Assembly (NCBI GenBank): GCA_011109175.1
Contig: RDEW01000013.1
Location: 1,051,771 to 1,115,770 of the forward strand
Source: Dicyema japonicum
Lineage: Eukaryota > Animalia > Dicyemida
DNA length: 64,000 nt
Reading direction: 5' to 3'
Each line of letters starts with the position of its first letter. Within the stretch, counting starts at the first letter, position 1. The position numbers were made by a program, and so were the translations under genes. Below the pieces are notes generated by a model. That model ran no database searches and was not told where the DNA came from. It saw only the letters and a list, made by a program, of their open reading frames with translations. This document shows positions 1 to 64,000 of this stretch, in pieces.

Positions 1-70
1 TTTTTTTAATTTTTTAACTTTTTAATGGCGAACCTAAATTTTTAAAAAACTAATAAAATTATATAAAACG

Positions 71-592
71 ATGTACGCTGCGATTTTCTGTGTTTTATTT
101 CTAAAAGTCAATTCTTCTCCTAGTAATGATGAAATAGAAATTAATAATTGTGGTACTAAAATATTAAAAATATAAACTTAGATGGAAGTACTAGCGAAGC
201 CAAAATTATTAAAAGATTGAATATAAGATGCAATGGTTATATAACAATAACTACATTACATTTCACACCAAGTAATTTGTGAGTTTTATTAGATTTGACT
301 ACAACTTCTTTAAGAGGAGATTATACTGTTATTCGTGGGAGCAGGTGTTCTTCCGATCAAGCCCTAAATATGAGGGAAATATATTTAAATATGAATGTGG
401 GAGTTGTTTTGATCAATGGGATCCCATCTGAGCTTCAATTAAATAATAAACAAATATCGAGGAAAGACTGGTTGTTTGTTTGAACAATTATAGAATCACT
501 GCTTGGACTTAAAATTCAAATTCAAGGACCGTAATGGTAATTCCATCATTTGTGTTATTTTCCCGGTTTCGTTACTACGACCTGTTTGTTAG
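71..592 (+). CDS. Secreted ML-domain (NPC2/MD-2-like) protein, type A copy 1; 4 exons; carries small frameshifts in exon 3 (error or pseudogene)
   Basis: ATG at 71 with signal-like MYAAIFCVLFLKVNS. GT-AG introns at 153-181, 272-292 and 471-493. C-terminus HCLDLKFKFKDRNGNSIICVIFPVSL resembles the NPC2 end ([20 protein letters not shown]). Same exon structure as the intact paralog at 45593. Confidence 0.7.
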
Positions 593-1499
593 TTCTCGAT
601 ATTCACTTTGGGGTTAAATTGAGTTTTGTGTTGACTAACTGTCAATTTAATTTAAATTAAGGAAATTAGGATTTTTAATTGAGTATCTTATATATGTCTC
701 CATAAAGCTTGAACTCCCTATTTCTCCTGTTTGAAAAACTCATACAAAATCTACGAATCCCCCGCGATAACTTCAACTAAGCTTTAATGATTAAGTAAAT
801 TTGACTGTGAATTCAGAAATATTTGATAAAAATTTCCGCCTTTTTTTTAAATCTCAAAAATGTGCCACTGAAATATCTTCCTGAAAATCATTATAAGTGA
901 CTTATTTAAAGACTAAAGAAAACCTTTATTGAATTAATTCTGTATTGTCTATAACTAACAAACTCTTTCTATTTTAACGATGATGATCTCCAAATGCTAG
1001 AAACACTCAAATAGCTTAGATAATGTTCAAAATCACCTAAGCATTCTGTCTGACTTTCTCCACCTGTCGAAGTATAATAGACCGATAGAAAAGCAACACA
1101 GTCTTTCTAATCCCAACTAACCTATTTCTATTCCTGGACAAACCGAAAAAAACTACTGATAATCTGAAAAATTGATTTTGTTATGATATCGAGTTTGATA
1201 GGAAAACGTCATAAATAATCACAAAATAGATTTGTCAGTAACTCTCTTATCAGTATATAAATAATAATGTCAATTTCATGGAATTTTGCTCTTAGATATG
1301 TGGCGTTACTGTTTTTAAAAATTTTGTGAACACAAAAGTTTCCTTGAACAGTATAACTGATTCTTTTGTTATACTGTGAATTCCTTTTCGAACACCATCT
1401 TATCAGTTAGTTATATGTATAACGATTTTTGAATCATAAATCCAAATTTTGACCTAATTGACTTTATGTAGATTTTATGTTGTCTCAGGAAAGCCTATG

Positions 1500-2770
1500 C
1501 CTTCCGTCGTAGGTAAAGGTTTTTTTCCTTTCCTACATTAGTGATGGTTTCTATAATTGTAGATATCGATCGATTGTTTGATAATGACACATCTTACTCA
1601 GATCGTGGGAACAGGATACAATCTATTTATTTATTAACCCCAAGCTTATAATCTTTGTTAACACAACACAAACAGTCGTGAATAACTGATCCAACGAGAA
1701 CGTCTTTTTGCGACGACCAAATCCATCTGCTTGTGTTGAACAGAGCAAAACATTAATTTTTGCTGATGAAGACTTAGCCAATTGTTGGAAGGGTATTGAG
1801 GTGTGTAAGGTTGAATAACCTCTTTTGAATCCATGTAGCGAGGATAAAAATGGAAGAGACGGGGTTTAAAATTAAGAATCAGTTTTTCCAATAATTTTGA
1901 GTGCATAGTAAAGAGATTTGTCGAAATGATGCAGGATTATTCTTAGGCTTCCCAGGCTTAAGGATAGGGCGTATATAGGACAGTTTCCAGATAGGTGGAA
2001 TTGTATTCATGTTTATTGAATTGTAGAAAATCACTGTGATTGCATCAATTGCAATGGGTCTATGGTGTTTTAGTAAGATAACAGAGATAGAATCAGGCCC
2101 ACGTGAGAGGGAAGAATTCATCCACTTCAAACCCTCACTGTCATCTGAGCGTGAGATAAAGTCGATCGGCTGGATTCTCTTCCGTCTATTGAGGACAAAG
2201 AAGGCCCATCTATTTTCCTGAAAGTTTTGTGGCTTATACTGGCGTAATATTTCATAAGTATGTTGAGACTGTGCTGATCCTTCTGCTGTTTTGTGTTGAA
2301 ATGTCATTTTGGGCCGAATTGTTTAATTACTCTCCATACTGTCTGAGCGGATTTCTAAAATGGAAGGGACGATACTAGTTTGCAATGTTAGTCGGCTTCA
2401 GCTCTTTAATTATTTTTGATATTTCGTCATTGAGAGTTTTTGTTTGACTTTTTCTGTCCGAGAAAGGAAGGTACTGTGTTGAAGAACTGTTTTGATGCGA
2501 ATAATGATTGTGGTCTGAAGATAATCCATAATGTACCGTACAAGATTTGTCGGTGCATGATTTTGAGAGCAGAAGGTAATGTCCGAAGACATTGATGAAA
2601 AAGTCCAATTGTGCTTCCTGGAGACTGGCAAATGTTTATGAGAGAGGTCTGTGCACAACAATTAATCACCTCGTTGAAATCTAAAAACGGTATTAAGAAT
2701 TCGAAGAAGTTTTTGAGGCATACTCACCTGATCATATTTACAATTTGGATGATACATGAATTCCATCCAG
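1500..2770 (-). mobile_element. Degenerate Jockey/I-type LINE (APE end and RT start)
   Basis: RGPDSISVILLKH...IPPIWKLSYIRPILKPGKPKNNPASFRQISLL (RT N-terminal motifs) and LSSDHNH (APE end); many frameshifts. Boundaries approximate. Confidence 0.8.
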
Positions 2771-3078
2771 AAGTATATGTAATCCCCATTTATCCAGAAG
2801 TATATGTAAATCCCCATTTATGTATATAAAAATTTAAAAAAAATAAAAATTTAAAAAAAATAAAAATTTTAAAGATAGAGTTTTTGTGTACAAAATGTAC
2901 AAGTCAAGTCACTATTAATAAGAAAAGCAAAGATTGATGTTTTAAAAAAATATGGTTGTAGTGAGCAGCTTTTTGAGTCTCTATTAAAAATGGTAAACCT
3001 CACTCCAGGACGAACGACAATGAACTGATTTGGACCTAATAAACCATACTTCCCGCAAGTCTCTTCCCTTCCCTGTTC

Positions 3079-3133
3079 GATAACCCGTAACCTAGGTCAC
3101 AGTAGCTCGACACCTACCACTATGCCATCCGGA
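3079..3133 (-). mobile_element. SINE 5' head fragment
   Basis: Reverse complement tccggatggcatagtggtaggtgtcgagctactgtgacctaggttacgggtt matches the head of the SINE at 3508; duplicated at about 16731-16785. Confidence 0.75.
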
Positions 3134-3507
3134 AAATAATTGTCTTGAATAAAAAAATCATATTCATTATATTTCGTTTAATTTATGATAATGTTCATAA
3201 TTATAATCGAACAACTCATCCTTAATCTAAGGATTAACGCACATGTAATCAATACTGTTATTTTAAATATATAATATTTTGATTTTTCCACTTAGTACTC
3301 CTCGGATTATATCATTTTTAATTAAAATCCAAATTAGCATATTTGGGTCATTATTTGGGTTACAGTCATTTGCTAAGTAAATTTTAATTAAGGAGATATG
3401 AATCTAATAAAGGAATTTTTTCTCCGTCAAGCCGAACCTTATGTGTAGATGGCTTGACCGCTCAGCTGGAATCTCATACTCAGAATTTAGAGATGCATCA
3501 TCGAAAA

Positions 3508-3825
3508 CCCGGGTGGCATAGTGGTTAGGTGTCGGGCTAGTGTGACTTAGGTTATGGGTTCGATTCTCGCTGCTGTTCACCTGGTGGAAGGTTCTACGCA
3601 TACGATGCTAAAAAGCTTGACGAGTGACGCCGTCATCAGTGGATATTCACTGCAAAATTGGATAGCTTAAAAAAACCCACACACAAGAAAAAGAAAAAAA
3701 CAAATGAAGACCATTTCTTGGTTCTACGATTTGTTAAAATTAACTGTTCTACTGTAAATAAAGTGTGTGTCCTGCCTATGCGGAGCTAATACCACGGCTC
3801 CGTCAAAAAGGCTGTTATTATTATT
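3508..3825 (+). mobile_element. Full-length tRNA-derived SINE
   Basis: A box TGGCATAGTGG, B box GGTTCGATTC, (TTA)n tail, and 11-bp TSD atcatcgaaaa at 3497-3507 and 3826-3836. Homologous to 49591-49929. Confidence 0.9.
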
Positions 3826-3951
3826 ATCATCGAAAAATTGACTCATCAAGTAAGTTAATATAAAGTATACAAACCTAATTAGAATATTGGGGAAAGTAAT
3901 GCGAAACACTAGGGCTTGCCAACCAATTCTACCTTAAATTCTCGTAAGAAA

Positions 3952-4130
3952 TCACAAAACACAGGGTTTTCGAGAAGACAAATCAAGAGACTTAGTGTAT
4001 TGTAAAAAACGACATTCTATGGTCTTTAGAGCATCAAAGTGGTTATGTTCGAGAACAGAACATGTAGGACAAATATTGGGATACAATCTGGTAATATACG
4101 TGGTTAAATATATTGTAAATTGTTGGAGAA
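3952..4130 (-). mobile_element. LINE C-terminal zinc-knuckle fragment
   Basis: YITRLYPNICPTCSVLEHNHF resembles the CxxC..H end of I-group ORF2. Confidence 0.4.
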
Positions 4131-5369
4131 GTCTAGATTGAATATTGAAGATGCTATTTATGTGTTTTATGTGGAGTTCTAAAATTGTGAAGCAGAAAAT
4201 CGCCAAAAACAATCCTGGCTGATGTTCAACTATAACAGTACAGTGAAAATGTTTGAAATAGATGCCAACATACGATTCCCCAACCTGCACCCATCGGCCT
4301 TCAAACTGTTTCAATTCGCCCCGTCTTTCATACGCCTTTCAAACTTTTTCAACACCAACAGAGACGCTAACCATTGGCTATCCTCTGTCGCATTCAATTC
4401 ACTAAATCGGTCTACTCTTCGCATGGTGGACAGTACAAGTTTATAAATCGATTTTCTATTCTTGGAAGTTACGACCTTTCCTCCGCTTTGTGAAAAGGCA
4501 GAAATCCACCTTTTCCTGGGAAAAGGAAAGTCGGTGGGTCAGAAGTTTTTTACTAAGTCAATTTCCTTGCAAGTAAGAGTGAATGCGCTTCTGGTTAGCG
4601 TTGTAGTTTTTCAGATGCACGTGTTTGGAATTTATTTATTGAAAACCCAAAAATAATCACTAAGTTATGGAAGAAACACGCCCACTATGTGACTCCAGTA
4701 CTTTCTATAAACTCGGAAAACACGACGGTGCTTCGGGGTATCATTTGAGCGCTCATTCTTTTCAGAAGAACCTAAAGAGCAATAATGATAATTGATTTTT
4801 ATTGAGTAGAGATTTTGTAAGTTTTTCAAGTTACAAAATTAATTCTCAACTCATGATATGAAGCCGAGTATGAATGGTGGAGAATGGTGGAAAATGCATT
4901 TCCCCAAATTAAACCGTATACGACGTTTATTAGCATTATTATGATAATAGCCGATGAAATGATATAAACTGGTTTTACGTTGACGGATCATTTGGAATAA
5001 CTGTTTAGGTCTGTGCTTGCAAACTGGACCACGTTAGCTCTTAAAGTTTCTGTTCCTACCTTGGATATGTAACGAACGTCGACATTGACAAAATCGACAG
5101 GTTGGGGGTTAACTAATATTCAGATTTTTCTACATTTGCTTTAAAAAGAAAATTATCTTCACTAAATCATTTTGTAAGGCAAATTCTTCCCGAAACTCGA
5201 ATCTGCTGAAAAGTGACCCCAACTCGCTTGTGTACGTCCAAATCCTCAACATTAATTACACGCTGGTTTACTGTAGCTGTTGACATGCAGAAAAATCTTG
5301 TTCAAACCTTCCAGCCTTACATCCCCACAAAGATTTTACCCCACAAAATTCTCAAGTGGTAATTTATTC

Positions 5370-5580
5370 GTTGGATACTTGGATACTCGGCCATTCTTGA
5401 ACCGGTCGGGTTATGCAGAAGTGATGGGAAACGACCGGAGGGGATGACCATATTTCCCTTTGAGGCCGGGAAACCAATTATTTGAGACGTGACATGTACA
5501 GACACGTTTGCCCCTAAAAATCTTCACGAGTGAGCTTCAAGGGCCAGCTATTCAATGAGGGCGGCAACTAACTAACTTAT
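5370..5580 (+). mobile_element. CRE-clade retrotransposon RLE fragment
   Basis: [40 protein letters not shown] aligns to the RLE domain of the element at 39263. Confidence 0.8.
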
Positions 5581-6749
5581 GTTTTGACAAAAAAAATTAT
5601 CTTCAAAAAATTTATTCGTTGTTACGGGAATTTAGCGTTTATGTCATTTACTTGACTGACCGTTTATGTCATTACTTGATGTGGAGCAAAGATAAATGGA
5701 GTTATCAACCGGTTGGTCAAATTTGATATTTTTTTAAAAGTCATATTTGTTGGAAAGAAGGAGAAAATAGTATTTTTAGTGGACGAAGGAACTCTGGATA
5801 TGACTGAGTCACTGTGGTTTCTTCCTGATATATTCTGGAGTGATTTCCCTCCGTAAGGCCATTTGTTATCATAAATGCTGCCACGTGTACCAGATTCAAA
5901 AAGGATGAAATAATGGAGGTCAAAGTAGACAGCCAATTACCACCTCCTGAAGTATTTGGGTATTTTAGTTCATAGAAACATATTTTTACGATATTATGAT
6001 CAACTTTAATAAAGTCACTTTTCTCTCTTTAAAATACAGTCTACGCTTTATAATTAAATTATTCCAAAGACCAAGGGTGAAACCAAACAAACCATTGATC
6101 CTTACGCGTTCCAGCAGAACCCTCACCCAAACACAGTGATCCAGAAGACGTTTTCAAGGGAGCTGAGGTCGGTTCCAGAACTTAGCGCCAGGGAAAGAAA
6201 TTCTCTCCCGGTAGAATCAATATATGGATCTTTTTGAAGACATTGGGCGTCTCATGACTAAGTTGGATCAGAGAGGAGAGAAATCTTAAATCAATTTGCC
6301 ACGTGGCACCACATTACACGCTTTATGTTTTTACGTCTATTTTGTTAAATAATTATAGTTATTTTATTTTTTTTAAAATAATTGGCTTTACAGCCTAGTT
6401 GATACTCTTTGAAATTAAGCTTCGCCAGTTAGACTTACGTCATTAAAATAGAGTTGCTTTAGGTGTGAGAAAGACACATATCATGGATAGTGGTCACGTG
6501 TTGTAGTGCGTGGAATAAGACAGGAATGGAACTCAGATTTCCCAGTCGACTTAAAGTTGAAGTTTATTCATTGCAAATCACATGTGTTGGTCTCTTCATT
6601 CCTCTTCAAGCCATACAGTGACAGACATGAACTACTTTAGCTCAATGACGCATTCTTTGAATCCCATCTTCACTGATGATATGGTTGTTTCATAAAGTCT
6701 CCCAATTTTCTGTTCACAAACTTTGTAACCAATTCGGAAGCTGTTTAAT

Positions 6750-6895
6750 CGGCCGGCAATCAACTTGGATGACAGGGGATGACAGCTATAGGGATCGATC
6801 CGACGTCCACAGCGACATTTTCGTTCAGCACACATTTTAAGGCAAAGACGGAGCGAGGAATTCACTCACCATCCACCCAGTTGCCGATTTCAGCA
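6750..6895 (-). mobile_element. CRE-clade CCHC fragment
   Basis: SSLRLCLKMCAERKCRCGRRIDPYSCHPLSSKLIAGR matches [34 protein letters not shown]. Confidence 0.75.
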
Positions 6896-8189
6896 TTAAT
6901 TATCGTTGTAGACTCCTCTTCCAAAGTATGTATGTACTCAACTAGAGTACTCTCAAGTGTCCTCTTCAACACATCAAATAAACATGTACCCTTATATCAC
7001 ATCAATTGACATAACTCCCATTTATGTTTTATAGGATCTGGAGACCACACCATCCTCAAAACAATACTGAAGTTTCGCACAATGTTTTATCTCCTTAATC
7101 AATAAGTCAATTTCACTAGACACATTTGTTCATGTTGAATAAATTAATTTCTTTGATTATTAAAATTTATATATATTTATGAATTATAAAAATTTATAGA
7201 TATATTTTAATATCCAATGAAAAATTTATGAAATTTAAATTTTTGATTCAATTTTCAACATCAATTAATTTATCGGGGTATTTCCCGTAGTTGTGGGCAG
7301 GAGGTTCCGTTCAATGTCCTCAGCGAGGATTAGAGTAACCAATCCGATCTTTAGGAGCGAAAGCTATGCGACTGATAAATACCGCCATTATCTTTCCGAC
7401 TTCCCGAGGTCGTTGAACAGGTTGACAATGGAATTATTGTGGTCATTTAGTTGCCAGATTAATACTGGAATGCAAATTTCTTAACGTGAAGGTGAACCAC
7501 ACCGAAAATTGGTAGCGACCTGCATCTGCAGCGTCTTATTTAATAGCTGGGGCCTCCTACTAGTTAGTGTGGCCGAGTTTACTTAAATAAGTAAATATCA
7601 GTTAGTGAGGCGAGTTTACTTAAATAAAAATTAATATGGCTGTGGCATATCATAATTAAAAAAATTCCAATTTCAAAAAATAGCTCCCAAAAGAACAAAT
7701 TTTCCCCCTATCTATAAATTTTGCCCTTGAGGTACGAATCGACCTTGTTGATAAAAAACTCAAACACATCAATATTCATCCATTTGGTCAAGCAAATTAG
7801 CTTCGTATCAAGGCCGAGCACATTAGTAGTATATTTTCGACATTTCATTCACGTCCAGCAGCTTCTAAGATGGAATTATCTATCATCACAATCGTTGTGT
7901 TTTCTTCTCGAAAGAATATTTTTAGGTTGTCCATAATCCGTAGGTGGTTGTTAAAGAATTACGAGATCCTAGATTGTGGTTGTCAATAATAATCGCTTAA
8001 TTTTTAATTTCGTAAATTGGTTTTTCAAAAATTCTACATCCACTGGGGGAGTCAGAGTTATCGAGTACCCTATACAAGAAGTCTAAGCCGATCATGATCC
8101 GCTGAATCGATGGCTCTATCAAACAGTCGCCAATTTATTTCCGTTAACTAATTGCTCAGCTGATTAAGTATTGCCTGGTCTTTAGTCCC

Positions 8190-8570
8190 TTGAGTCCTTC
8201 TTCGGGTTCTCAATTTATTGTGACTGTTCAGATGGGATCCCTAATATAGACAAAGTTTTCTGCTCTCAACATTTCGTAACCAACACTTATAAAGTGTGTA
8301 AATTAACACATTCTGTCGTATAAAATACTTCGGTGACCATAGCGTGTATTGTAGACAATTTAATGCTCTCATATTCTCACCATTATGTCTTTCCACTAAC
8401 AATACTCTGTTAGTTTGATTCACCCTTACTGAAAGACCAAATATTTCTCTTGCTTTTGTTTGTTCCATCTCTTTCGTCAATACTAGAAAACCGTCATGAG
8501 ATCCGGTTGTAATAGATAGTGGCAACTGTCTGGGTTATTTTCTATCCCCCATCTATTTTTGAAATGGAAG
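8190..8570 (-). mobile_element. Merlin/IS1595-like transposase remnant
   Basis: IFGLSVRVNQTNRVLLVERHNGENMRAL, followed across frameshifts by ENFVYIRDP, resembles the VFG..R...VE.R / NFV.DP Merlin motifs. Confidence 0.5.
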
Positions 8571-8691
8571 GTCCTGATTTTGTAACAAATAGAAACTGAT
8601 TTAAAAAATTATCAATTTATTTAAATAAATTAAAATATTTTGAATTTTATGTTTTGAAGTAAGGGATCAACAAACACGAATGGATAATCAG

Positions 8692-8757
8692 AAAGTGTGT
8701 GTCCTGCCTATGCGGAGCTAATACTACGGCTCCGTGAAAAAGGCTGTTATTATTATT
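8692..8757 (+). mobile_element. SINE 3' end stub (5'-truncated)
   Basis: aaagtgtgtgtcctgcctatgcggagctaatactacggctccgtgaaaaaggctgttattattatt matches the SINE tail at about 3760-3825. Confidence 0.85.
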
Positions 8758-11700
8758 CGGGTCTCAGACTATTACCACTATAACATACCAGATGACGTCA
8801 TCCACACTGGTCAGCTCAGAAAACCGAAATACTACTATCAATGAGAATTTTGAAACTGGAACCAAAGTCATAGTGTTGAAGAGAAGGAAGTCAAGCCTGG
8901 ATAATCCCTTTGCCTTTTTTAAATTCCAATATGTCTTGGAGCTTATTAAAAAATAACCCACTTTTAAAAAGCAGCAAGACCTTGTTCGTTTCGTGGACGT
9001 GTTCATGTGGATCAGTTACCAAGCCATTATTCTCACATAGAAAACCGAGGTAGTAAAATTTTATCAAAGCTACGTATTGAAAAACGTTATAATCAAGTTA
9101 GAGAGACTAACTCTTCAGGATGATGGAGGTATCGAAACATCCCGTATCTAATTCTTATGTCATTCTTCCTAAGAGTTTAGAGATGATCTCAGCCAAGTAG
9201 AAAAGGGCATCAAAGTGACGGAAGAGTGAATTTCCCCTAATAAAATGCCCAGCATAGACGCCAGTACGTGTTCGTGTGGGTTCAAGAGAAGAACATCGTG
9301 CCAAGCTGATGGCACGTTTGAACGTGTTGAGTTTGAATAATTATGGGTTTTACAGTGGTCATGGATTAGTAAAAATAGCTATTCATAATGATACAAGGCA
9401 TCGTGGTACACACTCTTAAGTTAACATATAGTTATCTGCTCTTGGCTTCCGTAAATTCCTACAGATATCATGGGATCCACTTAATACGGGAGATGCTTGG
9501 CCGACGCCCGAAAAAAATTCTTCCCTAATGAGTTAAGGGATTCCCACAATAGTGGATGGATGCTTAAAGAGAATTTGTTTCACGCTTAATGGTATATTTT
9601 ACGTGATTAAAAAGAATGATAGCAATTTTTTTGATAATTTCTCAATTTCACCCCCTATGTCTTTATATGCTATCTGAATGTCGAGTAATTGTCTGGTCTT
9701 TGGAAGAACCCCTTGATCCGTTCAACTACGACACTTTTTACTTAGTTGCTCAGCGTTTCCTCCTATTTCCTAGTGTTTCTTTACCTCTTAGGGCCAGCTT
9801 GATCGCCATTCTTCTCGTATTATCCAGAGGGTTTATTATTGTCTCTCTTTGGCGAAAATACCATCCTTCGCATCTTAGATGAGAGAGTCAAAATAATTCT
9901 TTCAAAAAGTCAAATCAAGTTTACTTAGACGAAATTTTCGTCATAATCCCTTTTATCTCCAAAACGGACACCCAAATAAGGCAGATGATTAAAATTGCTG
10001 ATACCACTCTGTGATAAATTGAGGTAAAAAGTATAGACCCCCAGGATAGTATGCTTTGAGCGAAGTGGACTGTAAAGGCAGCCTAAGTTATAAATTGGTA
10101 AATTATTGTTTGAACTACTGTTTCCGGAATATTGATTTTATAATCATAATGCTTGGTGACATTTTCATCATTTAGAAAATTTGAAGATTTAGTCGTCCTC
10201 TGTGAGCCAATGATTACTTACGTTGAACACGGGGGGTTTCGATCCCAAATTTAGGCATAAATCATCTTTTTGATATTAAAGTTAAGACCAAAAAAGAAAG
10301 AGATCGAAATCAAACACGTAAAATGAAATCTAAATGACATTTTGATATTTCCTTTATGTTCCAGACTTTGGCAACAATAATCGAGTACAAACTCTCAATA
10401 ATATACTAATATTCGAACTCTCATTCTGACATGATTTATTGTGAATTACTAAGGCATTCTTCGTTTCAGTGATCCACTAAGCTGGAAACTTGAGAAATTG
10501 ATCGGTTTGGTACTAAACTCGAGAGTATAAATTTTTGAGGACTACAAAAACCGGCAAGAACAATAATTGTATTAATAGAAATTCCAAAAACTGGCACAAA
10601 CAATAAATTATGTGTTTTTAAAGCTAAAACAAAATATTAAAGTTCGAGGATGACATTCAAACTGTGTGGCTATTTCCTCACATGACTGAGAGAGAAATGG
10701 CTGAGATTAGGTTTCTGAGTGTTGAAGTGTCAAAGAGTTTATTTTTGAAATTTCTATTGAGATTATAAGTCTTGTCTATACACATCACTATTTATATCTA
10801 ATTTTTAGAGTTTCATTCAGTTTTTAAACAATTTAAATAATGGAAGATATCTATTTTTGTAAATTAAGCAGTCACAAGACTCCATTTAGAGACGCACAAA
10901 TTAAATTAATTCGTTTTAAAGAATTATTAGTATCAAATGCTAGACATCATGTTGACAATCAGGATATTAAGTTTAAATTAACGGAAATCATAATCAATTA
11001 TTCGCAAATAGTAGATCTTATAGTTTCGAAGTGTTGCGATTGATAGGGCATTCAAGCATTATGTTTCGGATTGCAAGTCTTGGCAGCCTGATTTCTAGGT
11101 TCCCAGCAGGACCTTTTTAACTCCTCCGTGTATTCATTATACACAATTGACTTTTTGTCAGTTGGATTGATAATGTCAGAGTTTAGAGGTCGATTTTTGA
11201 TTATGATGTCCTGCTCGTTCTCATTTGACTTCGTATCATAATAACGTGGTGAAGGAGGATTTCCTCTTCTCTTCCACGTTCCCAACCCATGACCTTCAGT
11301 TCCTCTTCTTATAGAAGACATGGCTTCCCTGACATAGGACTGCTACCATAATCTGTTAATGCAAGATCTACTGTGCACTCTGGGGAATTTTGCTGTAAGA
11401 ACATCAATCTTTTGAATACAGATGACGGCGACCATGATCAGACAAGTACTATAAGAAAATAAAGTCCATATCCTATCTGGTATAAACAGAGCCTCTATTA
11501 ATTACTTGCTGAATTCAGTAGAGCGTTGTGAGGAGTAACCCACCTTACGAACTCATCCTTTTTAAAATAGACGACACCTTGGTTGTTGGGTCTAGTTTAT
11601 TTTTGCTACGAAATTAAGTGTCAATGACGATGAGCTTGGGAATTTAAATAGTTGATTAAGTTACTTAAGGAAACCTCGTTTAAATAACTGAATTATTTAG

Positions 11701-12699
11701 ATACTTAAGGAAACCTCGCAAATTGGCCACATTTTCAAAAAAATTTAAAACAATATTTTTCTAATTTTATTAACATTATTTAGCTTATTAAACACCTCAG
11801 ACTTATGGATTTGTCAGATACCCACCTATTTTTAGCGCAAAACTTCCTCTAATAATAACCGATTGAAACCAGAATTTACTACTTAGAATTGTAATAAATT
11901 TCAGTTTATTATTTTTTACTTTTAAAAGCTTTTTTATCAAGACTTTAAATTTTTTGTGGGACACTTATTTTTGTTTCAAAAAATTGTGAGTAATAAAATA
12001 AATAATTTAATGGTGAATTTTTAGAAGAGTAATTAAATTTTAAGATTTAAAAATTAAATTTTGATTTTTTCACACGTGGTAAGTCCATCTTTGTTCTTTT
12101 GTCTGTCTGGGATCTTGTGTTAATGCTTAGAAATGGTTAAGTTGAACGTTCAGGAGAATTTAAGGTCACGTCACTTGTTGGGCATTATATTTATCATAAA
12201 TTGCTAAGATTCCTCGGGGACCTAAGGGACAGACGAGTATGTCAGTGTGAAGTGGTAACATGTAAAAGTTCCTTGTGTGAACAATGAGCTAGAGAAACCA
12301 AATGATTGATTCAAAAGATTTTTAGTAGCTGTAAGTGGGAACTTCCCTTCCTTTCTTACGATTGGATATATCCGATTGTTTTGTTGTTTAATAATTTTTT
12401 GATTAAAATAATGGTCAGAAAGTGATATCTTTTAAAAAACATGCTGCTGTGCAATTTTGTAGTGTCGAAAATTAAATGTGCCTTTCTATATACTCTGGTT
12501 CATCTGTTGATACCCCACGTTCTACTCCTGACCATCCGCCTACTTATTCTTCATATACCCCATGATCTACTTCTGACCAACCTATTCCTTTTTCTTCTGA
12601 TATCCTATGTTTTACTTCTTAATTTTACAAACATGAAATACTCATCTTTTTGTATGGTCAAAACTCTAACATGGAACATAATACTCTGTGGAAATTTCT

Positions 12700-13270
12700 T
12701 GTACTTCGGGTAGTCAAATTATCCTAAACCGCTAGGAGCGTGCTAGAAGTATGACACTATCCTTCATGCTTTGGCATATGAAGAGAGGTTCCCTGTACCC
12801 GCTCATGTGTTGACTCATCCTTCAGCTGTCTACTACTCAAGGACTCAAAATCGATCCTACTCTTCATTTCGGAGCGACGTTCTCCACAGAAGATCCTCAA
12901 GGTCGTGATCCCCATGCGTTGCTTAGTTTATCGCTTTCCGTAGTGGGACTTAATTGAGAGGGTCACGAAAAGGAGTCTCTGCTGTAACCATTCAGCCAGA
13001 AATACTCCATATGATTCTCTGACGTAAACTTTGATATAATCCAAATGGTAGAAAAGAGTTCCATGATATTACTGCCCAAGTTTTTGTTCTCATGAGCACT
13101 TTGAATATGTCCAGGCCCTTCATTCGATCAAGATAATCTACGATTGTGCCCATATGTTCTTTGATCCTTGAGAATCCCTTCTTTCTTCAAACAATACATC
13201 AACTTCTCCACGATCCGTTCACTTTAGTGGGTAAAGTACACCAACTCTCTAAATTTATGTCTCAGCTCAT
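12700..13270 (-). mobile_element. Degraded RTE-like RT remnant
   Basis: Broken GPGHIQS... and GYREPLFICQSM motifs; heavily decayed. Confidence 0.4.
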
Positions 13271-13350
13271 AGTCTTTTTTTTTCCTGATTACAGATGATC
13301 CAATGCATTCTACGAACTTTCCTTATTTAGTTGCCAGATTATTACTGGAA

Positions 13351-13547
13351 GAACAGTTAATTTTAACTAATTGTAGAACCAAGGAATGATCTACACTTCT
13401 TTTTTTCTTTTTCTTGTTTGAGTGTCCTTTCTAAACAATCCAGCTCGGCAATGAGTATCCCCTGATGACGGCGTCACTCGTCAAACCCTTTCTGCATCGT
13501 AGATGCGTGGAACCTTTCAGCAGGTAAACAGCAGCGAGATTCGAATT
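13351..13547 (-). mobile_element. SINE internal copy (B box through body)
   Basis: Reverse complement matches the SINE at about 49638-49835 (ttcgaatctcgctgctg...gacgagtgacgccgtcatcag...ttaaaattaactgttc). Confidence 0.85.
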
Positions 13548-13768
13548 CAAAATTGAAGAAGGTCAAAATTGAAAAAGGTAAAGATTCAAAATTTGAAGAA
13601 GGTAAAGACAAAAAATACTTAGATGAAGTAAATAACAGTTCGAATAGAACTTACGTGGTATAATGTCTATAGACTTTAATTAAACTATAAATGGAAAGTT
13701 TTTTTAATTTTTTAACTTTTTAATGGCGAACCTAAATTTTTAAAAAACTAATAAAATTATATAAAACG

Positions 13769-14296
13769 ATGTACGCTGCGATTTTCTGTGTTTTATTTCT
13801 AAAAGTCAATTCTTCTCCTAGTAATGATGAAATAGAAATTAATAATTGTGGTACTAAAATATTAAAAATATAAACTTAGATGGAAGTACTAGCGAAGCCA
13901 AAATTATTAAAAGATTGTATGGTCTTGGGACTGAATTTTATTAATAACTACATTACATTTCACACCAAGTAATTTGTGAGTTTTATTAGATTTGACTACA
14001 ACTTCTTTAAAAGGAGATTTTACTGTTATTCGTGGGAGCAGGTGTTCTTCCGATCAAGCCCTAAATTATGAGGGAAATATAATTAAATATGAATGTGGGA
14101 GTTGTGTTTTGATCAATGGGAACCCATCTGTGCTTCAATTAAATAATAAACAAATATCGGGGAAAAGACTGGTTGTTTGTTTGAACAATTATAGAATCGC
14201 TGCTTGGACTTAAAATTCAAATTGAAGGACCGTAATGGTAATTCCATCATTTGTGTTATTTTCCCGGTTTCGTTACTAGTAATACCGTTTGATTAG
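13769..14296 (+). CDS. ML-domain protein type A copy 2 (one apparent frameshift in exon 2)
   Basis: Same three introns as copy 1; exon 3 open; ends IICVIFPVSLLVIPFD*. Confidence 0.68.
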
Positions 14297-15209
14297 TTCT
14301 CGATATTCACTTTGGGGTTAAATTGGGTTTTGTGTTGACTAACTGTCAATTTAATTTAAATTAAGGAAATTAGGATTTTTAATTGAGTATTTTATATATG
14401 TCTCCATAAAGCTTGAACTCCCTATTTCTCCTGTTTGAAAAACTCATACAAAATCTACGAATCCCCATCGATAACTTCAACTAAGCTTTAATGATTAAGT
14501 AAATTTGACTGTGAATTCAGAAATATTTGATAAAAATTTCCGCCTTTTTTTTAAATCTCAAAAATGTGCCACTGAAATATCTTCCTGAAAATCATTATAA
14601 GTGACTTATTTAAAGACTAAAGAAAACCTTTATTGAATTAATTCTGTATTGTCTATAACTAACAAACTCTTTCTATTTTAACGATGATGATCTCACTGTC
14701 AAATGCTAGAAACACTCAAATAGCTAAGATAATGTTCAAAATCACCTAAGCATTCTGTCTAACTTTCTCCACCTGTCGAAGTATAATAGACCGATAGAAA
14801 AGCAACACAGTCTTTCTAATCCCTAACTAACCTATTTCTTTTCCTGGACAAACCGAAAAAAACTACTGATAATCTGAAAAATTGATTTTGTTATGATATC
14901 GAGTTTGATAGGAAAACGTCATAAATAATCACAAAATAGATTTGTCAGTAACTCTCTTATCAGTATCTCAATAATAATGTCAATTTCATGGAATTTTGCT
15001 CTTAGATATGTGGCGTTACTGTTTTTAAAAATTTTGTGAACACAAAAGTTTCCTTGAACAGTATAACTGATTCTTTTGTTATACTGTGAATTCCTTTTCG
15101 AACACCATCTTATCAGTTAGTTATATGTATAACGATTTTTGACTCATAAATCCAAGTTTTGACCTAATTGACTTTATGTAGATTTTATGTTGTCTCAGGA
15201 AAGCCTATG

Positions 15210-16460
15210 CCTTCCGTCGTAGGAAAAAGTTTTTTTCCTTTCCTACATTAGTGATGGTTTCTATAATTGTAGATATCGATCGATTGTTTGATAATGACAC
15301 GTCTTACTCAGATCGTGGGAACAGGATACAATCTATTTATTTATTAACCCCAAGCTTATAATCTTTGTTAACACAACACAAACAGTCGTGAATAACTGAT
15401 CCAACGAGAACGTCTTTTTGCGACGACCAAATCCATCTGCTTGTGTTGAACAAAGCAAAACATTAATTTTTGATGATGAAGACTTAGCCAATTGTAGAAA
15501 GGGTATTGAGGTTTGTAAGGTTGAATAACCTCTTTTGAATCCATGTAGCGAGATAAAAATGGAAGAGACGGGGTTTAAAATTAAGAATCAGTTTTTCCAA
15601 TAATTTTGAGTGCATAGTAAAGAGATTTGTCGAAATGATGCAGGATTATTCTTAGGCTTCCAGGCTTAAGGATAGGGCTTATATAGTACAGTTTCCAGAT
15701 AGGTAGAATTGTATTCATGTTTATTGAATTGTAGAAAATCACTGTGATTGCATCAATTGCAATGGGTCTATAGTGTTTTAGTAAGATAACAGAGATAGAA
15801 TCAGGCCCACGTGAGAGGGAAGAATTCATCCACTTCAAACCCTCACTGTCATCTGAGCGTGAGATAAAGTCGATCGGCTGGATTCTCTTCCGTCTATTGA
15901 GGACAAAGAAGGCCCATCTATTTTCCTGAAAGTTTTGTGGCTTATACTGGCGTAATATATCATAAGTATGTTAAGACTGTGCTGATCCTTCTGCTGTTTT
16001 GTGTTGAAATGTCATTTTGGGCCGAATTGTTTAATTACTCTCCATACTGTCTGAGCGGATTTCTAAAATGGAAGGGACGATACTAGTTTGCAATGTTAGT
16101 CGGCTTCAGCTCTTTAATTATTTTTGATATTTCGTCATTTAGAGTTTTTGTTTGACTTTTTCTGTCCGAGAAAGGAAGGTACTGTGTTGAAGGAACTGTT
16201 TTGATGCGAATAATGATTGTGGTCTGAAGATAATCCATAATGTACCGTACAAGATGTGTCCGGTGCATAGTTTTGAGAACAGAAGGTAATGTCCGAAGAC
16301 ATTGATGAAAAAGTCCAATTGTGCTTCCTGGAGACTGGCAAATGTTTATGAGAGAGGTATGTGCACCTCGTTGAAATCTAAAAACGGTATTAAGAATTCG
16401 AAGAAGTTTTTGAGGCATACCCACCTGATCATATCTACAATTTGGATGATACATGAATTC
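15210..16460 (-). mobile_element. Duplicate of the degenerate LINE at 1500-2770
   Basis: Part of the segmental duplication; same RT motifs. Confidence 0.8.
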
Positions 16461-17780
16461 CATCCAGAAGTATATGTAATCCCCATTTATGTATATTAAA
16501 AATTTAAAATAAATAAAAATTTTAAAGATAGAGTTTTTGTGTACAAAATGTACAAGTCAAGTCACTATTAATAAGAAAAGCAAAGATTGATGTTTTAAAA
16601 AAATATGGTTGTAGTGAGCAGCTTTTTGAGTCTCTATTAAAAATGGTAAACCTCACTCCAGGACGAACGACAATGAACTGATTTGGACCTAATAAACCAT
16701 ACTTCCCGCAAGTCTCTTCCCTTCCCTGTTCGATAACCCGTAACCTAGGTCACAGTAGCTCGACACCTACCACTAAGCCATCCGGAAAATATTTGTCTTG
16801 AATAAAAACTCATATTCATTATATTTCGTTTAATTCGCTTCCTCTTTCATACGCCTTTCAAACTTTTTCAACACCAACAGAGACGCCAAAGGCATCCTAC
16901 CATTAAGATACCAAATAGGATCCGTTCCATGTAAGAGCAGCCTCCATGACTCAACTGACCCTATATAGTGTGACAGCTAACGAGTATTGTTGTAAAAATT
17001 AATTTTTTCTGTCGTTATTGATTGCCCAAGTGTCGACGTGGCTGACTATTGTCGTTACTGATTGACGAAATGTCGTTATTGATAGGAAAATCCTATATTA
17101 CAAATTTCCACGTCAATAGATTCAAATTCCTTCAGTTTAGCATCATTCAAGGTAATTAAGGACATTTGTTATATAAATTCAATTGAGTTTTCCCAAAAAT
17201 ATAAATTGAAAGCATAATTTATTTTTCATAGGGTCGCGATCATGAGGTCTAACTCCCACGGCGTACTCAGTGCCTGTAGGCCATCATGGAGGCCATGTCA
17301 TAATAACTGACTTAATGATTCAATTTTTTTAATTTTTTATTATTTAAAAAAAATTAATTTGTGGTTTTTAAATATGTATTATTATTAAATTAATGTAATT
17401 TTTAATTTTATTTCAATCCCGAAATCGAGTTTGTCTATCATTTTAGCGTGGAAGCTTCGAGAATTAAGTTATCCAAAAGTGAATGTTTGACGACAAATAT
17501 TGAAGTTCATGGAAAGTAAGTGACATCAATTTAGTGAAAGTACTCATTCTAAACTATCTTGTGTTCATGAGAATGGAGGAAACATTAGCTTGGAGGATTA
17601 TATTTGAAAATAAATATCTACGTTTTTTGGAAAAACCCTCCTTTTTTATATCCAAATTGATGGAAGGACTCCTAACATGACCACAAAGAAATACTTGAGA
17701 ATTAACAGAAAATATTTAAATTATTAATTAATTAATTGTTTTATTTTTGTATATTTATTTAAATAATTTAAATCTTAATA

Positions 17781-18224
17781 ATGAATAACGAGAAAGACAA
17801 GTAATAAATTATTAAAATTAGACTTCCTGGTTATATTTACGAATATCTCTACCACGTTGGGCTGGATCAATAGCAAAAAATTTTATTACCGAGGTAAGAT
17901 TATATTTATGTGGATCAACTACGACAAGCCTGTAAGTGTTGGAGAGTCTCCTGGCTTTATTTCTCGTCAGGTGGTGGGAGTAAGTTATAATTTTAATGAG
18001 TATATTCTACTCTTTTTTCCGTGATTGTGACCATCCTCGTGTTGAATCTGACCTTTATCATCAGATTCCATATTATGACCAGTATTGCAATCTACCTAAT
18101 TTTATTGTCCTCCAGGTGTTGTTGGTTGATTATATTCTATTCGTAAATTAATTTAGTAGAAAAGTCCATGCAAAGCAGCCATGATAACTCTGAAGGGAAG
18201 GATTTTACTTATTCTTCTACATGA
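17781..18224 (+). pseudogene. SSBP/SSDP-family (LisH/LUFS domain) gene, damaged
   Basis: Spliced and frame-corrected it reads MNNEKDKLPGYIYEYLYHVGLDQ-AKNFITE/INYDKPVSVGESPGFLVRWWD/IFYSFF, versus SSBP [52 protein letters not shown]. Introns at 17801-17821, 17894-17913 (acceptor reads GG) and 17980-18000. Has a 1-bp deletion and a 4-bp insertion. 3' end uncertain. Confidence 0.82.
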
Positions 18225-18254
18225 CTGCATAATTTACTTTTAACCTTCAATATT

Positions 18255-18421
18255 TAATAATAATAATACTGCACTTTACAAAGAGTCATTTAAGCCATAG
18301 CTCCTCCCAGACAGGAGGAGGGAAACCGAGGAATGCTCCTTACTTCTATTTTTGTTGGGAGTAAGTCCTTTTGTAGATGATACGGTTTCGCAGTGAGATG
18401 TTCACTGCTGACAGCGTCACA
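18255..18421 (-). mobile_element. SINE variant with shared body and a different 3' tail
   Basis: Minus strand gtgacgctgtcagcagtgaacatctcactgcg...cattcctcggtt aligns to the SINE body, followed by an unrelated hairpin-containing tail and (TAT)n. Confidence 0.65.
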
Positions 18422-18826
18422 CTTCAATTATAACAAGATTACCTTAAAAATATAAATTATATTTCCCATTCCAACAGTATCTGTGGTTACATTTATCTTA
18501 AACAGATTGGAGGGTTTTATACAAGATTTTGCTGAATAAACTAAACAGAAGCTATTAAAATTAACAAGATCGTATTTTTTGAAAGAAAATCTATGCTGGA
18601 CATGTTGTGTCTATAAGGCTAGCTAGCCATCATGGTATTGTCGCAAACGAAACGTCTGGCTTTCCATTGAGAGCCGGCATTCAAATCAATCTAAAGTTAC
18701 AGGAACACGATTAAAGGGACCAGAGTCAAATTCGAGAATTTTATTGTCTCGAGAAGGTACGGGACAACAAGTATCTGACACACTACGAGTATAGCCCTCA
18801 AGAATTCAAGAAGTAAGTTCATCATT

Positions 18827-19473
18827 ATTATTATATTATAAAGCACAACGTCTTGCCATTGGAAATGACAAAACCAGTGCAGTACCAAACATTAATCTTT
18901 TAGTTAATTTTCTCCACTTTCCACGATCATGAGCCAAATCCCTCAAGTAATCCATATCACCAGCTATAAATAAAAGTGCGGAGTCGGCCAATTCTAAATA
19001 TAAATCTGATAAATCTGAGAAGTCATCAAATAGAGCCGGATCTTTGTTAATCCAACCACTGTGAGGTGCGTATACATTGATAATGGAGACAATGTCAGTG
19101 CTTGCTTTGGGATTCATAAACTTCATTTGTAGAACTCTGATGCGGTCATTAACTGCCCATACTCTGTAGATATGGGGGAGAAATTCCATTTTGATGGCAA
19201 AACCCAGTCCATAGTGCCTTTTGACAGTCGGAAGAAAGATCAATTTGAATTTACCACATGTTTCTTCGTGGTTATCTTGGATTTTGGTTTCCTGTAGGCA
19301 ACCGATTGCGACATCGTAATTATGTAGGTCTTGACAGAGGGAGGTCCTTTTCCAAAAAGAGGTTAGGCCTCGGACGTTGAATGAGAACAGCGAGAATTTC
19401 TCCAAAAGATAAGGTTCGTACTTTTCAGACATGTTAATACTTTATTAGAGCCACGTCACCAGCTCAACCAAAA
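18827..19473 (-). mobile_element. Internally deleted RTE element (APE N-terminus fused to the RTE C-terminus), TSD-flanked
   Basis: 198-aa ORF 18836-19432 with FNVRGL, CLQETK, GLGF, INVYAPH and IAGD, fused to DLAHDRGKWRKL. (TAA)n tail. 16-bp TSD aagtaagttcatcatt at 18811-18826 and 19474-19489. Confidence 0.88.
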
Positions 19474-20438
19474 AAGTAAGTTCATCATTCCACTGAAAAT
19501 ACGAAACGAATTTCGTTAGTGAGGAGGAATCCTTAATAGAAAAACTGGAAATAGATCATTACTAATATTGAAGACTAAAGAGGCTTCCATCAAAACAGAG
19601 ACTGGCGGTGGTTTTGCAGAATTGATCAGAGATATTTGAAATGCTTATAATAACAGGGGGTAACTTAAGGTTGTTTGTCTGAATATTAGTGCTTGGCATG
19701 GTGGTCTTTCACAAACTTAACCGAAGGGTAATATTGGAGAACGACTCTTTCATGGCTGAGTTTTTCAGAGTAAATCTTAAGCTTGAAAAAATATCTTAAA
19801 ACTCATAATGAGGTCGGATTTCAGTATCCTGAAGCCTAAGATATGGAAGACTGCTTCAGGATCTTCTGCCTATATTCTTGTGGGGGCCACTGGAACCAGA
19901 AATTGCATCAATGATTAAATTTTTTGGAATCCTCAAAAATCTTTGTTATAAAGAGGGAATCATATACCCGATCTTCATTTTGATAATGCACGTCTTCATT
20001 ATTCTACTGATTGAAATAGCAAACCTCAATGTTCAATATTAACCCCATACTCACCATTTCTCAATCCAGTAGTGAATTTTAGCACGTGGAAATTATGTTT
20101 CCAGATAAGGGGATGAAAATGAGAAAATTTAAATAGGTTTTTTTTACCATTAAAAATTTAGTGGGGCTATTGGTCGGGAAACCCTATAAAATACCTTGGA
20201 GGTGGGTGGATCTGAGGTGATCTTTCAAGGATCATATCAATAGTAGAGAGAGAGAGCTTAGGAGATGTCAAACTGTGGTTCTTAACGGGGGCGCTGATTT
20301 TTTATTCTTTTGATTATTATCAGTAGTAGGTTTTATAAATAATTTATCATTTGCTTTTCTAATTAATTCTACTTTTCTTTAGTGTACTTTTGTAAAAAAA
20401 TATTTACTGATATATTTTCTAATTGTATTTAAACATAG

Positions 20439-20780
20439 ATGTGTGGTAAAAAAGTAAAACAACGTATATATTCGGATGAATACTTAAGATTTGGAGTAAT
20501 GCCCTACGAGCATAACAAATAACTTTCTATGTGTCTTATGTTTAAGAAGGTCTTTGAAGGAATGACGCCCACAAGAATGTCAAATCATCTTAAGATTTTT
20601 CATCGAGAAACTTGATTTTGTATGTTAATTAGTTCACAAACATACAAAATCAGAAAACCTCATACTATTGGAGAGTCCTTAATATAGCTGTCAAAGAAAT
20701 ATTTGATTTAATGGTTGACTGTGATTCTGCTCAAATAAGTTAATCAATTCCTCTCAGCAATAGTTCTGTCTCCTCCGAAT
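20439..20780 (+). mobile_element. hAT (Charlie/Buster-type) transposase remnant
   Basis: RIYSDEYLRFGVMP...CLM...MTPTRMSNHLKIFH (BED-like), KPHTIGESL and IPLSNSSV motifs, with stops. Confidence 0.8.
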
Positions 20781-21285
20781 TGATGAAATGCAAAAAAATT
20801 AAATTTTATTAACTAAAATTAATGTGAGAATTAAAATTAATGTGATCTGCTTTTTTCTTTTATTCTTTCAAAATAGGAACTCAGTTTGATGACGGCGTAC
20901 GTGAGAGTTGTATAAGATGTTCATCAGTTAGTTGGTTGCGAAATTTGGTTTAGATTCCTGTGATTCTGTTGAACAGAGCTTCACAACGCATTCGTAACCA
21001 AATTGGGGGTTTTAAAATTGAAATTCTACTCCAAATTGTAATAGTTGATTTTTGTTAAATATTGTGGTGAGCTCTATATCCGACTGCAATTCAATGAGCT
21101 CCATTTGAAATTCGTCTGGAGCGTTGCAGGATCTATTTCTATAGGAGTAGAAAATAATTTCATAATTGGAAAGGCATCCTTGAAATTATTAAAAATTCTA
21201 TCAAATTCTTCATTTAATAACTTGAGTATATTTAACACGTTTTTTAAATAATATTAATTTATTTAAATTTAATGCAAAAAATATT

Positions 21286-21417
21286 CCTTTTTGGACGACG
21301 ATTCTTTGAGGATTGGAATCGGACAAAGGCTGGGACTAGACGTTTGCCAGGAGCACCGATGCCGATGCGGGAAAACAGTCGATGCGAAGGGATTGCACCC
21401 GCTGTCCTGCAGAAGAA
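21286..21417 (+). repeat. Isolated ~130-bp internal copy of the young CRE element (matches 40713-40843)
   Basis: Near-perfect identity; no 3' tail; lies in AT-rich context. Confidence 0.92.
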
Positions 21418-22446
21418 AAAATTAATGTGATAAAATTGTGATGATTATTATTATGAAAACTCTTCCGAATAAGAATGATGTCCGCGATAGTAGGACGTGT
21501 GTTAAAATAGAGGGGGCCGACCTACCTCTCCATCTCTCTTCGAAAGTGGAAGCCTCTATTAGACTATTGGAGACTGATCGATTAACACAAGCTGATGTTC
21601 CCCCTTGGATTCGTTCATTGGATTAATTGTGGACCATTTGTGGCGGGTTTACTTGGGGTTGATAAGTGGCAACCAGATGATCGGTTCTCCCAAAGTATTT
21701 CTGCTCTTACGCCGAGAAGCTTGTCGATATCAAGGCTTATGAGGGCTTTAGTGGATATCCAGTCATGGATTATTTTCTGTCAGGACGGTGAGGCTCAGTT
21801 TCTGAAATGGTTCGTAGAATCCGAATTTCATCACCGAGATAGGAATAATTTTCCTTTTTGTGGATACCCAAAGGCAGTCAGCTGGATGTCTGAAAACCAC
21901 TATTCGATATGAAACCACGAAGAATATATTGTGTCAGCAGTAAGCAGGCATTCTATAAAAACATAACAGCAGCTTCGAAAGATGGGAAAGATGTAAAAAA
22001 AGTCATGGGGAACTTATTCCAATATGAATCCTACTTCCACTTTTATAGCTAGCACATGTCTTCTTACTCTTCAAAAATGGACTGTTGGTTTATGATTATT
22101 ATGATCAGGAGAGATCATAGAAGACGTCTATCGAGTGTAAGAGCCAGACTCAGAGAACAAAAGGAGATATCAGGGGGTATTCGACTGTTCGAGAAATAAA
22201 ACACGACGGGTGGGTAAACTTGGGTCGTTCAAGACAATTAGATCCACATAATGACTGTGCAAGATGTTAAGTAATCAGAAATTTGTGATACATGCTTCTT
22301 TCTTATCTAGATGTTGTACATTTTTTTGAAGTATATGGTAGCCAGTATTTTCTTTCGATTATATTTATTTTATTAATAATTATAATAATTTTAATTTATA
22401 AATTTGTTAAATAATCAATTTTGTAATATCTCTGTTTCTTTTTGTT

Positions 22447-22780
22447 ATGTCAGGTTGAATACAATTAAAAATGCTTAGAATCTGAAGAATCAGTGAGGAC
22501 ATCAGAGCAATGTCTTGAATATTTTTCGAATTTGGGGTATTATTCAAACGAGGGATTGAAATTTGGAGGAGACTATATAATATACCCTTATTCCCCTGAT
22601 CAATGTCATTCAAGTCATGTGGTTTGGTGTGTTCACAAAGCTTTGGTTGATATCCTGGATCTTGTCACTAGGACTCGACTTGCCAACGACGTAGCAAAAT
22701 CACTAGTGATTGTCTCAAAATCAGATTCTGATATAAAGACTCTTACTTTTACGAGATTTTCGTTTCATAAAGATAAGTAA
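22447..22780 (+). CDS. TSEN34: tRNA-splicing endonuclease catalytic subunit (TSEN34/Sen34-like), about 102 aa
   Basis: GYYSNEGLKFGGDYIIYP..P..CHSSH...LDLVTRTRLANDVAKSLVIV carries the Y/H/K triad. ATG at 22447 with a 25-nt intron at 22454-22478 is in frame. Sen2 is not fully excluded. Confidence 0.82.
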
Positions 22781-23129
22781 ATGTTTGATATGGTTGTTTT
22801 TATTGAGTTTTTTGTCTACATGACGAATGTGGCCAAGGAAACTGAACCTTGAGGTATCCTTCAATAGGTGTTGACAACAAGAGTATGTTGATATTTTGGG
22901 AGAAGGAGTGGTCAGATACCCAATATTATCTATGAGCTTGTCGATCATGAGATGTGTTAATGTGGATTAAAGGAACGAGAGTTCACTATGGAGGTTTGTT
23001 GAATGTAAACATCGCCATTTGCTAAGCGAGTTGTTGAGGAGGGAAGAAGACAAAACACGTGTTTTGATTCAGAAAATGGTAGGTAAGGTTTGGTGGCCTT
23101 CACAGTCTTATAGGCATTGATTCTCTGTG

Positions 23130-23800
23130 TTTCATTTTGCATGCTCCCACTGTCTAAATGTACGCTTTCACTTTTTCCCCAGTTTTGAGGACGTCCAGAG
23201 AACCTCAACAATCTTGAGACAATTCTCCCCTCCCAAAAAAGCGTGATTTTTATTTTTGTCATGACAAAAATGTATGGTTTTTTTTGCTCTTTCTCCGTAC
23301 GTACACTTACTGATTGTAGTGTCTACTCGCTGAAATTTCGTTTGCCACACAGATTCTTGGTTTTTCTTATCTCACGGCATAAGTGAACTATTCAGCATTC
23401 TTCTACACATAATTGCCAGGTGTTAGGTCAACAACCGTTTTCTGATATCGACATTTAACCTGTCCATAGCTTTCCTCTACAAAGACTTCGAATTAGTCAC
23501 AGACTCGTTTAGAGTTTCTCTCAATCCTAGCCCCATCAAAAAACTATTCAACTTCCTCCAGAATCCATTGTATTTCTTTAATGAGACAACAGATTTATCC
23601 ATAACGAGGTAATTAGTCGAATGTAAGTCGTATGTGACCCGGATTTCCCATCGTAACTCTCGGGAATTTCCATTTAGTATTTGACTCAGAGGGTCCATAC
23701 TCGGAGTTTGCATCCTCGGTGGCAGTGAATCGGCCATTCATGTTGTATGCTCCTTTTATCTTATTGTTACTGTGAAAAGCCGAGAATTATTGCTAAATTA
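23130..23800 (-). mobile_element. Degraded RTE 3' region
   Basis: GFWRKLNSF...LRETLNESV...DIRKRLL...MCRRMLNS resembles the RTE post-RT region. Confidence 0.5.
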
Positions 23801-23879
23801 GACGTTTCCATGTCTTCAATCCGATGAGAACGGACTATGTGCATGAAACAATATTGCTGAACCCCACATTATCCACATT

Positions 23880-24470
23880 GCGAACCTAGTGTCCTCAGCT
23901 GATCTCGTTGTTGGTAATGAGTCTCTTAAATCATCGAAAGGGATCCAACAAAGTGATCCTTTTAGATATGGCCTCGTCTATGTGATTCGGGTTACAATTT
24001 TTAGTATTTGGCCGTTTTTCGATTTAGGCTCAACGCTTATGTACAGTCTAGAATTACTTCTTCTTATTCTTAGCAGATGTTCCCCCGAGATTTGTAATCT
24101 TTGACTCTCGCAGGATGAATTCTCTGAATGAATTCAAGATCATGACTTTTCTTACAATGCTGATATTACGGCCAAGGAAGACCTTTTGATATTGGGCTTA
24201 TCTATTTCCCCCATATTCTCAATAAGATACCATCAGAGATCGGTAGAGCATATTCGAAAACTGGACCTGGACCAATCAGCCTCTTCCACCTACAGCGGTC
24301 TGCCTCCTTTTTGGATCAGGTCGTGAAGCGCACTCTTAAGGCGATTTTCGTCGCCTCTGAAAGCGGCAGGCCTGAACTGTGTAATGGAAAGCACCCTGAA
24401 GGCATCAGGGTCTTCCTTTTCTCTCACGGGAAATGCATGATCTGGGAAAGAGGTCCACACATACCTTTAA
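23880..24470 (+). mobile_element. Degraded CRE-clade fragments
   Basis: LVVGNESLKSSKGIQQSDP (RT) and PELCNGKHPEGIRVFLFSHGKCMIWE (RLE). More CRE-like scraps near 24870-25110, 26760-27200, 30210-30470, 32030-32210 and 33160-34140. Confidence 0.6.
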
Positions 24471-27400
24471 AGTTAGAAATCTGGGAGAACGCATGAGAAT
24501 TCGAAAACTTAAAAAAAGAAAATATGCCCCTCTTGTGGATGCAACATGCATCGTCAAAACGACTGGAGTCTTTGGGCCTGAGAAGGTTCCATTCTTGAAT
24601 CGCTCGGTTCGAGGATTTCCAAAGTAACCGAGGATCTTTTGAAAATGCAATGACTGTTCCAAAGGATTTCTCTGTCAAGAGGACTATCACCCAATTCTTT
24701 CTTTTGAGAAAATCTCGTCTTCGTTTCCTCTTTTACTTATCTTCCCTCGTTTTAGTATAGTGGCGTCCTATCGTCTCAGGTGACGACCAGAATTATTATT
24801 TAGAACCCAGGATCACCTAAAAATAAGATAGAAATAAACTTCAGACAGTTAGGTAATCCAAGTTCTTGCCATCAAACGACTGTGGCCTCCCATTGTTCCC
24901 ACTACACACGAAAGAGGCATCTCTCATCCCTGCAGAAAAATCCGACTGGGGAAAGGAACTTCTTTTCTAATCGAGTTTCTTTTGCGCTTGAAAAAGACAA
25001 GCCAAGCGGGATTTCATCCTCATCACAAAACCGAAAGGATCTGGATCCGCCATTAAGGGTCGTTTCTTCTGTTAATAGGGGGAAAGTTAATCCAACATGA
25101 GGGACCATCATATGTATGGTTTCTGGTACATCGAGTTGAGTCTGTTGAATGAATGTCGGTCATTTGATTTCACCATTAAAGAAGTAAGTATAATGAAATT
25201 ATTTAAAATAATTTTTTTAATTATATTTTTGTTTAATTTATTTTCCCAATAAAATAACATTATGTTAATGTAATCTGAGGAAAGAAATTAGTATTAGTAA
25301 ATTGTCAGATTAGTCTTCATAACCAATTCCAGGGATAGGGTTAACCTTAGGGTTATGAAACAGGGATCGTTTACCATCACCCCATGGATATCTCTACGAT
25401 TACATTGAAAAGTACTCGTTTTCTTGTGTACAAATGGTCATATGGGATATATTCTGGACGGACAAAGTGTTTCTGATGCTCTAATTCTCGTTGGCTGGTA
25501 AAATAAAACACTAAGCCAAGCACGGGAAGTGTTACGTAAAGGGATAGAAATCTCCATTTTCTGTCATGTTCTATAAAATGTTATCATTTTTGTTGTTACC
25601 GTCTGTTGGACGGGCAAATCTTTCGTTAACGTTGAAGAAACGACGAGTAAATTGGGTTGGCCTGCACAACCTCAGCATTGAATTTATTAATTATTAAATA
25701 TTTATTATTTATCATATTATTATTTTATTTAATAAATATATTAATTTCATAATATTGCCTAATTCATTAGTCAAGCGGTCACTTCAAGGATTCTTGGAAG
25801 TCTCTGTATGGTTATAAGTTTTCTATAAAGTTGATGTCGCGGGGGTAAATGAGGAATATCTAATAGATGGTCTAAGAACGTTTTGTCTTAGGAAAGTAGG
25901 TCGACGTCGTCAGCATATATCACTTTTTTATCTTCTCTTAGTATGAGGTTCATAGTTTTCTCATAGTTGCTACAAATATTTTGCGAGCAGTAGAGGGGAG
26001 AGAGTCTCCTTGATTAGTGTCAGAATTTGTTCCGAATTTTTATTAGTAGGTCTTTTTGACTCTCACAGCAAGCTAAGTATTGGAAAGTAAAATTCTGATA
26101 ATTTCTATGTTCAAGTATCCGGTTAGTTAATGACTGTTAATTGTGTCAAAGTTCATTAATGAGGTTATCTGTGGCATATTTTTGTGATATTTCATGAATC
26201 TTAGCATCAAGTGACCTTCACTTAGGTTATCTCAGTTTATGTGATATGTCTTGCATACCCCACTCGCATTTTCCTTCAAGTTTCTCATGGTTGTGCTTCC
26301 TTCGGTTGAAGCATCATCTGGCACATCTCATTCTTTTCTCTTATACCAAGATGCTTCGAAACTGCCTCATCGATTGTTTTCTTTGTATGATCCCTTTAAT
26401 TTCCTAGTAAACAATCGTTGATATATCAATAGGTGAGTGAGTTTCACTGTATTTTGGTTACTTTTTTAGTCTCTGGTTGATAAATGTCGCAATCACCTGA
26501 CAGTTGTCGAATCTTCCCATGAATGTGCATTTAAGAGTGAGTTCTTGTCTTTTATCCGATACATAGTCATCTGCTTATATATGGAAACCAACTACGATTT
26601 TTTCCGCTCTTTTTTGCAGCTATTTTATGTCGGGCAGTGTGCATGAACGCAGTATTAAACAGAAGATGGAAATGTTTAATGTTTCAGAAAAGTTAATTTT
26701 TTCATGAATAAGCAAGTAAATAATTTCAAAAGTTAGTTAGGTGGCATTAGTTCTGCCACGTGGCTTGGATCCTATCGATCATCTTCACTGGGAATCAAAT
26801 GGAGAACATTTGGAAATGAGAGCTCTGCAGTTCCTACCTGGGACTCTATGGAAATCCCTAAACAAAAGAATTATGTCTCGAATGCTATCATCCATCCTTT
26901 CCAACCCCAATGACGGGGGTCGTCTGAAACAGATACACGATTTTGTTTCTACGAGTACCATCCAAAGACTCGATGATAATAAATAATCAGAATCCTCCTT
27001 TCCTAGGGAGTGGTACTACCCCCTCTTTATTGACGTACGCAAGTAAACTGGTTGATGTAAAAGATGTCCTCTGTTTTTTTACAACCTCTTCGAGTTGACA
27101 CAAATCATTTTTCGCCTACAATGCCAATACTGACCGATCTATGGGAGTGATCGGTATTTGCTGCGTACACTCAATATCCGCTGGTCTCCTACTAGTTAGT
27201 GAGGCCGAGTTTACCTAACTAACTTACGTGACTTTGACATTTATCTGTTCCTTCTTCTCATTAGTTGGGCCTCACTGATAAGGAAACCACTTATCCTCTC
27301 CTAGTCAGGCATTGGTTGCTTATACGTATTTGGGTGACACCAATGCTGACACTCGTTCGCTAAATGCGGAATAATTCATGAACCGATCAAGCAAATCGAC

Positions 27401-27949
27401 GAATCAATGAGTAGACGTACTAATCGATATTTTCCCGGTTCTCGTCGAGACTGCATAAAATCTTCATCTCCGGAAGACAACCAATGTATTTTTTGCTTTC
27501 TAGACATTTTCCTCAACTTTTGGATGATCAATAAACAAGGCAGGTCATGTGGCGACTCACTTTCTTTGATTAAGTTTTCTCGAGGAGCTAAAGGCTAACC
27601 TCCAAGTAGAATAAGCGTACTCTATAACCAGCAATAATTTTGTGGAGCAACTACAGATTCATGAGGGGAAAGTTTTTCTTTAGAAAACCCTTAGAACGTG
27701 TCATAGTAAAGAACTTTGTCGGATAACGTGATTTTGACTTTGTGTTGTAATTTCAACCTTCACTTCATTACAACCAAAGACTATACAATGAAGAAGAATT
27801 ATCTTTTTTAAAATACTCGTAAATTAGTTCTGTGTGTCTCAAAATATTAATAATAAATATTTTAATAATAATAATAAATATTAATTATTATAATTAAATT
27901 ATTACCATAAACAATAAGTTGTTTTTTGTTTGCACGTTTATTAACTTTA

Positions 27950-28259
27950 ATGGATGAAAATTTCGAATCAGAATTACATTTCCTCAGAGAAGTCACTAAA
28001 AAACAAAACGACTACAAGTACTAACACCACGTGTCAAAGTTTTAGATTAAAAAGAGCTAAAAATAACAATTCTGTCAAGTTGTGTCGCTTAAAGGCTAAA
28101 CAAGAAGAAAATGAATTAAGCAACGAACTCAAAAACTTAGAAGTAAGACATTATTGTCAATTTGAGGTTGTTCGAAATGAGACACGTGTCAAACTAGCCA
28201 GAGCAATTGAGAAACGAGATAAATTGTGGACAATATATATTAAATTGAGGGAGAAATAA
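27950..28259 (+). CDS. Small C/EBP-like bZIP transcription factor, about 87 aa
   Basis: Basic region FRLKRAKNNNSVKLCRLKAK resembles C/EBP RRERNNxAVxKSRxK. Proposed introns are 28018-28039 (22 nt) and 28143-28166 (24 nt, in frame). Flanks are AT-rich. Confidence 0.75.
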
Positions 28260-28739
28260 AATTGTAAAAAAATAAATAATAATTTTGTTAATAATTTTTA
28301 TATTTTAAATTTAATCACATGTGTTTTGTATTTCACTTCAGAAACTATTTTGTTTTTTGGTTTGGCTGGTGACTGGCTCTTAAACATTATCCCCGGAAAA
28401 TACGGAATTTATCGGTCAGATTTCCCTCTCTAGGGTCTAGACATTCAATCAGAAGGACCTCCAGTACATGAAAAATACTTTGTCTGGAACTGGGACACCC
28501 GCAAACGCGAACACGAGGATTATTTGTTTCGGGCACTCAGCGTTTCCGTGATCTATCAAAGGCAGACCTTCCTTGATGAAGACCTTAAGCAAATCGGAAG
28601 AGTCTGTTGGACATGGCAGGAGTGGTCAGATATCAAAGAAGTCGACCCTCGCAAATTGGCCATTGTCGGTTCACTAGAATTTTTTATTCAATTTGAAAAA
28701 ATAACATGAAAAAAATTAAATCAAAATTTTATAACAAAA

Positions 28740-29480
28740 ATTTCTAAAAACAGTTAAAAAAAATTATTTTATTCGAACAAATAAAAAAACAGCGAACAAA
28801 GAATTTTATGGAAAGATGCCTCAAATGATCAAAAAATTTATTCAAGTTCATTAAATGTTTTGTTAAAAAACCCTAAACTTGATAGGATCGAAAATGTCTG
28901 TTTTTCTGATTGCTGTATCTTTAAAATATATTTCAAGATTTTCGTTATTGGAGTAATTTAAAACTCTGAAACGATTTCTGATCATAAGAGACACGTCTTT
29001 AAAATTTTAGTAACTTTGCAGAAACCCTTCTGTGGAATGAGCTATAATGTAATCCAGTTTCATCCGGATTACAGATTTGGTCGGGTTCATGTGCTATTAA
29101 AATTTATGTCTTCAAAAAAGGAGTCAATGTTTATGGATGTTCCGCATTTTTCCATGTAACTTGAGTATTGTAAATCCCTGTCTTTTAATTTAACCAAAAA
29201 TCAATTAGAATTTTTGAAATTACGAGTGTAACTCATTCCGAAAAATGTGGCCTTAGTTAACCACCTAAAAATTGATTTTTTCGAAAAATACCTTTAGACC
29301 CTACTACTTCCATCCATTCTACCAACTTCTCTTCAAGCGTTGAAAACTTTGGTTTATGTGCAGCTTTAATTACAGTTGATATTTTTTGAATCTTCAAAAT
29401 AATGTCTTTTTTAGTAAAAGATTATTTATTGTTTTTCTCGATATCGTCTTTCGATACAATGCAAGAATCCATCAGCTAAC
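28740..29480 (-). mobile_element. pogo/Tigger transposase remnant
   Basis: KFSTLEEKLVEWMEVVGSKG (CENP-B-type HTH) and EPDQICNPDETGLHY (first catalytic D motif). Confidence 0.75.
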
Positions 29481-29624
29481 TACTGGCACGAAATAGCAAC
29501 ATTTTTTTACTTTATAATTTGAGTTTTTTGAATAATGCGAGTATAGCGTCCACAAAAAGCATTCGAAGACATGTGTTATAAAATTTTTATTTTTCCAATT
29601 TTTATTAAAATTTGCCAATTGATG

Positions 29625-29828
29625 TCGCGGCCCTAATGTCTGCTAATTCACGGAGTAAGCGTTTCCGCGAACAACTGCGATACCAATTCTTTGCCTCAGC
29701 CAGACCGCTTCCCGCACGTCTTTCTTGCAGTGGCATTTTCCCCCGATTTCCTTTAGGAAAGAGGCTGTAATACTTCCGGCCGCACCAGACGTCTCGATTG
29801 CTACTGGTACAAAACGGTAGCGGTCTCC
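29625..29828 (-). mobile_element. CRE 3'-end stub
   Basis: DRYRFVPVAIETSGAAGSITASFLKEIGG...WLRQRIGIAVVRGNAYSV. Confidence 0.85.
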
Positions 29829-31075
29829 AATTTTTTAACTAATTTACAAGAACTTCGGTCGCACACAATTTGGTTAGGGATTAGTTGATTTCTCTTGTTA
29901 CGTGCTTTATCACGCATTGCGTATAATAATAAACTGCTATCAACGTCATCTAATTTAAAGTGCATGCTTTTTGCAGTGCTTCTGCTACTTCATAAAAGTA
30001 TACCCCTTCAATTCAACATTAACGAATCAAAAATAGATTTTTTACAACCCAAAGTTCAAAAACTATTCAAGATTATCTCTGAACTGAGAAATAACTCTCA
30101 TTGAGGTTGTCCGAGTGATAACTCGTGTAAATATCTGACAAATACGCCACAACCCGATCAACATTGCCATTAATAAGCTTAAAAAATAATTAGAAAACAC
30201 GAACTGATCTACTTTAAACGTTAGGAGTCGAAACAAGGTTGTATAAATGTAAACAAATAATCAGATTCCTAGTCGACCCAGAAATTCCAACGTTGAGGAT
30301 CCAATGGCACTGGAATTCTCCACAGCTAAAGAAGTAAAGAGGCTTTCTCAACGACCAAACAGTCTGGTAGATTTTGTCTATGGCGAAGGTACCCATACAA
30401 GTGACCAGAAGCTTTCCTGCTTTAAATGAGTATCCTATCTGGCCGTTTTCCATTATTCCTACACGAGGTGACAAATAAAAAAATTTGAGTTGATCAACTG
30501 TCTGTCAAGTGGATATTTTAGCTTCTTGGAAGTGTGCTCTATCGACCATATGGTAACATGCTTCAACAGTATCATCTGCGAGGCAGAAAACTACTCATCC
30601 AAAAAAATTTCCCCTTCTCGACACTTTAACACAAAAATTTATCAAAGGACGAAATAGTTGGAAGAGAAAGCCATGGACTAAGACAAGAAAATCAGATGAC
30701 TGGATTGTGTTTACCTGAGATGACTTTCATCGATATATCTCGATGGACCGCAACTCAAAAGCCGGATTCCATCGTCATGTAACTAAAGCACATCGGTCCC
30801 AAGAAATAGAACTAATAGGTTTCCAATGAAATCTTTCCTGATATCAGACAATATAAACGAGCCTATAGACTCGGTTTTGAGGATAATTCTCTCAAAGCAC
30901 ATTTTGGACACTGATTCATCCGAATATTGAATTTTTGTTGGTAAACTTTGTGACTGGAAGATGATGTCAAGTGAAATGTGACCAAATAATATCGAAACTC
31001 GTTCCCTTCCATTGAGTGTCTTTAGGTTATTTCATTTCACTAGCATTGTTCGACCTATACACGATATGCGATAAC

Positions 31076-31454
31076 GGTTCACGGATAATTCGTCTAAAGA
31101 AATTCGTCTAATTTGCACGTTCGATCTATTTAAATCCAAAGTTTATCTCATTGTTTTACCAAAATTACTAATTAAAACCGAAAAAAACAAAATTTGAATG
31201 AATCATTATTCGAACAATTTGTAGCTGGAAAACAGGTACAATCCCAAAAAAGTGTTTTCGCGAAAGTGCTTCACGCATAAAAAGAATTGTTGAAAATTTT
31301 AGATTTGACAATATAAACGATATCTTAGAGGAATAGCTCACAATATTTTTTTCAAATATCTTAAATAAAATGATTTAATTGTTATTAGACAAACATGACG
31401 ATTTAGACAAATTGTTAATTAGACGAATTGTTTTAGATGAATTTTCTGGTTACC
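31076..31454. mobile_element. MULE-type MITE
   Basis: Imperfect TIRs with aattcgtctaa subrepeats; 10-bp TSD atgcgataac (31066-31075) and atgcaataac (31455-31464). Confidence 0.82.
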
Positions 31455-31560
31455 ATGCAATAACATGAAAATTGTATCATATTTTCCTATGCAGATGATA
31501 TTGTCAGGGAAACATCTGGGTCATGCAAGAAATGCTTGACTCCATAGTTTTCCCAGCTAT

Positions 31561-31722
31561 TATAGGGTTTCCCGACTAATAGCGTCACTTTCCAACCATT
31601 AACGTCACTTTCCGATCATTAACGTAAATTTTTCGGTCAATAGCGTCACTTTCCCGACCATTAAAGTCACTTTTCCGTTCAATAGCGTAACTTTCCAGAC
31701 TAATAGCGTAATTTTCTAGTCA
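31561..31722 (+). repeat. Tandem ~21-bp subterminal repeats (tttcccgaccaatagcgtcac) starting at a transposon-like terminus
   Basis: About 7 degenerate units. The same terminus occurs inverted at about 20153-20188 and partly at about 32690-32710. Confidence 0.7.
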
Positions 31723-34709
31723 TAATTATTAAAGCAACATACATAAAACCATAATAGTATCACCCATGTGCCGCTAGAAACTATCAAACTAACTAAGCGA
31801 TTCCACCTTCCGTGGTTATGCGCAAGTTCTCTCGAGTAATCCAGATGTTCTCCGCAGTTCAATTTACTGTTGGGATACTTGAGATAAGTATCGAATATTT
31901 CAAGTAGTATGATTCGTCAGAACTGATCAAGTTCTTCTGTATTCCTCATCCGAGACATTATTCTAATCTTTAATTTAATTTAATTAATCCCGGATACACC
32001 GAGAAAGAAGTTAAAGTAAACAACTAATTCAGTGTATCCAGTTTCCACTTCTACAGAAACAGAGTCCATCCGGAATCAACATAAAGGTAAAAGACGTCCA
32101 TTACTTGTAGTTGTGGAAACCCTCCAGTGGAGTGGGGAAAAGCAAATGATCCTTTTTCGTGCCGGCCTGGCACTGGCGTCAACTTCACCAATTAACCACG
32201 CAACACCACATGGCGCCACTCGGCTGATCATTAATTTTGGATATAATATTTTTTGGTTAAAAGAACATCGTGAAACTCATGAAATTAAAATAAAATTTTA
32301 TAAAATTCATTTTTTATTTAAAAAAATTCAATATGCAAAGTGATCCTAGTGCAAAAAGTAGACTTGTGAAAACTAATAGTAGAACACACCAATACAACCA
32401 TTTCACATATGCTGAATATTCCCAAGAACAACTTTTTTGGGAATTGTTTCAAAATTGTATTCACAACAACTTCTGTGGTGGTGACAGTAGGACGAAACAA
32501 ACCGCGGAGCAGAAGCATATCAAATCTTGTAAAGAATTGACCGAAACAGCAAACTTACCTGTTTATATTTACTCCCTTACTCATCATTATTATCCAAAAT
32601 GATTGTTCTGGGTTTTTCGGAAATATGCTTCGGTATTTACCAACTATTTTTTACTTTGTTGTTTGTCACATATTTTGTTTTTTACGCTTAAAAATTTAGT
32701 GACGCTATTTTATTTATTTGCAACAACCCAAGACCACGGTAAAACCAAACTAATTAGCACGTGATCCCGATGCGTTCTAACAGTGACCCCGGTATCTTAC
32801 CTCGTTCCTGCGTATAATGTTACATGACGGCTGACTGATTTACGGGGTCGAATTCTGAAATCTAGTCTCACAAGGACCTTTAAAGGCGTCGATCAGGTTC
32901 AGTGATCTCATAAAAATCTTACGCTCCGTTACTCTGAAAGCCTTCTCTTGGATTACCTCGATCTTCTCATATTTGTCTATATATGCATGTGAGAAACATG
33001 ACTCGATGTACTGTCTGTACAAGTTCATCATGACCGGGTGAGTACTAATCTTTCATATTCTCGTTAAATTTTTTAATACATTCAGTTTTTTTCATGTTTC
33101 ACAGAAATATTTTCTACGTGTGGACAAGATGCTTATCAAATGTCACGATCCCTTGACTCGGTCAGAAAAAGGTTAAAAAAAGCAGGGAATAAAGTAACAC
33201 TCTTGTGGGACTACGCTGAGAAGGAGACGTACCTTGGTGATCCACAGCTTGAGCTTTCCTGGGATCCCCAATTGAAATTTTTTTCCCGATAGTATCTTCC
33301 TCGAGACTCCGTGAACGCTTGTGTTTTAAATGTCTCGGATTGTTTTCAAATCCGACTCGAATCAAGTCAACCACGGCAAACATCCTGAGAGTCATGTTTG
33401 ACTAAAGACTTTCACTTAACATGTGGATAGAATGACGATCCTAAAGAACGTCTCAAAGGGTTTTGGAAGCAATGCTAGATCCCTCACCGCCAATATCGGC
33501 CTAAGCGAATGCATAGAGGTAAGTGAACATCAATACAAAGTCTTGCCCTCTTAGGAACTCAAGCCAACCCCCTTTGACTCATATCCCTCATTTCATTCAA
33601 AATGAGATAAAAACACATTCACAATATCATACACATTATTAGGATGCGCCTAAGCCAGTGAGTACCATCAGTATAAGCAAACGTCCATTGGCTGAGCTAA
33701 ATTCTCAGATTCAACATTTTCGAGTATCATTTCCAATTTAGAATGGAACACGCGGAGAATCAACGGTTTACAACGGGAAGATGTGGGCATCCTCTTATCA
33801 TTTTTTCGCCTTTCCCAGAGATTAGCATTATTCCAGGAAAGGCCATTAAAACTGTCTTGGCTAATATTACTTCAAATCTAGAAATGGAGGAGCCACTGGG
33901 ATTCACAGACACTATGGCTTCTGAGGGTAAGCCCAGTCACTTGACTTCCTGTTAATATACCACACTCTCGACGATGTTTTTAGGAAAAAAGAAATCTATA
34001 TACGTGGCGTCCTTGACCATCAAATTTACGTGTAGAGGTGACATAGAAGATGGAGTCGATTGTTTTGAGTTGTATCTTCGAGAAGCAAGGTGTCCCCCTA
34101 AATAGCGTAGTCCAAGTGTTCCATGAGAATCCAAATTAGGAGACCATATATGTGTTCACAATCAGACCGAGGCTGAAAGTTTCCATTTGTTTTGTGTGAA
34201 TTTAAAGTCAACTATTAAGGTCCCAAAAAAATGTGTGAATATTTTCTTTCACAGTAGATGTGAGTGATTTATTTTTTTCCTCTCCCATGGCTGTGAATGA
34301 CATAGTATTCATGGGCGAAGCAAAATAATCGGCCTGTCGTCTTAATACATAAAGACTTATGAGTCCTCGCATGGATGTTTGAAATCACATGATCATTTTC
34401 AAATTCCTAGTCATCTCATGTGGCTAGCCCACATTCGGAAGTAAATCAAGGTTAAATCAAAACACAGCAGAGTAAATAAATTGGTCCCCATTTTTTTCGC
34501 TCGATCGATAATGTTGTGCAAGATATTTTTACTCCCATCGATTTATGGTATCTAGAGGACATGGCCCACTAACAGAAGACCTAGTCCGTCGGATCCGCTG
34601 AATAATCTAAGAGGTAACGAATAATAGATGGGAGACTATGTGGATTCCAGAGCTTCTCTCGATAATTATCGTCAGAGGAAAGAGCCTTGCTATTCCAGAG
34701 ACATAAATT

Positions 34710-34912
34710 TTTTTTACTAAAAACAATTATTGAACAAAGAAACAAATGTTAGTTGAGGAAGCCGGCTGCGTGGATCGCGAACGAGTTTTCTCGGAGCATG
34801 GCCATTCCAATCTTTTGTCCTTCTCGTTGATTCCTTTTCTTTCTGGCAAGCATTCCTCCGAGTTGGCGCAAGAACTTACCCGTCATTGGACCAACGACTC
34901 CCGATGACTCGC
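34710..34912 (-). mobile_element. 5'-truncated CRE stub with A tail and TSD
   Basis: ESSGVVGPMTGKFLRQLGGMLARKKRNQREG...AAGFLN*; 12-bp TSD gagacataaatt at 34698-34709 and 34913-34924. Confidence 0.88.
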
Positions 34913-35540
34913 GAGACATAAATTAAATTATTTTTTTATTTCCATAAGTTTTTTTTTATATTAAATAAATAGATATTTAACGCAAAAACTAACAATTAAC
35001 AACTATTGGCTGCTCTCATAATTGAGAACGCATTTCCCCTGACGATTTGCGTTCTCAATGACCTGGGTCCTTTCTCTCCTATCATTTTTCTTCTTCACGA
35101 TGAGCGATCCGATTCTGTCTAACAAGACCTGATTCCTGACGTTTCCACAACGACTGGTTCAAGAATGAACTGTTCACCAAGACATACGTATTTCTTCATC
35201 TTTAGGGTCTCAGCCTTTTCTGAAGTAAAGCCTGGGTTAGTGCTGTCACAACAAGGTTGGGAGAGAGGCTATCCACACAGGTGGCGTCCCAGGCAAGGTA
35301 TCTACCCGTTTCCCATGCGAATATAGTAGTTCCCTCCGGTCTTTGGTTGGCCGGGGCGAGTCCGTGCGGTTCCAATTGGACAGGAAATCTGGCACGCTCA
35401 AGTCCCTATGCAATAACTCCGTTGATTGCGACGTGTCTTGGACTCCTTCAGCACTGCTTGGCAGGAAAGAGCGTTTCCTTAATTATATCTTTAATAATTA
35501 AAAAATAAAAAATAGATTAATTTATTTAAAATTTAAACCA

Positions 35541-38500
35541 ATGCAATTAAGTGATTACATTCAGCACATACACAGACCAATAATCGGTATTAAATGTTCA
35601 GAAGAAATCTACACATTATTTCCAGATTATCCTAGTATCTCCCAACTATTCGACCTTTATATAAATAAAAATCTAACACGTACTCCATATTTACCATTTA
35701 GTCCAATTTCAAGATCACAACGGACACCTAGTTAAAATTCCAGAATTTAACTTTCAATTTAAAGACATTAACTCTCTTCCTACTATCCCTGTTCAATTCA
35801 TGGATTTCCTCCCTTCTACCGACCTATCCGAAGACTCAGTGACTAATGACTTGCATAATCTTTCAATTAGAGACCAACTGCTTACCAAATGCGGTCTTAA
35901 CTACATCACTACTTTCGAGAAATTAGAATACGAGTTTTATGACAAATATATTGGGGGTGAGAGTTATATCTAATATAGTTATTTTTATTATTTCCTCCCA
36001 AGATACTAATGCCGATACTGTCAAAAAACTCAAATCAATGACCAGTCAAGTTTTTGGCGCCAATAAAGATTCATATTTATTAGTCATGATATCCCAACTG
36101 CAATTCTTATTATGAATACGGAATCTCCCACAGACACAAAATGATTGAATCTGTATCGTATGCATTTGGGCGGGCATTTACGGCTGTTTTAGACATTGAT
36201 AAGGTTGATTTATATATTTAAATAGTTGGGGGACTTTTTCTCTAATTATTTTCGTTCTTGTGTTGCCCCGTGGATAGAAAAACAGTTGAATGGTCTCCAT
36301 AACATTCTCTCAAACCGACGGGGACTACAAAAGTCATTTCTATTTGCGGCAAAGCGGATATTTTCAACCTCCAAGTCGAATTATACTACAGTAACGACTC
36401 AGTCTGGTGTAGCAAGATCAATGTAGCGTATAATTTAAATGCAAAGTTATTCTACAGACTCTGAAGAAATGCAACTCAAGAAATGGGCGGATTTTGCTTT
36501 CATGTTTCGGTTTTACTCGCTCTCTGCCGAAGCCTACACATTTCTGAGAAAAGATTTCAAGGACCATCGCTGCTTGTTCCAATATGCCAATGCTCAAGAG
36601 ATGTTGGCCATATCTACTCTCCTTGCCCCTGAACTGAACTACAACAGTGAAGCCGCGTCCCTCGCTTTTTCGTGCTATGTGAACTCATGCAAGTAAGTCT
36701 AACTCAAACCAATAGGTTCTTTCCTGCCGGCTTTCGCGCTTTTATATATAGGTTGTTACCATGGCAACCAAATCTGGGTGATTTTCTGAGTTTTACTAAA
36801 GAAATGCAATCACTGATGGAAATTGTATATGCATTTATTATGATAGAGTGACAATTTCTTTATAACTGCTCTGATTTCGAGGGAGATTGCCCTCATGTGG
36901 AAGTATCTGTTTCCTAATAGGAATGCAAAATATGTCTTCTTTATGATGAAGGCTGCCTTAGGTTTCAATCAGATTAAATTTTCTGTTTTTTCTCTATTTA
37001 TTTTTAGAAGAAATTGGCTGAACAAATTTTGTCACGTGTAAATGAACTTTGTCCTTCAAATTGGAATTTGATTAATGTTTTGGAATTTATAACTGTGTAG
37101 TCCTCAGTGACGATGAATTATGTGAGAATACTACCACCAACAGGCAACGTTGACACACTAGTTCAGTTATACTCTAATTTGGTACATTACTGCAAGGATG
37201 ATGGGGACAGACAGTTTGAATGTTTTAGAATGTTGATTAAGACAATGGTTTTTATATTTTTAAACCCAGAATCTAAAATCCGATGAGTTTGCCGACCCTT
37301 CTTACCTCTCGCTAGAATGTGAGACACGTGCGTATCTGAATTCATACGACAGTTTTATTTTCAATTAACTAGGCACTAAATCATCCTATGTGAGTGGGAC
37401 CTCTTTTATGTTAGAGTCAATTGAAGAGTCTGCCTTCCTTTACTATTCGGCTATTCGTGGTAGTACGTTGTGCCGTTCAGGAGTGGGGTTAGAATGCACT
37501 CAGGATGAGAGCATTGGAATTGGGGGTATTTACTGTCGATTTATTTAGAAAATATACGAATATTTGCTAAATTGTCAAATTATTTGGATATTTCATATGA
37601 TTATTGTAATATTTTCATGAATTGGTCATACATTGGGGAGACCACCTGTGATTTTGTCTTGGAGGAGCAGAATACTTGTGAATTTATGGAATTATCTGAT
37701 CCTATCAAACTTAGAAATATCACTAACAGTTCTGTAGAACTGAAAATGAGTGTTTGTCCCCTCAAAGAAGGTCGATTTACCCTCAAATCAATCTGTTTTA
37801 ATGTCAGGGGGACTACTTTCGACGGTCAAACAACCGATTGGTTACCCCTAAGACTCCCTCTGAATTCAATAAATTTGAGTGTGGTGGAGTCTATGCCCTT
37901 ATTAAAGGTATCGACAATACAAATTTAGATTGTACCAGCCTCAACCCGTCTATTGATCCGCAACGGAGAAATTGGACGATTAAGCTGTAATATTGAAAAT
38001 ATTGGATTAGTCAGCCTGACTAGTCCCCTTAGGATATTCACCCTACACTCCAATATTACACAAAACTCCATTCCATCCAACAACCTAGAACTGCAAAATA
38101 TTCCAATTCTTGGGTTCAAGGAGAGTTGTAATGTGGAGTTGTTTGTCAGCAATGTCCACAATGACAAATTTTGTATGCTTTTTGCTCACTGTGCCGGTTC
38201 CAAACTGTATTCTTTATTTACAGCTTAGAATTCGTATTTCACACGTAATCATTGATGTTGTCTGTAAATCGAGTGTTCGCTGTCATCTGAATACAATTCC
38301 CCCACAACTTGGAGAATTCTATTATCACCGTAAAGCATTTACACTGTCCACTAATTTCTCATCACTTTCCGTGGTAAACAGGGAAGTTTATCGTCCTATT
38401 TCAATCACGTGTTATTCAAACCAAGCTCTTATCATAAAGTTGAATGTGCAGACATACACGTGTCAAATGGAAAGTCACTGACCTTTGTGGCGTATTTCAA

Positions 38501-39220
38501 AATGGAATATGAGTCACGTGCTGTAATAAGACAGTCGAAACTCATTTTGGACGCCTCTAGTTCACTCTCTTCGGACCTGCTTGAGCAGTACTCGAGGAAG
38601 GAGCTGGAACGATTCTATGTAAAGCACCGAGAGTCTGAGAACAAATCGATGAGCACGTGGTTTGAGGAGAATAAACAAGGCCTAGTATCTGTTCAGTGGA
38701 TTGTAATTTTGTGAGTAATGTTAGATGGAAGGAGAAAATGAGCACGTGGTAGGGCAGACCCACTCATTTGTCTCATTCGGTCAAAGTAATCTTGCCATTT
38801 GTGACTCTGTTGATCAGAGTATTTCTCCAATTAGCATGGAATTGAGATTTCCGTCTGTTGTCGTGCATAATTTTTCCAAGTTTGTATTATTGGTGAGGTA
38901 GACCTTGTTTTGTGGAGGTTGAATGTATGTTGACCAACAATATGGAGAAGAATGTAACTGTGAGGCTATTCATTGATGTGGATTATATGAGGTTTGAGGG
39001 ATCACAAAGTCTTAGATTGAAAGGATTTTTTTCTGTCGGAAATAACCGTAAGAGAGTAGAGATTGGGGCATTTTGTGTTAAAAGGAGTGTATTTAGGATA
39101 GTGTTTTTTATGTCAGGGTCATTCACATTGGATTGTTTCCGTGTTTGTACTGAGGATGGTAATTGGGATCTGCCCTTATCCCTTCATAGTAATCATATTT
39201 CCATAATTTCGTCTAATTGA
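35541..39220 (+). CDS. TRAPPC8: Trafficking protein particle complex subunit 8 (TRAPPC8/Trs85), about 15 introns of 21-24 nt
   Basis: PWIEKQLNGLHNILSNRRGLQKSFLFAAKRIFS...YSTDSEEMQLKKWADFAFMFRFYSLSAEAYTFLRKDF...AQEMLAIS matches TRAPPC8 (PHIEK..RKGLSRSLFSATKKWFS..PELQIRKMADLCF..KKDF). Introns begin near 35680, 35957, 36204, 36423, 36693, 36825, 36985, 37077, 37248, 37352, 37526, 37908, 38207, 38703 and 38880. About three 1-bp indels (near 36065, 36095 and 38432) are probably assembly errors. Confidence 0.9.
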
Positions 39221-39262
39221 TTTATTTCAATAAATTTATTTATAATTAATTTTTATTTATAA

Positions 39263-41491
39263 GGACCTTACGTCCACTTACACCTCGGAAGCTGGACGGT
39301 GTCTTGTCAAATCAATTACGGACCTAATCAGAAAAATGGTTAACGGCGACATCCCAAAATATGCCAGAGAATTGCTCTTCTCTGCAAGGCTACTTGCTTT
39401 CAATAAACCCAACGGAGGAATCGCCCCATTGCGGTCGGGAACTATTTTAGAAGACTTGCAGCAAAAGTAGCATCGACCATGGTGAGCAGACAACTCGGAG
39501 AGGAGTTCTTTCCTAAACAAATGGGTGTTAGTATCCAGAACGGATGTGAGGTTGCGGTTCATGCAGCAAGGCGTTTCTTCACACAGAAAAATATTTCAAA
39601 TGAATGCATTGGAATCAAGTTGGACATAACGAATGCCTTTAATTCTCTCAGAAGAGACGAAATTATGAAAACGTGTTGGAAGAGGGCTCCAAAGCTTTTC
39701 CCTCTTGTCAATCTATCCTATGGGGAAGATACGTCTTTGGTTTTTGAAAATGAAATTATTAAATCAAAAACGGGTGTACAACAAGGAGATCCGCTCGGAC
39801 CTCTATTATTTGCCTTGACCATTGATGAGGTTGTGAGTCAATTGATGCTCAGCTAAATCTCTGGTACCTCGATGATGCCACAATTGGAGGATCGTTCAAA
39901 GAAACATACAATTCATTACGTAAAGCGTTACCCGCTTTAAAACATTTGGGCTTGGACATCAATGTTAACAAATCAGAGCTAATAAATGTCTCATATCCAT
40001 ACACCGACTTCCTCTCTATCAAGGAGTCTTTTGAAGAACTGCTTCCTGGGATCCCGACTGTGCCAGTTGATAAATTATATTTCCTCGGATGCCCACTCAG
40101 CGAAGAAGAACTCAAGAACCATCTACTTTCCAAAAATGAAGAATTAACACGCCTTGCGAAAAGATTGTCATGTCTCGACTCTCACACATCTTTCTTCTAA
40201 TGAGAAACAACATCGGACTACCCAAGCTTTTATATCTACTCCGATGTTCACCCTGCTACGAACAATATGACATTCTACTTTCAATGGACAAGTCTCTCAA
40301 GCAAACAGTCGAGTCAATAATTAACGTCCGCTTCGACGAACTTGGTTGGAAACAATGCAAGCTTCCCTCTGGATTTGGGGGTGTCGGAATGAGATCGGCG
40401 CTGGAGGTTGCGTACCCGGCATACCTATCATCTCTCTCAAGCTGCAGTCATTTGACACGGCAAGTCCTTCATAACACAATTGGACTTTGCTGGAATGAGT
40501 CATTTGACGAAGCTTGTCGGAAATGGAACGGGTCCGGACTCAAAATCCCAGAAGACACAACGAAGCAAAGAAATTGGGATGACATTGTCTGCTCCAAAAT
40601 TTTGAAGACCTTAAGAAAGAAGCAAATCAACATCGTCTGGCTTGTTTGGTGTCAGCTTCAAGTCGAGGGAGTGGAGCATGGCTTGGTGCAATACCTTGCC
40701 CAAACCTCGGGACCTTTTTGGACGACGATTCTTTGAGGATTGGAATCGGACAAAGGCTGGGACTAGACGTTTGCCAGGAGCACCGATGCCGATGCGGGAA
40801 AACAGTCGATGCGAAAGGATTGCACCGCTGTCCTGCAGAAGAAGCGCCGGAAGGGGACCACGTCATGCTGCTCTGAATGATGTGATCGTCAGAGCTCTGA
40901 AGGCTTCAGGCTTCCCAGCACAGCTTGAACCAGTGGGTCTTGATCGAGGAGATGGGAAGAGACCTGACGGGATGACCCTTTTCCCCTTCACGTCTGGAAG
41001 ATCTTTGGTCTGGGACGCAACTTGCATAGACACGTTCTCAAGCACGAACATTTTTAAATCTGTTCAGACACCTGGAGCAGCTGCTTCGACCGCGGAAAAC
41101 CTAAAAATCAAGAAATATTCTTGCCTCGGGGATCGCTACCGATTTACTCCTGTTGCGACCGAATCATCGGGAGCCGTTGGTCCAATGACGGCTGAATTCT
41201 TGCAAGAACTCGGAGGATTGCTTGCCAGAAAGAAAAGGGATCAACGAGAAGGGCTATGGCTAAGACAAAAGATTGGAATAGCCATACTCGAGGGAACTCG
41301 TTCGAATCCACGCAGCAGGCTTCCTTAACTGATATTTGTTTAATTGTTAAAAAAAAATTTTAATTTAAAAAATCGCTGTTATTCGCGGAAACGCTTACTC
41401 CGTGATGTCAGCAGCCGCTCTCCCCATAGTTAATAAATAATATTTTATTGTTAATAAATTTTTGTTTTAAAAAAAATTTAAAAAAAAAAAA
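39263..41491 (+). mobile_element. Young 5'-truncated CRE-clade non-LTR retrotransposon (RT + CCHC + RLE), followed by a second CRE 3' stub
   Basis: KLDITNAFNS, GVQQGDPLGP, WYLDD, CRCG..H...C and RH..LND..RPDG..D..KIKKY motifs; A-rich tail. Absent from the duplicate copy (empty site at about 52008). Confidence 0.95.
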
Positions 41492-41519
41492 TTAAACTAA
41501 ATTAATTTTACTTTGAGGA

Positions 41520-42328
41520 ATTTGAGTAGTTTCCTCTGACGCTCTCGATGCCATCCAGTCTTATGCGGATCTTTGGTGACCTTTGGATCATTGAGTCGAT
41601 CTGACGGACCAGGTCGTCCGCCTGTGGGTCAAGGATTCCTGACTTCTCAACAGAAAAGGGACAAACAAATGATCTCTGAAATGTTTATGTACTTCCTTTT
41701 ATTCTGATCCCAACTTGCGTAGTTTTAGTCCGAGCTGTTGTAGCCAAATTTTTCGGAGTGTACGTGTGAGCATACGTAGCAACCCAAACCAGGTTTCGAC
41801 TATTAGCGAATAGGAAAGTCATCATCTAGTTGGTGCATTTGGCATCCTTCTGGGAGAGACAAGTGTGAAACTAAATATCAACAGAATCTACCGTAAACGA
41901 GACAAGCTGACGGGTTTTTTTCCTTTAAAATTTGGACATTGCTCTAATACAGGAAACACAAGTGTACACTTAACACCATACTAGTCGGTTCAAAAGATTC
42001 TCATTTATTCCCATGAATGGCATTATTCGAACAAACAGAGAATTCTCGATCGACACTGCTACCCAGGGAAGCTGGGACCCAATTGCGAGTAAAAAACGCT
42101 GGAAAGTGCGAAGACAGGAGATAACCAACACAGGCTTGCATGCATCATGTGGCCTGGCTTGAATGCCCATCATGTTCGTCTCTCGGAACACTCTCTGACG
42201 AAAAATTGCCCGAGGATCGGAGTGGCACTACAACTCGGATTGGATGCATGCCTGCGACAGATTCCGTTCTGGAGAGAACGTTAACAAAGAATGTCTACAT
42301 ACTCTTTCTTGCCGACGGAGCGCGGGAC
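41520..42328 (+). mobile_element. Older CRE remnant, left part (continues at 44731-44860)
   Basis: Removing the LINE insert restores NVNKECLHTLSCRRSAG|RSPSH...SLDRGDGKK. Confidence 0.78.
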
Positions 42329-44717
42329 CGAAATCCGAAACCAATTTATTCAACAGTAAGTAAGGAGTTAGTTTAAGTGGTATTTAAACGTGTCCGCCTA
42401 TGCGGCCTGGACACTTCCAATGCACCACGTCTCCATTTAGTCTCCTTCTATCGTCGGATCCCATCGATCCTTTTCTCTACAATATTTTTGACCAATGTTA
42501 GAATCTTGTCTTCTTCAGTACTGAGAACATCAGAAAGCCTTTTCCCCAAAGCCAACTTTATTGCTGACCTTCTGGTTTTTTCCATAAGTAACAATTCTTT
42601 CTTTTGGCAAAAGAAAAACCATGCTTCGCATCCATGTAGCAGCTCCGGAAGAATGACTCTCATGAAGATGAACAAGAAGGTCTCCAAGCTTACAAACAAC
42701 TTTTTCGTACATAAAAGTGCTTGAAGCGCCTTCTTCCTTCTTCGTCTGATGTCCTCCGTGAAGGAACCTCTCCCGTCGATTACTACCCCTAGGTAGCGCA
42801 GTGAATTTACTTTAGGAATCTCTAGTGAGTAAGGCTGGGTCTGATGCCTCCTTAGGCGACTGACTCTTAAATGGCTGGACTTCTCAGTGGACAGTCGCAT
42901 CCCTCTCTTGGTGCACATCCGGTGGAGTTGGAAAGTCTGACAAGAATATGTTGAACAGAAGTGGGGTCAAGACAGAACCTTGTGGAACTCCCCTCTTCAG
43001 TATGATGTCTTTTGACATATTTGCTCCAACACGTACTTGGGAAGTCCGTCTGTTAGGAAGTCCTTTATCCACATGAAAAGTTTCTTTTGAATATCAGCTG
43101 CTGCTAGCCTTGATAGGAGGGCTTCGTGCCACACGCTATCAAAAGCCTTGGACAGATCTAAACATACCAGACTGATTCCTGACCTCTCAATACCATTGAA
43201 TCTAACTGGTAGATGCAGTCCGTGCATGATTTTCCAGGTCTGAAGCCACGGAAACCACTTTCTTCTAAGTGGTCGTTAAGCCTTCTAAAGATAATTCAAT
43301 CGATAATCTTGGAGATCGAACAGATGAGGCTATAGCTGAGTGGGTCCCTCCTCGATTTTCCCGGTTTCATTATCATTCTGACTATAGAAGATTTCCAGCG
43401 TTTTGGGACATGGCCATGATGAATGCTTGCATTGAATATATTCTTCAGAATGGGAAATAGAGCCTCTAGGGCATTCGCGAACAATCTCATGCTTAGATGG
43501 TCAAGTCCTGGAGCGTTAGCCTTGCTTGTCATGATTGAAGTCATGACTTCTTCCGTAGTTATTTTCATTTCAGTATCTTTGAGATCGTCCAAACAGTAGG
43601 TTAAAATTTCACGTGAAGAATCTAACATCTCCCTCGGAATAAGCTCCATCGGGTTGACCCCTGAATGCGGTCCAGTTGCTTCTTAAAGATATCTGGGGAT
43701 TCTTCCATAGAACATAGTCTACCTTCTGGCTTGGTCAAGGATATTTTTGTGTCATTCCTTTTCTGGCCAATTATTATTTTATAGAACTTCCAGAACGAGG
43801 GGTCTTTGGTGTTTAGTTTACTTTCCTCTACCCTCAAACATTGTTCTTGAGATAGTCTTGTTCCTTCTTCAATGGCTTTCTTGATTATCTTCAATTGTCC
43901 GGTCAATGCAATCCGGTCTATCCAGTCCACACATCTTCTGAGTTTGGTCCTCAGGCGATTCCTTTGATCGATCAAGGATTGAGAGCGAAAGACTGATGCT
44001 CTTTCCATGATTGGTACTTGAGGATCTCCTCCTTGCGTAAAGCATTAAGTATGTCTCCATCATGATGGAGAGTTCATTGTCTATGATGTCGATTTCACTT
44101 CGGGAATAATCTTTATCCTTCCAGTCTTTGAGGTTTCTTGATAAGTACCTTCTGTAGTGTTCTCAGTTTACTCTTGTTAGGTCGTAAACACAGAGTCCAT
44201 GGGGTCTGGAGCTAGGTTCAATAACATCTCTTGGGGTATATGGTCACTCCCGATGTCCCACATGATCATCGGCTTCTCTAAATTAGTGTAGAGCACTGGT
44301 GACACCAGGAACACCCCAAGCATGTCTCCCCCGTAGTGCGAGTAATGATTCGGTTTTTCCGATGTCAAAATCTCAAAGCCAGTCTGATTCCATCATCGTT
44401 AGTTCCGAGGCACCCATATTTAATGTTCTTGGCATTTAGATCACCCACTAGGATAGACATATCGTTTCTTGTGAAGAATTCTTCAATTTCTGTGGAGCCC
44501 TTTCTGAGGTCTTTTGAATACATTCTACCGGCGTGTATCCAACAGCCACAGCATATCACCTCGACGGAAACAAATTCACAGTGTGTATTCGCGGTATGGG
44601 GGAAGCAAGCTTCGCAACACACACCAAGATACAAAAATAAGCATTATATCTTGCCCCTTGTAAGGGCGTCCCAGATATAAAGCTGGAAAGAACTGTTGAA
44701 TAAATTGGTTTCGGTTT
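42329..44717 (-). mobile_element. 5'-truncated Jockey/I-group APE-RT LINE carrying its 3' tip at both ends
   Basis: VGDLNAK, GSDHIP, APGLDH, DLSKAFDSVWH, GVPQGSVLTP and RYLGV motifs. 13-bp TSD at 42316-42328 and 44718-44730. Inverted actgttgaataaattggtttcgg termini. Confidence 0.9.
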
Positions 44718-45289
44718 CGGAGCACGGGACGTTCCCCGAGCCATGACGTTTTCTACGGGCCTTCAGAGCCGGAGGGTTTTTTGTTCAACTGAAACCCTTC
44801 AGCTTGGACAGAGGCGATGGGAAGAAGCAAGATTAGTGTCATAATTCCAGCCTTCGCAATCCTGACTTCTTAACTAAAAAGTTTTACTAGTTTTCATTAA
44901 AAAAATTATAGCGAAAAAATTAAATATTAGAATTTTAACTAGCAAAGTTAAATTAAAAAAATTAAAACATGAAGATGTTTTCCCCAACTAATTATGTGAC
45001 CCTGGTATTCCATATTACAGATACAAGGAATGTCCAGTGTTCCTTAGACGTTTCCACCGTTTTCCTGTATCTACTGAGTTTTTTTATAATGAAGAAATCG
45101 ACCGATGGAATTGATTTTGTCGTTTGATCCAACATCGAAACGATAGGTTCCGTTTATTGATTACAAGGCATTGAGGTGAGAAGAGTAGAGTTTTTTTGGC
45201 GATCGGCATGGGGTGTTTAAGCTTTTTGCTGCATGGGTGAGTGAAGATATGCCTCTTATAACAGGGATCTGACACGCCAGATCCTACGC

Positions 45290-45420
45290 TACAGTCCAGA
45301 TTTAGTTGCAATCTTGAAGTGGCGATCTGGATGTCCTGATCACATGACGCAATTACAATGTCGTCGGCATAAGTCAGAATAATATCATTGTCGGCGTCAG
45401 GATTGATCTTTTTTAGATTA
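45290..45420 (-). mobile_element. Short RT fragment (YADD)
   Basis: IILTYADDIVIASCDQDIQIATSRLQLNLD; repeated in the two other duplicate copies. Confidence 0.75.
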
Positions 45421-45592
45421 AGAAAGGCAATTAACAATAATCGATGCTGCTCACAAAAAACGAAGCAAAACTGAGTGTCCTTTACTGTTCTCTCTTCAAT
45501 TAAACAATAAATCGAAAGTTAATTTTTTCCATTTTTAATTTTTTGATGGCTAACCTAAATTTGCCAAAAAATTAATAAAATTATATAAAACA

Positions 45593-46105
45593 ATGTTCAC
45601 TGCGATTTTCTGTGTCTTATTTCTAAAAGTCAATTCCTATGAACTCCCTTATGAGAATTGTGGTATTAACTATTAAAAACATAAACTTAGAGGGAATGAG
45701 CAACACAGTCAGTGTTAGCGTCCACATCTATGATTCATTGATAGCCAGTGATGAAACAACTATCAGATATACTTTCGTGGCAGGTGGTTTGTGAGTTTGA
45801 TTAGACTTTAATTCGACTTCTTTTAGTGGAGTAATAAGTGTTGTTCCTGGGAGAACATGTCTTCGTGGCTACACATTCATAGGTTATCATCAAATCGAAA
45901 GAACTTTTAATTGTCCGGTATGTCATTTGAGAAGTGGAAGACAAAATAAGTTCGATTTCATTAGAAAATTTTTAGCAGATTTACTGCTGGTTCTTTGTTT
46001 AAAAAATTATAGCATCCCTGCATGGACATTAAACTCAAAATCGTGGATCAAATGGGTAATACCGTCGTTTGTGCTATTTTCCCGGTTCAGCTGAGACTGG
46101 AATAA
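45593..46105 (+). CDS. Secreted ML-domain (NPC2/MD-2-like) protein, type B, intact, 146 aa
   Basis: Exons 45593-45662, 45691-45783, 45805-45989 and 46013-46105 splice into an uninterrupted ORF: MFTAIFCVLFLKVNSYELPYENC...TIRYTFVADFNSTSFSG...NCPVC...DIKLKIVDQMGNTVVCAIFPVQLRLE*. Signal peptide and 6 Cys in the mature part. Confidence 0.82.
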
Positions 46106-47199
46106 TTAGATTAGTTCACTTTTGGGGTTAAAATCGGGTTTTTTGTTGATTAACTGACAATTTAATTTAAATTCAGGAAATAAGGACTGTTAATGGAGTA
46201 CTTTATATAGGTCCCCCATAAAGCTTTAGCTCCTCCATTTATCTATTTGAGAGACTTATTCCAAATCTGGCAATCCCCTCTGTGATAACTTCAACTAAGC
46301 TTTTGTTAATTAAATTCGAATGTGAACTCAAAAATACTTGATAAAAATATCCGCCCTTTTTTTAAATCTCATAAATGTCCGAATGTAAGTTTTTCCTGAA
46401 GGTCATTATTATGATAAGTGACTTATTTAAAGACTGCGGATTAAATTACTTCTGCATTGTCCACAGCTGAAAAACTTTTCCTATTTCACACTGATGATCG
46501 CATGCCTTCATCAAACGATAGAGTACTCAATTGGCTCACATAATGTTAAAATAGCCTAAGTCTTCCGTCTAATCGAGTTTCTCAACCTGTTGAAGTCTTC
46601 AGTGACATTATTAATAAGAGATCGAATGAAAATCAACACAATCCTGCTAATCCCTAACTAACCTATTTTTTGTGAACAAACCTAAAAAATTCTGATAATC
46701 TCAAATTTTAATTTTTTTAATATTGAGTTTGAGAAAAAAACGTTATAAATAACCACAAAGTAGATTTGTCAGTAAACTCTCTCATCACTAACAATGATGT
46801 AAATTTTTGGAATTTATGGCACTTTGGTATGTGGCGTGAATGTTTTTATACATTTTGTAAACACAAAAGTTTCCTTGACTGTAAGATCGTCGACATGCAG
46901 AAATGCGATTTTTATTTATAGAAAACAGTTAAGTATTAGGCGAGAAAAACATCAGTCGCGTTATTATAATTTGCAATGTTTTTTACCTGCCAATTTAAAA
47001 TGTGCCTTTTTATTTCTAAGTCGCGTACACAGACTGTCTTAGTGTTGTAGGAGAAAAGGGTTACGTTGATCGCTTAGACCTGAGTATACATGGGCATAAC
47101 AAATCTGACACACTAAGCTCCAGGGGACGCATAAGATAACTTGAGTATACATGGGCACACTAACAAATCTGAAAAACACAATAATCTCATTGAAGAGTA

Positions 47200-48629
47200 A
47201 TAATTTGCAAGCTTACAGCTATGCTATGATAACGGCCCACAACGCCAACTATGACCTTGATTGAAGATACCAAGTGTTCATCAGTAAGCCTTGTTCTCTG
47301 AGTGATTTTGTTGATTTCATTAAGGAAAACAGCTGTTCAACACATAGGTGGACAAAAACTTTTTGACTCAGACGACACCATGTAGCAGATCACCATCCAA
47401 ATGGAGCTGAACCTGTCTTTTTGAATCAATTTGATTAACCAATATATTCCACCACAACGATTCTACCCAAAATCCTACCTCCCAAATATACCCCGTCTCT
47501 CAGTACAAAAGAACGTTCTAATTTGCGGCGATTTAAATGCCCGACACCCCGTTTAGCTCGCTTCACAGTCCTCTGACAGCCGAGGCGAGTTCATCGCAAA
47601 TGGTCTTATTGATATGAGTATCCTGAATGACCATAAATTAGACACGAGAACTCCTTTAAGGGGCACTGATAGCTGCACTTCTGATTTAACCTTATGTTCA
47701 CCTTCCTTAGCAGGAATCACTACATGGGATGTGAATTATGGTTTTTCCTGCGACCACAATCCCATTCTTCTTATGGTAAAAGCATTTCGGGGACGCTGGA
47801 CATTGCAGACCGAAATAAAAAGTTTCAAGAATTATAAAAAGGTTGACTGGTCTCTCTGGCTACGACGACCTGGAATTGGTCAAAGGACTATCATTTATAT
47901 ACGTTCGATGGACGAAGCCGCAAAAATCATCAGTGTGGCCATTCAAAAGGCTGACAACATATTTATTCCTCTCTCATCATACACGAATTTTATACCCTCG
48001 ATTCCCGGACACTTACACTCAAAACAAAGAAATCAAATGAAAAGATGCCGTCCGACAGAGTTGAAATCCATCACAAGCAGGTCTCAGGGGTTATTGCCGG
48101 ATTAAAAAACTCACGGGCCTACGGCCCTGACAAAGTATCTTGAATTTACCTGAAACACCTAAGCCACTATGCAATCGGCTTCCTCACGCAAGTATTTAAC
48201 CTGTTCATTAACTCAATATTATTCCTCAAAAATTGGAAGAACTCTGTTATCAAACCAGTTTTGAAGGCTGAAAACCGGAAAGAGAACCTGTTTCATAGAG
48301 ACCAATCTCCTTAACCAGCACATTACCAAAACTTCTTGAAAAATTAGTAATAACTGTAATTACTCCGAACCTCCATCAAGCGGCTTTTCAACATGGCTTT
48401 GTCCTGGAAGGTCCACCACCCAGTTAACACATATCCCAATTCATAACCGCAGGAGGATTTAATGCTACCCCATGACACATGCAACTATAATGGTGTCAAT
48501 CGACATAAACAAGCTCTCAACAAGGTCCCAAGGGAAGCTTCTTATTGGGGAAGATTTTTTTTGAAACCTAAAGCTGTGGTCGGCCAACTTTCTCTCTGGG
48601 CGATGTGGGAGAGTCTTTGTGGGCAACTT
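47200..48629 (+). mobile_element. Degenerate Jockey/I-type LINE (APE and RT start), cut by a MULE
   Basis: NVLICGDLNA, SCDHNPIL, GPDKVS and RPISLTSTLPKLLEK motifs, with frameshifts. Confidence 0.8.
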
Positions 48630-48933
48630 GGTACTAGGACATTTGGCCGACAATTCAATTAAGCATAAATGATCAAGAAATACACTATGCATATTAATAA
48701 CGATAAAAAATGGAATTTACACGAACCACTCGTGGAAAGAGAAAACTTCTGCATGATGGCTATGCGTACATTATGGATAGACAGAGAGACAATGTCATGT
48801 ATTAGAGATGTGAGCTGAAAAGGAAAATGCAAAGGCAGAGTAAGAACTGTTAACGAAGAACTAATGGAACTATGACACCACACGAACATTCACCAAATGC
48901 AGGACGTTACATGCGCTGAAAACCGTAAATACG
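48630..48933 (+). mobile_element. Left end of the MULE, truncated by the duplication junction
   Basis: Matches 59138-59442 and is fused to TRAPPC8 sequence at 48934. Confidence 0.85.
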
Positions 48934-49902
48934 ATTTCTGAGAAAAGATTTCAAGGACCATCGCTGCTTGTTCCAATATGCCAATGCTCAAGAGATGTTA
49001 GCCATATCTACTCTCCTTGCCCATGAACTGAACAACAGTGAAGCCGCGTCCCTCGCTTTTTCGTGCTATGTGAACTCATGCAAGTAAGTCTAACTCAAAC
49101 CAATAGGTTCTTTCCTGCCGGCTTTCGCGCTTTTATATATAGGTTGTTACCATGGCAACCAAATCTGGGTGATTTTCTGAGTTTCACTAAAGAAATGCAA
49201 TCACTGATGGAAATTGTATATGCATTTTATGATAGAGTGACAATTTCTTTATAACTGCTCTGATTTCGAGGGAGATTGCCCTTATGTGGAAGTATCTGTT
49301 TCCTAATAGGAATGCAAAATATGTCTTCTTTATGATGAAGGCTGCTTTAGGTTTCAATCAGATTAAATTTTCTGTTTTTCTCTATTTATTTTTAGAAGAA
49401 ATTGGCTGAAACAAATTTTGTCACGTGTAAATGAACTTTGTCCTTCAAATTGGAATTTGATTAATGTTTGGAATTTATAACTGTGTAGTCCTCAGTGACG
49501 ATGAATTATGTGAGAATACTACCACCAACAGGCAACGTTGACACACTAGTTCAGTTATACTCTAATTTGGTACATTACTGCAAGGATGATGGGTGGCTTA
49601 GTGGTTAGGTGTCGGGCTTAAGTGGCTTAGGCTACGGGTTCGAATCTCGCTGCTGTTCACCTGGTGGAAGGTTCCACGCATCTACGATGCAGAAATGGTT
49701 TGACGAGTGACGCCGTCATCAGTGAATACTCACTGCGGAACTGGATTTGTCTAGAAAGGACACTCACACAGAAAAAGAAAAAAAAGAAGTGAAGATCATT
49801 CCTTGGTTCTACGATTAGTTAAAATTAACTGTTCTTTACTTAAATAAAGTGTGTGTCCTGCCTATGCGGAGCTATAAAATACTATGGCTCTCGTGAAAAG
49901 GC

Positions 49903-49934
<32 letters not shown>

Positions 49935-51966
49935 TGCAAGGATGAATGGGGACAGACAGTTTGAATGTTTTAGAATGTTGATTAAGACAATGGTTTTTAT
50001 ATTTTTAAACCCAGAATCTAAAATCCGATGAGTTTGCCGACCCTTCTTACCTCTCGCTAGAATGTGAGACACGTGCGTATCTGAATTCATACGACAGTTT
50101 TATTTTCAATTAACTAGGCACTAAATCATCCTATGTGAGTGGGACCTCTTTTATGTTAGAGTCAATTGAAGAGTCTGCCTTCCTTTACTATTCGGCTATT
50201 CGTGGTAGTACGTTGTGTCGTTCAGGAGTGGGGTTAGAATGCACTCAGGATGAGAGCATTGGAATTGGGGGTATTTACTGTCGATTTATTTAGAAAATAT
50301 ACGAATATTTGCTAAATTGTCAAATTAATTGGATATTTCATATGATTATTGTAATATTTTCATGAATTGGTCATACATTGGGGAGACCACCTGTGATTTT
50401 GTCTTGGAGGAGCAGAATACTTGTGAATTTATGGAATTATCTGATTCTATCAAACTTAGAAATATCACTAACAGTTCTGTAGAACTGAAAATGAGTGTTT
50501 GTCCCCTCAAAGAAGGTCGATTTACCCTCAAATCAATATGTTTTAATGTCAGGGGGACTACTTTCGACGGTCAAACAACCGATTGGTTACCCCTAAGACT
50601 CCCTTTGAATTCAATAAATTTGAGTGTGGTGGAGTCTATGCCCTTATTAAAGGTATCGACAATACAAATTTAGATTGTACCTGCCGCAACCCGTCTATTG
50701 ATCCGCAACGGAGAAATTGGACGATTAAGCTGTAATATTGAAAATATTGGATTAGTCAGCCTGACTAGTCCCCTTAGGATATTCACCCTACACTCCAATA
50801 TTACACAAAACTCCATTCCATCCAACAACTTAGAATTACAAAATATTCCAATTCTTGGGTTCAAGGAGAGTTGTAATGTGGAGTTGTTTGTCAGCAATGT
50901 CCACAATGACAAATTTTGTATGCTTTTTGCTCACTGTGCCGGTTCCAAACTGTATTCCTTATTTACAGCTTAGAATTCGTATTTCACACGTAATCATTGA
51001 TGTTGTCTGTAAATCGAGTGTTCGCTGTCATCTGAATACAATTCCCCCACAACTTGGAGAATTCTATTATCACCGTAAAGCATTTACACTGTTTACTAAT
51101 TTCTCATCACTTTCCGTGGTAAACAGGGAAGTTTATCGTCCTATTTCAATCACGTGTTATTCAAACCAAGCTCTTATTCATAAAGTTGAATGTGCAGACA
51201 TACACGTGTCAAATGGAAAGTCACTGACCTTTGTGGCGTATTTCAAAATGGAATATGAGTCACGTGCTGTAATAAGACAGTCGAAACTCATTTTGGACGC
51301 CTCTAGTTCACTCTCTTCGGACCTGCTTGAGCAGTACTCGAGGAAGGAGCTGGAACGATTCTATGTAAAGCACCGAGAGTCTGAGAACAAATCGATGAGC
51401 ACGTGGTTTGAGGAGAATAAACAAGGCCTAGTATCTGTTCAGTGGATTGTAATTTTGTGAGTAATGTTAGATGGAAGGAGAAAATGAGCACGTGGTAGGG
51501 CAGACCCACTCATTTGTCTCATTTGGTCAAAGTAATCTTGCCATTTGTGACTCTGTTGATCAGAGTATTTCTCCAATTAGCATGGAATTGAGATTTCCGT
51601 CTGTTGTCGTGCATAATTTTTCCAAGTTTGTATTATTGGTGAGGTAGACCTTGTTTTGTGGAGGTTGAATGTATGTTGACCAACAATATGGAGAAGAATG
51701 TAACTGTGAGGCTATTCATTGATGTGGATTATATGAGGTTTGAGGGATCACAAAGTCTTAGATTGAAAGGATTTTTTTCTGTCGGAAATAACCGTAAGAG
51801 AGTAGAGATTGGGGCATTTTGTGTTAAAAGGAGTGTATTTAGGATAGTGTTTTTTATGTCAGGGTCATTCACATTGGATTGTTTCCGTGTTTGTACTGAG
51901 GATGGTAATTGGGATCTGCCCTTATCCCTTCATAGTAATCATATTTCCATAATTTCGTCTAATTGA
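48934..51966 (+). pseudogene. TRAPPC8: 5'-truncated TRAPPC8 duplicate
   Basis: Starts mid-exon at FLRKDF; has an exonic SINE insertion and a TAT>TAA stop near 50326. Confidence 0.88.
49591..49929 (+). mobile_element. tRNA-derived SINE inserted into a TRAPPC8 exon
   Basis: A box TGGCTTAGTGG, B box GGTTCGAATC, long (ATT)n tail, and 16-bp TSD attactgcaaggatga at 49574-49589 and 49930-49945. The empty site is visible at about 37185-37200. Confidence 0.95.
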
Positions 51967-52813
51967 TTTATTTCAATAAATTTATTTATAATTAATTTTT
52001 ATTTATAATTAAACTAAATTAATTTTACTTTGGGGAGTTTGAGTAGTTTCCTCTGACGCTCTCGATGCCATCCAGTCTTATGCGGATCTTTGGTGACCCT
52101 TTGGATCATTGAGTCGATCTGACGGACCAGGTCGTCCGCTTGTGGGTCAAGGATTCCTGACTTCTCAACAGAAAAGGGACAAACAAATGATCTCTGAAAT
52201 GTTTATGTACTTCCTTTTATTCTGATCCCAACTTGCGTAGTTTTAGTCCGAGGCTGTTGTAGCCAAATTTTTCGGAGTGTACGTGTGAGCATACGTAGCA
52301 ACCCAAACCAGGTTTCGACTATTAGCGAATAGGAAAGTCATCATCTAGTTGGTGCATTTGGCATCCTTCTGGGAGAGACAAGTGTGAAACTAAATATCAA
52401 CAGAATCTACCGCAAACGGTTTTTTTCCTTTAAAATTTGAACATTGCTCTAATACAGGAAACACAAGTGTACACTTAACACCATACTAGTCGGTTCAAAA
52501 GATTCTCATTTATTCCCATGAATGGCAATATTCGAACAAACAGAGAATTCTCGATCGACACTGCTACCCAGGGAAGCTGAGACCCTATTGCGAGTAAAAA
52601 GACGCTGGAAAGTGAGAAGACAAGAGATAACCAACACAGGCTTGCATGCATCATGTGGCCTGGCTTGAATGCCCATCATGTTCGTCTCTCGGAACACTCT
52701 CTGACGAAAAATTGCCCGAGGATCGGAGTGGCACTACAACTTGGATTGGATGCATGGAGAGAACGTTAACAAAGAATGTCTACATACTCTTTCTTGCCGA
52801 CGGAGCGCGGGAC

Positions 52814-55228
52814 CGAAATCCGAAACCAATTTATTCAACAGTAAGTAAGGAGTTAGTTTAAGTGGTATTTAAACGTGTCCGCCTATGCGGCCTGGACACT
52901 TCCAATGCACCCTATTTCCATTTAGTCTCCTTCTATCGTCGGATCCCATCGATCCTTTTCTCTACAATATTTTTGACCAATGTTAGAATCTTGTCTTCTT
53001 CAGTACTGAGAACATCAGAAAGCCTTTTCCCCAAAGCCAACTTTATTGCTGACCTTCTGGTTTTTTCCATAAGTAACAAAATTCTTTCTCTTTGGCAAGA
53101 GAAAAACCATGCTTCGCATCCATAGCAGCTCCGGAAGAATGACTCTCATGAAGATGAACAAGAAGGTCTCCAAGCTTACAAACAACTTTTTTGTACATAA
53201 AAGTGCTTGAAGCGCCTTCTTCCTTCTTCGTCTGATGTCCTCCATGAAGGAACCTCTCCCGTCGATTACTACCCCTAGGTAGCGCAGTGAATTTACTTTA
53301 GGAATCTCTAGTGAGTAAGGCTGGGTCTGATGCCTCCTTAGGCGACTGACTCTTAAATGGCTGGACTTCTCAGTGGACAGTCGCATCCCTCTCTTGGTGC
53401 ACATCCGGTGGAGTTGGAAAGTCTGACAAGAATATGTTGAACAGAAGTGGGGTCAAGACAGAACCTTGTGGAACTCCCCTCTTCAGTATGATGTCTTTTG
53501 ACATATTTGCTCCAACACGTACTTGGGAAGTCCGTCTGTTAGGATGTCCTTTATCCACATGAAAAGTTTTTTTTGAATATCAGCTGCTGCTAGCCTTGAT
53601 AGGAGGGCTTCGTGCCACACGCTATCAAAAGCCTTGGACAGATCTAAACATACCAGGTTAACTAGTCTTTTGATTCCAGACCTCTCAATACCATTGAATG
53701 CATCTGGTAGATGCAGTCCGTGCATGATTTTCCAGGTCTGAAGCCACATTGTTCTGCGAGGAAAAAACCACTTTCTTCTACGTGGTCGTTAAGCCTTCTA
53801 AAGATAATTCAATAGATAATCTTGGAGATCGAACAGATGAGGCTATAGCTGAGTGGGTCCCTCCTCGATTTTCCCGGTTTCATTATCATTCTGACTATAG
53901 AAGATTTCCAGCGTTTTGGGACATGGCCATGATGAATGCTTGCATTGAATATATTCTTCAGAATGGGAAATAGAGCCTCTAGGGCATTCGCGAACAATCT
54001 CATGCTTAGATGGTCAAGTCCTGGAGCGTTAGCCTTGCTTGTCATGATTAAAGTCATGACTTCTTCCGTAGTTATTTTTATTTCAGTATCTTTGAGATCG
54101 TCCAAACAGTAGGTTAAAATTTCACGTGATGAATCTAACTCTCCCTTGGAATAAGCTCCATCGGGTTGACCCTTTGAATGCGGTCCAGTTGCTTCTTAAA
54201 GATATCTGAGGCTTCTTCCATAGAACATAGTCCACCTTCGGGCTTGGTCAAGGAGATTTTTATGTCATTCCTTTTCTGGCCAGTTATTCTTTTATAGAAC
54301 TTCCAGAACGAGGGGTCTTTGGTGTTTAGTTTGCTTGCCTCTACCCTCAAACATTGTTCTTGAGATAGACTTGTTCCTTCTTCAATGGCTTTCTTGATTA
54401 TCTTCTGTTGTCCGGTCAATGCAATCCGGTCTATCCAGTCCACACATCTTCTGAGTTTGGTCCTCAGGCGATTCCTTTCATCAATCAAAGATAGAGCGCG
54501 AAAGACTGATGCTCTTTCCATGAATATTACTTGATGATCTCCTCCTTGCGTAAAGCATTAAGTATTACTCCGTCATGATGGAGAGTTCATTGTCTATGGT
54601 GTCGATTTCACTTGGGAATAATCTTTATTTTTTCAGTCTTTGAGGTTTCTTGATAAGTACCTTCTGTAGTGTTCCCAGTTTACTCTTGTTAGGTCGTAAA
54701 CACAGAGTCCATGGGGTCTGGAGCTAGGTTCAATAACATCTCTTGGGGTATATGGTCACTCCCGATGTCCCACATGATCATCGGCTTCTCTAAATAAGTG
54801 TAGAGCACTGGTGACACCAGGAACACCCCAAGCATGTCTCCCCCGTAGTGCGAGTAATGATTCGGTTTTTCCGATGTCAAAATCTCAAAGCCAGTCTGAT
54901 TCCATCATCGTTAGTTCCGAGGCACCCATATTTAATGTTCTTACTATTTAGATCACCCACTAGGATAGACATATCGTTTCTTGTGAAGAATTCTTCAATT
55001 TCTGTGGAGCCCTTTCTGAGGTCTTTTGAATACATTCTACCGACGTGTATCCAACAGCCACAGCATATCACCTCGACGGAAACAAATTCACAGTGTGTAT
55101 TCGCGTATGGGGGAAGCAAGCTTCGCAACACACACCAAGATACAAAAATAAGCATTATATCTTGCCCCTTGTAAGGGCGTCCCAGATATAAAGCTGGAAA
55201 GAACTGTTGAATAAATTGGTTTCGGTTT
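52814..55228 (-). mobile_element. Duplicate of the double-tailed LINE
   Basis: Same termini; TSD at 52801-52813 and 55229-55241. Confidence 0.9.
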
Positions 55229-56124
55229 CGGAGCACGGGACGTTCCCCGAGCAATGACGTTTTCTACGGGCCTTCAGAGCCGGAGGGTTTTTTGTTCAAC
55301 TGAAACCCTTCAGCTTGGACAGAGGCGATGGGAAGAAGCAAGATTAGTGTCATAATTCCAGCCTTCGCAATCCTGACTTCTTAACTAAAAAGTTTTACTA
55401 GTTTTCATTAAAAAAATTAATAATTTTAAAAAAAAATTATAGCGAAAAAATTAAATATTAGAATTTTAACTAGCAAAGTTAAATTAAAAAAATTAAAACA
55501 TGAAGATGTTTTCCCCAACTAATTATGTGACCCTGGTATTCCATATTACAGATACAAGGAATGTCCAGTGTTCCTTAGACGTTTCCACCGTTTTCCTGTA
55601 TCTACTGAGTTTTTTTATAATGAAGAAATCGACCGATGGAATTGATTTTGTCGTTTGATCCAACATCGAAACGATAGGTTCCGTTTATTGATTACAAGGC
55701 ATTGAGGTGAGAAGAGTAGAGTTCTTTTTGGCGATCGGCAGGGGGTGTTTAAGCTTTAGGCTGCATGGGTGAGTGAAGATATGCCTCTTATAACAGGGAT
55801 CTGACACGCCAGATCCTACGCTACAGTCCAGATTTAGTTGCAATCTTGAAGTGGCGATCTGGATGTCCTGATCACATGACGCAATTACAATGTCGTCGGC
55901 ATAAGTCAGAATAATATCATTGTCGGCGTCAGGATTGATCTTTTTTAGATTAAGAAAGGCAATTAACAATAATCGATGCTGCTCACAAAAAACGAAGCAA
56001 AACTGAGTGTCCTTTACTGTTCTCTCTTCAATTAAACAATAAATCGAAAGTTAATTTTTTCCATTTTTAATTTTTTGATGGCTAACCTAAATTTGCCAAA
56101 AAATTAATAAAATTATATAAAACA

Positions 56125-56637
56125 ATGTTCACTGCGATTTTCTGTGTCTTATTTCTAAAAGTCAATTCCTATGAACTCCCTTATGAGAATTGTGGTATTA
56201 ACTATTAAAAACATAAACTTAGAGGGAATGAGCAACACAGTCAGTGTTAGCGTCCACATCTATGATTCATTGATAGCCAGTGATGAAACAACTATCAGAT
56301 ATACTTTCGTGGCAGGTGGTTTGTGAGTTTGATTAGACTTTAATTCGACTTCTTTTAGTGGAGTAATAAGTGTTGTTCCTGGGAGAACATGTCTTCGTGG
56401 CTACACATTCATAGGTTATCATCAAATCGAAAGAACTTTTAATTGTCCGGTATGTCATTTGAGAAGTGGAAGACAAAATAAGTTCGATTTCATTAGAAAA
56501 TTTTTAGCAGATTTACTGCTGGTTCTTTGTTTAAAAAATTATAGCATCCCTGCATGGACATTAAACTCAAAATCGTGGATCAAATGGGTAATACCGTCGT
56601 TTGTGCTATTTTCCCGGTTCAGCTGAGACTGGAATAA
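56125..56637 (+). CDS. ML-domain protein type B, second intact copy
   Basis: Appears identical to 45593-46105. Confidence 0.82.
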
Positions 56638-57719
56638 TTAGATTAGTTCACTTTTGGGGTTAAAATCGGGTTTTTTGTTGATTAACTGACAATTTAATTT
56701 AAATTCAGGAAATAAGGACTGTTAATGGAGTACTTTATATAGGTCCCCCATAAAGCTTTAGCTCCTCCATTTATCTATTTGAGAGACTTATTCCAAATCT
56801 GGCAATCCCCTCTGTGATAACTTCAACTAAGCTTTTGTTAATTAAATTCGAATGTGAACTCAAAAATACTTGATAAAAATATCCGCCCTTTTTTTAAATC
56901 TCATAAATGTCCGAATGTAAGTTTTTCCTGAAGGTCATTATTATGATAAGTGACTTATTTAAAGACTGCGGATTAAATTACTTCTGCATTGTCCACAGCT
57001 GAAAAACTTTTCCTATTTCACACTGATGATCGCATGCCTTCATCAAACGATAGAGTACTCAATTGGCTCACATAATGTTAAAATAGCCTAAGTCTTCCGT
57101 CTAATCGAGTTTCTCAACCTGTTGAAGTCTTCAGTGACATTATTAATAAGAGATCGAATGAAAATCAACACAATCCTGCTAATCCCTAACTAACCTATTT
57201 TTTGTGAACAAACCTAAAAAATTCTGATAATCTCAAATTTTAATTTTTTTAATATTGAGTTTGAGAAAAAAACGTTATAAATAACCACAAAGTAGATTTG
57301 TCAGTAAACTCTCTCATCACTAACAATGATGTAAATTTTTGGAATTTATGGCACTTTGGTATGTGGCGTGAATGTTTTTATACATTTTGTAAACACAAAA
57401 GTTTCCTTGACTGTAAGATCGTCGACATGCAGAAATGCGATTTTTATTGATAGAAAACAGTTAAGTATTAGGCGAGAAAAACATCAGTCGCGTTATTATA
57501 ATTTGCAATGTTTTTTACCTGCCAATTTAAAATGTGCCTTTTTATTTCTAAGTCGCGTACACAGACTGTCTTAGTGTTGTAGGAGAAAAGGGTTACGTTG
57601 ATCGCTTAGACCAGGGATGCTCAACAAGCTCCAGGGGACGCATAAGATAACTTGAGTATACATGGGCACACTAACAAATCTGAAAAACACAATAATCTCA
57701 TTGAAGAGTAATAATTTGC

Positions 57720-60700
57720 AAGCTTACAGCTATGCTATGATAACGGCCCACAACGCCAACTATGACCTTGATTGAAGATACCAAGTGTTCATCAGTAAGC
57801 CTTGTTCTCTGAGTGATTTTGTTGATTTCATTAAGGAAAACAGCTGTTCAACACATAGGTGGACAAAAACTTTTTGACTCAGACGATACCATGTAGCAGA
57901 TCACCATCCAAATGGAACTGAACCCGTCTTTTTGAATCAATTTGATTAACCAATATATTCCATCACAACGATCCTACCCAAAATCCTACCTCCCAAATAT
58001 ACCCCGTCTCTCAGTACAAAAGAACGTTCTAATTTGCGGCGATTTAAATGCCGACACCCCGTTTGGCTTGCTTCACAGTCCTCTGACAGCCGAGGCGAGT
58101 TCATCGCAAATGGTCTTATTGATATGAGTATCCTGAATGACCATAAATTAGACACAAGAACTCTTTAAGGGGCACTGATAACTGCACTTCTGATTTAACC
58201 TTATGTTCACCTTCCTTAGCAGGAATCACTACATGGGATGTGAATTATGGTTTTTCCTGCGACCACAATCCCATTCTTCTTATGGTAAAAGCATTTCGGG
58301 GACGCTGGACATTGCAGACCGAAATAAAAAGTTTCAAGAATTATAAGAAGGTTGACTGGTCTCTCTGGCTACGACGATCTGGAATTGGTCAAAGGACTAT
58401 CATTTATATACGTTCGATGGACGAAGCCGCAAAAATCATCAGTGTGGCCATTCAAAAGGCTGACAACATATTTATTCCTCTCTGATCATACACGAATTTT
58501 ATACCCTCGATTCCCGGACACTTACACTCAAAACAAAGAAATCAAATGAAAAGATGCCGTCCGACAGAGTTGAAATCCATCACAAGCAGGTCTCAGGGGT
58601 TATTGCCGGATTAAAAAACTCACGGGCCTACGGCCCTGACAAAGTATCTTGAATTTACCTGAAACACCTAAGCCACTATGCAATCGGCTTCCTCACGCAA
58701 GTATTTAACCTGTTCATTAACTACAATATTATTCCCAAAAATTGGAAGAACTCTGTTATCAAACCAGTTTCGAAGGCTGGAAAACCGAAAGAGAACCTGC
58801 TTCATAGAGGCCAATCTCCTTAACCAGCACATTATCAAAACTTCTTGAAAAATTAGTAATAACTGTAATTACTCCGAACCTCCATCAAGCGGCTTTTCAA
58901 CATGGCTTTGTCCTGGAAGGTCCACCACCCAGTTAACCACAATATCCCAATTCATAACCGCAGGATTTAATGCTACCCCATGACACATGCAAACTATAAT
59001 GGTATCAATCGACATAAACAAGGCTCTCAACAAGGTCCCAAGGAAGCTTCTTATTGGGAAGATTTTTTTTGAAACCTAAAGCTGTGGTCGGCCAACTTTC
59101 TCTCTGGGCGACGTGGGAGAGTCTTTGTGGGCAACTTGGTACTAGGACATTTGCCGACAATTCAATTAAGCATAAATGATCAAGAAATACACTATGCATA
59201 TTAATAACGATAAAAAATGGAATTTACACGAACCACTCGTGGAAAGAGAAAACTTCTGCATGATGGCTATGCGTACATTATGGATAGACAGAGAGACAAT
59301 GTCATGTATTAGAGATGTGAGCTGAAAGGAAAATGCAAAGGCAGAGTAAGAACTGTTAACGAAGAACTAATGGAACTATGACACCACACGAACATTCACC
59401 AAATGCAGGATGTTTACATGCGCTGAAAACCGTCAATACGATATAGAAGAGAGCGAGAGATTCTGGAGAAACTACATCCACAGTTATCCAAAATTGCTTA
59501 AGCACATACCCCATTGATGCTGCTTGTGAACTACCCAAAAAAGAAACCCTTACACGTACTGTTCGACGACAGCGTACAGATCAAATACAAGACGGTAATG
59601 TTCTAACTGATGAACTTAAAAGTACTCTTAGAAGAGATGATTTTGTACTACACGATAGTGATGGATTGCTTATATTAACAACAGCGAGAAACCTTGACCT
59701 TATGTCTATGAAAGAACATTGGTTATGTGATGGTACTTTCGGTTCTCGGCTTTCTCCAACCTTTTTCAATCTTTTCCTCCACGACTTACCAAATTACGAG
59801 GACGAAAAATTTTAATTCAGCTCCATGAGGTTTTCAGTTATGCACTATACATGTTACATTATGTGAAACATGTACGGTTCCTTTAGTGTACGCTATTGCT
59901 CGAGAAAAAAACTCAACAAATGTATGAACAAATATTTTCAACACTGAAAGAGAAAAAGCCTCAATTGAATCCACTATCATTTACCATAGATTATAAGACA
60001 AGTAAGAAGTACAAAAGGATAAACAGTATTATTGAAAAATATGATGATTACACTCCAGTAGAATTCTTGAGTGAGCTTTTTCATAACCTTTAAGTGAGTC
60101 TTAACTGTTTTACCTACAGAACAATGAGTATTGATGAAACTTTTTAACTCATTTTATTTGATGTTTTTTATATTAAATTTTATCTCTGAATTTTAAAACA
60201 ATGTGCTTAATAAAAAGTATGACATATTTCTTAGTTATTTGTGAAAATTCCCTGTAGGCCAAATGTCTGGACATCGGGCAACTTAGATCGAGATCACGAC
60301 TACTACCTAATGGACTACCACAAGGTTCTCGGCTTTCTCCAACCTTTTTCAATCTTTTCCTCCACGACTTACCAAATTACGAGGACGAAAATCTTTTACT
60401 ATTATCCTACGCAGACGACCTAATAATTGCAACACGCAACCGATCAACGCAAGTTGCAACCTCAAATGCTCAGGCGGGAGTGAACACCGTCTTTGATTGG
60501 CTGACTGCTAACCGACTAACTATTTCTGCCAAAAATTCAATATGTGCACTTTTCACTTCAGACCCTCGTTCTAAAGAAGGTCCAATAATTTTTATTGGTC
60601 TTTCCAGATACCGGTGACAAGGTCTCCTTCAAATCTTGGGCCTATGTTTGACAGGCTAGTGAACTTTAACTCACATGCGAAGAAAGTCCTCACTAAAAGA

Positions 60701-61063
60701 TTGCAGAAGTTGAATGTTATACGTACGCTTGTTCTTGGATTCTTTTATTTTTGGATGCTTTTGTTGGAAAATTCTACCGGTGAACCATCTGTGGAGTATT
60801 CCGGATTCCTTCAGGTCTGTAAGGAGGACGAAAGCCGCTTAGTCTGTCCTTTTCAAGCCAAAAGAAAGTCATTTGGTTAGGAAGTTCCCCTCACCAATCG
60901 GATTCCTGTGCAGGGATGAAAGAAATCTCTTTCGAACGCTAGTGGGAACAATGGGAGACTACAGACTTTGGGTGGTTTGATTGCGGGAACTAGGATTATC
61001 TAACTGTCTGACGTTTTTCTGTCTTTCGTTTTCGGTGATCCCGGGGTTTTAAATAAATAAATA
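57720..61063 (+). mobile_element. Degenerate Jockey/I-type LINE (APE-RT to 3' end), interrupted by a MULE
   Basis: The RT continues after the MULE as GLPQGSRLSPTFFNLFLHDLP...SYADDL; ends in a taaataaata-type tail. Confidence 0.8.
59138..60275 (+). mobile_element. MULE (Mutator-like) element, internally deleted
   Basis: 9-bp TSD gggcaactt (59129-59137 and 60276-60284); imperfect TIRs with a gacattt(g)gcc core; transposase pieces CKGRV, LPKKETLTRTVRRQR, NLDLM...WLCDGTF and VPLVYA..KTQQMY...FTIDY. Confidence 0.92.
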
Positions 61064-63419
61064 TTGCCATATTCCTTGTTGGAAACTTTCTGATGGTTGT
61101 AAACTTTTCAGGAAGATGTGAATAGAAACCAGATATCCCCACTTGTCAAAAAGTCGTCAGCGATGGAAGAAGTTAACTAGTACATGTTTTTGTGACGTCA
61201 TATGACATAGCGAAGTAATGTTATAGATGTAAGAGCCCAGTGATCCGGTAAACAAATGCATGCAAGCACCTTGTAGGACAGTATCGTTGTTCTGAGAACG
61301 TTCGTAAAAACCACGGCCTATCAATTTGTCGTCATTGACAGAAATCCACTGGCTTTCTCTGGTGGTCCAATTCAAAACCACTGATTCGGATGGGAAGAGG
61401 GGGTAAAGATGAGAATAGTATCCTAAACAATGTTGTAAGACAACGTAATTCAAAGATAATTCAATCGATAATCTTGGAGATCGAACAGATGAGGCTATAG
61501 CTGTGTGGGTCCCTCCTCGATTTTCCCGGTTTCATTATCATTCTGACTATATAAGATTTTGGACATGGCCATGATGAATGTTTGCATTGAATATATTCTT
61601 CAGAATGGGAAATAGAGCCTCTAGGGCATTCGCGAACAATCTCATGCTTAGATGGTCAAGTCTGGAGTGTTAGCCTTGCTTTTCATGATTGAAGTCATGA
61701 CTTCTTCCGTAGTTATTTTCATTTCAGTATCTTTGAGATCGTCCAAAGAGTAAATTAAAATTTCATGTGAAGAATCTAACATCTCCCTTGGAATCAGCTC
61801 CATTGGGTTGACCCCCTGAATGCGGTCTAGTTGCTTCTTAAAGATATCTGGGGCTTCTTCCATAGAACATAGTCCACCTTCTGGCTTAGTCAAAGAGATT
61901 TTTATGTCATTCCTTTTCTGGCAGTTATTTTTTTGTAGAACTTCCAGAACGAAGGGTCTTTGGTGTTTAGTTTGCTTGCCTCTACCCTCAAACATTGTTA
62001 TTAAGACAGTCTTGTTCCCTCTTCAATGGCTGTCATGATTATCTTCAGTTGTCCGGTCAATGCAATCAGGTCTACCCAGTCCACACATTTTCTGAGTTTG
62101 GTCCTTAGGCGATTCCTTTCATTGATCAAAGATTGACGCGAAAGACTGATGCTCTTTCCATGAATATTACTTGAGGATCTCCTCTTGCGTAAAGCATTAA
62201 GTATGTCTCCATCATGATGGAGAGTTCATTGTCTATGATGTCGATTCACTTCGGGAATAATCTTTATCCTTCCAGTTTGAGGTTTCTTGATATGTACCTT
62301 CTGTAGTGTTCCCAGTTTACTCTTGTTAGGTCGTAAACACAGAGTCCATGGGTCTGGAGCTAGGTTCAATAACATCTCTTGGGGTATATGGTCACTCCCG
62401 ATGTCCCACATGATCATCGGCTTCTCTAATAGTGTAGAGCATGGTGACACCAGGAACACCCCAAGCATGTCTCCCCCGTAGTGCGAGTAATGATTCGGTT
62501 TTTCCGATGTCAAAATCTCAAAGCCAGTCTGATTCCATCATCGTTAGTTCCGAGGCACCATATTTAATGTTCTTGGCATTTAGATCACCCACTAGGATAG
62601 ACATATCGTTTCTTGTGAAGAATTCTTCAATTTCTGTGGACACTTTCTAAGGTCTTTTGAATACATTACCGACGTGTATCCAACAGCCACAGCATCTCAC
62701 CTCGACGGAAACAAATTCACAGTGTGTATTCGCGGTATGGGGGAAGCAAGCTTCGCAACACACACCAAGATACAAAAATAAGCATTATATCTTGCCCCTT
62801 GTAAGGGCGTCCCAGATATAAAGCTGGAAAGAACTGTTGAATAAATTGGTTTCGGTTTCGGAGCACGGGACGTTCCCCGAGCCATGACGTTTTCTACGGG
62901 CCTTCAGAGCCGGAGGGTTTTTTGATCAACTGAAACCCTTCAGCTTGGACAGAGGCGATGGGAAGAAGCAAGATTAGTGTCATAATTCCAGCCTTCGCAA
63001 TCCTGACTTCTTAACTAAAAAGTTTTACTAGTTTTCATTAAAAAAATTAATAATTTAAAAAAAAATTATAGCGAAAAAATTAAATATTAGAATTTTAACT
63101 AGCAAAGTTAAATTAAAAAAATTAAAACATGAAGATGTTTTCCCCAACTAATTATGTGACCCTGGTATTCCATATTACAGATACAAGGAATGTCCAGTGT
63201 TCCTTAGACGTTTCCACCGTTTTCCTGTATCTACTGAGTTTTTTTATAATGAAGAAATCGACCGATGGAATTGATTTTGTCGTTTGATCCAACATCGAAA
63301 CGATAGGTTCCGTTTATTGATTACAAGGCATTGAGGTGAGAAGAGTAGAGTTCTTTTTGGCGATCGGCAGGGGGTGTTTAAGCTTTAGGCTGCATGGGTG
63401 AGTGAAGATATGCCTCTTA

Positions 63420-63623
63420 TAACAGGGATCTGACACGCCAGATCCTACGCTACAGTCCAGATTTAGTTGCAATCTTGAAGTGGCGATCTGGATGTCCTGA
63501 TCACATGACGCAATTACAATGTAACAGGGATCTGACACGCCAGATCCTACGCTACAGTCCAGATTTAGTTGCAATCTTGAAGTGGCGATCTGGATGTCCT
63601 GATCACATGACGCAATTACAATG
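63420..63623 (+). repeat. 102-bp tandem duplication unique to copy C
   Basis: 63420-63521 is repeated at 63522-63623 (an in-frame 34-aa repeat in the ORF track). Confidence 0.92.
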
Positions 63624-63855
63624 TCGTCGGCATAAGTCAGAATAATATCATTGTCGGCGTCAGGATTGATCTTTTTTAGATTAAGAAAGGCAATTAACAA
63701 TAATCGATGCTGCTCACAAAAAACGAAGCAAAACTGAGTGTCCTTTACTGTTCTCTCTTCAATTAAACAATAAATCGAAAGTTAATTTTTTCCATTTTTA
63801 ATTTTTTGATGGCTAACCTAAATTTGCCAAAAAATTAATAAAATTATATAAAACA

Positions 63856-64000
63856 ATGTTCACTGCGATTTTCTGTGTCTTATTTCTAAAAGTCAATTCC
63901 TATGAACTCCCTTATGAGAATTGTGGTATTAACTATTAAAAACATAAACTTAGAGGGAATGAGCAACACAGTCAGTGTTAGCGTCCACATCTATGATTCA
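63856..64000 (+). CDS. ML-domain protein type B, third copy (truncated by the window edge)
   Basis: Exon 1, intron 1 and the start of exon 2 are identical to the copy at 45593. Confidence 0.75.

What the first reader, a model, noticed from the sequence alone, without database searches (positions are those of the whole stretch)
42316..44730. LINE insertion with a 3' tail at both ends (double-tailed TPRT product)
Seen: the minus-strand APE-RT LINE ends, after its ORF, in ...actgttgAATAAAttggtttcggatttcg (42329-42357). At its truncated 5' junction sits an outward-facing inverted copy of the same tip (actgttgaataaattggtttcggttt, 44692-44717). The whole insert lies in a 13-bp direct repeat, cggagc(g/a)cgggac. 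Removing it restores the host CRE reading frame LSCRRSAG|RSPSH, which confirms the TSD. Both target ends share microhomology with the (TTTCGG)n tail. Established: L1 twin priming gives 5' inversions made from internal RNA sequence, not a second 3' tail. Inference: both target nicks primed reverse transcription at an RNA 3' end (two RNPs, or re-priming on one RNA). Alternatively this family routinely has inverted termini, as Penelope-like elements can. Copies at 52801-55241 and about 62833-62870 are duplicates of the same single event.
Basis: partly seen in the sequence, partly recalled or inferred. Interest (0 to 1): 0.78.

Follow-up and report, generated by a model that had tools for sequence, protein, structure and literature searches.

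The report
Jumping gene with two tails
A broken copy of a common jumping gene carries its own 26-letter tail a second time, backwards, at its front end, likely because both cut DNA ends started copying the element's RNA in one insertion, an accident already described for human LINE-1.

Summary
A 2,389-bp, 5'-truncated APE-RT LINE (42329-44717, minus strand) sits in a 13-bp target duplication inside a dead CRE. It has the family's 3' tip at both ends (26-nt inverted repeat). Short-read contigs hold both junctions. Diverged family copies run from the body into this tip, and native APE sequence continues differently past 44693, so the motif is the 3' end and not internal APE. Most likely both target ends primed reverse transcription at an RNA tail in one event, probably on two RNAs (0.55), else on one (0.25), and the cDNAs joined at a 2-nt overlap. 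What is extra here is an element with a short-repeat tail rather than poly(A), whose inverted piece extends into unique 3' sequence. It is a single event: none of the 15 of 18 family joints shown repeats it. Inverted ends on full-length copies were not tested. This scan found similar one-offs in other genomes.

The parts
42316..42328 (+). Left copy of the 13-bp target-site duplication, in a dead CRE
   Evidence: bridged by contigs
42329..42357 (-). Native 3' tip of the LINE: unique sequence with AATAAA, then two TTTCGG-type units (one extra A)
   Evidence: diverged family contigs run from body into it (X2 record 10, X4 record 26)
42384..42424 (-). Predicted 3' hairpin with a GCAUA loop; possible RT recognition site (lead only)
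   Evidence: z -2.84, 3 of 200 shuffles, stretch chosen, where the 92-nt end gave z -0.71
42358..44693 (-). LINE body: frameshifted APE-RT frame, cut about 55 codons into the APE domain; frame stops at 42448 and 42373
   Evidence: Pfam RVT_1 E 4.9e-07 (above cut-off) and Exo_endo_phos_2 E 5.4e-04 (below cut-off); P0117 residues 71-161 align to 44643-44377; stops
44692..44693 (.). 2-nt overlap (AC) shared by the truncated APE end and the inverted tip: the internal junction
   Evidence: native APE continues AGATACTAC.. behind 44693 in 4 X1 contigs and 1 X3 contig, also X4
44692..44717 (+). Inverted, outward-facing second copy of the 3' tip (26 nt: about 17 unique nt plus repeat tail)
44718..44730 (+). 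Right copy of the target-site duplication (one G/A difference at a CpG; first CGG shared with the tail)
42051..44833 (+). Host: degenerate CRE-like element, matching the CRE at 39263-41490 on both sides of the insert
   Evidence: tblastx and tblastn; empty-site alignment
52801..55241 (-). Segmental duplicate of the same insertion, both junctions
61452..62871 (-). Third, partial duplicate: right junction only, joined at 61452 to unrelated DNA

Best explanation
This is one insertion of a high-copy APE-RT LINE in which both cut target ends likely primed reverse transcription at the 3' repeat tail of a LINE RNA, most likely on two separate RNAs (dual priming). Shown: the 13-bp duplication, a tail at each end facing outward, and a 2-nt overlap at the internal junction. 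Inferred steps: (1) the two strands were cut 13 nt apart; (2) the top-strand end (..GGGAC) primed on one tail and was extended about 2.36 kb, stopping in the APE region; (3) the bottom-strand end (..CTCCG) paired with CGG of a tail and was extended 26 nt; (4) the two cDNA ends met at AC/GT and each served as template for the other's second strand; (5) the locus was later duplicated. Which end primed first cannot be told. The product is a dead, 5'-truncated copy with no function expected.
For: TSD bounded at 13 bp and restoring the CRE register; 5'-inverted L1 inserts mostly have 10-20 bp TSDs (PMC4245944). The tip is the family's 3' end and is not native APE. Both junctions occur in contigs; the right-junction contigs are 3.0 times as deep as the left-junction contigs in X1 and X3, matching three right junctions in the window. 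For two RNAs: both cDNAs begin at the end of the second repeat unit and both copy the same 26 nt, so on one RNA the two primers would compete for the same bases (inference). The two tails differ by one base. Two L1 reporter RNAs were recovered at one site with TSD and poly(A) in 2 events (PMC13526784). Nine two-transcript insertions were found by long reads, some in opposite orientation (PMC11702581).
Against: One event only. One RNA can give overlapping cDNAs: 283 of 1,703 inverted L1 inserts carry an internal duplication (bioRxiv 2024.08.27.596794), and overlaps have a median of 12 bp, quartiles 4-17 (PMC12016303). Slippage at repeat tails (PMC1636434) or later mutation could explain the one-base tail difference. 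Primer pairing is only 1-3 nt. The experimental two-RNA events were selected on 150 bp of homology, not a 2-nt overlap. The runs are one sample, and no listed piece links the two junctions.
Confidence: 0.55

Rival explanations
1. Twin priming on one RNA. One target end primed in the tail and stopped after 26 nt. The other end primed in the same RNA's tail and copied through the same stretch by displacing the first cDNA. It is the same event class with one template.
For: Meyer et al. prefer this for their 11 double-tailed loci. Overlapping cDNAs are common in twin priming. No second RNP is needed.
Against: Both priming points map to the end of the second repeat unit, and the overlap covers the whole short arm (26 nt), above the reported upper quartile of 17. 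The tails differ by one base.
Confidence: 0.25
2. DNA-templated patch. During repair of the 5' junction the free target end paired by CGG with a sense DNA strand of a LINE 3' end (this or another copy), was extended 26 nt by a repair polymerase, and was then joined at AC.
For: Short length and 2-3 nt overlaps at both ends fit templated insertions (own knowledge of theta-type end joining); 22 templated insertions are reported with L1. The family supplies many templates.
Against: The patch starts in the tail, where target-primed copying starts, and the TSD is intact. A DNA template could have come from anywhere.
Confidence: 0.07
3. The family has an inverted copy of its tip at the 5' end of full-length elements, and this copy is an internal deletion that joined that end to the APE region at AC.
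For: Not excluded: the 5' end of full-length copies lies outside the window. About 2,900 of summed X1 depth on 44696-44719 comes from contigs not listed.
Against: 0 of 15 joints shown (18 in all) join the body to the tip. I know of no APE-RT LINE with such ends (own knowledge). Native 3' ends can explain the extra depth.
Confidence: 0.06
4. Two separate insertions in opposite orientation, in two similar CRE copies, were joined by recombination, by concurrent insertion or by the assembler, which mimics one TSD.
For: The two 13-mers differ at one base. The region is duplicated and patchily diverged. Double-tailed bridges from two sites are described for L1. No listed contig spans the insert.
Against: The flanks meet in exact CRE register with a 13-bp overlap, which two independent sites would rarely give. 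The mismatch is a CpG-type change. The internal junction is in the contigs, so it is not an assembler join.
Confidence: 0.07

Closest known systems
Primate L1 insertions with 5' poly(T), twin-priming variants and postulated dual priming (Meyer et al. 2010, PMC2837659; parts 1-4 of 6 read)
   Same: Truncated LINE, tail at both ends facing outward (11 of 39 loci), one TSD (7-20 bp, mean 14), microhomology at the target junctions, very short inverted arm (14-39 bp).
   Different: Here the tail is a short repeat, not poly(A). The inverted arm reaches about 17 nt into unique 3' sequence that the long arm also holds; Meyer et al. found no such sequence and could not separate one RNA from two. The internal junction has a 2-nt overlap; theirs showed no significant microhomology.
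Two L1 reporter RNAs inserted at one site (PMC13526784, passages and part 1 of 2 of section 9); two-transcript insertions (PMC11702581, section 7)
   Same: Two cDNAs from opposite DNA ends sealed into one insertion with a TSD.
   Different: Human L1 in cultured cells; the reporter events joined through designed homology. I did not see their supplementary figure or data, so whether both ends carry poly(A) is unchecked.
Classical twin priming (Ostertag and Kazazian 2001, seen only as cited)
   Same: Two opposed cDNAs in one TSD, joined by microhomology, with occasional overlap.
   Different: The second primer normally lands inside the RNA; here both arms start at the tail.
Stringent LINEs with a 3' stem-loop and short repeat tail, e.g. 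eel UnaL2 (PMC1636434, passages)
   Same: APE-RT frame, short 3' repeat, predicted hairpin with a similar five-base loop (GCAUA against GGAUA).
   Different: Clade not established here. ZfL2-1 gave no 5' inversions in culture (PMC4245944).
Penelope-like elements with inverted ends (recalled)
   Same: Inverted terminal sequence.
   Different: This element has an N-terminal APE-type domain, not GIY-YIG, and the inverted arm is 26 nt.

Membership tests
APE-type non-LTR retrotransposon (LINE) | RT domain | tested here: met
   RVT_1 E 4.9e-07 and 1.1e-04 on two fragments; 33 of 33 relatives of 800-1350 aa, out of 150 listed, hit the insert by tblastn
APE-type non-LTR retrotransposon (LINE) | APE endonuclease upstream of RT | tested here: met
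   Exo_endo_phos_2 E 5.4e-04, below the curated cut-off; N-terminal parts of P0117, P0125, P0140 and P0018 align there
APE-type non-LTR retrotransposon (LINE) | Shared 3' end with repeat tail, 5' truncation, TSD | tested here: met
   tails and flanks of other copies were not displayed, so the family-wide tail unit is inferred
Named LINE clade (L2, CR1, Jockey, other) | RT phylogeny with named references | not testable with these tools
   9 of 10 clusters looked up had no name and one was 'hypothetical protein'; three homolog searches were empty
Double-tailed TPRT product (Meyer 2010) | Inverted tail touching the 5' TSD, truncated LINE, 3' tail, one TSD of 6 bp or more | tested here: met
Double-tailed TPRT product (Meyer 2010) | Verified pre-insertion site in an outgroup or allele | tested here: inconclusive
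   Only a paralogous CRE gives the register; no empty allele was seen
Dual priming (two RNAs) | The two arms derive from different RNA molecules | tested here: inconclusive
   Full overlap and a one-base tail difference favour it; the 23-nt core is identical
Family with routine inverted termini | Independent copies with an inverted tip at the 5' junction | tested here: inconclusive
Penelope-like element | GIY-YIG endonuclease or none, no APE (recalled) | tested here: not met
   APE-type domain and no GIY-YIG hit on the 7 insert fragments scanned

The most novel reading that the evidence does not exclude
This LINE family loads a second RNP on the other cut end as a recurring route, or carries an inverted tip on full-length copies. 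It would then be a non-poly(A) LINE family that regularly makes elements with a tail at both ends, and a natural system for telling two-RNA from one-RNA priming by subfamily-specific bases in the tips.
Probability: 0.08. Interest if true: 0.62.

Novelty: new member of a known kind. Interest (0 to 1): 0.27.

Why it matters
Meyer et al. could not separate dual from twin priming because their inverted arms never left the poly(A). This insertion has an inverted arm with unique 3' sequence that is also in the long arm, so it is a cleaner natural example, and it comes from a LINE with a short-repeat tail. As a single dead copy it does not settle the question. A genome-wide count in this family could: two tips from different subfamilies inside one TSD would prove two RNAs. 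I found no paper on such a case in a LINE without poly(A) (searches; open-access library only).

Tried and rejected
No whole genome is held, so copies could not be collected. No RNA holder was listed. The 23-nt tip had 0 matches in metagenome contigs. Three homolog searches with LINE fragments were empty. The Atlas gave unnamed clusters plus an RVT_1 lead. PDB gave only weak L1 ORF2 matches, E 0.07-0.24. Rejected: (a) chance inverted repeat; (b) native APE sequence; (c) assembler-made internal junction; (d) a later, separate 26-bp insertion, because no duplication flanks the tip on its own; (e) three independent events, because junctions and flanks are shared; (f) Penelope-like element. I considered TTTCGG as a telomere repeat: the only double units in the window are the five tips; not followed further. 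The second read-laying was meant also to test for an inverted tip on full-length copies. It gave no verdict, since no loose end appeared before 44692. PMC10191854 (passages) and PMC2912911 (passages) showed no double-tailed class in the passages seen. Earlier findings by sequence and by place returned nothing.

Full report
Observation. The insert spans 42329-44717 (2,389 bp) between cggagcgcgggac (42316-42328) and cggagcacgggac (44718-44730); the repeat extends in neither direction. Its two ends are a 26-nt inverted repeat, 42332-42357 and 44692-44717, 96% complementary. The 23-nt exact core occurs five times in the window, all in the three duplicates, against 0 in 100 shuffles (the pattern was taken from the data). 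In 500 Markov resamples of the insert the longest exact inverted match was at most 18. Both flanks match the near-intact CRE at 39263-41490, and with one 13-mer removed they read LSCRRSAG|RSPSH in register with that CRE's LSCRRSAG|RGPRH. The copy at 52801-55241 has both junctions. The third copy keeps only the right one and is joined to unrelated DNA at 61452. These are duplicates of one event.

The element. The minus strand holds a frameshifted APE-RT frame. Of seven insert fragments scanned, two hit RVT_1 (E 4.9e-07, 1.1e-04), one hit Exo_endo_phos_2 (E 5.4e-04, below cut-off) and four hit nothing. A fragment found 884 relatives at E 0.001 or better. Of the 150 listed, I gave the 33 of 800-1350 aa to tblastn and all hit the insert; P0117 residues 71-161 align to 44643-44377, so about 55 codons of APE are missing. 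The frame stops at 42448 and again at 42373, followed by AATAAA and two TTTCGG-type units. The clade could not be named. A hairpin with a GCAUA loop is predicted at 42384-42424 (z -2.84), but I chose that stretch after the whole 92-nt end gave z -0.71. It resembles the GGAUA loop of eel UnaL2 (PMC1636434, passages) and is a lead only.

Read evidence. No genome is held. Four runs of one sample hold the region as Logan contigs; they may be the assembly's source and are not independent. In X1, summed depth is 34,000-153,000 over the body against 650-930 on the left flank and 2,400-3,200 on the right. The tool warns this is no copy number, but the family is clearly high-copy: single X3 contigs on the APE stretch are 19-24 times as deep as the left-junction contig. 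The left junction is bridged in X1, X3 and X4. Diverged copies run from the body into the tip: X2 record 10 (42338-42503, 19 differences) and X4 record 26 (42335-42482, 11 differences). A variant with 8 letters in place of 56 at 42363-42420 keeps the tip side in all four runs. Against a uniform end, 8 X1 contigs differ left of 42381. Native APE continues behind 44693 with other sequence in 4 X1 contigs and 1 X3 contig, so the inverted tip is not internal APE and shares only AC with it. The internal junction is in X3 record 13 (44664-44765, 0 differences, depth 105.7) and X1 record 7 (44665-44721, 0 differences, depth 1,446). Both fall 3-4 letters short of the tool's 31-letter rule on the left side, but every 31-mer of record 7 crosses the junction. 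Their depth is 3.0 times that of the left-junction contigs in both runs. No listed piece spans the whole insert.

Is it routine? Of 18 joints found across the 2.85-kb stretch, 15 were shown and none joins the body to the tip, although sides of 20-21 letters were reported. Only 24 of 892 loose ends and 32 of 7,566 pieces were shown, so this is partial. An inverted tip at the 5' end of full-length copies is therefore untested.

Mechanism. Shown: one bounded 13-bp duplication, two outward-facing tails, target overlaps of 3 nt (right) and 1-2 nt (left), and a 2-nt internal overlap. Inferred: staggered cuts 13 nt apart left two 3' ends. The top-strand end was extended about 2.36 kb on a LINE RNA from its tail, and the bottom-strand end 26 nt from a tail. 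The cDNA ends met at AC/GT and completed each other. I favour two RNAs (0.55) because both arms start at the end of the second repeat unit and copy the same 26 nt, so on one RNA the primers would compete for the same bases. One RNA remains open (0.25). Internal duplications occur in 283 of 1,703 inverted L1 inserts (bioRxiv 10.1101/2024.08.27.596794, passages; supplements closed). Overlaps have a median of 12 bp, quartiles 4-17 (PMC12016303, passages). Slippage at repeat tails can change them. A DNA-templated patch (0.07), two sites joined (0.07) and family inverted termini (0.06) are the minor rivals.

Comparison with what is known. Meyer et al. 2010 (PMC2837659; parts 1-4 of 6 read) describe 39 primate L1 loci with a 5' poly(T) inside one TSD, 11 with a 3' poly(A) as well. 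They explain these by twin priming within the tail, introduce dual priming by two mRNAs, and say they cannot tell the two apart. PMC13526784 (passages and part 1 of 2 of section 9; supplement not seen) reports two insertions made from two L1 reporter RNAs at one site, with TSD and poly(A). PMC11702581 (passages and section 7) reports nine two-transcript insertions. PMC13174262 (outline and passages) ascribes antisense chimeras to priming from both ends. PMC4245944 (passages) found 5' inversions almost only with L1 in human cells, none with ZfL2-1 and one with Nimb-2, and ties them to 10-20 bp TSDs, which fits the 13 bp here. What differs is the short-repeat tail and the unique sequence in the inverted arm. 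I found no paper on that case, which cover an open-access library only. Earlier notes of this scan describe similar one-off inverted tails in other genomes (unchecked, not used as support).

Verdict. Real, single, dead insertion; a new member of a known kind; interest 0.27. The boldest reading left open is that the family does this repeatedly or has inverted ends on full-length copies (probability 0.08, interest 0.62). A genome-wide copy count would decide it.

Noticed in passing
window 39263-41490: Near-intact, frameshifted CRE (RVT_1 E 1.5e-11) present in the first segmental duplicate and absent at the matching place (about 52007) in the second, in an AT-rich site.
   Followed up: partly
window 43500-44040 and its copies: The duplicates differ by about 5-8% in this patch of the LINE but about 1% in the flanks: gene conversion from other family copies or polishing with paralogous reads.
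   Followed up: no
window 61452: The third duplicate starts mid-RT, joined to unrelated DNA with no tail or TSD.
   Followed up: partly
window 42384-42424 (-): Predicted hairpin with a GCAUA loop near the LINE 3' end, like the GGAUA loop of UnaL2; conservation across copies not tested.
   Followed up: partly
window 59741-59808 and 60324-60391: A 68-nt identical piece of an RT-coding stretch occurs twice, 583 bp apart.
   Followed up: no
window 63420-63624: Perfect 102-bp tandem duplication in the third duplicate only.
   Followed up: no
window 18839-19441 (-), 47557-48102 (+), 60258-60614 (+), 1879-2322 (-): Fragments of other APE or RT elements, unrelated to this LINE at DNA level.
   Followed up: no
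window 21286-21417: A 132-bp piece 98% identical to the CRE at 40713-40843; further CRE relics at 5381-5530, 29661-29831 and 34709-35447.
   Followed up: no
window 1-3183 and 13699-16835: A 3.2-kb duplication at 96% identity, distantly related (71%) to 45523-46878.
   Followed up: no
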